DNA of 64,000 nucleotides from Candidatus Latescibacterota bacterium (lineage in GTDB: Bacteria > Latescibacterota > UBA2968 > UBA8231): the NCBI GenBank assembly GCA_964291625.2, contig OZ220089.1, forward strand, positions 3,200,001 to 3,264,000, written 5' to 3'. Below are positions 1 to 64,000 of the stretch, piece by piece; position 1 is the first letter of the stretch; every line of letters begins with the position of its first letter. A model generated the notes under the pieces. The model was not told where the DNA came from. It made no database searches and saw only the letters and a list, made by a program, of their open reading frames with translations. A program made the position numbers and the translations under genes.

Positions 1-3000
1 CTCCGCGGCGAGGACGAGGTCGTCCTCCAGCCTCGTCGACGCGCGGACCCACTCGCACGGATGCGAGTGGCGGCGCAGGGTCCCGTCGGGGTCCAGGCCG
101 TAGAGATCGCCGAAGCCGCTGGCCGCCACCACGCCGCCGGGCAGGACCTCGAGGGCCATCACCTCTCCGACGATGTTCAACTGCCAGAGCTCGGCTCCGG
201 CCCGCGGCTCGACGGCGAAGAGCCAGCCGTCCTCGGTGCCGTAGACGATCTCGCGGACCCCGTCGCCGTCCAGGTCCGAGAGGCGCATCCGCGTCAGGTG
301 GATCCCGCGCCGGGGCGTGGTGGCGTTGCCCTCGGAGCCGACCTGCTCGAGGGTGGACCAGCGGAAGGCGCCGTCATAGTCGTGGACGGTGAGCGGCGTC
401 GAGTAGGTGGTCCCCACGATCACCTCGGCGCGGCCGTCGCCGTCGACGTCGTCCGCCTCGAGGGCGGTGATGACGTGGTAGCGGACCCAGCGGGCCCACT
501 TCGGCGAGCCCCCGGGGGTGAAGACGTTGACGAACCAGCCCGCCGTGCCGGCGAGGACGCTGGTCTCGCCCCCGCCTTCGAGATCCGCCACGGCCAGGGC
601 GGTCACCGGCGACACCGAGCCGTAGAGGTTCTTCAGCGGCCGCCGCCAGCGCTCCCGGCCGCTGCCGCCGTCGAGGACGATCAGCTCCGACGCGGCCGAG
701 CCGACCAGGGCCTCCGGGGCCCCGTCGGCGTCGATGTCCGCCCACAGCAGGGACGAGGCCGGGGAGTCCAGGCGCACCCGCCAGACCTCGTCGCCGCTGC
801 CGGCATCCAGCTTCACCACGTCGCCGCTGTCGCCGCCGGCGAGCAGATGGGGCGCTTCCCGGGAGACGGCCGCCGCCACGGGGCCGAGGGCGCCGGCTTC
901 GAGGCGGCGCTCCCAGCGGGGCGGGGCGACGCGGAACTCCCGGACGGGAGCCGGCGCTTCCGGGGGGTCAGCCGGCCGGGTCGAGGCCGCGGTGGCGGGA
1001 GTCGTCCCCGTCTCCACCACGGGACGGCCGTCCTCGAGAGTCACCGTGACCTGCTCGGCGCCGTCCCGGATGCGCAGCGCGCCGGGGTCCGGGGACTCGA
1101 CCTCGATCCCGTCGTGCGGGGTGAAGACGTGAAGGAAGAGGATCGAGTCCCCGGCCCGCAGCCGGCGGTGGACCTTCCGGTGCACCACGTGCAGGGGCCC
1201 GCGGTGATGGGGATAGCCGCCCCAGGGGCCGCCGGGGTCCTCCACGATCTCCGCCTCGGAGTCGTCGGCGCAGAGGAGGAACAACTCCTCGTCCCCCTGG
1301 CGCAGGCGCAGGCGCCCCGGGCCGCCGTCCACCTCCCCCACGACCCGCCACAGGCAGCGGCAGCGGTAGTCGCCCGGCTCCCGGCAGAGCAGCTCGTCCA
1401 CCACGGCGAGGCAGCGCCCCTTGCGCCAGACCAGGCTGCGCCGCCAGTCGAGGCCGTCGTACCCGGCGGCCTCGCTCTGCACGATCCCCAGGTCCCCCTC
1501 GTCGCGCTCGATGGTGAGGCGCGCCAGGGGCGGGATGACGACGCCGTCGCCGGGCGGGTCCAGGACGCCGGCGCCGTCCCGCAGGACGGTGACGCTGTTG
1601 TGGAACCGCGGCGCCGCGCGGATGTAGTCGCCGTCGGCGAGCCAGGCCCGGTTCCGCCAGGTCAGGCGCAGGATGGCGTTCGTGTCCTCGTGTCCGTGGC
1701 AGAAGGTGCCCACGCCTTCGAGGAGCGCGTACTCGTCGCCGGGCGCGAAGCCCGCACGGAGGCTGAGCTTGTCGAAGTAGCGTCCGCCCGGGTCGGGCCG
1801 GTATCCCTCGGGCACCGAAGCCTCCACCCAGCGCCGGGCGGACTCAGGCAGGTCCAGCGCCGTGACGCCGAGAAGCTCCTCCGGCAGCCGGGGCTCGACT
1901 CCTTCGAGGGTGAATCCCTCCTCCGTGGCCTCGACGCTGGCGCGCCAGCTCTCCATTCCGTGGTTCAGGTTCGGGCGCTTGCCCTCTCCGAGCCAGTTGA
2001 GCAGCCACAGGTGGCCGGGGTCCCGGGTGCGCCAGAGGGAGGCCAGCAGCGGCCACAGGTGAAGGCGCCAGCCGCCGCGCTCGAAGGCCGAGAAGCCGCT
2101 GCTGTCGCCGTACCCGACCTCGCTGCGCAGGTTGTCGGTGGTGACCGCCGCGAGCCGGCAGAGATCGGCCACGGGACCCCCGTCCACGAAGCGGTAGTCG
2201 CCGCGGGCGAGCAGGTAGTCGTTGGTGTGGCGCGGCGTCAGCCAGACGTAGCCGACGCCGGCGTCGTCGTTCGGCTTGTACCCGGAGGCCTGGCCCTCGA
2301 AGATGCGCTCCACCCGCCGGGCCGCGGCGGCAAACTCGGTGATGCCGTGGCGGCGGGAGAGGTAGTCGTGCCCCGCCGCCAGGTTGAGGCCGATGAAGGT
2401 CACGTGGTTCTGCCGGGGCAGGCCGTCGGGATTGACCTCCTCCCGCAGGTAGAACAGGCCGGCCAGGTGGCGCAGCAGCTCGACGAACATCTCCACCACC
2501 GCCTGCCGCTCGGCGGGCTGGTAGACCGGGTCGTCCTCGACCAGCTCCCACAGGTGGATGAGCTGGTCGAGGTGGAAGAAGTCGTGGTACTCCTCGGGAT
2601 GGCGGAGGCGCTGCTCGCGCCAGGGCTCCAGGGAGCCGCAGAAGACCGGCGCCGCCAGCCGGCCCCAGGTCTCGCGGCCGCTGAGGTAGTGGTTCCAGAG
2701 CCAGGACTGCAGGCGGCCGCCGCGGAAGGGCGAGGCCACCCAGCCGCCGTCCCAGAGGGCCAGGTCGCGTTGCACCAGCTCCTCGATCTCGGAGTCGGCC
2801 GGCGGCTCGGGGAGGCCCGGCAGCCGCCGCGCGGAGACGCGGCCCAGGCGGCCGCCGCTTGCCTCGACGAGGCGGGTCAGCTCCTCGACGGTCGCGGCCA
2901 ACCCGGCCTCGCCGCTGGCCCCGGCGACGACGGCGTTGCGGCCGTGGCCCAGGGGATCGCGGAGCGACGTCAGGAGATAGTTGTCGCCGCCGGGGAAGAG

Positions 3001-3234
3001 GGTGTCGGCGATGCAGCGCCGGGCGTTGTAGAGCCGCGTCACGGCGGCGTTGTCCGCCATGTGTCCGCAGGCGATGACGTGGTGGTCGCGGAAGAGGGCC
3101 TCGTCGAACCCGCCGTGGGGGAGCAGAGGGGCGCCGCAGGCGTCGGCCAGCCGTTGGCCTTCGGGCGTCTCCTCCAGACCGTCGGGCACGACGACGACGG
3201 CGGGATCGCTCAGATCGATGAGGTGGTCGGCCAT
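1..3234 (-). CDS. Large heparinase II/III-like protein with C-terminal PQQ/FG-GAP-type beta-propeller (3' end runs off window)
   Basis: Not in the ORF track. Read by hand from ATG at 3234 (MADHLIDLSDPAVVVVPDG...), open to position 1. Contains CHGHEDTNAI...WLADGDY...FHNSVTV (heparinase II/III-like) and ADIDADGAPE, DDVDGDGRAE, DLDGDGVRE repeats. ORF 61..3276(+) is its antisense shadow. Confidence 0.7.
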   Translation of the reverse strand, partial: MADHLIDLSDPAVVVVPDGLEETPEGQRLADACGAPLLPHGGFDEALFRDHHVIACGHMADNAAVTRLYNARRCIADTLFPGGDNYLLTSLRDPLGHGRNAVVAGASGEAGLAATVEELTRLVEASGGRLGRVSARRLPGLPEPPADSEIEELVQRDLALWDGGWVASPFRGGRLQSWLWNHYLSGRETWGRLAAPVFCGSLEPWREQRLRHPEEYHDFFHLDQLIHLWELVEDDPVYQPAERQAVVEMFVELLRHLAGLFYLREEVNPDGLPRQNHVTFIGLNLAAGHDYLSRRHGITEFAAAARRVERIFEGQASGYKPNDDAGVGYVWLTPRHTNDYLLARGDYRFVDGGPVADLCRLAAVTTDNLRSEVGYGDSSGFSAFERGGWRLHLWPLLASLWRTRDPGHLWLLNWLGEGKRPNLNHGMESWRASVEATEEGFTLEGVEPRLPEELLGVTALDLPESARRWVEASVPEGYRPDPGGRYFDKLSLRAGFAPGDEYALLEGVGTFCHGHEDTNAILRLTWRNRAWLADGDYIRAAPRFHNSVTVLRDGAGVLDPPGDGVVIPPLARLTIERDEGDLGIVQSEAAGYDGLDWRRSLVWRKGRCLAVVDELLCREPGDYRCRCLWRVVGEVDGGPGRLRLRQGDEELFLLCADDSEAEIVEDPGGPWGGYPHHRGPLHVVHRKVHRRLRAGDSILFLHVFTPHDGIEVESPDPGALRIRDGAEQVTVTLEDGRPVVETGTTPATAASTRPADPPEAPAPVREFRVAPPRWERRLEAGALGPVAAAVSREAPHLLAGGDSGDVVKLDAGSGDEVWRVRLDSPASSLLWADIDADGAPEALVGSAASELIVLDGGSGRERWRRPLKNLYGSVSPVTALAVADLEGGGETSVLAGTAGWFVNVFTPGGSPKWARWVRYHVITALEADDVDGDGRAEVIVGTTYSTPLTVHDYDGAFRWSTLEQVGSEGNATTPRRGIHLTRMRLSDLDGDGVREIVYGTEDGWLFAVEPRAGAELWQLNIVGEVMALEVLPGGVVAASGFGDLYGLDPDGTLRRHSHPCEWVRASTRLEDDLVLAAE

Positions 3235-3238
3235 GGCT

Positions 3239-4195
3239 TCATCCCACCTTCGGCAGAGCTTCTTTCAGGGCCCTGATGCCTTCCTCGGTGGTGCCATCGG
3301 CCGTCACGTCGATCCACGTGAGCTGCTCCAGCCGCCGCAGCAGGGTCAGCCCCGCGTCGGTGATCGACGTGTGTCCCAGGTCGAGGCCGGTGAGCGTCGG
3401 CGTCTGCTCCCACAGGGGGACGAGCTCCTCCAGGGCCCGGTTGTCGATGTTGCGGTTTCCCCAGATGACGATCGTCACCAGCGGCAGGCCGTGCAGGTGG
3501 GCCACGCCTCGCCAGGTCACGCCCGGCGGGATGAACATGTTGGTCAGGCGCGCGCACCCGGCCATGTGGGCCATGCCGCCGTCGGTGATGTGATCGCCCT
3601 GGAGACGGATCTGCAACAGCGACTCCCAACCCCCGAAGACCTCCATGCTGGCGTCGGTCAGCAGGGGCGAGGGGCAGAAGAAGGTCTCGAGCTTCTCCAG
3701 GCTCGCCAGATGGGAGATGCCCTCGTCGGTGATCGCGTCGATGCGGTGCAGGTCGAGATGGCGCAGCTCCGACATCTGCCCGAGCCACCGCAGGCCCTCG
3801 TCGCCGAGGGCCACACCGATGAGGCTGACCCAGCCAAGGCCCTGCAGCCTCGACAGGCGGCGGCAGTCCTCGTCGGTCCAGACGACGGAGTTGCGGTAGC
3901 GGTCGGTGGCGACCTGCTGAAGGTCGTCCGGCTCCAGGAGGCCGAGTCCCTCGCCGAGCCCTTCGACACCCTCGGCGAGGGCGAGGCGCACCTCCTTGCC
4001 AGCGGGAATGGCGACCGCCCCCCAGGCCTCGGCCAGACGCTCGAAGCCGAGGTCGGACCAGCGGCCGTAGAAACCGCCGGTCACGGGGGTGCCCCAGTCG
4101 CGCACGACGATCTCGCCGTACGAGCGGTCCTCCGGGAAGCGGATCACCCTCGCTCCCGGGGCGGGGGGCTGCGTGGGGGTGTAGGGGGTGTGCAC
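3239..4195 (-). CDS. Leucine-rich repeat protein (RNI-like)
   Basis: Repeats LRHLDLHRIDAITDEGISHLASL, LTGLDLGHTSITDAGLTLLRRL; stop abuts the start of the next gene. Confidence 0.8.
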   Translation of the reverse strand: MHTPYTPTQPPAPGARVIRFPEDRSYGEIVVRDWGTPVTGGFYGRWSDLGFERLAEAWGAVAIPAGKEVRLALAEGVEGLGEGLGLLEPDDLQQVATDRYRNSVVWTDEDCRRLSRLQGLGWVSLIGVALGDEGLRWLGQMSELRHLDLHRIDAITDEGISHLASLEKLETFFCPSPLLTDASMEVFGGWESLLQIRLQGDHITDGGMAHMAGCARLTNMFIPPGVTWRGVAHLHGLPLVTIVIWGNRNIDNRALEELVPLWEQTPTLTGLDLGHTSITDAGLTLLRRLEQLTWIDVTADGTTEEGIRALKEALPKVG

Positions 4196-4407
4196 GGGGA
4201 GTCCTTTCTGGGCGCCGATGGCCCTGGTGCGTCAGCAGGCCGCTGCGCGTAACCGGATGGGGGGGCATGAAGCTCAGGCCTGGATCAGAGGCGATCAAGC
4301 AGGGGGCCGGGTGGTAGATCCGGCACTCCTGGCGGAAGCCTGGCCATCGGGCGGTCTCCCGTTCCCGGCTATATTGAGGACACTCTCGGCACCAGGGAGC
4401 AACACGC

Positions 4408-4941
4408 GTGGCACGGGAAGAGCACGTCTCCCTCATCAAGAGCGGCACGGAGACCTGGAACCAATGGCGGCGGGACAGTCCCGGGGTGCGGCCCGACCTG
4501 TACTCGGCCGACCTCAGAGGCCTCGACGGCACCGGCATGGACCTGTCGGGAGCCTGTCTCTCGGTGGCCATCCTCGACAGCGCCGACTTCACCGGGGCGA
4601 GTCTGCGGCAGGCCGACATCAGCAGCGCCAACCTGACGGAGGCCGTCCTGGCTCGCGCCGATCTGCACGGCGCCGACGGCCGCGGCACCAATCTCAGCCG
4701 GGCCGATCTGAGGGGGGCCGACCTGGGGGGCGTGGACCTGCGTAGCGCTCTACTGGTAGGCGCCGACCTCGACGAGGCGGATCTGTCCGGCGCCAATCTG
4801 AGCAGCACCCTCCTGCAGAAGGCGCGGCACCTGGAGATCGCCCAGCTCGCCGGCGCCCGCACCCTTTGGCTGGCCGAGCTGGGCGAGCGTCTGGATCTGG
4901 CGCGGCAACACTGTCCTCACCTGCTGGAGCGCCCGGCCTGA
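4408..4941 (+). CDS. Pentapeptide repeat protein
   Basis: WNQWR...PDL N-terminus followed by A(D/N)LxG pentapeptide repeats; GGAG RBS upstream. Confidence 0.9.
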   Translation: MAREEHVSLIKSGTETWNQWRRDSPGVRPDLYSADLRGLDGTGMDLSGACLSVAILDSADFTGASLRQADISSANLTEAVLARADLHGADGRGTNLSRADLRGADLGGVDLRSALLVGADLDEADLSGANLSSTLLQKARHLEIAQLAGARTLWLAELGERLDLARQHCPHLLERPA

Positions 4942-4955
4942 TTCCGAAGGGGCCC

Positions 4956-6414
4956 TCACTCGAGCCAGAAGGCGTATAGCCGGGCCTTGCGCAGGTGGAA
5001 GCGCAGGCGCACGGGTACTTCGGCAGATCCAGCCGCCGTCTCCTGCCCCCACGTGACGGCTTCGCGCAGGTGATCTCCTCGCAGGGGCCGGCACTCGGCG
5101 GCCGACCGGCCGGGCCGGGGGGCATGGCCCTCGGCGTCCACCATTTCCACGAGTATCTCGCCTTCGCCGGTATCGGCGTTCACGTACAGTCTGTCGCCGC
5201 TCCACAGGAAAGGCGCGGTGAGCAGCTCTCCCTCCGTAGAGGCGTCGAGGGAGACGAAGCCGTCCAGCCGCAGTCGGGCCAGACAGATGGCCGCGCTTTC
5301 CTCCCAGAAGGCATCGTTGTAGATGGCGGGATCGAGGCCGGCGAACAGGTTCCGGTGTCCGCGAAAGCGGTAGGCGTTGTAGTAGATCCAGATCTCCTGC
5401 CCGCGCACGATGGGGGGGCCGCACAGAGCTACCTGGGCATTGCCGAAGTTGGCGCCGCCCTCCCAGGGTTCCACGCCGACGAAGACGGCGCGGTCGGCCA
5501 CCCGGTGCCAGTGGCGGGCGTCCCTCGACACGGCCAGTTCCACCTGGTTGAGGCCGGTGTGGTTGGTCTGCTCCGGATCGGTGCCGGAGGGATTGAAGAG
5601 CAGGGGGAAGCCGATGTACAGACCCTCGTAGGTCATGACCGGCAGCATGTAGAGCTGGGCGAGGTACTCCCGGCCGTCGACGACCGGAGGAGAGAGGTAG
5701 GCCGGATCGTCCACGACCTCCTGGATCCGGCGCGCCACGGTTCTCCTGGTCGATCTCGTCGGTGTGGAGGATGAGCACCGGGTCGGTCCAGTGGACGAAG
5801 TCGGGGCTGGTCGCCAGCCAGGCCGAGCGGCCCCACTCGGTGCGGTGCTTCACCGTGGCCAGGTAGCCCTGGCCCAGGTCGTCGCGGATGAGCTGGGAGG
5901 TATCCTGACTGGGGATGGGGGGGACATCGGGAAAGGTCCACTGAAGACCGTCGGGTGACACTCCGGGACAACGGTTCATGTGGTCGGTGTCGCTGAAGAA
6001 GGCCTTGTAGCGGCGCCGGGGATCGTCGTCGCCCTCGTCGCGGATGACGTGATACAGGGAGCGCTCCGGCGACCGGTAGGCGATGTTGTTGGCCGTGGAG
6101 CCGTCCCACTCGTACAGCCCGAGGCCGGGCTGTTCCCAGTGCCGGCCGTCCGCCGAGGCGGCGTAGAGGCAGAGGGCGTCCTCGGCGTAGGCGGGATAGC
6201 CCCTGTACCACCACTCCCAAATGGACTCTTCCGGATTCCACTGGGGCACGCTGGCGCTCTGCACGTGCTTCTCTCCCCGGGAGCGGTCCGCTCGCAGGAC
6301 GGGCCCGCAGCGCTCGGGCCGGTGCAGCACCCGGTGAAGGCCGGACATCGCCTCGACGGCGCCGTCGTCCAGGAAGAGCTGCTTGTGCCGGTGGGGATGA
6401 ATGAGGTCAGGCAT
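4956..6414 (-). pseudogene. Five-bladed beta-propeller glycoside hydrolase-like protein (GH32/43 clan-like), frameshifted near 5740
   Basis: N-half (KQLFLDD...ASADGRHW...SPDGLQW...SPDFVHWT) is in ORF 4750..6414. C-half (LAVSRDARHWHR...LARLRLDGFVSL...ARLYAFW) is in ORF 4956..5738. Frames switch at ...gagaaccgtggcgcgccggatc; may be a sequencing error. Confidence 0.7.
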
Positions 6415-7174
6415 GCGCCGTCACGACTGGCTGGAAATAGCCGGAAGTCTCAGGCGAATGCCAGGAGACTCCGCGGAATCCGGTGGCTTCCAGGGCCAGG
6501 GCGAGCTCCTGCCGCCGAAGCGCCCGGTACCGGGTCCTGTGCTCCCTCACCTGCCATCCTCCCGGCGTCTGCCGCATGAGGAACAGGCGAACCGAGTAGA
6601 CGTCGGATCCCTGGGCCCAGTCCCACAACTGAAACGTGATCACCTCCCGCGAAGGGGAGTGGAGTCTGGGGGGACCACTGGTCGATGGCCGGTCCGCGAG
6701 CAGCTTGTCGTAATCGCGAATGCTCGCAACGAAGAGCCCATCAGCGGTCAGTCTCCGCCGGATGCTCCGGAGGGCGAGAGTCAGGTCTTCCTCGGTCAAC
6801 AGGTGCGGCAGGGAGTTGTCGCAGCTGATTACCGTATCGAAGGTCTGGCTGAATGTGTGCTCCAGCGTCCGCACATCGGCCTGCGCAAAGGGTATCTCCA
6901 GTCCTCGGGTGGCCGCTTCCGACCTCGCCCTGGCAATCGCCTTCGGACTGAGGTCGGAGGCGAAGACCTCGTATCCCCGCTGCGCCAGGCCGATGGCCTG
7001 TGTGCCGATTCCACATGAGCAGTCGAGGAGACGAGAGGTATCGGCTGACGACTCGTGTTGGATCAACTCATCCAGTGCCGCGGACTGCCGCTGGATCGCC
7101 GATTCCCAGCTCTCGTAGATGAGGTGGTACCCGTCAGCCAGGTCGTCGTAGAAGCTCCTGACGGCTTCACTCAA
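6407..7174 (-). CDS. Class I SAM-dependent methyltransferase (glycine/sarcosine N-methyltransferase-like)
   Basis: LLDCSCGIGTQ motif I, ISCDNSLPHL; lower GC than neighbours. Confidence 0.85.
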   Translation of the reverse strand: MSEAVRSFYDDLADGYHLIYESWESAIQRQSAALDELIQHESSADTSRLLDCSCGIGTQAIGLAQRGYEVFASDLSPKAIARARSEAATRGLEIPFAQADVRTLEHTFSQTFDTVISCDNSLPHLLTEEDLTLALRSIRRRLTADGLFVASIRDYDKLLADRPSTSGPPRLHSPSREVITFQLWDWAQGSDVYSVRLFLMRQTPGGWQVREHRTRYRALRRQELALALEATGFRGVSWHSPETSGYFQPVVTAHA

Positions 7175-7195
7175 GGCCGGTGAATCCCCTCGGAC

Positions 7196-9655
7196 CTACA
7201 GCCCCAACCACCAGTTGCCCTTGACCAGCAGGATGCTCTGCCCCGGGTCGAGGAAGGTGCTGCCCAGGTCGTCCCCGGGTCGGAACCGGGGGTCGAGAGC
7301 ATCGAAGCCGCGACCGCGGCTCTGCTGCCAGACGAGGAAGAGGGTGCTGCCGGGCCGGAACTCCCAGCGCAGCACCAGGTTGGAGTGCAGGGAGCGGAAG
7401 TGGAAGTCGGGGTTCCCGTCGAACCCGTCGTACGGGAGGAACTCGTAGGACCGGGGGCGGGCCAGCTCCTTGATGGCGCCGTAGTCGCCGGTGGTCACGA
7501 AGGGCTGGGCATAGAGCTGCAGGCTCAGGGTGGGCGTGAAGGTCCAGTCGCCGCGTACGCTGATGTCCAGGACGCGGCTCTCGAGCTCTCCGAAGATGAA
7601 GCGGTCGTCGTCGCCGTCGCCGTCGTCGTCCCTGTTCCGCAGCCACTGGGCGAAGTTGCGCTGGAAGTTGTAGCTCGGGCCGATCTCCAGGCTGAGCTGG
7701 GACATGGGCTGGAACTCGAGACGGGCCCAGACCCCGGATTGCAGGTTGTCCCCGGACCGGCTCTCGAAGAAGCTCCAGCCGAACCGGCCGGTGACGGGCT
7801 TCCGGTCATCGCTCCACACGCTCAGGTTGATCCGGGTGTCGGACGGTGCGACCATGATCGGTCCGCCGCGGGTGACCACCTCGTCGAAGCCCTCGAGGTT
7901 GCGGATCCCCTGGGCCCAGAAACCCCAGTAGTTGTGGAGGTAGTGCCAGGTGTTGAAGGCCATCCCCCGGTACAGCCGCTGGCGGGCGTAGTTCCAGCGG
8001 GTGAAGAGGTCGAGCTCAAACCCGGAGCGGCGCGCCAGCCAGTACGGGTGGAGCTTCTCGTGATACAGGCCCAGTCCCGCCTGGATGCGGTTGCGGGGCT
8101 TCATCCACCCCAGGTCGTTGACCTGGAAGGCGGGGGACCGCGCGTCGACATGGACCTGGCCGCCGAAGGCACCGCCGGACTTCCCGAGGTTGACGAGGCC
8201 CTCCCAGCCGGTGCCGCGATCCTCCTCCTGTCCGGTGCGGCTCACGGCAAGCCGGGTGTAGAGCCGGTAGGCGTTGTCCCGCCACTTGAGGTGCAGGTCG
8301 CCGGCCCCGACGTAGGCCGGGTCGAAGCCGCGGCCGTTGACCGCCGTGACCTCGGCGCCGGCGGTGGAGTTGGTCAGCAGGTCCTGCTGCACGCGGCCGA
8401 CCAGGTAGTTGGTGACCGGCTCCACCTCGACGCGGCGGCGCAGCGTGTCGGCCTGCTCGACGAGCACCTCCTCGCGGCCGGTGACGGCGTTGAGGAGACC
8501 GAAGGCCGTGCGTCCCCCGGTCTTTCCCGAGAGCTTGAGGGCCCCGAGGATCGTGGTGTGGTCGGGACGCTCCAGTTCCCTGCTGTCGGCGGGAAGGGGG
8601 AACCGCGAGGGCGGCCGGCCGATGCGCCGCGAGTGGAACAGGCGCGCCTGCCCGGTAACGCCCGTGATCCCCGGGCGGGGGGACTGGAAGATCTGGATGC
8701 CCTCCAGGAAGAAGGGCCGGCGCTCGCGGTGACGGGTCTCGAAGACGGTCAGGTTGAGCACCGCCGGATCGCCCTCGACCTGGCCGAAGTCCGGGTTGAC
8801 GGTGGCATTGAGGGAGATGTTGGAGGACAGGCCGTAGCGCAGGTCGACGCCGGCCGAGGAGGCCAGATCGTGGTCGCCGCCGCCGTCTCCCACGGGCCGG
8901 ATGCTGCGGCCCACGGTGAAGGGGAGGATCTCGAGACTTCGCCGCGGCTCGATCCCCTCGATCCCCTCGAGGTGGCCGAAGCGCGAGGCGTAGCCGGTGA
9001 CGCCCCGGGGCACGTAGCTCCATGCCACCTTCTCGGCCCGGCGGCTGATCTTGCGAAAGACGTTGATCCCCCACGTCGTGCTCTCGCCGAAGCGCAGGGC
9101 GTGGTAGGGGATCTTCAACTCCACGCTCCAGCCGTCCGGGCGCATCGCCGTGGCCGCCTCGGCCACGCTGTCCCAGCCGTCGTCGTAGTCGTCGTCGTTG
9201 TAGATGATCGCGTCCCCGATCCAGCCCGAGGGGCCGACGGTGAAGAAGGCGCCCGTCTGGTGGTCGTGGTGGGGGTCGAGGTCGATCTCGAGGAAGTCGC
9301 GCTCGCGCCACTCGTCACGTCTCGCCAGGGCCACGGTGACGCTGTCGGGATCGTCGTAGCAGACGGCGGCGACGTAGAGGGCGTCGTCGTCGTAGGCCAC
9401 CTGGAAGGTGGTGCGAAGGGACGCCGGCTCGCCGTCGTTCGGGTCGCGCTGGGTGAAGCCCTCGTTCAGGGGGGCGAGCTTCCAGATCTCGTCGTCGACG
9501 ACGCCGTCCAGGCGGGGCGGTACCTCCGTGCGCACCGCGACCGCGGTCCTCTGCGGGTGCGCCATCCACTGCTGCATCCTGGCGTCACCGGCCTCATCGG
9601 CCGCCGCCTCGTGGAGGAGAACACCGAGGACCAGCGACGCGGCAGATCGATGCAT
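7196..9655 (-). CDS. CBM9-like + DUF5916 outer-membrane protein
   Basis: Signal peptide; PRLDGVVDDEIW, YDDDALYVA, GWSVELKIPY, NATVNPDFGQVE, ERRPFFLEG, NLVLRWEFRPGSTLFLVW. Confidence 0.85.
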   Translation of the reverse strand: MHRSAASLVLGVLLHEAAADEAGDARMQQWMAHPQRTAVAVRTEVPPRLDGVVDDEIWKLAPLNEGFTQRDPNDGEPASLRTTFQVAYDDDALYVAAVCYDDPDSVTVALARRDEWRERDFLEIDLDPHHDHQTGAFFTVGPSGWIGDAIIYNDDDYDDGWDSVAEAATAMRPDGWSVELKIPYHALRFGESTTWGINVFRKISRRAEKVAWSYVPRGVTGYASRFGHLEGIEGIEPRRSLEILPFTVGRSIRPVGDGGGDHDLASSAGVDLRYGLSSNISLNATVNPDFGQVEGDPAVLNLTVFETRHRERRPFFLEGIQIFQSPRPGITGVTGQARLFHSRRIGRPPSRFPLPADSRELERPDHTTILGALKLSGKTGGRTAFGLLNAVTGREEVLVEQADTLRRRVEVEPVTNYLVGRVQQDLLTNSTAGAEVTAVNGRGFDPAYVGAGDLHLKWRDNAYRLYTRLAVSRTGQEEDRGTGWEGLVNLGKSGGAFGGQVHVDARSPAFQVNDLGWMKPRNRIQAGLGLYHEKLHPYWLARRSGFELDLFTRWNYARQRLYRGMAFNTWHYLHNYWGFWAQGIRNLEGFDEVVTRGGPIMVAPSDTRINLSVWSDDRKPVTGRFGWSFFESRSGDNLQSGVWARLEFQPMSQLSLEIGPSYNFQRNFAQWLRNRDDDGDGDDDRFIFGELESRVLDISVRGDWTFTPTLSLQLYAQPFVTTGDYGAIKELARPRSYEFLPYDGFDGNPDFHFRSLHSNLVLRWEFRPGSTLFLVWQQSRGRGFDALDPRFRPGDDLGSTFLDPGQSILLVKGNWWLGL

Positions 9656-9751
9656 GGTGGTCCTCCTGTGGAATCAGGATCGAGGCTTGCTCAGTACAGC
9701 ACGGGTCGCTCTACACAATGTCAAGGAAAAAGGCGGGGGCGGCCCAGCTGA

Positions 9752-10263
9752 CTACGGGGCCCCGGACTTCCCCGTACCCTGCACGGCAAGGTGCTGGAAC
9801 GACGCCCGGGGAGTGACATGCTCCAGACACGAAAAGGGCACGTCATTCAAGCGAAACGACACATCGAACGGCGACATGAGACCTTCGATCAAGTGAAACT
9901 GAGATTGGTAAACGAGATCGTTCATTGAACCGATTACGGACCGGTTGAGTGCCTTGGAGAAGCTCGCTCGTTCGAGGCGGGGTACGATCAACCGCTCGAA
10001 GATGAATCCGTGGTCGTCTGCCCGAAGGAACTCACCCATGTAGCTCGTGATCCGATCCAGAAAGCGGCAGTCATCGGTCATGCCTCTGCCAAACATCACC
10101 ATGGAGTAGAGGGATGCCGTGTTGGTAATCAGGATGTATTGAGTTCGGTCTGCCCTGAACAAGTGGGCCGACCAGTCGACGAAAGGATTGGGATCAGCAG
10201 GAAGAACCCTGTCCGGGTCTGGTGGATCTTCTTGCCGAGCTTGGCTGATACTCGAACGATCAC
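9752..10263 (-). pseudogene. DUF6933-like protein, frameshifted in a C-run near 10215
   Basis: GTG at 10263 gives MIVRVSAKLGKKIHQT. Adding one C to cagacccggac restores PDRVLPADPNPFVDWSAHLFRADRTQYILITN...NRSVIGSMND. GGAGG RBS upstream. Confidence 0.6.
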
Positions 10264-10277
10264 CTGCCTCCTCGATC

Positions 10278-10365
10278 TCACACTCGAAGGAAGTCTTCTA
10301 CCATTACTCCCGCTTGCCATTCAGAATGGCAGATACGGTGCCCTCCGGCAAATCTGGCTGCCTCG
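10278..10365 (-). pseudogene. HicA-like toxin C-terminal remnant
   Basis: Reads DLPEGTVSAIL / (frameshift) / QAGVMVEDFLRV*, the typical HicA C-terminal pattern, directly after a HicB-like gene. Confidence 0.5.
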
Positions 10366-10375
10366 TGCGTGTCGG

Positions 10376-10591
10376 TCAAACGTGAATCCCATTGTGCAAG
10401 CCATCCGGCAGCGGGTCGCCATGCTCCCTGCAGGACTCGACCAGTTTCCTCGCCACATCTTGAGCGATTTCAACCGTTTCAGCCACTGTTCGTCCTTGGG
10501 CCACCAAGCGGGCAAAATCATCTGAAGTAGCCAGGTACTGACCGTTTTCTACTCGTCTGATCTGAAGGTGCAGCCGGTATTCCTCTGACAT
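10376..10591 (-). CDS. HicB-like antitoxin (possibly truncated)
   Basis: YLATSDDFARLVAQGRTVAETVEIAQDVARKLVESCREHGDPLP matches the HicB RNase H-like fold pattern. Confidence 0.75.
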   Translation of the reverse strand: MSEEYRLHLQIRRVENGQYLATSDDFARLVAQGRTVAETVEIAQDVARKLVESCREHGDPLPDGLHNGIHV

Positions 10592-10865
10592 GCGAGATCG
10601 CATCTCTGTACTCTATCGCCTGAGTGTCCAATTGGCGAACAGTTGGTTCGGGAATCGCGGGCATCCGCTGGTTGTGGGAAGGTATGTGTTCGTGTGAACA
10701 GTGACCACCATTGGTCGTGCGCCAGGTCGCAGTCCGGAGATCGGGAGCGGATGGTGGGGCATGAGGGGAGGAATCGAGCCAGAGGCCACTGTACCCTGAC
10801 GGTCCTGCGGGCAGTTTCTTGCGGGCCGTTGGGGCCCGGGCCCGGGGAGGAGCCGAACTTGCCCG

Positions 10866-11069
10866 TTGCCATTTACCCGCCGCGTCGGTCTTCGGCTGTT
10901 CCACGAGCGGGCCATCGAGCAGACCGACGGCACGACGATGGACAACTTCAACACGGTCTTCGACTACGAGTTCACGCCGGAGAGCCACTTCTACCTGGTG
11001 CTCGTGCGCGATCACGATCGCACACGGGCCGCCTTCAGCAAGATCGCCTATCTCTTCGGCGTGATCTGA
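10866..11069 (+). pseudogene. Orphan C-terminal fragment of an outer-membrane beta-barrel (DUF5916-like) gene
   Basis: NFNTVFDYEFTPESHFYLV...FSKIAYLF resembles the C-terminus of 7196..9655 (NLVLRWEFRPGSTLFLV...VKGNWW); host-like codons, no convincing start. Confidence 0.45.
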
Positions 11070-11088
11070 CGGTCAGGGGGGCAAGCGG

Positions 11089-11541
11089 TCATGGCTCCTC
11101 GAGAGCGAAGTGGACCTCGCCGCCGAATCGGCCGTCCCGCCGATGGGTGACTCGAAAGCCGAACCGCTCGTAGAACCTGATGACGCCATCCCAGGTAGCA
11201 GTCGTTTCCAGGACGATGCGCCGGAATCCTGACTGCCTGGCCTCCTGGCAGAGCCGTGCGAGGATCTCCTTGCCGATCCCGTGCCGGCGAAACTTGGAAG
11301 CCACCGACATCCTGACGATCTCCGCGGTCCGATCCGACCGGGGGACCAGGGCACCACAGCCGACGATCCTGCCGTCGACCCGGGCCACCAGGAAGGTGGC
11401 ATCCCCGTAGCTTGCAGCTATGTCGAGGAGATCCGGATTGAGCGCCGGGTCCACTTCTCCCCAGTGCTCGGCGAGTCCGGCCAGGATCAGGCTCTGGACA
11501 GCCTGCTGGTCCTTGCTCTCGAAGGGCTCTATGGAGATCAG
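11089..11541 (-). CDS. GNAT N-acetyltransferase
   Basis: IVGCGAL, EIVRMSVASKFRRHGIG, FYERFGF. The frame stays open upstream of the called 11454 start (ISIEPFESKDQQAVQSLILAGLAEHWG); probable CTG start at 11541. Confidence 0.8.
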   Translation of the reverse strand: MISIEPFESKDQQAVQSLILAGLAEHWGEVDPALNPDLLDIAASYGDATFLVARVDGRIVGCGALVPRSDRTAEIVRMSVASKFRRHGIGKEILARLCQEARQSGFRRIVLETTATWDGVIRFYERFGFRVTHRRDGRFGGEVHFALEEP

Positions 11542-11604
11542 GACCGGTGCGCCATCAAGTGGAGTGCCGCGAAAGGCCCGCTGCCGAGGACCCGTCGACC
11601 GCCC

Positions 11605-13566
11605 TCAGTCCGGCTGCACCGCTGCCAGGACCTGCGACTCGCCGACCTGATCTCCGGCCGAGACCGCCACGGAGACGACGGTGCCGCTCACGGGCGAGGG
11701 CACGGGCACCTCCATCTTCATCGCCTCGATCATGACCACGGCGTCGCCGTCGCTGACCGCGGTTCCCGGCTCGGCGACGATGCGCACCACCTTGCCGGGC
11801 ATGTGCGACTCCACGGGTACGGTGCCGCCCGCGGTCTCGGTCGCGCCCGAAGGGGCGCTGGGTGCGGCGGGCCGGGCAGGACTCGCGCCGCTCTCCGCCG
11901 GGGCGGCCGGCGCCGCGGGTGCGCTCTCGGCGGCCGCGGGCTGGCCGCCTTCGTCGGCGCTCACGTCGTAGGTCTTGTCGCCAACCCTCACCTTGTCGCC
12001 ATCGACGACGACGGTGTAGGAGCGGCCCTCCACCTTGACCGAGTAGGACGCCGGACCTTCGGGGACGGGTGCGGGTGGGGGTGCTGATGGTGCGGGTTCG
12101 GGTGCCGGCGCGGGTGCGGGCGGCGCGGGCACGGGTGCCGCAGGGGCCGGCTCGGGCTCCGCGTCGTCGACCTTGCGGACCCCCAGTTCGGCCCCGCCCT
12201 TGAGGAAGGCGATCCCCTTGTCGCCGCAGGCGGCGGCGATGAAGATGTTCTCGTCCGTCGTCTCCAGCCCCTGTGCTCTCAGCCGCTTGCGCGCCGCTTC
12301 GACGCCCTTCTCGGGGTCGGCATCGTCCAGCTCCAGGGGCGGACGGTCGGTCGGCTGCAGACCCAGCTGCTCGCTGGCGCGGGCGACCACCTCGGGATCG
12401 GGCGGCACCGGGGTCTTGCCGAAGTAGCCCAGGACCATGCGGCCGTAGTCGTCGGCGATGCGCTCCCACGGGCCGAGCATGACGTTGTTGAAGGCCTGCT
12501 GGAAGTAGAACTGCGACACGGGCGTCACCGAGGTGCCGAAGCCGCCGCGCTCGACGACCTCGCCCATGGCGCGGATCATCTCGGGGTAGCGATCCATGAT
12601 GCCGTTGTCGCGCAGCATCTGGGTGTTGGCCGTCAGCGCCCCTCCGGGCATCGGGCTCCAGGGGATCATGGGCTCCACGGCCACCGCCTCGGGCGGCAGG
12701 TAGTAGTCGCGCATGCACTCCTTGAAGACCTCTTCCGCCTCCCGGACCTTGTCGACGTCGATGTCGAGGTCGTACTCGGTGTCGCGCAGGGCGTGCCACA
12801 TGACCAGCACGTCGGGCTGGCAGGTACCGCCCGAGACCGGCGCCAGGGAGAGGTCGATGGCGTCGGCGCCGGCGTCGAGGGCGGCGTTGTAGGCCTGCAC
12901 CGAGATGCCGGCGGTCTCGTGGGTGTGGAAGTGGATGAAGGTGCCCTCGGGCAGCAGCCGCCGGGCCTGCACGATCGTCTCGAAGACGGTGGCCGGCACC
13001 GCCGTGCCGGAGGCGTCCTTGAAGCAGACCGAGTCGAAGGGGATGTCGGCGTCGAGGATCCTGCGCAGGGTCTCGGTGTAGAAGGCCGGGTCGTGGGCGC
13101 CGCGGCACCCCGGCGGCAGGGCCATCATGGTGACGCAGACTTGGTGCTTGAGCCCCGCCTCGACGATGCAGCGGCCCGAGTGGATCAGGTTGTCCACGTC
13201 GTTGAGGGCGTCGAAGTTGCGGATCGTCGTCATGCCGTGGCGGGCGAAGAGGTCGGCGTGGAGCTTGATGATGTCGCTCGGCTGCGAGTCGAGGCCGACG
13301 ACGTTCACGCCCCGCGACAAGGTCTGCAGGTTCGCCTCCGGGCCGGCGGTCTCCCGGAAGGCGTCCATCATGTCGAAGGCGTCCTCGTTGCAGTAGAAGT
13401 AGAGGGACTGGAAGCGGGCCCCGCCGCCGGCCTCGAAGTAGTCGATGCCGGCCTCGCGGGCGGCCTCCAGGGCGGGGAGGAAATCGGGCGTGAGCACCCG
13501 CGCTCCGTACACGGACTGGAACCCGTCGCGGAAGGCGGTGCACATGAAGGTGACCTTCTTCGTCAT
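11605..13566 (-). CDS. oadA: Oxaloacetate decarboxylase alpha subunit (carboxyltransferase + biotinyl domain)
   Basis: FRDGFQS, RNFDALND, FKDASG, HFHTH, MPGGALT, Pro/Ala linker, biotin site EAMKM; next to beta and gamma subunits. Confidence 0.9.
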   Translation of the reverse strand: MTKKVTFMCTAFRDGFQSVYGARVLTPDFLPALEAAREAGIDYFEAGGGARFQSLYFYCNEDAFDMMDAFRETAGPEANLQTLSRGVNVVGLDSQPSDIIKLHADLFARHGMTTIRNFDALNDVDNLIHSGRCIVEAGLKHQVCVTMMALPPGCRGAHDPAFYTETLRRILDADIPFDSVCFKDASGTAVPATVFETIVQARRLLPEGTFIHFHTHETAGISVQAYNAALDAGADAIDLSLAPVSGGTCQPDVLVMWHALRDTEYDLDIDVDKVREAEEVFKECMRDYYLPPEAVAVEPMIPWSPMPGGALTANTQMLRDNGIMDRYPEMIRAMGEVVERGGFGTSVTPVSQFYFQQAFNNVMLGPWERIADDYGRMVLGYFGKTPVPPDPEVVARASEQLGLQPTDRPPLELDDADPEKGVEAARKRLRAQGLETTDENIFIAAACGDKGIAFLKGGAELGVRKVDDAEPEPAPAAPVPAPPAPAPAPEPAPSAPPPAPVPEGPASYSVKVEGRSYTVVVDGDKVRVGDKTYDVSADEGGQPAAAESAPAAPAAPAESGASPARPAAPSAPSGATETAGGTVPVESHMPGKVVRIVAEPGTAVSDGDAVVMIEAMKMEVPVPSPVSGTVVSVAVSAGDQVGESQVLAAVQPD

Positions 13567-13567
13567 A

Positions 13568-14695
13568 TCACTTCACCATGACCGACCACAGGATGCCGGC
13601 GCAGATGGCAGAGCCGATGACGCCGGCCACGTTCGGGGCCATGGCGTGCATCAGCAGGTGGTTGTGAGGATCCTCCTGGTGCCCCAGCATCTGCACCACG
13701 CGCGCCGAGTCGGGAACGGCCGACACGCCCGCGGCGCCGACGAGGGGGTTGATCTTGTTCTCGGTGAACAGGTTGAGGAACTTGGCGAAGAGCACCCCGC
13801 CGGCGGTGGCCATGGCGAAGGAGAGGGCGCCGAGGCCGAAGATCAGCACCGACTGGGGCGTGAGGAAGACCTGGGCCTGGGTGCTGGCCCCCACCGAGAA
13901 CCCCAGGAGGATGGTGACGGTGTCCACGAAGGCGTGGCGCGCCGTCTCCGCCAGGCGCTCGGTGACGCCGCTCTCCTTCAGCAGGTTGCCGAACATGAGC
14001 ATGCCCACCAGGGCCAGGGAGCCGGGGGCGATGACGGCGGCGATGAGGAAGGCGGCGATGGGGAAGACGATGCGCTCCCGGCGCGACACCTGGCGCGGCG
14101 TCGGCATGCGGATGAGGCGCTCCTTGCGCGTTGTCAGCAGGCGCATGACCGGCGGCTGGATGACCGGCACCAGGGCCATGTAGGAGTAGGCGGCGATGGC
14201 GATGGCGCTGATCAGGTGCGGGGCGAGCTTGGCGGAGAGGAAGATCGCCGTGGGGCCGTCGGCGCCGCCGATGATGCCGATGGCGCCGGCTTCCTCGGGG
14301 GTGAAGCCGAGGTAGAGGGCGCCGATGAGGGTGAGGAAGATGCCCATCTGGGCGGCGGCGCCGAGGAGCACCAGCCGCGGGTTGGAGAGCATGGTGGAGA
14401 AGTCGGTCATGGCGCCGATGCCGAGGAAGATCAGGGGCGGGTAGACGCCATGGCTGACGCCGAAGTAGAGGTAGTAGAGAACGCTGCCCTCGTCGTAGAC
14501 ACCGACGTCCATGCTCGGGATCGCGGCGATGTTGCCGACGATGGCGCCGAAGCCGATGGGCAGCAGCAGCAGGGGCTCGTAGTCCTTGGTGATGGCCAGG
14601 GTGATGAAGACCAGGCCGATCACGACCATGAGGACGTTGCCCCAGGTCATGGTGGCGAACCCCGTGGTGCCGAGGAACTCGAAGAGGACGCTCAT
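13568..14695 (-). CDS. oadB: Na+-transporting decarboxylase beta subunit
   Basis: YEPLLLLPIGFG, LLGAAAQMGIF, IGIIGGADGPTAIF, GVSAVPDSARV, HAMAPNVAGVIGS. Confidence 0.95.
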   Translation of the reverse strand: MSVLFEFLGTTGFATMTWGNVLMVVIGLVFITLAITKDYEPLLLLPIGFGAIVGNIAAIPSMDVGVYDEGSVLYYLYFGVSHGVYPPLIFLGIGAMTDFSTMLSNPRLVLLGAAAQMGIFLTLIGALYLGFTPEEAGAIGIIGGADGPTAIFLSAKLAPHLISAIAIAAYSYMALVPVIQPPVMRLLTTRKERLIRMPTPRQVSRRERIVFPIAAFLIAAVIAPGSLALVGMLMFGNLLKESGVTERLAETARHAFVDTVTILLGFSVGASTQAQVFLTPQSVLIFGLGALSFAMATAGGVLFAKFLNLFTENKINPLVGAAGVSAVPDSARVVQMLGHQEDPHNHLLMHAMAPNVAGVIGSAICAGILWSVMVK

Positions 14696-14705
14696 GGCGC
14701 CAGCG

Positions 14706-14963
14706 TCAGGCCCGGGTCCGGGTGTAGGCCCAGGCGGCGGCGGCGACGGCGGCCGGATCCTCGCGCGGCGTCTCGACCCGGCGGGGCGCGTGGTGCTCCG
14801 TTTCCGGGAACCGCCTGGCCACCGTCGCCAGGATGCGGGGCAGCAGGGTGATGAAGAGGCTGATGAGGAGCAGCGCCGTGAAGACGATGATCATGCCCGC
14901 CAGGGCGATGGGCAGGCCCTGGCCGTCGACGATGCGCTGGAGTCCGAGGTCGAAATCAGACAT
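14706..14963 (-). CDS. oadG: Decarboxylase gamma subunit (OadG family)
   Basis: Single TM (GMIIVFTALLLISLFI), VAAAA tail, first gene of the operon. Confidence 0.85.
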   Translation of the reverse strand: MSDFDLGLQRIVDGQGLPIALAGMIIVFTALLLISLFITLLPRILATVARRFPETEHHAPRRVETPREDPAAVAAAAWAYTRTRA

Positions 14964-15039
14964 AGATTACCAAGTGTCGCGTACAGGCAGCGGCTCCGCC
15001 AGAGGTAGCGGAGGGCGCCCTTGAGGAGAGGAGTCACCG

Positions 15040-16569
15040 ATGGAGGAACGGAAGCTGACGGAGGAAGAGCGCTACCAGCTCGAGGTGGGCGGATACCTGA
15101 TCCTGCCCGGGGTTCTGACCTCGGCGGAGCTGACCGCCTGCAACCAGGCCCTGGACCGCCTCGGGCCCGTGGAGGGCCCCCTGCGCTGGTCGCAGCCGCT
15201 CGGCGCGGCGCTGCTGGCCCTGCGCCACCACCCGGTGCTGACCGGCTACCTCGAGAAGATCTGCGGCCAGTTCCGCATCGACGAGTCTCCCCGCCTCCTC
15301 GGGGCGGGGGCCGCGGCCAACGGCACCGCCCTGACCGGCGGCGGCGAGCCCCTCGACTGGTCGCGGGCCTACGGCGAGCGGCAGGAGTCCTGCAGCCGCG
15401 CCGTGCGCGTCGTCTGGGCCCTGGCCGACGCCGCGGAGGGCGACGGCGGCCTGGTGGTCGTGCCCGCCAGCCACACGAGCACCGTGGAGCCGCCGCGGGA
15501 CCTGGTGAGCGGGGCCGACGACATGGGCTTGGTGAGGCAGCCGGCGCTGCGGGCCGGCGATCTGATGATCCACGCCGCGTCGCTGCTGACCGGCCTGCGC
15601 CCCTGGCGGGGGCGGGGACCGCAGCGGCTGCTCTCCTGCGGCTACCTGAGCACCAACGTGCGGCCCTCGGCCGAGTCCGAGATCCGCGGCGAGGACGACG
15701 GCGACGAGGAGTGGCGGGCGAGCCTGACGCCGGAGCAGCGCGCCGTGGTCCACAACCCGAACCGCCCCTACCCGCCGCCGGTGGTCATGTCCGACGGCGA
15801 GCGCGCCTGGCTCGAGGAGGAGGGAGGTGTCCACCATCCCTCCATCTTCACCCGGGACGCCGACTGCGGCATCGACGAGAAGGAGTTCTACTACTGGGAC
15901 CTGTGCGGCCACCTCGTGCTGCCCGGGGTGATGGACGCCGAGTGGCTGGCCGCCGCCAACCAGGCGGTCGACGCCCATGCCAACCCCAGTCCGAAGAAGG
16001 GCGGCTCGGCGGCCGGGCACTCGAAGCGGCTGGCCGGGACCGGCGGCCACCGGTCGTCCCTGGGCAACCCCTGGAAGCTGCCGGCCCCCCACGGCGAGCC
16101 GTTCCAGCGCATGATCGCCGACCCCGCCCTGGTGCAGCGGCTCAACTGGATGATGGGCAGCGGCTACGAGGCCACCCTCTGCACCAGCTTCCTCTTCGGC
16201 AAGGGTTCCTCCGGGCACCTGCTGCACGCCGGCGGCGGGCCGCCGCGGGTGGGGGCCCACTACCGGCAGCAGAACGGCCGCGTCTACGCCGAGTTCGTCA
16301 ACGTCGCCTGGCAGTTGCGCGACGTGACCGCCGCCGACGGCGGCTTCGTCTGCATCCCCGGCAGCCACAAGACCCGCTACCGGGCCCCCGATTGCGTGCT
16401 CACCTGCGAGGACGAGTTGGGGCTGGTGCGCCACGTGGAGGCCAGGGCGGGAGACGTGGTGCTGTTCCTGGCCTCGGCCCAGACCCACGGCGCCTACCCC
16501 TGGACGGGAGAGCAGGACCGCCGCGCCATCTTCTTCCAGTACAAGTCGCGGAGCCTGTACGCCCCTTGA
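15040..16569 (+). CDS. Tandem-domain phytanoyl-CoA dioxygenase (PhyH) family protein
   Basis: Two repeats of Y..(E/D)L.G(Y/H)L.LPGV ... W.L.D....DGG.V..P.SH ... AGD; GAGGAG-like RBS. Confidence 0.85.
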   Translation: MEERKLTEEERYQLEVGGYLILPGVLTSAELTACNQALDRLGPVEGPLRWSQPLGAALLALRHHPVLTGYLEKICGQFRIDESPRLLGAGAAANGTALTGGGEPLDWSRAYGERQESCSRAVRVVWALADAAEGDGGLVVVPASHTSTVEPPRDLVSGADDMGLVRQPALRAGDLMIHAASLLTGLRPWRGRGPQRLLSCGYLSTNVRPSAESEIRGEDDGDEEWRASLTPEQRAVVHNPNRPYPPPVVMSDGERAWLEEEGGVHHPSIFTRDADCGIDEKEFYYWDLCGHLVLPGVMDAEWLAAANQAVDAHANPSPKKGGSAAGHSKRLAGTGGHRSSLGNPWKLPAPHGEPFQRMIADPALVQRLNWMMGSGYEATLCTSFLFGKGSSGHLLHAGGGPPRVGAHYRQQNGRVYAEFVNVAWQLRDVTAADGGFVCIPGSHKTRYRAPDCVLTCEDELGLVRHVEARAGDVVLFLASAQTHGAYPWTGEQDRRAIFFQYKSRSLYAP

Positions 16570-16577
16570 CGCGGGCG

Positions 16578-17717
16578 GTGAGCTACGCCGAGCCCCGGGT
16601 GGAGCGGGACGGCGGGACCGGCTGGAACGGCGGGACCGGCTGGAAGGTGGAGATCCTCCACCGGGGGGAGTCGATCTCGAGGCTGTGGATCACCGGCCGG
16701 CGCATGCGCATCGGCGCCGCCGTGGTCCGCGCCGGGGGGATCGCCGGCGTCGGCACGGACCCCGCCCACCGCCGGCGCGGCCTGGCCCTGCGCGTCCTGC
16801 GGCGGTCGCTGCGGCTGATGGCCGAGGAAGGCTGCGAGACCTCCCTCCTCTTCGGCATCGAGGACTTCTACCACCGCGCCGGCTTCGCCACCTGCATGCC
16901 GGAGCACGGCCTGTCCCTGGCGGCGGCCGACGCCGGGCGCGCCGTCTCGCCGCTGAAGACGCGGCCCATGGGCCCGGAGGACCTACCCGCCGTGCGCCGG
17001 CTCTACGCGACCGCCAACGTCGCGCGCACCGCCTCGGTGGTGCGCGGCCGGGGTTGGCGGGAGTTCCCCATGGGATCGGGGTTCAGCGTGAGGGGGCTGG
17101 CGCGCGTAGTGCATCCCGGCGGGTCGCCCCGGCGCCTGCTCGGCTACTTCCTCCACGACGACAAGCCCGACCGCAGCCGTCTCGCCGAGGTCGCGGGCCG
17201 GAGCGCCGAGGCGCACGCCGCGATCCTGGGGTTCCTGGCGCGCCGGGCCAGGGCCCTGCGGCTCGAGCGGGTCTCGGCCAGCGTGCCGGTGGACCACCCC
17301 TTCGCCCTCTACTGCCGCGGGTTCGGCGCCCGCGACGAGACCGTCTATCCCCGCAACGCCGGTCCCATGGGCCGCATCATCGACCTGCCGCGGTTCGCCG
17401 CGGCCATGGTCCCGGAGTGGGAGCGGAGGTGGCCGGCGGACGGCCCGGAGGGGATCGCGCTGCAGACGGACCTGGGCGCCGTGGCCCTGCGCCGCCGCCG
17501 CGACGGGCGGCTGGAGGCGGGAGGTCGGCTCCCGGAGGTCGGGCCCCGACTGCGGGTCCCCGATCAGGCGGTGCTCTTGCAGCTGGCCATGGGTTACCGA
17601 AGCGCCGACGACGCCGCGGCGGCGGGGCTGCTGCGCGGCTCCCGGGAGGCGCTCGAGGTGGCCCGACGACTCTTCCCGCTGCGGGTGGCCCACATGTGGT
17701 GGCCCGACCGGTTCTAG
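16578..17717 (+). CDS. Eis-like GNAT acetyltransferase
   Basis: GGIAGVGTDPAHRRRGLA, SLLFGIEDFYHRAGF, C-terminal SCP2-like LQLAMGYRS...W.PDRF. GTG start at 16578; the upstream part of ORF 15021..17717 is spurious. Confidence 0.8.
   Translation: MSYAEPRVERDGGTGWNGGTGWKVEILHRGESISRLWITGRRMRIGAAVVRAGGIAGVGTDPAHRRRGLALRVLRRSLRLMAEEGCETSLLFGIEDFYHRAGFATCMPEHGLSLAAADAGRAVSPLKTRPMGPEDLPAVRRLYATANVARTASVVRGRGWREFPMGSGFSVRGLARVVHPGGSPRRLLGYFLHDDKPDRSRLAEVAGRSAEAHAAILGFLARRARALRLERVSASVPVDHPFALYCRGFGARDETVYPRNAGPMGRIIDLPRFAAAMVPEWERRWPADGPEGIALQTDLGAVALRRRRDGRLEAGGRLPEVGPRLRVPDQAVLLQLAMGYRSADDAAAAGLLRGSREALEVARRLFPLRVAHMWWPDRF
16609..16644. repeat. Perfect 18-bp tandem duplication (acggcgggaccggctgga x2)
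   Basis: Encodes DGGTGW-NGGTGW in the GNAT N-terminus. Confidence 0.9.
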
Positions 17718-17865
17718 CGTCTGCCCGCGCAGTCCCGCCTGAACTCCTTCGCCGATTCAGCCCGGCTCGCGGCCTTGCGCTTTGGCGGGTCTCCTGCCAG
17801 CTCCGCCGCGCGCCCTGCGCGCCAGGCGCCTCGACGCCCTCGTTCGAGCCCGATCCCGGGCGTGG

Positions 17866-18858
17866 TCACTCCTCCAGCCGGTAGACCCTCGAGGCGGTGC
17901 CGCGGAAGAGGGCGTCCTTGTCGTCGGCGGAGAACCCCGCGGCGATGCGCTTGAAGGCGTTCCAGAGCACCGGGTAGGAGACCGAGACCTTGTCCACGGG
18001 GAAGTTGCTCTCGAACATGCAGCGCTCCGGGCCGAAGCTCTCGATGGCGTGCAGGCACCAGGGCCGGTCGGCCTCGGCCAGCTCCTCCGAGCCGGGCGGC
18101 CGGTCGCGCTCGTGCCAGCCGAAGCCGTTCAGCGGCATGGCGATGCCGCCGACCTTGACGTTCACGTTCGGGCAGCGGCTCAGGCTGTCCATGTGGCCGC
18201 GCCAGACCTCGAAGACCTCCTGGCGGCGGCCCTCGTAGGGGCCGGTCCCCAGGGGCCCGCCGAGATGGTCGAGGACGATGGTGGTCCCGGGGAAGGCGCG
18301 GGCCAGGTCCTCCAGTTCCGGGATCTGGGAGTGGTAGATCCAGGCGTCGAAGCTCAGCCCGAGCGGACCGAGCCGGGCGAAGCCCTCGCGGAAGGCGGGG
18401 TCCAGGTAGCGGCCGCCCCCCTGCGCCGAGCGACTCAGCCCCCGGTCCCAGCTGGCCGAGTGGCGGATGCCGCGAAAGAGGGGGCTGGCCTCCAGGTGGG
18501 CGTGGAGGACCTCCTCCGCGCCGGCGCCCCGCAGCAGGTCGGCGTGGCCGACGATCGCCCCCACCCGGGCCGCGCCCTCGGGGCCGGCGGCGGTCTGCGC
18601 GGCCAGGCCGGCGACGAAGCGGGTCTCGCCCACGGGCCGCAGCGCCTCAGGGCCCTCCCGCAGGTACTCGGCGCGGCACTCGAGGAAGACGGTCCGCTCC
18701 ACCCGGTGCCCGGCGCCGGTGTCGGCCCACAGGTCGTCGAGCAGGTAGCGGCCGAAGCCGCTCTCCACCCAGAAGTGGTGGTGGGGGTCGACGATCGGCA
18801 GATCCGGCTCGAGGATCTCTTCCTGTACCTGGGCGAGCCAGTCGGGTCGGGGTTCCAT
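17866..18858 (-). CDS. Amidohydrolase_2 family protein
   Basis: LPIVDPHHHFW, FRGIRH, VLDHLGGP, CMFESNFPVDK; ATG at 18858. Confidence 0.9.
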   Translation of the reverse strand: MEPRPDWLAQVQEEILEPDLPIVDPHHHFWVESGFGRYLLDDLWADTGAGHRVERTVFLECRAEYLREGPEALRPVGETRFVAGLAAQTAAGPEGAARVGAIVGHADLLRGAGAEEVLHAHLEASPLFRGIRHSASWDRGLSRSAQGGGRYLDPAFREGFARLGPLGLSFDAWIYHSQIPELEDLARAFPGTTIVLDHLGGPLGTGPYEGRRQEVFEVWRGHMDSLSRCPNVNVKVGGIAMPLNGFGWHERDRPPGSEELAEADRPWCLHAIESFGPERCMFESNFPVDKVSVSYPVLWNAFKRIAAGFSADDKDALFRGTASRVYRLEE

Positions 18859-18944
18859 GGCTGAGTTCTCCGGGGGTTCAAGGGTGGATCCGCAGGTCCC
18901 GCATCCGCCAGGAGGCGCGGCCTGCGGCGGCGCCGCTGGCGCCG

Positions 18945-20324
18945 TCACGCATAGAGCTCTTCCAGGGCGTGGACTCTCACCGGCGCGGGCGCGGCGCGCC
19001 TCTTCACCTTCCCGCGCGTGAACAGCCGGCCCTGGATCGTCGCTCCACGCTGGTTGGGGTACGAGTCGATCTTCTTCTGCAGCTCGGCGGCCAGGGCTCG
19101 CGGTGAGCGCACGGTTCCCCACTTGCACTCTCCGATGTCGGTGCGGTTGTCCTGCCGCAGGCCGACGACGTCGATCTGTGTCTGCTTGTCCCAGTACTCG
19201 CCGATCTCCCAGGCGGCGCCCACGCCCTCCCGCTCGTAGAGGAGAGGGAGCGCCTCGCGGCAGAGGCGCTCGAAGCAGGCCCCGAAGTAGCTCTCGAGAT
19301 CGGGCTTGATCAGCTCCTGAAACGAACGCCGGGGGCCCATCTGGGCGATGAATCCGAGGTGCGGGTAGACGAAGCGGAACCAGAACCGGAGCAGCGGATC
19401 GTCGAGGGCGAAGCGCACGTTCCTGGCCACGGGCCGGCGGCCGGTCACCGGATAGCGGCGGGAGACGTACCCGAGCTCGGTCAACTGCTGCAGATAGTAG
19501 TGCAGGCTCCTCTCGGGGAGGCCGGTCTGCCGGGCGATGGCGGCGGAGGCGCGCGACCCGGAGGAGAGGGCGACGAGGATGGCGTGGTAGTTGGCGACTT
19601 CCCGGAGCTCCTCGCGCAGGAGGAAGTCGGGCTCGCGGTAGAGCGGCGCGAACTCGCTCAGGAGATTGCTCTCGATGTTGGAGCGGATGGAGTCGGACGG
19701 CGAGAACAAGCGCAGGTAGAGGGGAACGCCGCCGCAGACGAAGTACGCCTGGGCCCGGTCGGCCGCGGACCAGCCGGGATGGAACAGGGCCGCCTCGCGG
19801 AAGGAGAAGGGCTTCAGCGGGATCTGCGCCGTGCGCCGCCCGAAGAGGGGACTCTTCTCGCCGAGGACCTCCCTTTCCATGAAGCCGATGAAGGAGCCGC
19901 AGAGAATCAGCAGCACGTCGCCCCGTTGCTTCCACGACCTGTCCAGCTGCTCCTGCAGGATCGACGGAAGCTCGGGACTGGCCTGGGCCGTCCACTGAAA
20001 CTCGTCGAAGGCCAGGACGATCCGGTCCGTGCCGCTCTTCTGGCTGAGGACGGTGCCGAGGGCCGTCCCCCAGTCCGCGGCCGACACGGAGGCGAGGAGT
20101 GGCTGCCCCAGGGCCCGTGCCGCCGTCTCCATGAAGGCGCGAATCTGGAGCTGGGGGGGCGCCTTCTTGCCGAGGAAGTAGAGAGCCGGCTTGTCGCGGA
20201 TGAAGTGAAGGATGAGCTCGCTCTTGCCCACCCGGCGGCGCCCGTAGACGGGGATGAATTCGGTGCGGCTGGACCGGTAGGCCCCCTCCAGTACTTGCAG
20301 CTCCGCCTGGCGGCCGATGAACAT
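18945..20324 (-). CDS. AAA ATPase-wHTH-DUF234 (PD-(D/E)xK-like) protein
   Basis: FIGRQAEL, YGRRRVGKS, AFDEFQ, SPLFGRRT, GGVPLYL, DPLLRFWFRF, QIDVV...IGECKW. Confidence 0.9.
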   Translation of the reverse strand: MFIGRQAELQVLEGAYRSSRTEFIPVYGRRRVGKSELILHFIRDKPALYFLGKKAPPQLQIRAFMETAARALGQPLLASVSAADWGTALGTVLSQKSGTDRIVLAFDEFQWTAQASPELPSILQEQLDRSWKQRGDVLLILCGSFIGFMEREVLGEKSPLFGRRTAQIPLKPFSFREAALFHPGWSAADRAQAYFVCGGVPLYLRLFSPSDSIRSNIESNLLSEFAPLYREPDFLLREELREVANYHAILVALSSGSRASAAIARQTGLPERSLHYYLQQLTELGYVSRRYPVTGRRPVARNVRFALDDPLLRFWFRFVYPHLGFIAQMGPRRSFQELIKPDLESYFGACFERLCREALPLLYEREGVGAAWEIGEYWDKQTQIDVVGLRQDNRTDIGECKWGTVRSPRALAAELQKKIDSYPNQRGATIQGRLFTRGKVKRRAAPAPVRVHALEELYA

Positions 20325-20331
20325 GTGGCGA

Positions 20332-20372
20332 AAGGTATCGCCCCCAGGGTATTTGTCAAGTTGAAACTTGAC
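20332..20372 (-). promoter_or_regulatory. Sigma70-like promoter overlapped by a perfect palindrome
   Basis: Minus strand TTGACA(20359-20354)-N16-TACCTT(20337-20332), 7 nt before the ATG; palindrome GTCAAGTT-ga-AACTTGAC at 20355-20372. Confidence 0.6.
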
Positions 20373-20421
20373 GAAACTGGACTAGACAAGTTGTGACTCG
20401 CAGATTCATGGCGGGCGGCGG

Positions 20422-21603
20422 ATGGCCGCCGGTACTATTCTTGTCCAGGCCGGGACCCGCGGAGCGGACCCCGGCTCCAGGGGAGAACGCCACTTGATCG
20501 ACGACAGACAGGGGCTGACCGAGCGCCTCGACGAGGCGCACCGGCGGGGGTGCGCGGCCATCGACGTGGAGATGGTCTGGGAGCGCACCTTCTACCCCGC
20601 CCTCGGCGTCATCCAGCTGGGATTCTCCCGCCGGGAGTGCCACCTGGTGGACGCCGTCGCCCTCGAGGGCCGGCTCGCGCCCCTGGCCGAGCTGCTCTCC
20701 GGCCCCACGGTGAAGGTCCTCCACGACGCGCTGCAGGACCTGACCGTCCTGCGGATGGCCACCGGGGCGTCTCCGCGGAGCGTCTTCGACACCCGCATCG
20801 CCGCCGGTTTCGCGGGCCTGGCGCACACCATCTCCCTGCGCGACCTGCTCCGGGAGCTCTTCGGGGTGGAACTGGAGAAGACGGAGACCCGCACCGACTG
20901 GCTGCGCCGGCCCCTCAGCCCCACGCAGATCGGCTATGCCGAGGACGACGTGCGCTACCTGGTGGAGGCCCGCGAGGAGCTCCTCCGCCGAGCTCGCGCC
21001 GCCGGCGTCGAGGACTGGCTGCAGGAGGAGATGGCCGGCCTCGACGATCCGGCCCTCTACGAGGAGCGGGACCCGCGCGAGGCCTTCCGGCGGGTCAAGG
21101 GCTACGGCAAGCTGCAGCGGCGGCAGCTGGCGGTGCTGCGCGAGCTGGCGGCCTGGCGGGAGGCGGCGGCGCGGGACCTCGACCGGCCTCGGGGCCAGGT
21201 GGCGTCGGACAAGCTGCTGCTGCTGCTGGCGCAGCGTCAGCCGGTGGAGATGGAGGACCTGCGCGAGATCCGGAGCCTGCGGCGGCATCTCCGGACCCGC
21301 GGCGAGGCCCTCCTGCGGGCGGTGCGGGCCGGGCTCGACCTGGAGCCCGGGGACTGGCCTTCCGGGCCTCCCCGGGTCCGCCACGGCCGCGACGTGGAGA
21401 TGCGCTCCCGGGCGGCTTCGGAGCGCGTCAGGGAACGCGCCTCGGCGCGGGGCATCGACGAGGGGCTGGTGGCGACACGGGGCGAGGTCCGCTCCCTGGT
21501 GCGGGAGGGCCCGGAGAAGGAGGCGGGGCGCAACCGCCTGGCCGGCGGCTGGCGCTGGACGCTGGTGGGGGAGGAGGTGGCCGCCGAGTTCCACCGGCCC
21601 TGA
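20422..21603 (+). CDS. rnd: Ribonuclease D (3'-5' exonuclease + HRDC)
   Basis: AIDVEMVWERTFYPALGVIQL, KVLHDALQDL, FDTRIAA, TDWLRRPLS, YAEDDV, LAAWRE..AR..DRP. True start may be TTG at 20494. Confidence 0.85.
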   Translation: MAAGTILVQAGTRGADPGSRGERHLIDDRQGLTERLDEAHRRGCAAIDVEMVWERTFYPALGVIQLGFSRRECHLVDAVALEGRLAPLAELLSGPTVKVLHDALQDLTVLRMATGASPRSVFDTRIAAGFAGLAHTISLRDLLRELFGVELEKTETRTDWLRRPLSPTQIGYAEDDVRYLVEAREELLRRARAAGVEDWLQEEMAGLDDPALYEERDPREAFRRVKGYGKLQRRQLAVLRELAAWREAAARDLDRPRGQVASDKLLLLLAQRQPVEMEDLREIRSLRRHLRTRGEALLRAVRAGLDLEPGDWPSGPPRVRHGRDVEMRSRAASERVRERASARGIDEGLVATRGEVRSLVREGPEKEAGRNRLAGGWRWTLVGEEVAAEFHRP

Positions 21604-21688
21604 GCGGGACCGGAGGCAGAACGGCGAATCGCGGGGCCGGGAGAGCCTCCGGCACCGCGATCTGCGGGGACCTGCGGAGCTGCCTGAG

Positions 21689-21931
21689 CTAGCGGCGCTT
21701 GCGGCCGCGGCGGTCGAGACCCATCTCGGCCAGCCGGGCGATGCGCTCCGCCTTCTTGCGGCGGCGGATGCTCTTCTGCAGGTCGAGCTTCTTCTGCACC
21801 GACGGCTTCGTGAAGAAGCGCTTGCGCTTGAGGTCGCGCATCAGGCCCGTGCGCTTGGTCTTGGAGGTGAAGCGGCGCAGGGCGCGCTCGAAAGGCTCGT
21901 CGTCGGAGAGCTCGACGCTGAAGTTCACCAT
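21689..21931 (-). CDS. rpsU: 30S ribosomal protein S21
   Basis: EPFERALRRF...GLMRDLKRKRFFTKPS; GGAG RBS; ATG at 21931. Confidence 0.9.
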   Translation of the reverse strand: MVNFSVELSDDEPFERALRRFTSKTKRTGLMRDLKRKRFFTKPSVQKKLDLQKSIRRRKKAERIARLAEMGLDRRGRKRR

Positions 21932-22014
21932 GACGGGGGAGGCTCCTCGAAGGGTTCGAAAACTCGTTGAGTTGGAAGAAGATAGGGGGAGGCCGCGAGA
22001 GCGACAAGAGCGCT

Positions 22015-22857
22015 TCAGGACCAGACGAAGACCTCCGGGTGGCCGGCGTCGTAGCCGATGAAGACGGCGAGCACGATCCTGGGCGAGTCCCCGACCACGG
22101 CCGGCACCTCGTGGACGAGGCCGGTGTTGAAGAAGTAGAGGTCCCCCGGTTCCAGGTCCACCTGCCACTGCCCCAGGCCGTGGTCCCGCGCGTACTCGTG
22201 ATAGGTGTTGGCGGCCAGGTGGGGCTGCACCTCCTCCGACCAGGGGCAGTGGTGCAGGATCGCCTGGGTGGTGGCGGAGCTGGCCGCGTTCTGCAGGCAG
22301 AGGACCCCGGCGAGCTGCACCGGATAGCGGCTCACGGCGTAGTTGAAGCGCTTCTCCCGCAGCACCACGTGATCGATGTGGGGGGCGTAGAACTGACTCT
22401 CGTAGTGGATGCGGAATATGGCGGGACCGTAGAGGCGGCCGTCCGGCTCGCGGGCGGTGACCACCCGCTTGTCGCCGGCCAGCCGCCGCAGGACGCCGTA
22501 GAGCAGGTCCACCGGATCGGGGAAGCCGTCGAAGAGGGTGGTGAACAGCTCGCGGCTCTCGCGGGCGTGGGCGAAGAAGGCCGGCTGATCGTGGCCGAGG
22601 TTGCCGAGGCTGGTACCGATGTCGATGCGCAGCGGGGCGTCGGGCGGCGCCGGCTGCCGCGGGTCCCGCATGAGGCCGCGCTCGATGAAGCGGCTCACGA
22701 GGCCGGCGCAGTCCGCCGCCGGACAGGCGCCCCGCAGGATGATGGCCGGGATGTCGGCCTCCACGAGGCGGCGCAGGGGGTCCCGTCCGGTGCTCAGGGC
22801 CACCTCGACATCGTCGGCCTCGACGGGTCGCCAGGGGCCGGTCACGGTGTCGCTCAC
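22015..22857 (-). CDS. 2OG-Fe(II) oxygenase family protein
   Basis: PHID (HxD) ... LEPGDLYFFNTGLVHEV ... RIV; GTG at 22857. Confidence 0.75.
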   Translation of the reverse strand: MSDTVTGPWRPVEADDVEVALSTGRDPLRRLVEADIPAIILRGACPAADCAGLVSRFIERGLMRDPRQPAPPDAPLRIDIGTSLGNLGHDQPAFFAHARESRELFTTLFDGFPDPVDLLYGVLRRLAGDKRVVTAREPDGRLYGPAIFRIHYESQFYAPHIDHVVLREKRFNYAVSRYPVQLAGVLCLQNAASSATTQAILHHCPWSEEVQPHLAANTYHEYARDHGLGQWQVDLEPGDLYFFNTGLVHEVPAVVGDSPRIVLAVFIGYDAGHPEVFVWS

Positions 22858-22989
22858 AGGGCCTCGCTCGCAGGGGTGGGGGTCGGTGGCCGGCGGGGGA
22901 ATCTTGCACCCGGGCGGGTCCGGGGCAACCTTAGGCGGTCGGCCCTCGAGGCCGGACCCGGCAGAGCCGGGAATGGAGGATCCGGATAG

Positions 22990-24075
22990 ATGAGACCCGC
23001 CAAGAGGCTGGCCCTGGCCGCCGGCGCCGGCGACCTGAAGAAGGTGAAGGCCATGGTCGAGGCCGACCCGCCCCTGGCGCGGGACTGGCAGCCGATCATG
23101 GACGCCTGCTACGAGGGGCAGGTGAAGGCGGTGGAGTACCTGCTGAAGCACGGCGCCGACCCGAACATCAAGTCGAAGTCCGCCCATCACTACCGGCCCC
23201 TGCACCGCACGGTGGAGCACAAGCAGACGGCGCCCCGCGGTCCCCGGCACGTGGAGCTGGTGGAGTTGCTGCTGGAGCACGGCGCCGACCCCGACGGGCG
23301 CGGCTCCCACTGGCAGCTGACGCCCCTGGCGCTTGCCGTCCGCGGCGGCGAGGCGCAGTTCGTGCCGCTGCTGCAGGGGCGCACCACCAACGACATCTAC
23401 AACGCCTGCGTCATGGCCGACACGCGGCGGGTGCGAGCGCTGCTGCAGAGGGATCCCGCCCTGGCCGTTGCCGCCGACGAGGCCAACGGCTGGACGCCCC
23501 TGCGCTACTGCGCCGAGTCCCGCCCCGCCGGCTCCGGCGCCAGGCCCCGCAGCTACGTGGCCGTGGCGCGGGCCCTGGTCGAGGCCGGGGCTCCGCCGGG
23601 CGACGCGCTCGATCCGGCGATCCACTCGAAGAACCTGGAGCTGGTCCGCTACCTGCTCGACGCCGGCGCCGGGATCCGCGACGGCGACACCCTGAACCAC
23701 GCCGCCCAGGACCGCGCCTACGAGGTCCTCGACCTGCTCGTCGAGCGCGGCGTCGACCTCAACGATCAGCGCGGGACCGAGCATCACGGCGGCTACACCC
23801 CCCTGGGCTGCTGCATGCACGGCCGCAGCCTCCACGGGGCCCGCTGGTTCCTGGAGCAGGGGGTCGACCCCAACGACATCGGCAGCGCCGACGGCGAGAC
23901 GGCCCTGCACGCCGCAGTGCGCTTCGGCTGCCGCGTGGAGATGCTGAAGATGCTCGTCGACTTCGGCGTGAAGGTGAACGCCAGGGACCGCGCCGGCCGC
24001 ACGGCGCTGGCCGTGGGCCGCGAGCGGAAGCGCAGGAAGCAGGTGGAGTACCTGGAGAAGATCGGCGCCCGGTAG
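22990..24075 (+). CDS. Ankyrin repeat protein
   Basis: YLLKHGADPN, LLLEHGADPD, GETALHAAV, VNARDRAGRTAL. Confidence 0.9.
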   Translation: MRPAKRLALAAGAGDLKKVKAMVEADPPLARDWQPIMDACYEGQVKAVEYLLKHGADPNIKSKSAHHYRPLHRTVEHKQTAPRGPRHVELVELLLEHGADPDGRGSHWQLTPLALAVRGGEAQFVPLLQGRTTNDIYNACVMADTRRVRALLQRDPALAVAADEANGWTPLRYCAESRPAGSGARPRSYVAVARALVEAGAPPGDALDPAIHSKNLELVRYLLDAGAGIRDGDTLNHAAQDRAYEVLDLLVERGVDLNDQRGTEHHGGYTPLGCCMHGRSLHGARWFLEQGVDPNDIGSADGETALHAAVRFGCRVEMLKMLVDFGVKVNARDRAGRTALAVGRERKRRKQVEYLEKIGAR

Positions 24076-24173
24076 CGGCCTCGAAGGCCCGCCCGCCCGG
24101 GAGGTTCCGGGCCTGGACGGAATCAAGCCGAGGCCGTGTCTTTACTGGGTTCCCCCGGAACGAGGATGATCCC

Positions 24174-24503
24174 GTGTCGAGCCCCAGCAGACCTCCCAAG
24201 ACCTACCGCGAGTTCATCGGCCGCTACCCCAAGCTGGGCAAGGCCTGGGACCTGATCGGCGAGGCCGGCCAGGAGGGCCCCCTGGACGCGCGCACCCGCC
24301 GCCTGGTCAAGCTCGGCGTCGCCATGGGCGCCATGCGCACCGGCGCCGTGCGCTCGGGGGTCCGCAAGGCCACCGACATGGGCATCTCCCGGGAGGAGGT
24401 GGAGCAGGTGGTGGCCCTGGCGGCCGGCACCATCGGCATGCCCTCGGCCGTGGCCTGCTTCACCTGGATCGAGGAAGCCCTCCCCCCCGAACAGGACGGA
24501 TGA
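24174..24503 (+). CDS. Carboxymuconolactone decarboxylase (CMD/AhpD) family protein
   Basis: GPLDARTRRLVKLGVA...GISREEVEQVVALAAGTIGMP. Confidence 0.85.
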   Translation: MSSPSRPPKTYREFIGRYPKLGKAWDLIGEAGQEGPLDARTRRLVKLGVAMGAMRTGAVRSGVRKATDMGISREEVEQVVALAAGTIGMPSAVACFTWIEEALPPEQDG

Positions 24504-26779
24504 GAGCGATCGTACGGATCACCGCGCTCTGGCTGCTGGCCGCCGGCGCCGCCCGGGCGGGCACCCTGAGCGGATTCGTGACCGACGCCGACAACGGCGA
24601 GGCCCTGCCCCTGGCGGCGGTGGTCGTGGAGGGGATCCGCATGGGGGCGACCAGCAACAGCAGCGGCTACTATGCCGTCAAGCAGGTGCCGGACGGCGAG
24701 TACGTGGTCACCGCCTCCTACATCGGCTACGGGACCCTGCGGGACACGCTGCGCTTCGAGGCCGGGGTCGACATCCGGCGGGACTGGTCCCTGACCTGGC
24801 AGCCTATCCTCGAAGAGGCGGTCGTCGTCGAGGCCGAGAGCGAGGAGGAGGAGGAACAGGCCACCCAGAGCAGCTTCATCGCCCTCCAGGTGGAGCCCCT
24901 TCAGCAGATGCCGGCCATGGGCGAGGCCGACCTGCTTCGCAGCCTGCAGTTGCTGCCCGGCATCCAGTCGGCCTCCGACCTCACCAGCGGTCTCTACGTG
25001 CGCGGCGGCGGTCCGGACCAGACGGCCATCCTCCTCGACCACATCCCCCTCTACAACCCCTCCCACCTCTTCGGGTTCTTCTCCACCTTCAACCCCGACG
25101 CGATCAAGGACGTGCAGCTCTACAAGGGGGCCTACCCGGCGAAGTACGGCCGCACCCTCGGGGCCGTCCTCGACGTGGCCAACCGCGAGGGCAACCGCCA
25201 GCGCTTCAGCGGCCGCGGCGGCATCAGCCTCATCTCCAGCCGCCTGCTGGCCGAGGGGCCGATCGACGGCGGCTCGTGGATGGCCGCCGGGCGCCGCACC
25301 TACCTGGAGCCCGTCCTCGGCGCCGTCCGCGCCTTCGACGTCGACATCCCCCTCAGCTACTACTTCTACGACTTCAACGGCAAGATCAACCAGCGGCGCG
25401 GCGACGACACCTTCACCCTGAGCACCTACCTGGGCCAGGACGACCTGCGGGCGGAGTTCTTTCGGGAATCGTCCAGCGCCGACACGTCGAGCACAGACCA
25501 GGAAGACGTAGAGGCGTCCTTCGCCGACCTGCGCTGGGGCAACCGCGCCGTGACGGCGCGCTGGACGCGGGTGTTCTCGCCCGATCTCTTCGGCCACTTC
25601 ATGGCAGCCGGCTCCTACTACGAGAGCGTCCTCGACTTCAGCTTCTTCAACACTCCCTTCACCGTCGTCAACAGCATCCGCGACCTGTCCCTCAAGGGCG
25701 ACCTCGACTACTTCGCCCACCGGGACCACACCCTCACCCTCGGCTTCCTGGCCACCCTTTACAGGTTCCACTTCGCCCAGAGCTTCAACGGCGAGGAGCA
25801 GGACGACCTGCGCCAGGGCTCGGTGCTGATCTCGGCCTACGTGCAGGACGAGTGGGAGCCCGACCCGGTCACGCGGCTGCGCCTCGGGGGGCGGGCCGCC
25901 TGGTTCAGCGAAGGCGGCCGCCTGCATTTCACCCCGCGCCTCTCCCTCAGCCGGGCCCTCACCGACAAGGTGCGCGTCAAGTTCGCCGGGGGGATGTACC
26001 GCCAGTACCTGCAGTTGATCACCACCGAGGGCTTCACCGGCGGCGACGGCTGGGTGCCCCTGGACGACAGCGTCGAGCCCGGGCGCTCCTGGCAGGGAGT
26101 GGCCGGCGCCGAGTGGAACCCGTCGCGGACCTGGCAGTTCACGGTGGAGGGATACTACACGGACCTGGCGAACCTCGTGGTCCTCGACACCGCCGTGGCC
26201 GCCGACAGCGAAGCCGGCAACTCCGAGGAGATCTTCGTCAGCGGCGGCACCGGCTGGGCCCGCGGCGTCGAGCTCTTCCTGCAACGGCGCTCGGGACCTC
26301 TCACCGGCTGGGTGGGCTACACCCTTGGCTGGACGCGGCGCACCTTCCCGGAGCTGAACCAGGGGCGCGCCTTCCCCCCCAAGTACGACCGCCGCCACGA
26401 CCTCTCCTTCGTCGTCTCCTACCGGGTCGGGAAGTGGCGCCTGGGCTCCAACCTCGTGTACGCCACGGGGCAGGCCTTCACCCCGGCCTCGGTGCGCTAC
26501 TCACTGCGCGAGCCGACTACCGGCGTGGTCGAGGACTACGTGCTGCCGTCGCGGCGCAACAGTGGCCGCCTGCTGCCCTACCACCGCCTCGACGTCAGCG
26601 TCACCCGCGACCTGTCGCTGTGGGGCCTCGAGTCCGAGCTCTTCCTGCAGGTCTTCAACCTCTACAGCCGGCGCAACGAATGGTTCGTCCAGTACTCCAC
26701 CGACGAAGCCGAGACCCGGGCGGAGGTGGTCCAGCAGTTGCCCGTCGTGCCTACGCTGGGCCTCAACTTTGCATTCTAG
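24500..26779 (+). CDS. TonB-dependent receptor with CarboxypepD_reg N-domain
   Basis: LSGFVTDADNGEAL, LQLLPGI, LYVRGG, NPSHLFGFFSTFN, YDRRHD, YHRLD, C-terminal Phe. Confidence 0.92.
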   Translation: MRAIVRITALWLLAAGAARAGTLSGFVTDADNGEALPLAAVVVEGIRMGATSNSSGYYAVKQVPDGEYVVTASYIGYGTLRDTLRFEAGVDIRRDWSLTWQPILEEAVVVEAESEEEEEQATQSSFIALQVEPLQQMPAMGEADLLRSLQLLPGIQSASDLTSGLYVRGGGPDQTAILLDHIPLYNPSHLFGFFSTFNPDAIKDVQLYKGAYPAKYGRTLGAVLDVANREGNRQRFSGRGGISLISSRLLAEGPIDGGSWMAAGRRTYLEPVLGAVRAFDVDIPLSYYFYDFNGKINQRRGDDTFTLSTYLGQDDLRAEFFRESSSADTSSTDQEDVEASFADLRWGNRAVTARWTRVFSPDLFGHFMAAGSYYESVLDFSFFNTPFTVVNSIRDLSLKGDLDYFAHRDHTLTLGFLATLYRFHFAQSFNGEEQDDLRQGSVLISAYVQDEWEPDPVTRLRLGGRAAWFSEGGRLHFTPRLSLSRALTDKVRVKFAGGMYRQYLQLITTEGFTGGDGWVPLDDSVEPGRSWQGVAGAEWNPSRTWQFTVEGYYTDLANLVVLDTAVAADSEAGNSEEIFVSGGTGWARGVELFLQRRSGPLTGWVGYTLGWTRRTFPELNQGRAFPPKYDRRHDLSFVVSYRVGKWRLGSNLVYATGQAFTPASVRYSLREPTTGVVEDYVLPSRRNSGRLLPYHRLDVSVTRDLSLWGLESELFLQVFNLYSRRNEWFVQYSTDEAETRAEVVQQLPVVPTLGLNFAF

Positions 26780-26820
26780 GATGCAACTCTCCTGGCGGAA
26801 GACTGCATGAGGCCAGCAAG

Positions 26821-28014
26821 ATGACTCCCGAATCCAGCCCCTTCAGCCCCGGCCAGCCCGTGCCGATCGAGTTCTTTGTCGGGCGTCTTCCCGAGATCGA
26901 GCGGCTGCGCGGCATGGTCCATGCCAGCACTCGGGGCCGCTTCAAGATCGGCTTTGTCAGCGGCGAGCGGGGTATCGGGAAGAGTTCCCTCGCAGCCTTC
27001 GCCCGCCGCTCGGTCGAGGGCGACTTCGATGTGGCGGGCTGTCACGTCTTCCTGGGCGGCGTTCAGGATCACCGGGAGATGCTGCGCCGAACACTTGACC
27101 GCATCCTGAACGAGAGCGTGGACAAGCCGTGGCATCGACAACTCATGGGTCACTTCGGCGACCGCGTCAGCAAGGTGGGGCTCTTCGGTGTAACGCTCGA
27201 GTTGAATCTCGACGAGAGGGACATGGTGGCCGTGGAGCGTGACTTCGCCGCGTCGATGGGGCGGCTCTTGGAGAGCCTTGGAGAGCACAGGAAGTCCCTC
27301 TTCCTGATCCTCGATGACATCAACGGGTTGGCTGGCTCGGAGGGCTTTGCCAACTGGCTCAAGAGCACGGTTGACGAGATCGCCACCTCCGAGGACGAGT
27401 TGCGCCTCTGCATCCTCGTCGTGGGGCTCGAGGAGAGGCGTCGGGAACTGGTGGAGAGGCAGCCCTCCCTGGCGCGCGTCTTCGAGTTGATCGACATCGC
27501 TCCCTGGTCAGATGACGAAGTTCGCCAGTTCTATCGGGAGTCCTTCGGCGCTGGCGGGGCCGAGATCTCCGAGGAAGGGATGGAATTGCTTCCTCCCTTT
27601 ACCGGCGGCCTGCCGGTCCTGGCGCACGAGATCGGGGACGCGGTCTGGCGGACAGCCCGAGGACCGGACATCGGAAAGAGAGAGGTGCTGAAAGGAATCT
27701 TCATGGCCGCGGAGGTCATCGGACGGAAGCTGCTGAACCCCCAGGTCTTCGATGCCATCCGCAGCGAAAGCTATCACTCCATTTTCCGCAAGATGGCGGA
27801 TCTGCCCGGGACCCGTTTCGGCCGGGCGCAACTCAGGGAGTTCCTGACGGACGCGGAGGCCAAGGGCCTGGACAACTTCCTGCGCCGAATGACGAGTCTG
27901 GGAGCATTGGAGAGAGACCCCGAAACGAGGGGAGCGTACCGCTTCCCCAACCTGCTTCACGCCCTGTACTTCCGCATGGAATCCCAGCGGCGGAGACGTG
28001 AGGAGGGGGCCTGA
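26821..28014 (+). CDS. STAND/AAA_16-like P-loop ATPase with C-terminal winged-helix-like region
   Basis: SPFSPGQPV..FVGR..EI, GERGIGKSS, LILDD, TGGLP...HEIG, YRFPNLL; codon usage differs from neighbours; ATG at 26821. Confidence 0.85.
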   Translation: MTPESSPFSPGQPVPIEFFVGRLPEIERLRGMVHASTRGRFKIGFVSGERGIGKSSLAAFARRSVEGDFDVAGCHVFLGGVQDHREMLRRTLDRILNESVDKPWHRQLMGHFGDRVSKVGLFGVTLELNLDERDMVAVERDFAASMGRLLESLGEHRKSLFLILDDINGLAGSEGFANWLKSTVDEIATSEDELRLCILVVGLEERRRELVERQPSLARVFELIDIAPWSDDEVRQFYRESFGAGGAEISEEGMELLPPFTGGLPVLAHEIGDAVWRTARGPDIGKREVLKGIFMAAEVIGRKLLNPQVFDAIRSESYHSIFRKMADLPGTRFGRAQLREFLTDAEAKGLDNFLRRMTSLGALERDPETRGAYRFPNLLHALYFRMESQRRRREEGA

Positions 28015-28934
28015 TGATGCGCTGTCTCCCACTCCTCCTGTGCCTGGCGGCGTGCTCCGCCGACCGCCAGCCCGGGAGTCTCTTCGGCTCGGCGGAGGAG
28101 GACAGCGCCTTGGTGGTCGACGCCCTGCTGCTGGTCGACCAGGACCTGCCCGAACTGTACGTGCGGCGCAGCCTGGCTGCCGACGTCGCGTACGACCGCG
28201 CAGCGACGGGCGTGGCCGACGCCCGGGTCCGCATCCTCCAGGGGGACCGGGTCTTCGAGTACGCCCCCGATACGGAGGAACCCGGCCGTTACCTGCCGCC
28301 CCCGGACCCGCCCCGGGTCGAGCCCCGGACCGAGTACCAGCTCGAGGTCGAGGTAGGCGGCCAGCGCCTGTGGGGGCGCACGACCACGCCGGACCGGCTG
28401 CGGGTGCGGCAGGCGGTGCTCATCGACTGGGAGACCGGCGAGGTCCTGCGCACCCTCAAGTCCTTTGCCGAGGCCGGAGACGGGGTCTGGGAGGCGCCCG
28501 AGAACCAGCTCCTCTACCTGGAGGGGGTGCTCGAGATCCACCTGGAGGCGGCGGCGGCGGCTGGTTACCAGGCGGGGATCTTCTCCCTGGACGAGAGCCC
28601 GGAGAAGGTCAACGAGGATCTGGACGAGTTCTACGACGACGACGTGGACCCGAGCCGGAACGAGTCGCCGCCCCTGGCGGTCACCGAGGGGGTCCTGCGC
28701 TGGCCGTGGTTCGCCGTCTACTACACCGGCCGCTCCATCGTGAAGGTCTACGCCCTCGACCAGAACTGGTTCGACTACGCGCGCACAAACGCCGACCAGC
28801 AGGAGCAGGGAGGGGGTGCCGGCGGACTGGCGGGCGACAACTTCGAGAGGCCCCTGTTCTCCGTGGAGGGAGGGTTGGGCCTCTTCGGCTCGGCGTCGGC
28901 CGATTCGGTGGGCTTCGTGGTGGTGCCGCGCTAG
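28014..28934 (+). CDS. DUF4249-like lipoprotein (TonB-receptor partner)
   Basis: Lipobox LAAC; LVVDALL; VYALDQNWFDY; FSVEGGLGLFGSAS. Confidence 0.75.
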   Translation: MMRCLPLLLCLAACSADRQPGSLFGSAEEDSALVVDALLLVDQDLPELYVRRSLAADVAYDRAATGVADARVRILQGDRVFEYAPDTEEPGRYLPPPDPPRVEPRTEYQLEVEVGGQRLWGRTTTPDRLRVRQAVLIDWETGEVLRTLKSFAEAGDGVWEAPENQLLYLEGVLEIHLEAAAAAGYQAGIFSLDESPEKVNEDLDEFYDDDVDPSRNESPPLAVTEGVLRWPWFAVYYTGRSIVKVYALDQNWFDYARTNADQQEQGGGAGGLAGDNFERPLFSVEGGLGLFGSASADSVGFVVVPR

Positions 28935-29743
28935 AGCGGGTCCGGCGAAGCCAGTTCGCGGTTGCTGCCCATGGACGTCTCGCCGCCGTCGGCAAAGAGG
29001 CAGGCGCCGGTGACGAAGGAGGCGTCGTCGGAAGCCAGGAACAGGACGCAGGCGGCGATCTCCTCGGGCCGGGCCGGGCGCCCGAGCATGGTGGCGCGTC
29101 CGACCTCTTCCTTGAATGAGTCGGGGGTCATCCCGGCCGCGGCGGCTCGCCGCTCATGGAAGGGGGTGAAGGTCGGTCCCGGGCAGAGGGCGTTGACCCG
29201 GATCCCTTCTTCGGCATGGTCCAGGGCCATGGCCCGGGTCAGCCCCGTGACCGCTGCCTTGGTGGTGTCGTACTGCACGGCGTTGCGGCTCGCGATCGCC
29301 GCGCTGTTGGAGGCGATGTTGACGATGCTGCCCTTGCCGCCCTGGCGCAGGAAGGGGATCGCGGCCCGGGCGCAGAAGGCGTAGCCCTTGACGTTTACCG
29401 CCCAGATGGTGTCCCAGCTCTCCTCGCTGGCTTCGGCCACGGTGTTGTAGGAACGGATGGCGGCGTTGTTCACGAGGATGTCGAGCCGGCCGAAGTGATC
29501 GACCGTCCGCCGGATGAAGGCGGCGGCCTCGGCTTCGCGGTCCATGCGGGCCTCCACGAACAGCGCCTCCCCGCCGCCGGCCTCGATCTCGCCGGCGACG
29601 CACTCGCCGCGGGGGCCGTCGCGGTCGGAAAAGGCCACCCGCGCGCCCTCCTCCACGAAGCGCCGCACCGTGGCCTCGCCGATGCCGGAGGCGCCGCCGG
29701 TGACGGCCGCGACCCTGCCGTCCAGTCTTCGCCCCGAGGTCAG
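28931..29743 (-). CDS. SDR family oxidoreductase
   Basis: TGGASGIG, LVNNAA, YDTTK, GIRVNALCPG. Start uncertain; CTG at 29743 overlaps the cupin stop. Confidence 0.9.
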   Translation of the reverse strand: MTSGRRLDGRVAAVTGGASGIGEATVRRFVEEGARVAFSDRDGPRGECVAGEIEAGGGEALFVEARMDREAEAAAFIRRTVDHFGRLDILVNNAAIRSYNTVAEASEESWDTIWAVNVKGYAFCARAAIPFLRQGGKGSIVNIASNSAAIASRNAVQYDTTKAAVTGLTRAMALDHAEEGIRVNALCPGPTFTPFHERRAAAAGMTPDSFKEEVGRATMLGRPARPEEIAACVLFLASDDASFVTGACLFADGGETSMGSNRELASPDPL

Positions 29744-30108
29744 CGCTGCTCGTCCCTGGTGGGGAACTCCGCCGGCATGCAGATCTCGATGACCTCGAAG
29801 TCGTCGGAGAACTCCAGCACCTCGTGGGGGACCCCGGGATCCTGCTGCCAGCTGTCGCCGGCCTCGAAGCGCACCTCGCCGACGTCCTTGAACTCGACCC
29901 GGGTCCAGCCACGCAGCACGTAGTTCATCTGGAACTCGAGATCGTGGGAGTGATAGCCGCCCGGCCCGCTGCAGGATTCGGTGGCGCGGATGACATGGAC
30001 GAGCAACTTGCCCTTGGTGGCCTCGACGCTGCCGAGGTCGCGGTACTCGAAGTAGGTGCGCAGGCCGGGCTTCCACTCAGCCGACTTGTGAAGGGACATG
30101 GTGGCCAT
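29740..30108 (-). CDS. Cupin domain protein
   Basis: GLRTYFEYRDLG, HSHDLEFQMNYVLRGW, PGVPH. Confidence 0.85.
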   Translation of the reverse strand: MATMSLHKSAEWKPGLRTYFEYRDLGSVEATKGKLLVHVIRATESCSGPGGYHSHDLEFQMNYVLRGWTRVEFKDVGEVRFEAGDSWQQDPGVPHEVLEFSDDFEVIEICMPAEFPTRDEQR

Positions 30109-30198
30109 GCTGATCGATCCTCCGGAGTTGGGGGGGATTGCGGCGGGAGATAGAAACCCCTGGTCGGTCCCAGGGTCAAGGTGGCGTGCCTGCCGCCC

Positions 30199-30876
30199 TC
30201 AGGGCCGCTTGACGGCCCTCACCACCGCCTGGGGCACCGCCCGCCACAGGCAGACCGCGTCGAAGCCGGCCCCCTCCAGGGCGGCGAGCTCCTCCTCCAG
30301 CGGGAAGTAGGTGTCCTCGCCCGACCACTCCTCGAAGTGGCGCCAGGCCTGCTGCTCCTCGATACCGCAGGAGACGAGGTGGGCGGCCCAGCTCTCGTAG
30401 TCGGCCCGGCGGGCGGCGGGGTCGGCGGGCATGGTGGCGTCGGCGTTGATGAAGACGCCGCCGGGGGCCAGGGCCGCGTGGATGGCGGCGAAGATCTCCC
30501 GCTTCCCGGCAAGGGTCGGCACGTGGTGCAGGGCGAGGGAGGCGACCGCCGCGTCGCAGGAGGGCAACGGCCCCTCGAAGGGGCGCACCGAGTAGGTCAC
30601 CCGTGAAGCGAAGGCGGCGAGCCGCTCCCGGGCCTGGTCGAGCATCTCGGCGTCGGCGTCGATGAGCTCCACCGAGGCCCCCTCGCATCGCCGCAGGACG
30701 GTCTCGGCCAGGGCGCCGGTGCCGGCGCCGAGGTCGACCACCCTCCGGGGCCGGGCCTCGGACACGGCCCGGGCGGCTCTCTCCAGCATCTCTTCGTACG
30801 AGGGGATGAAGGCGCGGATCGTGCGGTCGTAGGCCTCGATCTCGACGCGCAGGTGGCGCCGCACGGAATGGCTCAT
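30199..30876 (-). CDS. Class I SAM-dependent methyltransferase
   Basis: VDLGAGTG, SLALHH, LAPGGVFINAD. Confidence 0.9.
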   Translation of the reverse strand: MSHSVRRHLRVEIEAYDRTIRAFIPSYEEMLERAARAVSEARPRRVVDLGAGTGALAETVLRRCEGASVELIDADAEMLDQARERLAAFASRVTYSVRPFEGPLPSCDAAVASLALHHVPTLAGKREIFAAIHAALAPGGVFINADATMPADPAARRADYESWAAHLVSCGIEEQQAWRHFEEWSGEDTYFPLEEELAALEGAGFDAVCLWRAVPQAVVRAVKRP

Positions 30877-31044
30877 CTACCTGTCCGGGGATGGCGGGGA
30901 CCGCTCTCGGCCCGACGAGTATATTCCCCCTTTGCCTCTGCCGACAGGGAGGGGGAGGCTCCAACTCCTGAAGCTGCAGGGCGCCCGGAGGCCGCTTCAC
31001 CTTCTCCGGGAAGGGCGCTCCGCCAGTCTCGAAGGAGATCCATC

Positions 31045-31665
31045 GTGCGACGACTGAATCACCGCGTTTCCCGGCTCACCGCCGTCGCCCTGCTGGCCGG
31101 CGCCACCGGCGCGGCGGCCGATTCCCCCCAGGGGCCCCTGGCCGAACGGGGAACCTGGGCCCTGGGCTTTGACCTGCGCTCGAGCGAGGGCAGCAGCTTC
31201 AGCCTGTGGCGGGTCCGTTCCCCGAAGACCGCCCTGGGCCTGGAAGCAAGCCTCTACTGGAGGCTGATTGAGAGCGACTACGAGAGTCCGGGCCGGAGCG
31301 ATCGCCGCTACCAGCGGCTGTGCCTGGAGTTCCGCCCCACATTGAAGCGCTATCGACCCCTGCGCGACGGGATCGCTGCCTATGTCTACGGGCAGGGCCT
31401 CGCCGGCTTTTGGGGCATGAAGAGAGATCGGGACGACTCTGTATCCATGATCGATCTGGGGGTCGGGCTTGGTCTGGGCGTCGACTGGTTTCCTCTGCAG
31501 CGCATCAGCGTCGGCGGCCGGACCGGGCTGTCCATGAGCTACGGATTCGGCGAGTCCAGCCGATCTTCCAGTCTCCCCGGCGAGGTGGATACGTACCTGT
31601 CCACCGATCGGGCCCTGTACCTCAGGGCCTTCGTGTCCAAGGTGACCGCCCTCGTCTACTTCTAG
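31045..31665 (+). CDS. Secreted small outer-membrane beta-barrel-like protein
   Basis: Signal peptide, amphipathic strands (GVGLGLGVDWFP..RISVGG), terminal YF; AGGAG RBS before GTG 31045. Confidence 0.6.
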   Translation: MRRLNHRVSRLTAVALLAGATGAAADSPQGPLAERGTWALGFDLRSSEGSSFSLWRVRSPKTALGLEASLYWRLIESDYESPGRSDRRYQRLCLEFRPTLKRYRPLRDGIAAYVYGQGLAGFWGMKRDRDDSVSMIDLGVGLGLGVDWFPLQRISVGGRTGLSMSYGFGESSRSSSLPGEVDTYLSTDRALYLRAFVSKVTALVYF

Positions 31666-31673
31666 GAGGAATC

Positions 31674-32057
31674 ATGCCCAAGATCGTGCACTTCGAGCTG
31701 CCCTTCGACGACGCCGAGCGCGCCAACCGGTTCTACGCCGAGGTCTTCGGCTGGGAGTCCCACAAGTGGGAGGGGCCCCACGAGTACTACCTGCAGCAGA
31801 CCGGTGCGGAGGGCGAGCCAGGGATCCACGGGGCCCTGGCGCCCCGGGAGAGAATGGCGAGCGGCGGCGGCACCCACATCGTCATCGGCGTGGACGACCT
31901 CGACGCCTACGTGGCCAAGGTCACCGCCGCCGGCTGCGACATCGTCACCCCGCGGACCCCCATCCCCGGGGTGGGCTGGTTCGCCGACTTCCGCGACACC
32001 GAGGGCAACGTGATGGGCCTGTTCCAGAGGGACGACGGTGCCGCGTCCCCGGAGTAG
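31674..32057 (+). CDS. VOC/glyoxalase family protein
   Basis: IVHFELPFDDAERANRFYAEVFGW...IPGVGWFADFRDTEGN; AGGAGG RBS. Confidence 0.92.
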   Translation: MPKIVHFELPFDDAERANRFYAEVFGWESHKWEGPHEYYLQQTGAEGEPGIHGALAPRERMASGGGTHIVIGVDDLDAYVAKVTAAGCDIVTPRTPIPGVGWFADFRDTEGNVMGLFQRDDGAASPE

Positions 32058-32085
32058 ATCACGAATTCCCGGTCGCGCCGGGCCT

Positions 32086-32142
32086 GTCCGAGAAACCGGA
32101 CGAGTCCGGCCTGCGAGGGACTGGTTGTCCAGGAAACTGGAA
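32086..32142. promoter_or_regulatory. Two similar 16-bp palindromes, candidate enhancer (UAS) sites
   Basis: GTCCG-agaaac-CGGAC (32086-32101) and GTCCAG-gaaa-CTGGAA (32127-32142), 41 bp apart. Confidence 0.45.
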
Positions 32143-32204
32143 GGATGGTCGATCGAGCAGCCGCGGGGGTCAGTCGAGAGATGATGCGCGGTGCGAAAAC
32201 CTGA

Positions 32205-32220
32205 AGGCACACTTCTTGCG
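32205..32220 (+). promoter_or_regulatory. Sigma54 (-24/-12) promoter candidate
   Basis: aGGCACActtcTTGCg: GG-N10-GC with CAC and TT conserved, about 90 bp upstream of the VIT-VWA gene. Confidence 0.55.
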
Positions 32221-32311
32221 TTCCCTTCCCAGGTAGGTATCGGGGCCATGCCCGCCCGCCGCATGCGGCACGGTCACAGCGGCCGTCTCCGCGACTGCCT
32301 GGAGGAACACC

Positions 32312-34744
32312 ATGTTGATCCGCATTCTCTGCCTGCTGTTGCCCGCGTTGTTCATCTCCCACAGCTCGGGGGACGAGTTCCCCGAGCCGGAGCAGACCCT
32401 CTCCCCCTTCTTCTTCGTCCAGACCGACGATCCGGAGCTGGACCCGCTGCCGATGAAGTCGATCTCGGCCGAGGTCAAGATCGCGGGGGTCATCGCCGAC
32501 GTGGTGATCCGCCAGGAGTACGCCAACGAAGGCGGCAAGCCGCTGGAGGCGACCTACGTCTTCCCCGCCTCGACCCAGGCGGCCGTGTACGGGATGGAGA
32601 TGACCATCGGCGAGCGGGTCGTCACCGCCGAGATCCGGGAGCGGGAGGAGGCGCGGCAGGAGTACGAAGATGCGATCGAAGCGGGCTACACGGCCTCGCT
32701 GTTGGAGCAGCAGCGGCCCAACGTCTTCCAGATGACGGTGGGCAACATCCTGCCCGGCGACCGCATTCTCGTGGAGCTGAGGTACACGGAAACCCTCGTG
32801 CCCACGGAGGGTGAGTACGAGTTCGTCTATCCCACGGTCGTGGGGCCGCGGTACTCCGAGATCCCCCTGGCCGAGGCCGACCACAGGGACCTGTTCGTGG
32901 CGACGCCGTACACACACGAGGGGAAGCCGGCGATCTACGGTTTCGACATCGACGTGGAGCTGCGGACGGGCGTGCCGATCCAGTCCCTCTCCTCGATCTC
33001 CCACGACATCGAGGTCACCTATCCCGAGCCCAACCGGGCCCGGGTGGCGCTGGCCGATCCGGGCGGGACCGGCGGCAACCGGGACTACATCCTGCGCTAC
33101 CGGCTGGCGGGCGACCAGATCGAGTCGGGCCTGCTGCTCTACGAAGGGGAGGGCGAGGAGGAGAGCTTCTTCCTCTTCATGGGTCAGCCGCCCGAGCGCG
33201 TCCTCGAGGACGAGATCCCCCCGAGGGAGTACATCTTCGTCGTCGACGTCTCCGGCTCGATGCACGGCTATCCACTGGATGTGTCGAAGGCGCTGCTGAG
33301 AGACCTGATCGAGCCGCTCCGCCCCACCGATCACTTCAACGTGCTGCTCTTCGCCTACGGTTCCAGCGTGCTCTCCCCGGAGTCCCTCCCCGCGTCGAGC
33401 GAGAACGTGGAGCGGGCTCTCGAAGTCATCGATGGCCAGCAGGGCGGGGGCGGGACCCGGCTCGCGCAGGCCCTCCGTCGCGCCATCGATCTGCCCCGGA
33501 CAAGCGAGACGACATCCCGTTCCATCGTGATCGCCACCGACGGGTACATCACGGTGGAGGCGGAGGTCTTCGACCTGATCCGGAAAAACCTCGGCGATGC
33601 CAACGTCTTCGCCTTCGGCATCGGCACCGGCGTCAACCGCTTCCTCATCGAGGGCATGGCGCGCATCGGTTCGGGCGAACCCTTCGTCGTCACCGAGGAG
33701 GCCGAGGCGGAGGAGACCGCGGACCGGTTCCGCGAGTACATCCGCACGCCGGTCCTCTCGGGGACGACCTTCACCGCCGATGGATTCGAGATCTACGAGG
33801 TGGAGCCGCTCTCCATTCCGGACCTGCTGGCGGAGCGGCCGGTCCTGGTCTACGGGAAGTGGCGGGGCGATCGCCGGGGAACGGTGTCGTTGCGAGGGCA
33901 TACGGGACAGGGTGAGTACGGCGTCGACATCGACGTCTCCGAGGTGACGCCCGACGAGTCCAACGCGGCCCTGCGCTATCTCTGGGCCCGCCGGCTCATC
34001 GCCACCCTGGGCGACTACGCGGGGTTGGGGTTCGAGGATGAGACCCGGGTGAAGAGCCACATCCTGGAGCTGGGTCTGACCTACAACCTGCTCACCGCCT
34101 ACACCTCCTTCGTCGCCGTCGACCGGGTGGTGCGCAACGACGGCACCGAGGTGGTCAGCGTGGGCCAGCCTCTGCCCCTGCCCCAGGGGGTATCCGACGA
34201 GGCGGTGGGCGGCGGTGGTGGCTACGCCACCACCGGGATCGAGGAAGTGCTCGCCACCGCCTCCTGGTTCGACAGAGACTTCCACCTGAGCGATGGCGTG
34301 TGGATCGACTCCGAGTACACCCCCGGCGATCCGGTGATGGAGCACGCCACCGCCCTCGCCGCGCCGGATGAGCTCGAGAGGTTCGCCTCCCTCCAGAAGG
34401 AGATGATCGTGGTCGCCGAGGGACAGGCCTGGCGGCTGCGGGGTCCGGCCCTGCCGCAGACGGCGGTGCTGCACCAGAACACGCCGAACCCCTTCAACGC
34501 GGAGACCAGCATCCGCATCACCATCGCCGGCGGACACGGTCCGCAGCCGGTGCGCCTGGAGATCTACGACTTGACCGGGCGGCGGGTGCTCGTCGAGGCG
34601 TGGGAAGGCCTCGCCCCCGGGGACCACGTATACTCATGGGACGGCACCGACGACGAGGGCCGCGCCGTGGGAACGGGCGTCTACCTGTATCGCCTGGTCC
34701 AGCCCGGCCACGCGGCGATGCGCAAGATGATGCTGATGAAGTAG
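32312..34744 (+). CDS. Secreted VIT + VWA protein with C-terminal FlgD-Ig/T9SS-A-like domain
   Basis: Signal peptide; LEATYVFP (VIT); FVVDVSGSM MIDAS, ATDG, FAFGIG; YTSFVAVD; LHQNTPNPFNAET...WDGTDDEGRAVGTGVYLYRL. Confidence 0.9.
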   Translation: MLIRILCLLLPALFISHSSGDEFPEPEQTLSPFFFVQTDDPELDPLPMKSISAEVKIAGVIADVVIRQEYANEGGKPLEATYVFPASTQAAVYGMEMTIGERVVTAEIREREEARQEYEDAIEAGYTASLLEQQRPNVFQMTVGNILPGDRILVELRYTETLVPTEGEYEFVYPTVVGPRYSEIPLAEADHRDLFVATPYTHEGKPAIYGFDIDVELRTGVPIQSLSSISHDIEVTYPEPNRARVALADPGGTGGNRDYILRYRLAGDQIESGLLLYEGEGEEESFFLFMGQPPERVLEDEIPPREYIFVVDVSGSMHGYPLDVSKALLRDLIEPLRPTDHFNVLLFAYGSSVLSPESLPASSENVERALEVIDGQQGGGGTRLAQALRRAIDLPRTSETTSRSIVIATDGYITVEAEVFDLIRKNLGDANVFAFGIGTGVNRFLIEGMARIGSGEPFVVTEEAEAEETADRFREYIRTPVLSGTTFTADGFEIYEVEPLSIPDLLAERPVLVYGKWRGDRRGTVSLRGHTGQGEYGVDIDVSEVTPDESNAALRYLWARRLIATLGDYAGLGFEDETRVKSHILELGLTYNLLTAYTSFVAVDRVVRNDGTEVVSVGQPLPLPQGVSDEAVGGGGGYATTGIEEVLATASWFDRDFHLSDGVWIDSEYTPGDPVMEHATALAAPDELERFASLQKEMIVVAEGQAWRLRGPALPQTAVLHQNTPNPFNAETSIRITIAGGHGPQPVRLEIYDLTGRRVLVEAWEGLAPGDHVYSWDGTDDEGRAVGTGVYLYRLVQPGHAAMRKMMLMK

Positions 34745-34756
34745 AAGAGGAGATCC

Positions 34757-35137
34757 ATGGAACGGCGGAACATATCGAGCCACAACCCCTTCGAGGAGGA
34801 GTTCGGCTATTCGCGGGCCGTGCGGGTCGGCGACCACGTCCACGTGGCCGGCACCTGCGCCCGCCCGCCCCACGACGAGGGAGGCACCTACGAGCAGTCG
34901 GCGGCCGTCCTCGACATCATCGCCGCGGCCCTGACCGAGGCGGGGGCGAGTCTGAAGGATGTGGTGCGGACCGTGGTCTACGTGACCGACATCTCGGACA
35001 TGAAGGAGGTGGCCCGCGCCCACAACGAGCGCTTCGCCGGCGTCAAGCCGGCGTCGACGCTGGTGCAGGTGGCGGCCCTGGGGAGGCCCCAGCTCCGGGT
35101 CGAGATCGAGGCCTACGCCATCCTGACGGAGGGCTGA
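34757..35137 (+). CDS. RidA family protein
   Basis: GYSRAVRVG..VHVAGT, DVVRT, PASTLVQV, VEIEA. Confidence 0.92.
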   Translation: MERRNISSHNPFEEEFGYSRAVRVGDHVHVAGTCARPPHDEGGTYEQSAAVLDIIAAALTEAGASLKDVVRTVVYVTDISDMKEVARAHNERFAGVKPASTLVQVAALGRPQLRVEIEAYAILTEG

Positions 35138-35144
35138 CCCGCCC

Positions 35145-35597
35145 TCAGTCGTGGGCGCAGTAGAAGTCCTTCAGGTCGACGCCGTGCTCGAGACGGGCCT
35201 TGAGGCTGGCGAAGAAGTGGGTCCAGCCGGAGCACTGCTCGAAGGCGCTGGCGATCCCCTCGCCGTCGGACCGCCAGCCGGACTCGCTCACGAGGACCTT
35301 CGTGCCGTCACCCCTCGGCTCGAAGGTGAATGCGAACCGCGTCCGATAGCCGACGTCGTTGCAGGCGGGCCAGTTGCAGACGATCCGCTCGCCGGGGACC
35401 ACCTCCTCGACGTGGACGTCGATCTCGAGATCCCCGAACCGCCAGAGGACGGTCCGTCCTGCTTCCAGGGAGGCGCTCGAGGCGTCGGTGAAGTAGGTGC
35501 TGATCGCCGCCTTGTCCGTGATCGCCGCGAAGACCTCGTCCACCGCCGCGTCGATGACGCAGCAGAACTCGAAACCCAGCTCCCGCCTGTCTTCCAT
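35145..35597 (-). CDS. SRPBCC/AHSA1 domain protein
   Basis: IDAAVDEVFAAI...EVVPGERIV..W...GWTHFFASLKARLEHG; ATG at 35597. Confidence 0.85.
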   Translation of the reverse strand: MEDRRELGFEFCCVIDAAVDEVFAAITDKAAISTYFTDASSASLEAGRTVLWRFGDLEIDVHVEEVVPGERIVCNWPACNDVGYRTRFAFTFEPRGDGTKVLVSESGWRSDGEGIASAFEQCSGWTHFFASLKARLEHGVDLKDFYCAHD

Positions 35598-35647
35598 CGA
35601 AACCCCCAGTCCCACGTGTTGACCCGTCCTGCCTCGAGCGCGGGCGG

Positions 35648-37303
35648 CTATGCACCTTCGTCCGGGGCCAGCAGCAGGACCTCGCAGCTCTCCAGGCGCG
35701 GCCACGGCGAGGGCGTCCGGCTGCCGTCGAGGATGACGAGCACGGTGTTGATCCCCTGACGCAGGGGCGGACCGTCGAAGACCCTCCAGCGCCGGCCGCG
35801 GCGATTCTCCACGATGCGGTCCGCCGCCGGGTCCAGGCGCCTGCCGTTGACGGTCAGCTGCAGTCGGTCCTCCGCTCCCTCGCAGTCCTCCAGGCACAGA
35901 CGCAGCTCGCACCGGGCGATCCGCCCCTCGGCGAGTCCCGCCTCGATGTCGTCGTCGACGCGGATCCGCAGGGCGTGCTCGGGCCCGGCGCCGCGGCCGG
36001 CGAGGGCCAGCTTGCGAGGCAGCTGCGGCCGGTGGTCGGGGCCGGCCGCCGCCGGCAGGTAGTAGCAGCGGTTGCGCCGCTCCAGGACCGCGGGATCGCG
36101 CAGCTCGGCCACCATGCGCAGGTGGTAGTCGTCGAAGTCGTTGAAGTCGCCGCTGGCGGCCGGCGCGGCGCGGTGGGAGGGGTAGCCGAAGTTGAAGAGG
36201 TGGACGCCGGCGGCGCCGTCCCGGTAGCCGTTGAGGGCCGTGGCCCGCAGCACGCTGGCGGGGCTCTCCTCGTAGCCCTCCTGGGGCGAGACCGTGTAGG
36301 TCTTGGTGTCGAAGCCGGTGTAGACCGCCACGCCGCTATCCTTGCCAAGGGCCGCCGCCGGAGCGACGTCGATCTCGTGCACGCAGTAGCCCGGTGAACC
36401 GAGGACCACCGCGTCGGCCAGCCCCTCACGGATCCAGGTCTCCACGTCCAGCCCCTCTTCGAGAGACTCGCCGAGCCCGGCGGGCACCCGCGCGATCAGG
36501 CGCAGGTCCCGGCCCGTCCCGGCGCCGCGGCGGTCCACGAGCTGCCGGGCCTGCTCCATGAAGCGGGTCATGACCGGGATGTTGGCGAACTTCTCGCCGC
36601 CGCGGAAGAAGGGCGGCGCCCGGCTGAAGTCGAGCTCCAGACCGTCGAAGTCGTAGCGCTCCAGGGTCTCGTCGAAGAGCCCGAGGAAGCGCTCCCTCAC
36701 CTCCGCCTCGGCGTAGTTCCACACCCACGAGAAGGACCAGTCGGCGCCGTGGCGGCAGCCGAAGGGCACGGGCGAGCCGATGAGCAGGCGGCGGCGGTCC
36801 TGCTTCTGCCGCGAGCGTCCGTACCAGCCCCGGGCCTCGTCGCAGGCGTGGGCGTCGTTCATGCGGAAGCCGGCGAAGACCGGCAGGCCGCTGCGCCGGG
36901 CGCCGTCGATGTAGATCTGCATCAGCTCGTGGCCGTCGGCGATCACCTGGCCGAGGAGCAGGTGCAGGAACTCGTGGGCGTCGGCCGGCCGGCGCCCCCC
37001 GACCTGCTTGATGGGCCGGCCGTGGATGTGGGGCGCCTGGTCCTGCTTCAGCGGATGGCCGTGGATGTCCCGGGGGACCGGGTCCGGCTGCCACTCGGTG
37101 ATGTGGTCGCCGAAGAGCTGCGCGTGCGGGCTGCCCCGCCAGGAGATGTCGTCGTCGATGCCGGCCAGCACGGAGAGGGCATCGACCCCGGCCTCGGCGA
37201 GGACGGGTATCAGCCGGACGATGTCGTTGGGGTCCCGGCGGTCCTGATAGTTGATGATCCAGTGGCCGTCGGTGTTGTGGATGACGCGGGGAGGCCAGCT
37301 CAT
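35648..37303 (-). CDS. GHL10/DUF187-like TIM-barrel glycoside hydrolase-like protein
   Basis: IHNTDG, FRMNDAH, WNYAEAEVR, RYDFDGLELDF.R, GLDVETWIREGL, GVHLFNF. Confidence 0.75.
   Translation of the reverse strand: MSWPPRVIHNTDGHWIINYQDRRDPNDIVRLIPVLAEAGVDALSVLAGIDDDISWRGSPHAQLFGDHITEWQPDPVPRDIHGHPLKQDQAPHIHGRPIKQVGGRRPADAHEFLHLLLGQVIADGHELMQIYIDGARRSGLPVFAGFRMNDAHACDEARGWYGRSRQKQDRRRLLIGSPVPFGCRHGADWSFSWVWNYAEAEVRERFLGLFDETLERYDFDGLELDFSRAPPFFRGGEKFANIPVMTRFMEQARQLVDRRGAGTGRDLRLIARVPAGLGESLEEGLDVETWIREGLADAVVLGSPGYCVHEIDVAPAAALGKDSGVAVYTGFDTKTYTVSPQEGYEESPASVLRATALNGYRDGAAGVHLFNFGYPSHRAAPAASGDFNDFDDYHLRMVAELRDPAVLERRNRCYYLPAAAGPDHRPQLPRKLALAGRGAGPEHALRIRVDDDIEAGLAEGRIARCELRLCLEDCEGAEDRLQLTVNGRRLDPAADRIVENRRGRRWRVFDGPPLRQGINTVLVILDGSRTPSPWPRLESCEVLLLAPDEGA
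36719..36906. repeat. Direct repeat R1, copy 1 (inside the GH-like gene)
   Basis: Matches 62201..62388 with 11 substitutions counted by hand over 188 bp. Confidence 0.95.
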
Positions 37304-40300
37304 GACTTGGGCCGCTGCAATCCATGGGAGCGCATGCGGGAACGGAGGCGTTCCGGATTCATCCCCAACAGCCTGGCCGCACCGTGCTCTCCGTAGATCC
37401 TCCCCTTTGTCGCCCGGAGGGCGTCCATGATCTGCTGCTTCTCGCTCCGTTCATCCGGCAGCGACACATGGCAGACCTCCAGGACCGGGCCTTCGCACAG
37501 CATCAGGCCCCGCCGTATCAGGTGCTCGAGCTCGCGGACGTTCCCCGGCCAGGAGTACTTCCGCAAGTAGGTCAGGGTCTCCTGGCTCAGTGTGGGTACC
37601 GGGCGCCGCAGCTGCCGGGCGAATTCAGCGGCAAAGTGCTCTGCCAGGCCCGGGATCTCCTCGCGGCGGTCTCGCAGAGGCGGCAGCACCACCGGGAAGG
37701 TGTTCAGGCGGTAGTAGAGTGGAGCCCGGAAGGCCTCTTCCTTGACCATTTCCCCCAGATCCCGGTCCGTTGCGGCAATCACCCGGACGTCCACCGGAAC
37801 GGACTCCACTCCTCCCACCCGTCTCAGCAGGCCATCGTCCAGGATGTGGAGCAGGGCCTGTTGCCCGGCGGGTGGCAGATCGGCGACCTCATCCAGGAAC
37901 AAGGTCCCTTCATGGGCCTGCTCCATGAGGCCGATCGTTCGCCTCTCCCCGCCCGGGACTGCTCCCGGTTCATGCCCGAACAGTTCACTCTCGACCCGCG
38001 AGGCGGTCAGGGACCCGCAATTGACGTGGACGAAGGCGTGTTGCCTGCGCGGGCTCAGGTCATGGACTTCACGGGCCACGAGACCCTTGCCCGTACCTGT
38101 CTCTCCATGCAACAGCAAGGTCATGTCGGTCGCCGCCACCCGCCGGAGCCGCTCCAGGATCCGCGCTATGGTCGCACTGTGGCCTGGAACCGAATCCACC
38201 CGGCTCTCGTCGGTTGCGCCCGGGACGATCCGAACCTGCAACAGCGCTGACTCGGACACGTTGCCTTCCGGGTCCCGGACCCGCACCTCGAAACGATACT
38301 CGCCGATGGACAGGTCCTGGTACGACACCCGGTTCTTCGGCGTGAACTCACTCCACTCCGCCTTCGAACCGTTGCCCACGAGACGGTGGCTGTAGAGCAA
38401 CGGATCCTCATCGATCCTGAATCGGATACCCTGAAAGTGAATCACCACTTCAGCCGTACCCCGCGGAAATGAGACGGATTCAGGCGCCTCCAGAAGCCGG
38501 CCCTCCACGAGTTGGCGTATAACGAGGCCAGGGGAGACATGGTGAGGCTGGTACGAGATGAGGCCTGCCCCGGTCCCAAACCAGAGCCGGCCCAGGCGAT
38601 CGCAGAGAATCGCGTGGACCGCCCCGCTCTCCAGCGGACCCTCGCCTGGGCGAAGACGACGGAAGGCCTGGCCATCGTAGCTCGAGACCCCACCGCCATC
38701 GGTTCCGATCCACAGCCGCCCCTGCCGGTCGGTGGTCAGCGACAGGATGCGGTTGGCTGACAGGCCCTGAGCCATGGTGAACCTGCGCACCTCCCGGGAG
38801 CGCGGGTCAACGGAGAAAAGCCCGGCGGTGGTCCCCAGCCAGAGCATTCCCGAGTGCTCGCACAGGGCGTTCACCCCGGGAATCGCTTCCAGCCCGGCGA
38901 AGTCAGCCGCACGGAGACGATCGGCACCGTCCGTGTAGTACAGGGCCGGACTCCCCAGGCCCGAACCGATCCAGAAGACGCCGCCGCTATCCTCCATGAT
39001 CGCCCTGCACGCATAGGGCAACCGATCCTCCAGAGCGACGAACCGTTCTTCCTCGAAGTGTCCGAGGAGCCCATGTGAAGTGCCGACCCACAGACGCCCT
39101 GTCCGGTCCGCGCACAGCCCTGTAACGATCTCGTGATCGTCCCCTGCGAGTTCGGCGACCACCCGGGATTCCGAGCTCGCCCCCTTGGATACCTTGCCTG
39201 CCGCGTCGCCGACCCAGAGCGTTCCCTGCCGGTCCACCTCCATTGCGAAGACCGCAGGCCCCGTCGTCATCGGGCGGATCCTGTCCTCTTCATGGCAGGC
39301 GATCCCCTTGCTGGTGCCGATCCAGACCCGGCCTCGGCGGTCCTCGACCAGGGATCTGACAAGGTTGCCGGGGAGGCCGTCAACCTCCGTGTACCTCCTG
39401 ACGCCGGACCTGGCGACAAAGAGCAGGCCGCCGCCCCAGGACCCGATCCAGATGTTCTTCTCGTGGTCCTCGTACGTCAGACGGGTACTCCTGAAATCCA
39501 TCTCCGGGAAGGCGTCCGAGAACGGATACCAGGTCTGCCCGTCATGCACCAGCACCCCCCGGCGGGCCATCCACAGCCAGCCCCTGTCGTCCACGCGGAC
39601 ATGCCGTATTCCCGGCCTCACGATCTCTGCCGCCTCGGGGGCGCTCACATCGACGAAGTCGAGGTGCCGGCTCCGCGGATCGTAACGGCCCACAACGGCT
39701 TCCTCGTTCCTCTGAGGAGCGATCCACAGACGGCCGGAAGTGTCCTGGGCCAGCTTCCAGGCCCATTTGTGGGCACCGCCCTGGCCGAAGAGGGGGCTCA
39801 TGCAGCGGCCATCCAGGCTGATGATCCCCCGGGTCCGCGTGGCCAGCCAGGTCGTGCCCGTGGAGTCGGTCACCAGGTCGTGCACCCGCCCTATGGGCCG
39901 GCCCCCGATTTCGGTGGTGGACTCCACGCACCGGCCGCCGGCGAACCGGCAGACTCCGGCCCCCGAAAGCACCTGCAATGAGCCATCGGGCTGCGGCTGC
40001 AGGCCCAGGATTTCGTTGGACGGCAGGCCGTGCTCCGTGGTGTACACCCGGAACCCCCGGCCGTCGAAGGCGGCCAGTCCCCCGCCGAGCGTACCGAACC
40101 ACAGCTGCCCGCCCGCGTCTTCGGCGATGGTCATCACCGTGAGAGAGGGAAGGCCGTCGGACAGTCCGAAGTTCTCGAAGACTTCTCCGTCGAACCGGCT
40201 CACCCCGCCGTCGGCGGTGGCGACCCAGAGCAGACCGCGTCCGTCCTGGAAGAGATCCTCAACCAGCATCCCGGCCAGCCCGTCCTGGAGGGTGAACTGG

Positions 40301-40350
40301 CGGGCGCCGGTGTAGCCGAAGGGTGTGGTTCCTCCCGGCTTCATGGGCAA
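37300..40350 (-). CDS. Reg_prop beta-propeller + Y_Y_Y + sigma54-type AAA+ + Fis-HTH regulator (GAFTGA degenerate)
   Basis: DGL...D..G.LW.GT.GG repeats; YSHRL...YQDLSIGEYRFEVR; GETGTGKG, ELFGHEPGAVPGG, LFLDEV, LYYRLN, WPGNVREL, GAARLLG. Confidence 0.88.
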   Translation of the reverse strand: MPMKPGGTTPFGYTGARQFTLQDGLAGMLVEDLFQDGRGLLWVATADGGVSRFDGEVFENFGLSDGLPSLTVMTIAEDAGGQLWFGTLGGGLAAFDGRGFRVYTTEHGLPSNEILGLQPQPDGSLQVLSGAGVCRFAGGRCVESTTEIGGRPIGRVHDLVTDSTGTTWLATRTRGIISLDGRCMSPLFGQGGAHKWAWKLAQDTSGRLWIAPQRNEEAVVGRYDPRSRHLDFVDVSAPEAAEIVRPGIRHVRVDDRGWLWMARRGVLVHDGQTWYPFSDAFPEMDFRSTRLTYEDHEKNIWIGSWGGGLLFVARSGVRRYTEVDGLPGNLVRSLVEDRRGRVWIGTSKGIACHEEDRIRPMTTGPAVFAMEVDRQGTLWVGDAAGKVSKGASSESRVVAELAGDDHEIVTGLCADRTGRLWVGTSHGLLGHFEEERFVALEDRLPYACRAIMEDSGGVFWIGSGLGSPALYYTDGADRLRAADFAGLEAIPGVNALCEHSGMLWLGTTAGLFSVDPRSREVRRFTMAQGLSANRILSLTTDRQGRLWIGTDGGGVSSYDGQAFRRLRPGEGPLESGAVHAILCDRLGRLWFGTGAGLISYQPHHVSPGLVIRQLVEGRLLEAPESVSFPRGTAEVVIHFQGIRFRIDEDPLLYSHRLVGNGSKAEWSEFTPKNRVSYQDLSIGEYRFEVRVRDPEGNVSESALLQVRIVPGATDESRVDSVPGHSATIARILERLRRVAATDMTLLLHGETGTGKGLVAREVHDLSPRRQHAFVHVNCGSLTASRVESELFGHEPGAVPGGERRTIGLMEQAHEGTLFLDEVADLPPAGQQALLHILDDGLLRRVGGVESVPVDVRVIAATDRDLGEMVKEEAFRAPLYYRLNTFPVVLPPLRDRREEIPGLAEHFAAEFARQLRRPVPTLSQETLTYLRKYSWPGNVRELEHLIRRGLMLCEGPVLEVCHVSLPDERSEKQQIMDALRATKGRIYGEHGAARLLGMNPERLRSRMRSHGLQRPKS

Positions 40351-40548
40351 TGCTCGTCATCCCCGTGGCGGTGGTGGAGGCGATCTCCCCGGGCAGCGCG
40401 AAATCTCCAGCCGCCTGCCCGAGCAACCACGTTGGAATTAGGGTGGACCTGCGGAGTTGATCAAGGAGCAGCTCTGAGTCAGGGCCTACCTGCCCTGACA
40501 CGGGTCTCTCGCGCACCTGGGGGACCCGGGCAGAGTAGCCTAGTCAGA

Positions 40549-40770
40549 AAGTGGAATTGAGCGGATACGCTCTAAACGTATGGATCTAAAACCACAGATT
40601 TCATTGGCCAGCAGCGATATAAGGATGAATGGTCGTATCCATACGTTCATAGCGTACGATGGCCAGACTTTCCATGTATCGCCAGCTTCTGCCAAGTGTT
40701 GAATTTCCACTTGCTTTTTCGCAGTAGGGACCCCCTTATCTGAGGCCATGCAGGTGGATATTTAAGTGCC
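40549..40770. promoter_or_regulatory. AT-rich divergent control region with nested inverted repeats
   Basis: TACGCTCTAAACGTATGGAT (40566-40585) / ATCCATACGTTCATAGCGTA (40637-40656), 18/20 complementary; outer AAGTGGAATT / AATTTCCACTT; weak GG-N10-GC at 40756-40769. Confidence 0.6.
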
Positions 40771-40821
40771 TGTTTCCAATGACATGACAGGAAGAGGCAG
40801 GATGAGACTGAGACAAGCCCC

Positions 40822-40908
40822 CCCTCCGGTTGCATGCAGGCAGCCTGGCCCCGGCGGCCTTCCTGATGCTGATCCAGGGCCCGTCCGAGGTCCTGGCCGA
40901 CCGCGAGA
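40822..40908 (+). pseudogene. Stranded signal-peptide remnant homologous to the 5' end of gene A2
   Basis: LRLHAGSLAPAAFLMLIQGPSEVLADRE vs LRLPAASLALAAFLMLKGVHGPSEVFADHE (46282-46375); out of frame with A1. Confidence 0.8.
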
Positions 40909-40938
40909 GACGTCCATGTCCCCAAGAACTGCCGAGAG

Positions 40939-43900
40939 ATGAGAGTGAAAAGTCGAACAGGAATTCTCTGGTGCACCCTGCGTCCAGGCCCGGGTTCTGT
41001 CCTGATCGGCCTGCTTGGGTCGATCGCGTTTCACGACCCCGCCCAGGGCGCCGGTTTCTACCTTGAATGTCTCACCACAGAGGTTCGGGAAGGCGATTCT
41101 TTCGTCGTCACCCTCGTATACACCTCCTCCACCACCAGCATTATAGGCGCCTACTGGCACACTGACGCGGGCACTGCCGACTCCACCGATTACGTGGCCC
41201 AGGAGAATGAACTCCACTGGGGTAGCGTGGAAGATTCGAGGAACAGCCGTGTAGACCACACCTTCAGCACCCGTGAAGACACCCTGATCGAGGGTAACGA
41301 GACCTTCACGGTTTTCTTCACTCCCACGGACAACGTCGTGGACATGAACGACCCCGACCGCGACAACGCGTGCGGGATCACCATCATCGACGACGACCCC
41401 GGCATCACGAGGGTCAGCGTTGTCTCGACCCCGGCCAGGGACGAAACCTACGGGGTGGGCGAAACCATCAGATTCGGGGCGACCTTCAGCCGCGCGGTGG
41501 AGGTGGACGGCAATCCGGCACTTGGCCTCTGGGTCGGCAGCAACTGGAGGTCCGCCCGTTACCTCTGGGGTTCCGGCACCAGGAGACTGGCGTTCGGCTA
41601 CACGGTGAAGTCGGAGGACTCCGACAGCGACGGCGTGAGCATGGACGGCGGTTACCAGGACAGCCAGGGCCAGTGGCACAACTTCATCAACCACACCGCG
41701 GTCACGGCGGTGGGAACAGATACAGTCGCCTACCGGGCCTATGCCGGCATCGGCCACCAGTCGGGCCACAAGGTGGACGGCAGCCTCACTCCCATCGGCA
41801 CCGGAATGGAGATCACCTCCACACCTGCCGGTGGGGACAGCACCTACCGCTACGGGGAGACCATCACCGTTGCTCTCACCTTCAGCGCGGCCGTGGATGT
41901 CGACGGAACGGTTCTGTTGAACGCTCGAGCGGGAACCGGCGACGACACCTGGCGCGGGGTCAGGTACCAGGAGGGCTCCGGCACCCGAACCCTGGTCTTC
42001 GGCTACACGGTGCAGTCGAAAGACCTGGATACCGACGGATTCAGGGTGGAGGGAAGCTACGTCCAGGACGGTGTCCGCCGCGGTTTCGGCGGCAGCGGCA
42101 CCGTAAAGGTCAAGGGCACCGACACCGAGGTGCCGCCGAACTTCTCCGGCCTGTCGGACCAGTCCGGCCACAAGCTGGACGGCCGGCCATACGCCAGAAC
42201 GATCTCCATCACCTCCACCCCCACGGCCAGGAGCGACACCTACGGCAAGGGCGACACGATCCAGGTCAGCATCGACTTCGGCCAGGCAGTGGACGCCGGG
42301 GACGGTGTCATCGCCATCATCAGGATGGGTTCGATCTTGAACCAGAGGCAACCGCCGGTCGCTTCGGGCAGCGGCACCGACACTCTGCGGTTCGAGTACG
42401 AGGTCGTGGAAGGGGACCGGGACAGCAACGGGATCGATGCCTTCCTGCCCCATGGCCTGGACATCAAGGCTGCGGGCACCGACATCGCCTACGTGCCCAA
42501 CCCTGGAGGGGAGACTCCTGCCATGGGCGAAGACCCCGCCCACAAGGTGGACGCCAGGCTCATAGGAAACGACACCCGGGCCCCCACCATCTCTTCGATA
42601 TCCTTCACCGACAGTCCGGGGCCGGGTGCGGATTCCACCTACGTCGCAGACGACTACATCGGGGTCTGGGTGACCTTCAGCGAGAGGGTGCTCGCCACCG
42701 GGGCGCCCCAGGTGGAGCTCGACATCGGCGGCACGGCGCGGATTGCCCGGTACGGACAACTGGCCGGCGGAAGGACGATCGACCCGAGGGTCCAGGGCGT
42801 CGCCAACGCCACGTTGGTATTCGGCTACACCGTGCAGGAAGGGGACGTCGACAGCGACGGCATCTCCATAGGCGAGAACAAGGTGTCCCTGAACGGCGGC
42901 ACGATCGCTGACGAGGCCAGCAACGCGGCGGTATTGACCCACAGCGCCGTGGCGGCCGACCCGGGACACAAGGTGGACGCACCGGACACTACGGCGCCGA
43001 CCGTGTCGTCGGTGGCCATCACCTCCAACGCCGGGGACGACTCCACCTACGCCATCGGCGACAGCATCCGGGTGACGGTGACCTTCAGCGAGGACGTGAC
43101 GGTGAACGTGGGCGGCACCCTGCAGCTGCTGGTCGAGCTGGATGTCGGCGGCACCGCCAGGAACGCGGACTACCACAGCAGCGATTCGTCGGCTGTCGTC
43201 TTCAACTACACGGTGGCGTCGGGGGACGCGGATTCAGACGGCATCTCCATCGGCGCCGACAAGATCAGTCTGGACGACGCCACCATCCGGGACGCCGCGG
43301 GCAACGACGCGACCCTGACCCAAACGGCGGACCCGGAGGTGATCGCCGCCCACCCGACGGTGGCCGCCGATGCCGCTCACAAGGTGGACGGCGTGCGCCC
43401 GGCCTTCTCGAGCGCGGCGACCTCCACGGACGGCACGAAGGTGATCGTCACCTTCAGCGAGGAGACCACCGTGCCGGCGCTGCTGCGCTCGATCAGCACC
43501 ATGGTGAACGTCGCCCTGGATCGGTTCTACATCGCGGTCGTGGGCGTTACCGTGGACGACGACGAGGTGGTCCCAACCGCCGCCAGCCTTGCCGATACCA
43601 CCCTCACAATGACTTTGGGATCGGCTGTAACCCAGAGCCAGGAAGTGGAGGTGGCCTACGACAACATCTTCGCCCGCGACGCCGTCGGCCTCTTCATCGA
43701 CGGGGCCGGCAACGCCCTGCACCCCTTCTCCTCCCGGGATGTCACCAACAACTCCACCGTTGCCGACGCCGACGCGGGGGACGACCCGCCGGCCCTGACG
43801 CTGAGCCACACGGAGCTCGAGATCACCGAAGGGGCGACCTTCGACTACACCGTGGTCTTGGGAAGCGAGCCCACGGCGGACGTGACCGTTACGATCACGA

Positions 43901-44109
43901 GCTCTTCGACCAAGCTGTCGGCGAGTTCGACAACCCTCACGTTCACCACGGGAGACTGGGAGACGGCGCAGTCGGTGAGGCTCACCGCCAACCAGGACGA
44001 CGACGACCTCAACTACTGGGTGAGCGTGGCCCACACGGCCAGCGGTGGAGGCTACGACTCGTCGGCGGCGAATCTGTACGTGGTCATCGACGACGATGAC
44101 GACGAATAG
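40939..44109 (+). CDS. Module 1 gene A: secreted protein, Calx-beta + 5 Ig-like 'HKVDG' repeats + SwmB-like + Calx-beta-like C-domain
   Basis: DTLIEGNETFTV...ITIIDDD; five ~120-aa TY..G(E/D)TI....TFS...GSGT..L.FGYTV...D.D.DG...HKVDG units; TLTFTTGDWETAQ; ends VVIDDDDDE. Confidence 0.8.
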   Translation: MRVKSRTGILWCTLRPGPGSVLIGLLGSIAFHDPAQGAGFYLECLTTEVREGDSFVVTLVYTSSTTSIIGAYWHTDAGTADSTDYVAQENELHWGSVEDSRNSRVDHTFSTREDTLIEGNETFTVFFTPTDNVVDMNDPDRDNACGITIIDDDPGITRVSVVSTPARDETYGVGETIRFGATFSRAVEVDGNPALGLWVGSNWRSARYLWGSGTRRLAFGYTVKSEDSDSDGVSMDGGYQDSQGQWHNFINHTAVTAVGTDTVAYRAYAGIGHQSGHKVDGSLTPIGTGMEITSTPAGGDSTYRYGETITVALTFSAAVDVDGTVLLNARAGTGDDTWRGVRYQEGSGTRTLVFGYTVQSKDLDTDGFRVEGSYVQDGVRRGFGGSGTVKVKGTDTEVPPNFSGLSDQSGHKLDGRPYARTISITSTPTARSDTYGKGDTIQVSIDFGQAVDAGDGVIAIIRMGSILNQRQPPVASGSGTDTLRFEYEVVEGDRDSNGIDAFLPHGLDIKAAGTDIAYVPNPGGETPAMGEDPAHKVDARLIGNDTRAPTISSISFTDSPGPGADSTYVADDYIGVWVTFSERVLATGAPQVELDIGGTARIARYGQLAGGRTIDPRVQGVANATLVFGYTVQEGDVDSDGISIGENKVSLNGGTIADEASNAAVLTHSAVAADPGHKVDAPDTTAPTVSSVAITSNAGDDSTYAIGDSIRVTVTFSEDVTVNVGGTLQLLVELDVGGTARNADYHSSDSSAVVFNYTVASGDADSDGISIGADKISLDDATIRDAAGNDATLTQTADPEVIAAHPTVAADAAHKVDGVRPAFSSAATSTDGTKVIVTFSEETTVPALLRSISTMVNVALDRFYIAVVGVTVDDDEVVPTAASLADTTLTMTLGSAVTQSQEVEVAYDNIFARDAVGLFIDGAGNALHPFSSRDVTNNSTVADADAGDDPPALTLSHTELEITEGATFDYTVVLGSEPTADVTVTITSSSTKLSASSTTLTFTTGDWETAQSVRLTANQDDDDLNYWVSVAHTASGGGYDSSAANLYVVIDDDDDE

Positions 44110-44136
44110 TCGAAAATCGAAGAGCCTGAATTTCAA

Positions 44137-45387
44137 ATGAAGTCCTTGATTTTCGCTTTAGCGGTTATCCATCCCCTTTCGCTGTGGGCCGACCACCCCG
44201 CCCCCCGGCCTCTGGATTCCTGGGAGCTGGCGGGGAACAGTCTGAAGTTCGACGTCGCAACCATTCTCGCCCAGGCGGATGAAGGGGGTGAACCCATACC
44301 CGCAACGCCCTCCGTCACCCTGGAGCTCTTCGAAGGCAACTTCTTCAAGCTCTCCATCCTCACCGAGGCGGAGGAGGGGTACACCTTTCCTCACTTCCTT
44401 CCCGGTCCGCCCGTCCACAGCCCTCCCCCTTCAACGAGGGCTGCGGCGGGGTTCGGATATTTCAGCACGCACTCCGATACCCTGCGGTTCAACGCCCACT
44501 ATCTGAAGCTGTTCGCAGACGGGGAGGACCTGGAAGAGATCATCGGGCGCTCCGGCGACGCCGGGGCGATCGATGAATACAAGCTGGTCATCTCCCTGGT
44601 GAACGGTCTGTACCTGGATCTGTTCAACCACCTGTACGCGTACGAGTCCGCCGACCGGCTGGTGTTCCTGCTGCCGGCGGGCAGCCCGTTCACCGAGGCA
44701 ATGGGGGATCCGGCCGGTGGCGTCGTCTGGGAGCTGGAAAGAGCCGGAGCGACACCGTCCCCGTCGTTGACGGCGGTGAAGGCCAGGGTGCCGGGCGAAG
44801 GGGCCGCGGGCCTGACCCTCGAGTTCGGGCGCGCCGTGGCCGGCAGACCCGTCCACTACGCCTGGGGGGGGATCACCGACGAAACCGGCCGGGTGGAGCT
44901 GACCCTGTCCACTCTGGACCGGTCCGGGGCCACCGGCTTCTACCGGGCCCGGGCAAGCAACCAGGAGGGTCAGGTGGTGGGCAAGTGGCACAGCATTCCC
45001 CTCAACGAGAACCGACGCCAGGTCCTGGAGCTGACCCCGGGAGGAGACGCCCGGGTGGTGTCCAGCCAGTGGCTGGGCGCGGCCAAGACTGCCGCCGGTG
45101 GGGAGCCGGTGGCCATCGGCCTGGCGCGCAATTTCCCCAACCCCTTCAACAGCAGCACCCGGATCGTCTACCGGCTGGCCAACCCCGGTCCGGTGAGTCT
45201 GGAGATCTACAACACCCTCGGACAGCCGCTGGCCACCCTGGTGGACGAGGTCCAGGCCCCCGGCCGTTACCAGGTGCACTGGGACGCCCGCGACCAGCGC
45301 GGTGCTGCGGTGGCCGCCGGGGTCTACCTGACGCGCCTGGTGTATCCGGGAGGAGTGGAGACGCGGCGCGTGCTGTATCTCAAGTAG
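44137..45387 (+). CDS. Module 1 gene B: secreted protein, uncharacterised N-domain + Ig-like + C-terminal FlgD-Ig/T9SS-A-like domain
   Basis: Signal peptide; NFPNPFNSST...IYNTLGQ...WDARDQRGAAVAAGVYLTRL...VLYLK. Confidence 0.85.
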   Translation: MKSLIFALAVIHPLSLWADHPAPRPLDSWELAGNSLKFDVATILAQADEGGEPIPATPSVTLELFEGNFFKLSILTEAEEGYTFPHFLPGPPVHSPPPSTRAAAGFGYFSTHSDTLRFNAHYLKLFADGEDLEEIIGRSGDAGAIDEYKLVISLVNGLYLDLFNHLYAYESADRLVFLLPAGSPFTEAMGDPAGGVVWELERAGATPSPSLTAVKARVPGEGAAGLTLEFGRAVAGRPVHYAWGGITDETGRVELTLSTLDRSGATGFYRARASNQEGQVVGKWHSIPLNENRRQVLELTPGGDARVVSSQWLGAAKTAAGGEPVAIGLARNFPNPFNSSTRIVYRLANPGPVSLEIYNTLGQPLATLVDEVQAPGRYQVHWDARDQRGAAVAAGVYLTRLVYPGGVETRRVLYLK

Positions 45388-45462
45388 CTCTCCTGAAATG
45401 GTCCCTGCGCATACATGAAACCAGGAATCGCGTTACCCCATTAAAAGAGGGGAGGAATTCCG

Positions 45463-46233
45463 ATGAGACGCATCGTGTCTCCTTCAATTGCTCTGTTCAT
45501 GGGCCTGGCATCCAGCCTTCGGGCGGACCTGGTACCGTTCGAAGGACAGGTACTGGACCTCAGGTCCGCGCCGGTCCATCGGGCCGAGGTGGTGCTCTTC
45601 AACCTCGACAACCCCAGTTCGAGGGTGAGCACGACAACCGACGAGAGCGGCTCCTTCTCGATGTCCCTGGCCGACCTGGCCCTGCCGCGATCGAACGCGC
45701 TGGGGCAGAACTACCCGAATCCGTTCAACCCTTCCACCCTGATCCCCTTTGAGATCGCTGAGAGCGGACACGTTCGCCTGGACGTGTTCAACATCCTGGG
45801 CCAGCGCATGGTCACGCTGATAGATGAACAGCGCCGGGCCGGTCTCTACCAGGCGCAGTGGGACGCCACCGACGCCGAGGGCCGCCCGGTGGGTACCGGG
45901 GTTTACATCTACCGGCTCACCACGGGGAACTGGCAGGAGACGCGCAAGCTGGTCCTGATCGACGGCCCGGCGGGGAGCCCGAACGGGAGCGGCGGGAACA
46001 TCGAGGGGGAGGGGGCCAGGTACGGTGTGGAGATCTCCGGCGAGGAGATCCTCCCGGCGACCTTCACCTGGAGCCCGGAGATGGGCTCCCTGGTGGCGGA
46101 GGTGACCAGCGTGAACAACGTCCATCCCCCCGATCTCGAGGACTCCGGGATGGCCTCCAGTCCCTTCTACGGGACCAGCCTCGCCTCGGTCATCGAGGTC
46201 GTTTCAGCGTTCTCAAAGCGAGGAAGCGAATGA
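45463..46233 (+). CDS. Module 1 gene C: secreted protein with internal FlgD-Ig/T9SS-A-like domain
   Basis: Signal peptide; GQVLD..PV..AEVVL..TTTDESGSF; LGQNYPNPFNPST...GVYIYRL; ~90-aa tail; GGAGG RBS. Confidence 0.85.
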   Translation: MRRIVSPSIALFMGLASSLRADLVPFEGQVLDLRSAPVHRAEVVLFNLDNPSSRVSTTTDESGSFSMSLADLALPRSNALGQNYPNPFNPSTLIPFEIAESGHVRLDVFNILGQRMVTLIDEQRRAGLYQAQWDATDAEGRPVGTGVYIYRLTTGNWQETRKLVLIDGPAGSPNGSGGNIEGEGARYGVEISGEEILPATFTWSPEMGSLVAEVTSVNNVHPPDLEDSGMASSPFYGTSLASVIEVVSAFSKRGSE

Positions 46234-49088
46234 GTTCATGCCACTCTTCGAATGATCCAGGTGCGAATCTGGGAGCCGGCACCCTCCGGTTGCCCGCAGC
46301 CAGCCTGGCCCTGGCGGCCTTCCTGATGCTGAAGGGCGTCCATGGCCCGTCCGAGGTCTTCGCCGATCACGAGATTGCCACCATGACGGCGATGAACGTG
46401 ATCTCCGTACCTCCGGATTCCGCGTTCTACAGCGTTTCATCTTCATATTCACATGGCCCCAATGGGGAGACCTACGGGCTGGGAGAGATCATTGAGATCG
46501 AGGCCACCTTCAACAGGGGCATGCTGGTCACTGGCAGTGGCGAGGTCAAGATGGACCTCACCGTCGGCGACTCGACGAGGACCGCCACGTACCATCGCGG
46601 ATCCGGCACGAGAAAGCTGGTCTTCCGTTACGAAGTGATCGCCACGGACGTGGACACCGACGGGATCAGCGCACCCGCGACCGCCTGGAGCGGCAGCGGC
46701 ACGGTGAAGACTCTGGTTTCCAACTTTGCGGCGGTCTTCACGCCCTTGGGGCTCGACACCCAGTCGGGTCACAAGGTGAACGGCAGCCTGGGGCCCTGGG
46801 TCACCAAGGTGGAAATCGCCTCCACGCCTGCCTCCGGCACCACCTACCGGCATGGAGAAGAGGTCGAGATCGACGTGACGTACACCGCTCCCGTGCGGGT
46901 CGACAGCGTCAACCGACCCTGGCTGGCCTATTTCTGGAACCGGGCGTCGGATGGCACAGAACAGCAGAATCTTGCCGGGTACCGGAGCGGGAGCGGTACC
47001 AACACGCTGCGTCTCTCCTTTACGGTGAGATCCGAATTCAAGGACACCGACGGGGTCCGGATCGGGAGTGCTTTCCCTGATCAGTCAGGCGAGAGAAGGG
47101 AAAGAGTCGTCTGGGCGTTGAACCACGACGGCGTGAGGGCGCCCTGGAGAATGTCGGGGCTCGACGCGGATCCCGACCACAAGATGAACGGGGAGCCGTA
47201 CATAAAGGGAGTTGCCGTCACCTCAAGCCCGGCCTACGGCACCACCTACCGGCGCACGGAGGCGATCCGGATCGCGGTCACCTTCGACCAGAACGTCCAG
47301 GTAGAGGGCACCGTGACCAAGGGCTTGAAGTTCACCGATGGCGACGGCGGGTTCACCAGCCCCCATGCCCAGTTCGCCTCCGGTAACCGCACCACGACCC
47401 TGGTCTTCAAACACACCGTCGTGGAAGGGGATGAAGACACGGACGGTCTCACCGTCCTGGCGGGCGATGACGGTGGATGGGGGGGGAGCGGAAAGATCTG
47501 GTCGTCGCGCCCGGCGGGCTCCCTGGAGAGTTCAGTGCAAGCCGATGGGAGGCACAGCGAGATCGCGAACGCCGCCAGCCACAAGGTGGACGGAGCGCTG
47601 ACCCTGCCCGTTCCCGGCATCTCGTCGGTCGAGTTGGTAACGGATCCGGGGGACGACTCCACGTATGTCGCCGGCGACTGGATTGGCGCCAAGGTGACCT
47701 TCGACGAAAGCGTGTCCGTCACGGGCACTCCGCAGCTCAGGATGGGAGTCGGGACAACGGAGAAGATCGCCCGGTTCGGGCAGGGCTCGTTCGAGGGAAG
47801 TGTCAGCCCCGCCGACAGGACCGCCGGCCCCGAGGTGGTCTTCGGCTACCAAGTGCAGGAGGGCGACATCGACAGCGACGGCATCGCCATCGGGGAGGAC
47901 AAGCTCACGCTCAACGGCGGCGCCATCAAGCAGGCCGTGACGGACGTGGCCGCGGACCTGAGCCACGATCCCGTGACCCCCGACGCCGGCCACAAGGTGG
48001 ATGCCGTGGCCCCTGTCGTGTCATCCATCGCCATCAGCTCCCGCGCGGGCGGCGATTCTCACTACGCCATCGGCGACAGCATCAAGGTGACCCTGACCTT
48101 CAGCGAGGAGGTGACCGTTTCCGGCGCCCCGCAACTGGAGCTGGACCTCGGCGGCGGGGCGAAAACGGCCACCTACAACTTCACCGGAGATTCAACCGCG
48201 GTCTTCGCCTACGTCGTTCAGGAGGGGGACGCCGACACGGACGGCGTCGCCATCGACGCCGACACCCTCAGTCTTGCGGACGACAGCGCCATCACGGACC
48301 GCGTCGGCAATCCAGCGGAGCTGGCCTACGGGGCCGTCGCCGCCGACCGCGCCCACAGGGTCGACGGGGTGTCTCCCACTTTCAGCTCCGCGGAAGTCCT
48401 CCACACCGGCCGTCAGGTCAACCTGTTCTTCAGCGAGCAGGTCACCGTTCCCCGGATTCTTCGCACGATCAGTGGCATCGTCAACGTAAGTCTCGGTCAG
48501 TTCTTCATAGCGGTCTTGACCCTTGAGGTGGACGGCCATCAGGTGCGGCCCAGTTCCGCCTCTCTTCACGGTCTCACGTTGCAGCTGGGCCTCTACGCCT
48601 CGAATCGGGTGACCGAGAGCCAGCGGGTCAAAATATCCTACGACAACATCTTCGCCGCCGATGCGGTGGGCCTCTTCATCGACGGGGTCGGCAACCCGTT
48701 GGCCAACTTCGGCGCCGCCACTGCACAAAACCTTTCCAACCAGGCGGACGGGGAGGAACCGGACGTGGGGGAACTGGTATTGAGCCGGGACGAATTCAGG
48801 ATCACCGAAGGGGAAACCAGAGGGTATACGGTAGCCCTGGAGTCTCAGCCTTCCGACAGCGTGACCGTTGCCGTCAGCAGCTCCTCGAGCAAGGTGTCGG
48901 CCAATCGCGACAGCCTCACCTTCACCACGGACAACTGGAGTACGCCGCAGAGGGTGAGGCTCACCGCCAACCACGACGACGACGACCTGAACTACTGGGT
49001 GGCCGTGACCAACAGGGGCAGCGGGGACGGCTACGAGGGCGCAAGGAAGTGGGTGCTTGTGGTCATCGACGACGACGACGGGGAATAG
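46230..49088 (+). CDS. Module 2 gene A: secreted protein, 5 'HKVDG' repeats + SwmB-like + Calx-beta-like C-domain
   Basis: ATG at 46230 overlaps the C1 stop (ATGA); same architecture as 40939..44109 without the N-terminal Calx-beta; ends VVIDDDDGE. Confidence 0.8.
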   Translation: MSSCHSSNDPGANLGAGTLRLPAASLALAAFLMLKGVHGPSEVFADHEIATMTAMNVISVPPDSAFYSVSSSYSHGPNGETYGLGEIIEIEATFNRGMLVTGSGEVKMDLTVGDSTRTATYHRGSGTRKLVFRYEVIATDVDTDGISAPATAWSGSGTVKTLVSNFAAVFTPLGLDTQSGHKVNGSLGPWVTKVEIASTPASGTTYRHGEEVEIDVTYTAPVRVDSVNRPWLAYFWNRASDGTEQQNLAGYRSGSGTNTLRLSFTVRSEFKDTDGVRIGSAFPDQSGERRERVVWALNHDGVRAPWRMSGLDADPDHKMNGEPYIKGVAVTSSPAYGTTYRRTEAIRIAVTFDQNVQVEGTVTKGLKFTDGDGGFTSPHAQFASGNRTTTLVFKHTVVEGDEDTDGLTVLAGDDGGWGGSGKIWSSRPAGSLESSVQADGRHSEIANAASHKVDGALTLPVPGISSVELVTDPGDDSTYVAGDWIGAKVTFDESVSVTGTPQLRMGVGTTEKIARFGQGSFEGSVSPADRTAGPEVVFGYQVQEGDIDSDGIAIGEDKLTLNGGAIKQAVTDVAADLSHDPVTPDAGHKVDAVAPVVSSIAISSRAGGDSHYAIGDSIKVTLTFSEEVTVSGAPQLELDLGGGAKTATYNFTGDSTAVFAYVVQEGDADTDGVAIDADTLSLADDSAITDRVGNPAELAYGAVAADRAHRVDGVSPTFSSAEVLHTGRQVNLFFSEQVTVPRILRTISGIVNVSLGQFFIAVLTLEVDGHQVRPSSASLHGLTLQLGLYASNRVTESQRVKISYDNIFAADAVGLFIDGVGNPLANFGAATAQNLSNQADGEEPDVGELVLSRDEFRITEGETRGYTVALESQPSDSVTVAVSSSSSKVSANRDSLTFTTDNWSTPQRVRLTANHDDDDLNYWVAVTNRGSGDGYEGARKWVLVVIDDDDGE

Positions 49089-49097
49089 GGGAGAGGC

Positions 49098-50366
49098 GTG
49101 ACCAATCAAGGCGGCAAGCCAGGACTGTCGATACTTGCTCTTGCCCTGGTGTTTCCCCTTTCGCTGCGGGCCGACCCCGACGCTCCCCGGCCTCTCGATT
49201 CCTGGGAGCTGGCGGACAACAGCCTGAAGTTCCGCGTCGAGACCATCCTGGCTCAGCCGGTAGATGGGGATGAACCGATACCCGCAACACCCTCTGTCAC
49301 CCTGGAACTATACCAGGGCCACTTCTACAAGCTCTCGATCCTCACCGAGGCAGCGGAGGGGTATGCCTTTCCCGACCCCGGTCCCCCTGTCCACAGTCCT
49401 CCCCCTTCAACGAGGGCTATGGCGGGGTTCGGATATTACAGCACGCAGTCCGATACCCTGCGGTTCAATGCCCACTATCTGAAGCTGTTCGCGAACGGGA
49501 AGGACCTGGAGGAGCTCATCGAGCAGTCCGGCGACGCCGGGGCCCTCGAGGAGTTCAAGTTCGTCATCTCCCTGGTCAACGGTCTCTACCTGGATCTGTT
49601 CAACCACCTCTACGCCTACGAATCAGGCGACCGGCTGGTGTTCCTGCTTCCCGCGGGCAGCCCCTTCACCGCCGGAATGGGGGATCCCGCGGGCGGGGTG
49701 GTCTGGGAGCTGGAGAGATCCGGACCTTTGCCGTCGTCGTCGATGACGGCCGTGGAGGCCACGGTGCCGGGCGACCAAGCCGCGGGCCTGACCATCGAGT
49801 TCGCGCGCTCCATTGCCGGGCGTGCCGTCCACTACGCCTGGGGCGGGATCACCGACGAGGCCGGCCGGGTGGAGCTGGACCTGTCCACCCTGGACCGGTC
49901 CGGAGCCACCGGTTTCTACCGGGCCCGGGCCAGCCATCGGGGGGGCGAAGTGGTGGGCCAGTGGCACAGCATCCCCCTGAACCGCGACCGTCTCCAGGTC
50001 CTGGAGCTGGTCCCGGGCGGACGGGCGCGCGTGGTCTCCAGCCGGCCGCTGGAGTCGGCCAAGGCGGTGGCGGGGCGGGAGCCGGTGGCCGCCGGGCTGG
50101 CGTCCAACTACCCCAACCCCTTCAACAGCAGCACCCGGATCGAATACGGGCTGGGCGCCGCCGGGCGGGTGCGGCTGGAGATCTACAACGTCCTGGGGCA
50201 GCCGGTGCGCACCCTCGTGGATGAGGAGTCCCAGGACGCCGGGATGTACCAGGTCGAGTGGGACGCCCGGGACCAGCGCGGGGCCGCCGTGGCCGCCGGG
50301 GTCTATCTGACGCGCCTGGTCTACCCGGGAGGAGTGGAGACGCGGCGCGTGCTGTATCTCAAATAG
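49098..50366 (+). CDS. Module 2 gene B (close paralog of 44137..45387)
   Basis: Shares PRPLDSWELA.NSLKF, SDTLRFNAHYLKLFA, VISLVNGLYLDLFNHLYAYES and an identical last ~30 aa. Confidence 0.88.
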   Translation: MTNQGGKPGLSILALALVFPLSLRADPDAPRPLDSWELADNSLKFRVETILAQPVDGDEPIPATPSVTLELYQGHFYKLSILTEAAEGYAFPDPGPPVHSPPPSTRAMAGFGYYSTQSDTLRFNAHYLKLFANGKDLEELIEQSGDAGALEEFKFVISLVNGLYLDLFNHLYAYESGDRLVFLLPAGSPFTAGMGDPAGGVVWELERSGPLPSSSMTAVEATVPGDQAAGLTIEFARSIAGRAVHYAWGGITDEAGRVELDLSTLDRSGATGFYRARASHRGGEVVGQWHSIPLNRDRLQVLELVPGGRARVVSSRPLESAKAVAGREPVAAGLASNYPNPFNSSTRIEYGLGAAGRVRLEIYNVLGQPVRTLVDEESQDAGMYQVEWDARDQRGAAVAAGVYLTRLVYPGGVETRRVLYLK

Positions 50367-50381
50367 CCGGAGGGAACACCG

Positions 50382-51137
50382 ATGAAACGCATCTCGAGTC
50401 TCCTGCTTGGGTCCATGGTCCTGTCAATCGGCGCGTTGGCCGACGTGGTGCCCTTTGAAGGACGGGTCCTGCTGGCGTCGGAGCCTCTTGCCATACCTGG
50501 AGCCCGGATCGTGCTCTACGACCTGGAGCGTCCGGAGTCCCGGATCACCACCACCACCGCCGCCGACGGCTCCTTCTCCCTGGCCTGGAGCGAGCTGGTC
50601 CGGCCGGAGTCGGATGTGCTTGGGCAGAACTATCCCAATCCCTTCAACCCCTCCACCCTGATGCCCTTCCAGCTCTCCGAGGCCGGGCCCGTGCGTCTGG
50701 ACGTGTTCAACATGCTGGGCCAGCGACTGGTCACCCTGGTGGACGGAGAGCAGTCCGCCGGCCTTCACCAGGTTCAGTGGGACGGCACCGACGGGGCGGG
50801 CCGGGCCGTGGGCGCGGGCGTCTACATCTACCGGCTCACCACCCGTGAAGGCCAGCAGACGCGGAGGCTGGTCCTCGTCGACGGCCAGGCAGGCCGGCCC
50901 GGCCGCGGAGCGGGGACGTCCGAAGGGGTGGTGAGCCCGCGATACGGCGTGGAGATCTCCGGCCAGGACATCGTCACCTCGACCTGGGTGTGGTCGCCGG
51001 AGATGGGGGCGCTCGTTGCCCAGGTCGAGGGCGCCCGGCCGCGGTTGCCGACCGAGCTCGACACGCCCCAGGTGGGACCGAATCCCTTCTCCGGGATCGA
51101 CCTGGACTCGGTGATCCAGGTCATCACCGCGCTCTGA
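50382..51137 (+). CDS. Module 2 gene C (paralog of 45463..46233)
   Basis: D.VPFEG.VL, LGQNYPNPFNPSTL.PF, RYGVEISG..I...T..WSPEMG.LVA.V, PF.G..L.SVI.V..A. Confidence 0.88.
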   Translation: MKRISSLLLGSMVLSIGALADVVPFEGRVLLASEPLAIPGARIVLYDLERPESRITTTTAADGSFSLAWSELVRPESDVLGQNYPNPFNPSTLMPFQLSEAGPVRLDVFNMLGQRLVTLVDGEQSAGLHQVQWDGTDGAGRAVGAGVYIYRLTTREGQQTRRLVLVDGQAGRPGRGAGTSEGVVSPRYGVEISGQDIVTSTWVWSPEMGALVAQVEGARPRLPTELDTPQVGPNPFSGIDLDSVIQVITAL

Positions 51138-51150
51138 TCGGCCAGGGTGC
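51027..51150. repeat. Direct repeat R2, copy 1 (3' end of gene C2)
   Basis: Matches 61929..62054 with 6 substitutions and 2 one-base indels by hand count. Confidence 0.95.
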
Positions 51151-51524
51151 CGCGTTTCCACCACCGTCTGTGTGTGGTGGTGGTGGCCACATGTGTGGCC
51201 GTTGCCATCCTGATCTGGGGTGACGGGAGGGAGCGGGGTCGTCAACGCCCCACCCGGGTGCCAGCCGGCGAGCCCCCCTTGGCATCGTTGAAGCTCCTCT
51301 ACCCCTGCGACCCCTCTTCCCTCCCCTGCTGCCTGGTTCGCCAGGAAGCTGACCCCTCCCCGGCCTTCCCGGGCCCAGCGGGCTCTTTCTACAACCCGCC
51401 ACTCGGACAAGAACCCGCCGAAAGCACCTGACCGTCCACCGTACGGGGGTAGCCCCAGGACGCGATGGGTCCGAGCAAATCACCCTGATCTGCGCAGGGG
51501 TTGGGGACAACGAATGAGCCGCTG

Positions 51525-54500
51525 ATGGACGCACCCGAATCCACTCCGAGGATTCACGCGCCGTGCTCGGGTGACCTCGGGATTCTGAGGTTCGTGGTCG
51601 TCGGGTTCCTGTGTTTGTTGCCGGGGGCGCTGTCGGAGTCGCGGGTGGAGGGTCAGGGCGGGGCCGTGGTTCCGTCTCGTCTGTACTGGACGGACGGGGG
51701 TCTCGACAAGATCCAGCGTTGCCTGTTGGACGGGTCGGAGGTGGAGGACGTGGTCACCGGCCCGCGTCAGATGCGCGGGCTGGCGGTGGATGTTGCCGGC
51801 CAGCGGCTGTACTGGGCGGACCGGGCCCGCGGCAAGATCCAGCGGTCGGACCTGGATGGCTATGGGGAGCGGGACCTGGTGAGCCACGGCCTGAGCCATC
51901 CCCGGAGCGTGGTGGTGGACCCCGAGGCCGGCCGGATGTACTGGACCGACTCGGGCAGCGACAAGATCCAGGTGGCCGACCTGGACGGCTCGAACGTGCA
52001 GGACCTGATCACGGAAGGCCTCCAGACCCCCCTGGGCCTGGCCCTGGATGGGGACGCCGGGCAGCTATACTGGAGCGACCGGGGCACCGGCAAGATCCAG
52101 CGGTCCCACCTCGACGGCTCCGGGGTGGAGGATCTGGTCACCGGTCTGGGCACCCCCCGGGGCCTGGCCCTGGACCTGGGTGCCGGCCAGATCTACTGGA
52201 CCGACTCCAGTACTGACAAGATCCAGCGATCCAACCTCGACGGCTCCGAGGTGGAGGAGGTGGTGAGCGGTCTGCGCCTGCCGCGGGGCCTGGCCCTGGA
52301 CCCGACCGCGGGCCGGATCTACTGGACGGACTCGGCCGCCGGCAAGATCCAGAGCGCCAACCTGGACGGCTCGGACATGCGCGATCTGGTCACCGGTCTG
52401 CGCGATCCCCGGGGGCTGGCCCTGGCTCTGGCGGAGCCGTCGAACCGCCCCCCGGTGGTGACTCCGATCGAGGACCGCACCCTGGCCGCCGGCGACACCC
52501 TGAGGCTGCCGGTGGGGGGTCAGGATCCGGACGGCGACGAGTTGACTTGGTCGGCGCGCTCCGACGACGAGGCGGTAGCCACTGCAGAGGTCCAGGGCGA
52601 GACCCTGCGCCTCGTGGCCATCGCGCCCGGCCAAGCCTCCATCGAGGTCACCGCCCGCGACCCGGGCGGCCGGAGCGCCACCGAGGCCTTCACCGTCACG
52701 GTGCCGGCCAACCAGCCGCCCGAGGCGGTGGCCCGCCTCTACTGGACGGACGCCGGCACGGGCCGGATCCGCCGGGCCGCCCTCGACGGGTCGGGGGCGG
52801 AAGACCTGATCACCGGGCTGAGTCAGCCCCGGGGCCTGGCCCTGGACGCGGCCGGGGGGCGGCTCTACTGGACCGACAGCCGCGCCGACAAGATCCAGCG
52901 CGCTTCCCTGGACGGCTCGCTGGTGGAGGACCTGGTCACCGACGGCCTGCGGTCGCCCTCGGGTCTGGCCGTCGACCCGGGCGGCGCCAAGGTCTACTGG
53001 AGCGACTACGGCACCCGCCGGATCCAGCGGGCCGACTTGGACGGCAGCGGGGTGGAGGACGTGGTCGTCCGGGGCCTGCGCAGCCCCCTGGGCCTGGCAG
53101 TGGACGGGACCGCTGGCCGGCTCTACTGGACCGACTGGGGCGCCGACCGGATCCAGCGGTCCGGCCTCGACGGCCGGGGCGTGCGCAACCTGGTCACCAC
53201 CGGTTTGCAGTCTCCCCAGGACATCGTCGTGGACCCGGTCGGCGGCTATCTGTACTGGGCCGACTTCGGGACCGACAAGATCCAGCGGGCGGCCCTCGAC
53301 GGCTCGGGGGTGGAGGACGTGATCACCGAGGGCCTGCAGGCTCCCCAGGGTCTGGCGATCGACCCGGCGGCGGGCCGGCTCTACTGGACCGACCCCGGCA
53401 CCGACCGGATCCAGCGGTCCAACCTCGACGGCTCCGAGGTGGAGGACGTGATCACGAAAGACCTGGACACGCCCTACGGGCTGGCCCTGGGCGCGGGTCT
53501 GCCGGCGCGGCAGGTGCGGGCCGGCTACGAGCCGGACACCCTGTCGCTGGCCGGCCGCTTCCTCGACCCGGAGGGCGGCGCCCTGAGCTACCGCGCGGTC
53601 TCGGGGGACACGGCCCTGGCGCTGGCGTCCGTGACCCGGGACACACTGACCGTCACGGGGGTCGCCGCCGGGTACACGTCGATCGAGGTCACCGCGCGGG
53701 ATCCGGAGGGGCTGGAGGCCTCCCTGCCCCTGGCGGTGCGGGTGCTGCCCCACGCCAACCGGCCGCCGGTGCTGACCCCGCTTCCGGACCTGGCCGCCCT
53801 CACCGGGGACACCCTGACCGTCGGCATCGAGGCCACCGACCCCGACGGCGACAGCCTGAGCTACGCGGCCGCTTCCGCTGACACCGCCCTCGTCCAGGCC
53901 AGTACCGCCGATTCGGTGATCACCCTGCGGCCCATCGCGGCGGGCGAGACGTCGATCGCGGTGACGGTCCGCGACGACAGCCTGGCGGTGGCCGACACCT
54001 TCGGGGTGACGGTGTCGTGGTCGAACCGGGCGCCGCAGCCCGGCAGCCTGCGGGCCCGCCAGGTGTTCCTGGGCGGGGTGGCCAGGATCGTCCTGCGCCG
54101 GGAGTTCACCGACCCCGACGGCGACAGCCTGAGCTATACCGCCGCGTCGCGGGACTCGACCGTGGCCACGGCCGCGGTCTCCCGCGACACCCTGACGATC
54201 ACCCCGGTGGCCTCGGGCCGGACGGCGATCGACATGACGGCCACCGATCCGGAGGGCCTGCAGGCGGCCGGGTCCTTCGCCCTCACCGTCCGCCGCCGCC
54301 CCCCGCCCCCACCGCCCGGCGGCGGAGGGGGTGGCGGCGGTGGAGGCGGTGGAGGCGGAGGTTTCTTCATCCCGCCGCCCCCGCCCCCTCCGCCCCGGAC
54401 CACCAACGAGGCGCCGGTCTTCCCCGAGGCGCCGAGCACGTCCCGCACGGTGCCGGAGAACACCGCCGCCAACCGCAACATCCAGCACCCGGTGCGGGCC

Positions 54501-57500
54501 ACCGACGGCGACAACGACCGGCTGACCTACCTGCTCTCCGGCACCGACGCGGACAGCTTCTCCGTGGTCTCCACAAGCGGCCAGTTGCGTACGCGGGCCG
54601 GCATCACCTACGACTTCGAGCTCCGGGACCGCTACCAGGTGCTGCTGGAAGCCGCCGACGGCTACGGCGACACGGCCGACATCGCCGTGACAATCCACCT
54701 GTCCGACGTCGACGAGCCGCCCCGGCCGCCGGCCCGGCCTTTGGTCGAGCCGGCCTCCACGACCCGCCTGACAGTGAGCTGGAGCGAGCCGGTCAACACC
54801 GGCCCCGAGGTCGACGACTACGACGTGCAGTACCGCAGGAGCGGCAGTTTCCTCCCATGGCCTCACGACGGCCCCGGCACGAGCACCACGATCCCGGACC
54901 TGGACCCGAACACCCGCTACGAGGTGCAGGTGCGGGCCTCGAACGCGGAGGGCACGGGCGGCTGGTCGCCTTCGGGCTTCGGCAACACCAGCGCCAACCA
55001 GCGGCCGGTCTTCGACGAGTCCTCTCCCACCCGCACTCTCGACGAGAATACGACCGGGACAAGCGGCATCGGCGGTCCGGTGACCGCCACCGATCCGGAG
55101 AACACCTCCCTGACCTACCGCCTATTGACCGGACGGGACGCGGGCTCCTTCACCATCGGCGAGGCCAGCGGGCAGCTGCGCACGCGGGACGGCGTGGACT
55201 ACGACTACGAGACGAAGAGCCGCTACTCGGTGTTGGTGGAAGCCGAGGACGAGCACGGCGGCCGCACGACCGTCATCGTGACCATCGACCTGATCGACGA
55301 CGACAGCGAGCAGCCCGGGCGGCCGGCCAAGCCGACGGTGTCGGCCTCGACGTCGAGCAGTCTGTCCATCCGCTGGACGGCCCCGGACAACGCAGGGCCG
55401 GCGATCAACGACTACGACGTGCAGTACAGCGAGGACGGCGGCGCCTTCGAGGCGTGGTCCCACACCGGCCCGGGCACGAGCACGACGATCACCGGTTTGA
55501 CGGCCAACACCCCCTACCGGGTGCAGGTGCTGGCGCGCAGCGACGAGGGCGAGAGCCTCTGGTCCGAGTCGGTCGAGGCCACGACCAGCGCCAACCGGGC
55601 GCCCACCTTCAACGAGGGGAACCGCACCACACGGAGCTTTGCGGAAAACACCACCGGGACCAACGACATCGGCAACCCGGTGACCGCCACCGACCGCGAC
55701 GGGGGCACGCCCGACTACAGCCTCGAGGGCACGGACGCGGCGAGTTTCACCATCGACGCGAGCGACGGACAGCTGCAGACCGGGTCCGGCCAGACCTGGG
55801 ACTTCGAGGAGAAAGACCGCTACGAGGTAATCGTGCGGGTCGAGGACGGCCAGGGCGGCAGCAACACCATCGAGGTCACGATCCATCTGACCGACCTGCA
55901 GGAACCGCCGGAAACCCCGGCGGCCCCCAGCGTCTCGGCGGCCTCGTCGACGAGTCTTGCGGTGACTTGGGATGAACCGGCCAACACCGGTCCCGACATC
56001 ACCGACTACGACGTGCAGTACCGGCCGCGGGACACCGGCGGTTTCCGCGGCTGGAGCCACACCGGCGCCGAACGCACGGCCACGATCCCCAGTCTGATCC
56101 CGGACTCCACCTACCAGGTGCAGGTGCTGGCGCGCAGTCCCGAAGGGGCCAGCGGCTGGTCGCCGACGGGCACGGGCACCACCGGCCCCAACGGGCTGCC
56201 CCTCTTCACCGACGGGTCGAGCGCCACCCGCAGCTTCGACGAGAACACCACCGGCGTCGTCGGTGTCGGCGATCCGGTGAGCGCCACCGATCCGGAGAAC
56301 ACGACCCCGACCTACAGCCTCCAGGGGGCGGATGCCGATTCCTTCACCATCGACACCCGCAGCGGACAACTGCGCACCCGGGCGGACAAGATTTGGGACT
56401 ACGAGACCAGGTCCAGCTTTTCGGTCTCGGTGAAGGCCGTGGACGGCCACCAGGGGGAGCGCACCATCCCGGTCTCCATCGACCTGAACGACCTCAACGA
56501 GGCGCCGGTCTTCACCAGCGGCGCGGCCTTCGAAGCGGCGGAAAACCAGACCTTCGCCGGCCGGGTGGAGGCGGAGGATCTCGACAACGCCGACGATATC
56601 ACCGGCTACACCCTCACCGGCGGCGCCGACCGCGACCGCCTGGAGATCGACAACGCAGGCTCCCTGACCTTCCAGGAGGCCCCCGACTTCGAGAGCCCTT
56701 CGGACGCGGGAGGCAACCGGCAGTACAACGTGGTCGTCACCGCCACCGGGGGCGGCGGAGGCCGCGCCCTGACCGCTCAGCAGTCGATCGCCGTCACCCT
56801 CACCGATGAGAACGAGCCGCCGGTGTTCACCAGCGCCGACACCTTCGAGATCCGCGAGAACACCCGGGTCGCCGGCCGCGTGACCGCCCGCGACGTCGAC
56901 GCCGGCGACGCCGTCACCGGCTACGAGGTCACCGGCGGCGCCGACCGGGACGAGTTCGAGATCGTCAGCACCAACCAGCTGCGCTTCAAGGACGACGACG
57001 ACCCCGACTTCGAGGACCCGGACGATTCGGGGGGCGGCAACGACTACAGCGTGGTGGTGGAGGCCACCGGCGGCACGGATCCCCGGGACATGACCGCCTC
57101 CAAGACGGTCGTCGTCCTCGTGGAGGACGTGAACGAACCGCCGGCCCGGCCCGACCCGCCCGCCGTCAGCGACGAGACGGAGAGCAGCCTGACCGTGAGC
57201 TGGGACGAGCCGGCCAACACCGGCCCCGTGATCAGCAACTACCACGTGCAGTACCGCCACAGCGGGACCTATCTCGCCTGGTCCGACAGCGGCGCCGCCC
57301 GGAGCCGCGTGATCACCGGCCTGCGCTCGGGACGGAACTACCAGATCCAGGTGCAGGCCAAGAACGACGAGGGCACGGGAGCCTGGTCCAACGCCGGCAG
57401 CGGCCGGACGCTCACCGCGCCGACGGTCTCCCGCGTCGCCTTCACCTCGACCCCGGCCACGGGACAGAACAACACCTACAAGCTCAGCGACACCCTCGAC

Positions 57501-60500
57501 GTGACCGTCACCTTCAGCGAGGCGGTGACCGTCACCGGCACGCCCCAGGTCGACCTGACCCTCGGCTCCAACGTGCGCCAGGCGGACTACGAGAGCGGCT
57601 CGGCCACGACCCAGCTCCTGTTCCAGTACGAGGTGCAGGACACCGACCAGGACGACAACGGCGCCGCCATCAACGCCAACGGCCTCAGGCTCAACAGCGG
57701 CCGCATCTTCCTCCAAAGAACCAACACCACCGTCAACGCCGACCTGGTCCACTCGGCCCTCGCCAACCAGTCCCGACACAAGGTCGACGGCGTCGCCCCG
57801 ACCCCCACCAAAGCGGAGGTGGATGGAACCAGGCTGACCCTGACGTATGGCGAAGCGCTCGTCAGCAGCCCAAGGCCGGCCAACACCGATTTCGAAGTGA
57901 CCGTAGACAGCGAGACGCGAGATGTTACCGCGGTAGCCGTCAGCAACACCAAGGTAACCCTCACCCTCGCCTCGGCGGCAAACACGGGGGAGACGGTGGC
58001 CCTGGCCTACACACCGGGGACCAACCCGATCCGCGACCTGGCGCAGAACCCCGCCGGCACCCTCAGCAACCTGGCGGTGACCAACCTCAGAAACGTCTGC
58101 CACCGCACCGCCCAGGTGCGGGACGAGATCATGGATGAAGCAGGGGTCAGCGCCTGCGGCGACGTAACCGCGGACCATCTGGCGGCCATCACCCGCCTCT
58201 CCCTGAGCGACGAGAGCATCTCCACGCTGAAAGCCGGCGACTTTGCCGGTCTTACGAGCCTCGAAAAGCTCTACCTGTCAGACAACAATATCAGCACCCT
58301 GCCGGAGAACATCTTCTCCGACCTGTCGGCCCTGGAGGAGCTCTACCTCAAGCAGAACAACCTCTCCAACCTCGGAGCGAACACGTTCTCCGGGCTGACC
58401 TCCCTGTCATCTCTCGACATGTCCTTCAGCCAGCTCGGCGACTTCGACGCCGGCTTGTTCTCCGGGCTGACGTCCCTGACCCATCTCGATCTGCTGAGCG
58501 CCCGTATCTTCAACCTGCCGGCCAACGGCTTCTCCGCGTTGACGGCGCTGGAGACACTCATCCTTCGAAGCAACCTCCTGGGTGACCTCGCCGCCGACGA
58601 ATTCTCCGGTTTGTCGGGGCTGGAACACCTCGACCTGAGCAGTACCCGAATCACCAGCCTTCCCGTGGACGCCTTCTCCAACCTGTCCGGGCTCAAGCAC
58701 CTCGACCTGGAGTATGCCCGACTCACCAGCTTTCCGCCGGCCGTGTTCTCCGGCTTGTCGTCGCTCGAACACCTCGGCCTGAACCTCAATAGGATGAGCA
58801 GCGGCAGCCTCGACGCCGGCCTGTTCTCCGGGCTGACGTCCCTGACTCATCTCGACCTGCGCAGCATGGATCTCACCTCCGTGCCCGCCAACCTCTTCTC
58901 CGGGCTGACCGCGCTCGAGTTCCTCGACCTGGGCTACAACAACGACCTCGCCACACTGCCGGCCACCGTCTTTTCCGCCCTGACGGACCTCAGAACCCTG
59001 AACCTGAGAACCAACGACATCTCCACCCTGCCGACCGGTCTTCTTTCCGGACTGACGGAGCTGAGATCGCTGGACCTCAGACAATGGGATCTGTCGACCC
59101 TGCCGGACGGCGCGTTTACCGGACTGACGAAGCTGACCAAGCTCCAGCTCCAGTGGAACCCGGTCGACCCCTTGCCGATCACCGTCTCACTGGAATCGGC
59201 CGGGACGGATCAGTTCCGGGCCAAGGCGCACACCGGCGCGCCCTTTGACATCGTCCTGCCGCTGCGGCTCGCCAACGGCGAGATCGAGGGCGGCGAATCG
59301 AGCCTCACCATTCCGCAGGGCAGCGTCGAGAGCGGAACCCTCACGGTCGCCCGCACCGCCGGGACCAAGGCGGCGGTCACCGTCGATCTCGGGGCGCTGC
59401 CGGAACGGCCCGCCAGCGACAACGGCTACGAGCTGGTGCGGTCCGAGGACCTGCCGCTGGCAGTCATCGACGCCGAAGCCGGGGTGGAGATCTATCCCAC
59501 CGAACTGACCTTGGCAGAGGACGAAAGCGACACCTACACGGTGGTGCTGACCATGCAGCCCACCAGCGACGTGACGGTAACGGTGACCGTGCCGTCGGGG
59601 GCCGATGTCACGGTGAACCCGTCGCCGCTGACTTTCACGACCGACAACTGGGATACACCGCAGACCGTGACGGTGAGTACCAGCGCCGACACCGACAGCG
59701 ACGACGACGAGGTCACCCTCACCCACACCGTAAGCGGGGGCTACCAGGGAGTGACCGCCGATGACGTGGAGGTGACGGTCACGGAGGCCGCGGTCACCAC
59801 CAACAGCCCGCCGTCCATCTTCCACAACTCCTGGACCGTAAACGAGAACTTCACCGGTCACATATCCATAGTGGGAACGGATCCGGATGCCAGGGACTAC
59901 ATCACCGGGTACGAGATCACCGGGGGCCCCGACCGGGCGCTGTTCGAGATCACCACCCGAAGCGGCCGGGGCGAGCTCACCTTCGTCGATGTACCCGACT
60001 TCGAACGTCCGGCGGGCACCAGCAACCGGAATGAGATCGTTGTCACCGTCACCAGCGGCATGGGCACCCGGGAACGGACCGGGCAGCGGCAGATCGCCGT
60101 CAACGTGTCCGACGTGGACGAGCCGCCCGGCCGGCCGCCGGCGCCACGGCTGAGTTTCCGAGACGGAGTTACTCCCACCATCGCGGTGAGCATGGGGGGC
60201 CGGATCCCGCCGGTGAATACGGGGCCGGAAATCACTGGCTGGGGAGTGCAACACCGGGAGAAGGACAGCGGCGACGATTTCACCAGTACCACGTACACGT
60301 CCGCGACCCTGGATGGGCGGATCGAGAATCTGACAAAAGACCTCACTTACGAGGTGCAGGTGCAGGCGAAGAACGACGAAGGCGACAGCGAGTGGTCCCC
60401 CTCGGCGGAGATAGAGATACCCAACCAGCCGCCGGTCGCCGTCGGCACCTTCAACGACCTCACGCTGGCGGTGGGGGGCGCTGTCGAGACCGTATCCGTG

Positions 60501-64000: not shown

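Follow-up and report, generated by a model that had tools for sequence, protein, structure and literature searches.

A conserved three-gene cassette of Latescibacterota sets an exchangeable, tag-less secreted repeat protein beside two small sorting-domain proteins

Six genes on one strand of a Candidatus Latescibacterota bacterium genome form a tandem array, (A-B-C)x2, in which a tag-less adhesin-like protein (A) is joined to two small tag-bearing proteins, one with an orphan payload (B) and the other with a misplaced tag (C). The array lies in a stretch of 64,000 nucleotides (contig OZ220089.1, positions 3,200,001 to 3,264,000; hereafter the window, from whose first letter all coordinates are counted). 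Judged from sequence, the trio is a real unit that recurs in related genomes, and the cassette is undescribed. We tentatively read it as a mobile display cassette linked to a type IX secretion system (T9SS), a function that we infer and to which we give slightly less than an even chance.

The trio had been described, from the letters alone, as occurring twice and tightly coupled, and this is the layout that we found on the plus strand: A1 (40939-44109, 1056 aa), B1 (44137-45387, 416 aa), C1 (45463-46233, 256 aa), A2 (46230-49088, 952 aa), B2 (49098-50366, 422 aa) and C2 (50382-51137, 251 aa). The intergenic distances are, in order, 27, 75, -4, 9 and 15 nt, the gaps spanning 9-75 bp and the A2 start overlapping the C1 stop (ATGA). 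No terminator-like site was found on the plus strand between the six genes, the sole plus-strand match lying within A1. Identity between the paralogous copies is 78% for B1/B2, 53% for C1/C2 and 44% for A1/A2 (916 aligned residues). Just 5' of A1, also on the plus strand, is a relic of an A2-type signal-peptide coding region without a start codon (40815..40914), whose in-frame translation, LRLHAGSLAPAAFLMLIQGPSEVLADRE, is preceded by stops. Aligned as DNA to the 5' end of A2 (46250-46395), the relic has a mean column identity of 83%, with a near-identical core and a single 6-nt gap.

The B N-domain is present in 17 of 168 Latescibacterota genomes, and around it the order of the genes is regular. 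A lies directly upstream of all 21 B genes (a count that includes one A cut off by the start of a contig, with just the final 40 codons in view) and C directly downstream of 20 of them (including one C split over two frames, in genome G160), the A-B-C order being fixed in three families despite repeated replacement of A. None of the 21 B genes occurs apart from A-type genes, and outside such loci the C tail occurs only in relic form. The arrangement of copies is looser, G105 reading A C A B C and G049 A A B C, and G160 holds one module without C. Genome G072 (one contig, ∼97% complete) carries two tandem A genes with no B N-domain or C tail anywhere, and G056 has kept A and C with B reduced to a 71-aa remnant; given these exceptions in G072, G056 and G160, A is not strictly dependent on either partner in cis. 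The preliminary description had cast B and C as conserved adaptors for a variable A, forming a display or appendage system. The synteny and the swapping of A types ahead of related B and C genes speak for the adaptor part of this proposal, whereas B and C are less conserved than A across genomes and the dependence is not an obligate one. There is no sign of an appendage.

A1, a secreted repeat protein of type I, opens with a signal peptide and an N-domain weakly like Calx-beta; some five Ig-like repeats, each of ∼130 aa, come next, then a domain with weak likeness to SWM_repeat, and the C-terminal domain is acidic. A2, also secreted and built of repeats, belongs to type II and shares the C-terminal unit of A1. 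Both finish in VVIDDDD(D/G)E and, as previously noted, are without sorting domain or barrel (Pfam, NCBIfam). Neither gave a Pfam or NCBIfam match to a type-A or type-B sorting domain at E<=0.01, A is not among the matches to a genome-wide jackhmmer sorting-domain profile, and beyond the Sec signal peptide the two proteins show no lipobox and no T1SS-type build. The earlier labelling of A as SwmB (and Calx) reached sub-threshold level only: scanned alone, the domains scored 24.5 bits for SWM_repeat and 23.4 bits for Calx-beta against a cut-off of 27 for each, and likeness to both families is plausible. A search of A1 against PDB sequences found no relative at E<=1. Three A types (I, II and III) can be told apart, and only the C-terminal part is common to them: a two-domain unit that makes up the last 242 aa of A1 (43381..44106, plus strand) and has a mean column identity of 67% in an alignment of 23 sequences.

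Across bacterial families the A genes are 77-89% identical, synonymous sites included, as against mostly 43-65% for the B and C genes that adjoin them, which argues that A is horizontally swapped and not simply 'variable'. The baseline divergence is drawn from two usable genes, namely an RNase D-like protein (55% identity in G105, no match in four genomes of family f3) and PorU (53% in G105, partial matches of 33-35% in f3); a 375-aa neighbour protein had no match in any genome compared. The preliminary order of divergence, with B least and A most divergent and C in between, holds between the two copies of this genome (G000; B1/B2 78% vs A1/A2 45%) but not between genomes, where A is the best conserved of the three. 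In the pair G073/G090, B is 75% identical and A only 36%. In the B tree, genes of family f1 cluster irrespective of A type, and A types I, II and III are found ahead of closely related B and C genes, a pattern that fits generic partners recognizing the common C-terminal unit of A. Near-identical pieces turn up in sequencing runs labelled sponge metagenome. The gene-precise swapping of A alleles among bacterial families shows that surface factors are actively shared.

A C-terminal sorting domain is the defining mark of T9SS cargo. B1 has one of type A at its end (aa 333-416), preceded by a signal peptide, an orphan N-domain (aa ∼24-205) and a transthyretin-like spacer (aa ∼208-310). The reading of B as a conserved N-domain of no recognized family followed by a C-terminal FlgD-Ig/T9SS-A domain was borne out, TIGR04183 matching at the extreme C-terminus of B1 and B2 to within 3 residues of the stop (34.1 and 33.4 bits, cut-off 23) and FlgD_ig scoring 29.8 and 35.1 bits (cut-off 27). 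The signal peptide, read by eye, is a hydrophobic stretch finishing ..LSLWA/D. By build, B1 and B2 are to all appearances ordinary T9SS type-A cargo. In an AF2 model of middling quality (mean pLDDT 59.9) the spacer looks like transthyretin (Z 8-9), and the tail is similar to the C-terminal domain of PorU (Z 7.1); paralogs of B in this genome with Cache or WD40 payloads have the spacer and sorting domain in common with it. The modelled N-domain holds a long helix and is weakly lipocalin-like, not cohesin-like, its best fold matches being BcnB (5ixg, Z 6.8, rmsd 4.2, 118 aligned) and ToxS (8u2f, Z 6.8, rmsd 3.9, 119 aligned); because such lipocalin-like matches fall in the commonly seen range, no fold was assigned. 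Among 5.8 billion proteins the N-domain matches 39 clusters at 90% identity, mostly of ∼404-425 aa with five shorter (268-315 aa), and a profile search of 1.84 billion representatives yielded one full-length match, five shorter ones and one unrelated weak match. The domain (∼180 aa) thus looks to be an orphan that is confined to this cassette in Latescibacterota.

C1 consists of a signal peptide, a short CarboxypepD_reg-like domain, an internal sorting-like domain, a Gly-rich linker, a small beta unit and a conserved tail with the end motif ..NPF(S/Y)GTSLAS(I/V)I(Q/E)VVS... The internal position of the sorting domain, recognized in the preliminary description, was recovered with TIGR04183 (43.8 and 44.4 bits; residues 84-164), after which C1 and C2 carry a conserved extension of 88-92 aa; because the domain is internal and not C-terminal, C1 and C2 were not classed as ordinary type-A cargo. 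Rather than a unique adaptor, C is one of a large family of N-terminal modules. Its residues 1-198 match 12 paralogs at 42-52% identity (tblastn), the common module (∼200 aa alignable) comprising the CarboxypepD_reg-like domain, the FlgD_ig/sorting-like domain, a ..DGQAG.. linker and the small beta unit. In the twelve large paralogs this module stands at the N-terminus, fused to Dockerin_1 and passenger repeats (Pfam run on three), and fusions of it to dockerin and eukaryote-like repeats occur in >100 database clusters. C is a short, stand-alone copy, and the shortest member, of a large and unnamed leader module family, to which annotation at present wrongly gives the ordinary label 'T9SS type A sorting domain-containing protein'. 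A model of C made with AF2 was too poor (mean pLDDT 42.1) to bear on the amphipathic helix earlier described at the end of the protein. Two candidate identities for the tail found no support. Mimicry of the sorting domain's first strand (NPF...) was scored with a profile built from this genome's own sorting domains, the tails giving -1.9 to 0.7 bits and shuffled tails up to 4.5. As a degenerate dockerin, the tail gave no Pfam match at E<=10; it aligns opposite the first dockerin repeat of the paralogs, yet without any of the Ca-binding loop residues (DxDxDG type) of that repeat.

The complex prediction proposed at the outset favours, to a slight degree, a contact between the C-terminal unit of A and the N-domain of B, and gave nothing for A and the C tail. 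With three chains (A C-terminal unit, B N-domain, C tail) the A-B pair reached an ipSAE of 0.54, and three runs of the A-B prediction gave 0.00, 0.54 and 0.56, the best of three controls being 0.00; contacts agreed between runs to at least 0%, and partner pLDDT was at least 76. In the calibration of the tool, 116 of 157 solved complexes and two of 215 mismatched pairs attained the mark, but scores at <=0.60 took in only 18 of the 157 together with both passing mismatches, which puts the A-B score where predictions err more often than not, unless the contact is likely beforehand. When the B N-domain was replaced and A and the C tail were retained, the score was 0.00, a value that neither supports nor disfavours an A-C tail contact. 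These predictions hint that the A C-terminal unit may bind the B N-domain.

The T9SS core genes, which had been suggested as a check, were recovered in part. SprA is present as three pieces in one 2117-aa frame, above cut-off, and there are two PorU genes (571.7 and 536.7 bits, cut-off 420), one of which adjoins a PorV-like gene (114 bits, under the cut-off of 250); the jackhmmer profile places a sorting-like domain in 142 ORFs of the genome. The Bacteroidota-trained models for GldM (TIGR03517, PF12081) and GldL (TIGR03513) found no match, although control genomes were scarcely matched by them either, and GldK gave partial matches only, below cut-off. The energizing part of the T9SS is therefore not demonstrated in this genome. 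No secretin was found in this 95%-complete genome (six of 14 control genomes matched the family), and no type II secretion route is therefore evident for A.

In the display cassette that we favour, A would be a Sec-exported adhesin-like rod whose N-terminal repeat types are exchangeable and which docks by its conserved C-terminal two-domain unit. The orphan payload of B would bind this unit, and A might either be carried out together with B or be caught at the surface and kept there by exported B. C would be a free-standing version of the leader/anchor module that is covalently part of many large eukaryote-like repeat proteins of these bacteria, its conserved tail perhaps giving a second, non-covalent link. 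A fuller version, in which the tag-less adhesin rides on the sorting-domain adaptor B (and perhaps C), the N-terminal sorting-like domain is a retained export/anchor module and the A genes are exchangeable heads, is unlikely when all of its parts are taken jointly. Were it true, A 'heads' would pass from one co-resident lineage to another and fit onto an adaptor pair already in place, and the sorting-like domain of C and of hundreds of dockerin- or repeat-bearing proteins would be something other than a cleaved C-terminal tag.

A rival account, which we consider rather improbable, is that A, B and C are co-regulated yet independent secreted proteins, an accessory island for host or matrix interaction with no complex and no export role for B or C. 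The presence of A with neither B nor C in G072, and with no B in G056, the loose copy number in G105 and G049, the slight support from complex prediction and the wealth of other large secreted eukaryote-like repeat proteins in the window would all be expected on this account. It sits poorly, however, with an A-B-C order that has stayed constant over three families through repeated replacement of A, with the retention of B and C when the A type changes, with the short gaps and start/stop overlap, and with a B payload domain found nowhere else. Alternatively, B and C could be functional surface proteins while A is a periplasmic or envelope scaffold, or is released by lysis or vesicles, and never passes through the T9SS. 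The Sec signal peptide of A, its lack of sorting domain, barrel, lipobox or T1SS-type build, and the unmatched GldLM agree with this, but rods of ∼1000 aa made of Ig-like and Calx-like repeats are typically extracellular adhesins, the repeat units of A recur beside cadherin and fn3 domains in a neighbouring giant protein, and the high rate at which A genes pass from lineage to lineage is what one would expect of surface-exposed, niche-specific factors; we regard this scenario as quite improbable. That C is a decaying, truncated pseudogene of a large N-module protein, with B an unrelated neighbour and the trio a duplication artefact, is extremely improbable. C does equal the first ∼200 residues of the large paralogs, and the C ortholog of G160 is split over two frames, but 19 aligned genes, drawn from 16 genomes, hold an intact C with its own conserved tail (mean column identity 70%), the tail occurs in 19 of 168 genomes, always at A-B-C loci or as relics, and it differs from the start of the paralogs' dockerin. 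This conservation of C largely refutes the pseudogene explanation.

Several known systems resemble parts of the display cassette. B is like the T9SS type-A cargo of the FCB group (TIGR04183/PF18962; PorU-processed and PorV-shuttled) in its Sec signal, payload, spacer and terminal domain above cut-off, in a genome with SprA, PorU and a PorV-like gene; unlike such cargo, the B payload is an orphan, C has its domain internal with ∼90 residues after it, and A has no such domain. SprB/SprF of Flavobacterium johnsoniae is an example of type-B cargo with a PorP/SprF-like partner, and there, as here, a large surface adhesin gene lies beside small dedicated accessory genes, which in that system are needed for secretion or anchoring. 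The accessory proteins of the cassette are soluble sorting-domain proteins and not outer-membrane barrels, however, and the A adhesin lacks a sorting domain. Type-B sorting-domain cargo has its PorP/SprF-like partner encoded adjacently (PMC9143113). By analogy with the cohesin-dockerin 'plug and socket', a small socket-spacer-sorting protein (B) would hold the tag-less adhesin (A) by a non-covalent docking end, but A, B and C match no cohesin or dockerin profile. Likewise, in Tat 'hitchhiker' co-export, exemplified by PaoABC of E. coli (PMC4273604), a folded protein that lacks a signal leaves by binding a signal-bearing subunit, much as A might; the membrane and the machine are different, and no T9SS case was found in the literature searched. 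In that literature, subscription journals lying outside it, we found no case, among the matches listed, of a protein without a sorting domain riding on T9SS cargo, and nothing linking Latescibacterota or Latescibacteria to type IX secretion. The available portion of a T9SS effector review has no mention of piggyback or hitchhiking export or of internal domains, and that of a paper on sponge-associated Latescibacterota none of secretion systems, type IX, dockerin, cadherin or adhesins. If B or C truly carries or holds A, the T9SS would for the first time be seen to work through an adaptor (by 'piggyback' or 'plug and socket'), and the cassette would offer a handle on how these uncultured bacteria bring their many giant, tag-less eukaryote-like proteins to the surface.

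Divergent from A1 is a gene for a sigma-54 enhancer-binding protein with a Reg_prop/Y_Y_Y sensor region (37300..40350, minus strand), and because this activator gene adjoins the array a sigma-54 promoter was sought 5' of A1. The -24/-12 consensus used for the scan, TGGCAC-N5-TTGC, has no exact occurrence within the window; of 33 matches with <=2 mismatches, where ∼50 are expected by chance, none falls in 40350-40939, and this candidate was rejected. Downstream of C2, a giant secreted protein of ∼3470 aa (51501..61928, plus strand) combines LDL-receptor YWTD, LRR, fn3, cadherin and SWM repeats with a leishmanolysin-like M8 domain, and has its own signal peptide without a sorting domain. We also considered 'C plus the following large protein' (C1-A2, C2-giant) as the true unit and rejected it, since most genomes have a lone A-B-C with nothing large 3' of C; that A2 and the giant protein bear their own signal peptides disfavours it further. 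As a hint of expression, with DNA carry-over possible, contigs from an RNA-library run match A1, B1, A2, B2 and C2 at 97-99% likeness and span the A1/B1 and B2/C2 junctions.

Two copies of a three-gene trio, each comprising a large secreted repeat protein without a sorting tag (A) and two smaller proteins with a type IX secretion system (T9SS)-type sorting domain (B and C), follow one another on the + strand: A1 (40939-44109, 1056 aa), B1 (44137-45387, 416 aa), C1 (45463-46233, 256 aa), A2 (46230-49088, 952 aa), B2 (49098-50366, 422 aa) and C2 (50382-51137, 251 aa). The intergenic distances from A1 to C2 are, in order, 27, 75, -4 (ATGA), 9 and 15 nt, the + strand shows no terminator-like site between the six genes, and the copies are paralogous by BLASTP (identities of 44% for A1/A2, 78% for B1/B2 and 53% for C1/C2), which bears out the tightly spaced double module at 40939-51137 drawn in the preliminary description. 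Between 40 and 50 kb the GC content is lower (62-67%) than across much of the window (69-74%). Upstream of the trio, and divergent from A1, is a gene for a sigma-54 activator with a beta-propeller/Y_Y_Y (Reg_prop/Y_Y_Y) sensor (37300-40350, - strand); the -24/-12 consensus of sigma-54 is absent from the intergenic region between this gene and A1. Downstream of C2, a giant secreted protein of ~3470 aa (51501-61928) bears YWTD propellers and repeats of the LRR, fn3, cadherin and SWM kinds beside a leishmanolysin-like M8 peptidase domain; a signal peptide of its own is present, a sorting domain is not. Four sequencing runs were compared with the locus (X3, X6 and X19, labelled sponge metagenome, and X2, labelled marine metagenome). 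Contigs from X19, on record as metatranscriptomic, are 97-99% alike over parts of A1, B1, A2, B2 and C2 and cross the A1/B1 junction (43918-44201, 7 differences) and the B2/C2 junction (50232-50542, 2 differences); they hint at expression, with DNA carry-over possible and a two-gene contig being no proof of a single transcript.

The trio is a conserved unit that is patchy in distribution and moves horizontally. The N-terminal domain of B (aa 1-210) occurs at 22 places in 17 of the 168 genomes of the phylum, in three families of one class, and at 19 loci, all of this group, across 185,579 species genomes. Among 5.8 billion proteins it matches 39 clusters at 90% identity, most of them ~404-425 aa long and five shorter (268-315 aa), and a profile run against 1.84 billion representatives yielded a single full-length protein, five shorter matches and an unrelated protein with transthyretin repeats. 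Neighbourhoods of up to 20 kb around each B match, whose ORFs were assigned from BLAST matches to parts of A, B and C, covered 21 B genes, B1 and B2 among them. The preliminary description had allowed that B and C homologues might turn up independently of A, and they did not: A lies directly upstream of B in 21 of 21 cases (in one, at a contig start, only the last 40 A codons are visible), and the C tail is confined to 19 of the 168 genomes, namely the 17 with the B N-domain, G056 (A, a 71-aa B remnant, and C after it) and G107, which has a relic of 50 aa. C is directly downstream of B in 20 of the 21, one such C being split over two frames, and the sole B without it is followed by an A2-type gene; cassette variants read A C A B C (genome G105), A A B C (G049) and A B A B (G160). 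The split C ortholog (locus L030 on contig G160:C77, 1477-2006) runs into a 1917-aa ORF, which might be explained by a frameshift, by misassembly or by an incipient fusion. Independence in the reverse direction does exist, as A can occur without B and C: the C-terminal unit of A is found at full length (E<1e-60) in 20 genomes, among them G072, which has two tandem A genes with B and C absent genome-wide, and G078, in which the contig ends. The last domain of the unit, taken alone, is a common repeat of giant proteins (54 of 168 genomes).

Within these cassettes the tag-less A is swapped as a gene-sized unit ahead of resident B and C genes. The A types share only their last ~380 residues; type I resembles A1 and has an N-domain of Calx-like character, type II resembles A2, type III measures 1170-1420 aa, and type IIb is more distant. 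Within one type, A genes of the families f1, f3 and f4 are 77-89% identical, and 77-89% identical also at four-fold degenerate sites; the neighbouring B and C genes are mostly 43-65% identical across families (45-64% at four-fold degenerate sites). Background divergence was set by two baselines, PorU and an RNase D-like protein, which are 53% and 55% identical to those of G105; in f3, PorU gave partial matches only (33-35%) and the RNase D-like protein was unmatched. In a sliding comparison of the window with genome G054, DNA identity lies between 85 and 97% for most of A1 and A2, dipping in places to 67-77%; it falls to some 58-76% within B and C, abruptly so at the A2 stop codon (95% to 59%), and is about 40% upstream. 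A1 and A2 are 85-97% identical in DNA to the A genes of genomes from another family (loci L037, L039, L043, L045 and others). The sharp drop at the ends of the A genes therefore indicates that horizontal exchange is gene-precise. Whole cassettes also move, since in type III loci and in G105 the B and C genes are also alike (65-91%). In a tree of B, the genes of f1 cluster whatever A type adjoins, and in genus g24 the B clades follow the A type. Replacement of adhesin alleles has left a footprint at this locus: directly upstream of A1 is a ~100-nt relic (40815-40914) of a segment coding for an A2-type signal peptide, which lacks a start codon.

By domain build, B is a canonical cargo of the T9SS whose payload is an orphan. 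The type-A sorting domain TIGR04183 sits at its extreme end (34.1 and 33.4 bits, cut-off 23), and B has a cargo build that is ordinary for this organism: three paralogs in the same genome share its spacer and sorting domain, and the two scanned with Pfam bear other payloads (Cache and WD40). An AF2 model of B1, from an alignment of 21 sequences (mean pLDDT 59.9), matches transthyretin-like folds over residues 208-310 (Z 8-9) and, in its tail, the C-terminal domain of PorU (6za2; Z 7.1, rmsd 2.7, 81 aligned); the N-domain gave weak matches only, to lipocalin-like barrels at Z 6.4-6.8, a range rated common by the tool. A had no domain match that passed the threshold; scans of its single domains gave sub-threshold hits to Calx-beta (23.4 bits), SWM_repeat (24.5 bits) and LapA (16.6 bits), and no sequence relatives were found in the PDB.

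C represents a free-standing copy of an N-terminal module that is widespread. Its TIGR04183 profile is internal (residues 84-164; 43.8 and 44.4 bits), preceded by a short CarboxypepD_reg-like piece and followed by ~90 more residues. Among 4234 ORFs of the window's genome (our own calls, kept if passing a codon-position GC filter), 142 have a sorting-like domain, 128 terminal and 14 internal, the latter being C1 and C2 plus 12 large proteins (758-2089 aa). Eleven of these lie on contig G000:C1 (892330-896046, 900900-906962, 909771-916040, 957140-962911, 1143528-1147451, 1661254-1665162, 1669036-1671312, 3650313-3656546, 3656249-3658711, 3741991-3745179 and 3998701-4001607) and one on G000:C2 (1058270-1062091). 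All 12 begin with the entire C-like module, ~200 aa that run from a signal peptide through a CarboxypepD_reg-like piece and the sorting-like domain to a conserved linker (..DGQAG..) and a small beta unit (..YGLTVSGPGL..). A type I dockerin comes next, then passengers of YWTD, LRR, WD40, CARDB or PPC type, and none of the twelve has a C-terminal sorting domain. Of the three scanned with Pfam, all gave CarboxypepD_reg and FlgD_ig, and one also gave Dockerin_1 above cut-off. A query with residues 1-310 of one paralog retrieved at least 120 database clusters at E<1e-94; nearly all clusters listed cover at least 90% of the module, and their passengers differ (ankyrin, cadherin, fn3, LRR, WD40, YWTD). 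The few source names read 'T9SS type A sorting domain-containing protein' or 'DUF5050 domain-containing protein'. This makes C the shortest member of the family, one without a passenger. Where the paralogs have the dockerin, C has its own conserved tail (..NPFSGTSLASIIQVVSG), in which neither a dockerin nor the start of a sorting domain was detectable. The leader-module proteins are an unnamed family and may serve as a non-canonical device for export or anchoring.

How the three proteins might work together was approached with one three-chain prediction that combined residues 24-210 of B (the N-domain), residues 165-256 of C (the tail) and, as partner, the last 242 aa of A, with one alignment each. 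Our tentative reading is that B, and possibly C, would bind the shared C-terminal unit of A, and that A so bound would be exported or tethered; the main rival, which we consider rather unlikely, is that A, B and C are independent secreted proteins that are co-inherited. The prediction gave an ipSAE of 0.54 (runs 0.00, 0.54 and 0.56), a best of three controls of 0.00, between-run contact agreement of at least 0%, a partner pLDDT of at least 76 and a verdict of 'weak support'. The calibration of the score holds only roughly for user-made alignments and three-chain predictions; in it, 116 of 157 solved complexes reached the mark, against 2 of 215 mismatched pairs, and values of 0.60 or lower comprised only 18 of the 157 and also both mismatches that passed. 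The control in which the B N-domain was replaced and the C tail kept scored 0.00, so any contact seen by the model involves B. The proposed export or tethering of A would work like Tat hitchhiking or cohesin-dockerin display, the trio being a member of neither, and we found no description in the open-access literature of the A-B-C cassette, the domain of B, or N-terminally placed sorting-like modules.

The genome (5.9 Mb, 2 contigs, 95% complete) has SprA and two PorU genes over cut-off, one PorU being adjoined by a PorV-like gene. With the available models GldL and GldM were unmatched and GldK matched partly, families that the controls hardly matched either; a secretin was not found in this 95%-complete genome, the family being matched in 6 of 14 control genomes. 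Elsewhere in the window are further eukaryote-like proteins, one with ankyrin repeats (22990-24075) and a VIT-VWA (inter-alpha-trypsin-like) protein ending in a FlgD_ig/sorting-like domain (32312-34744). A Peptidase_M78/IrrE-like protein is encoded at the low-GC end of the window (62927-63949, - strand); such genes are often located in mobile elements.
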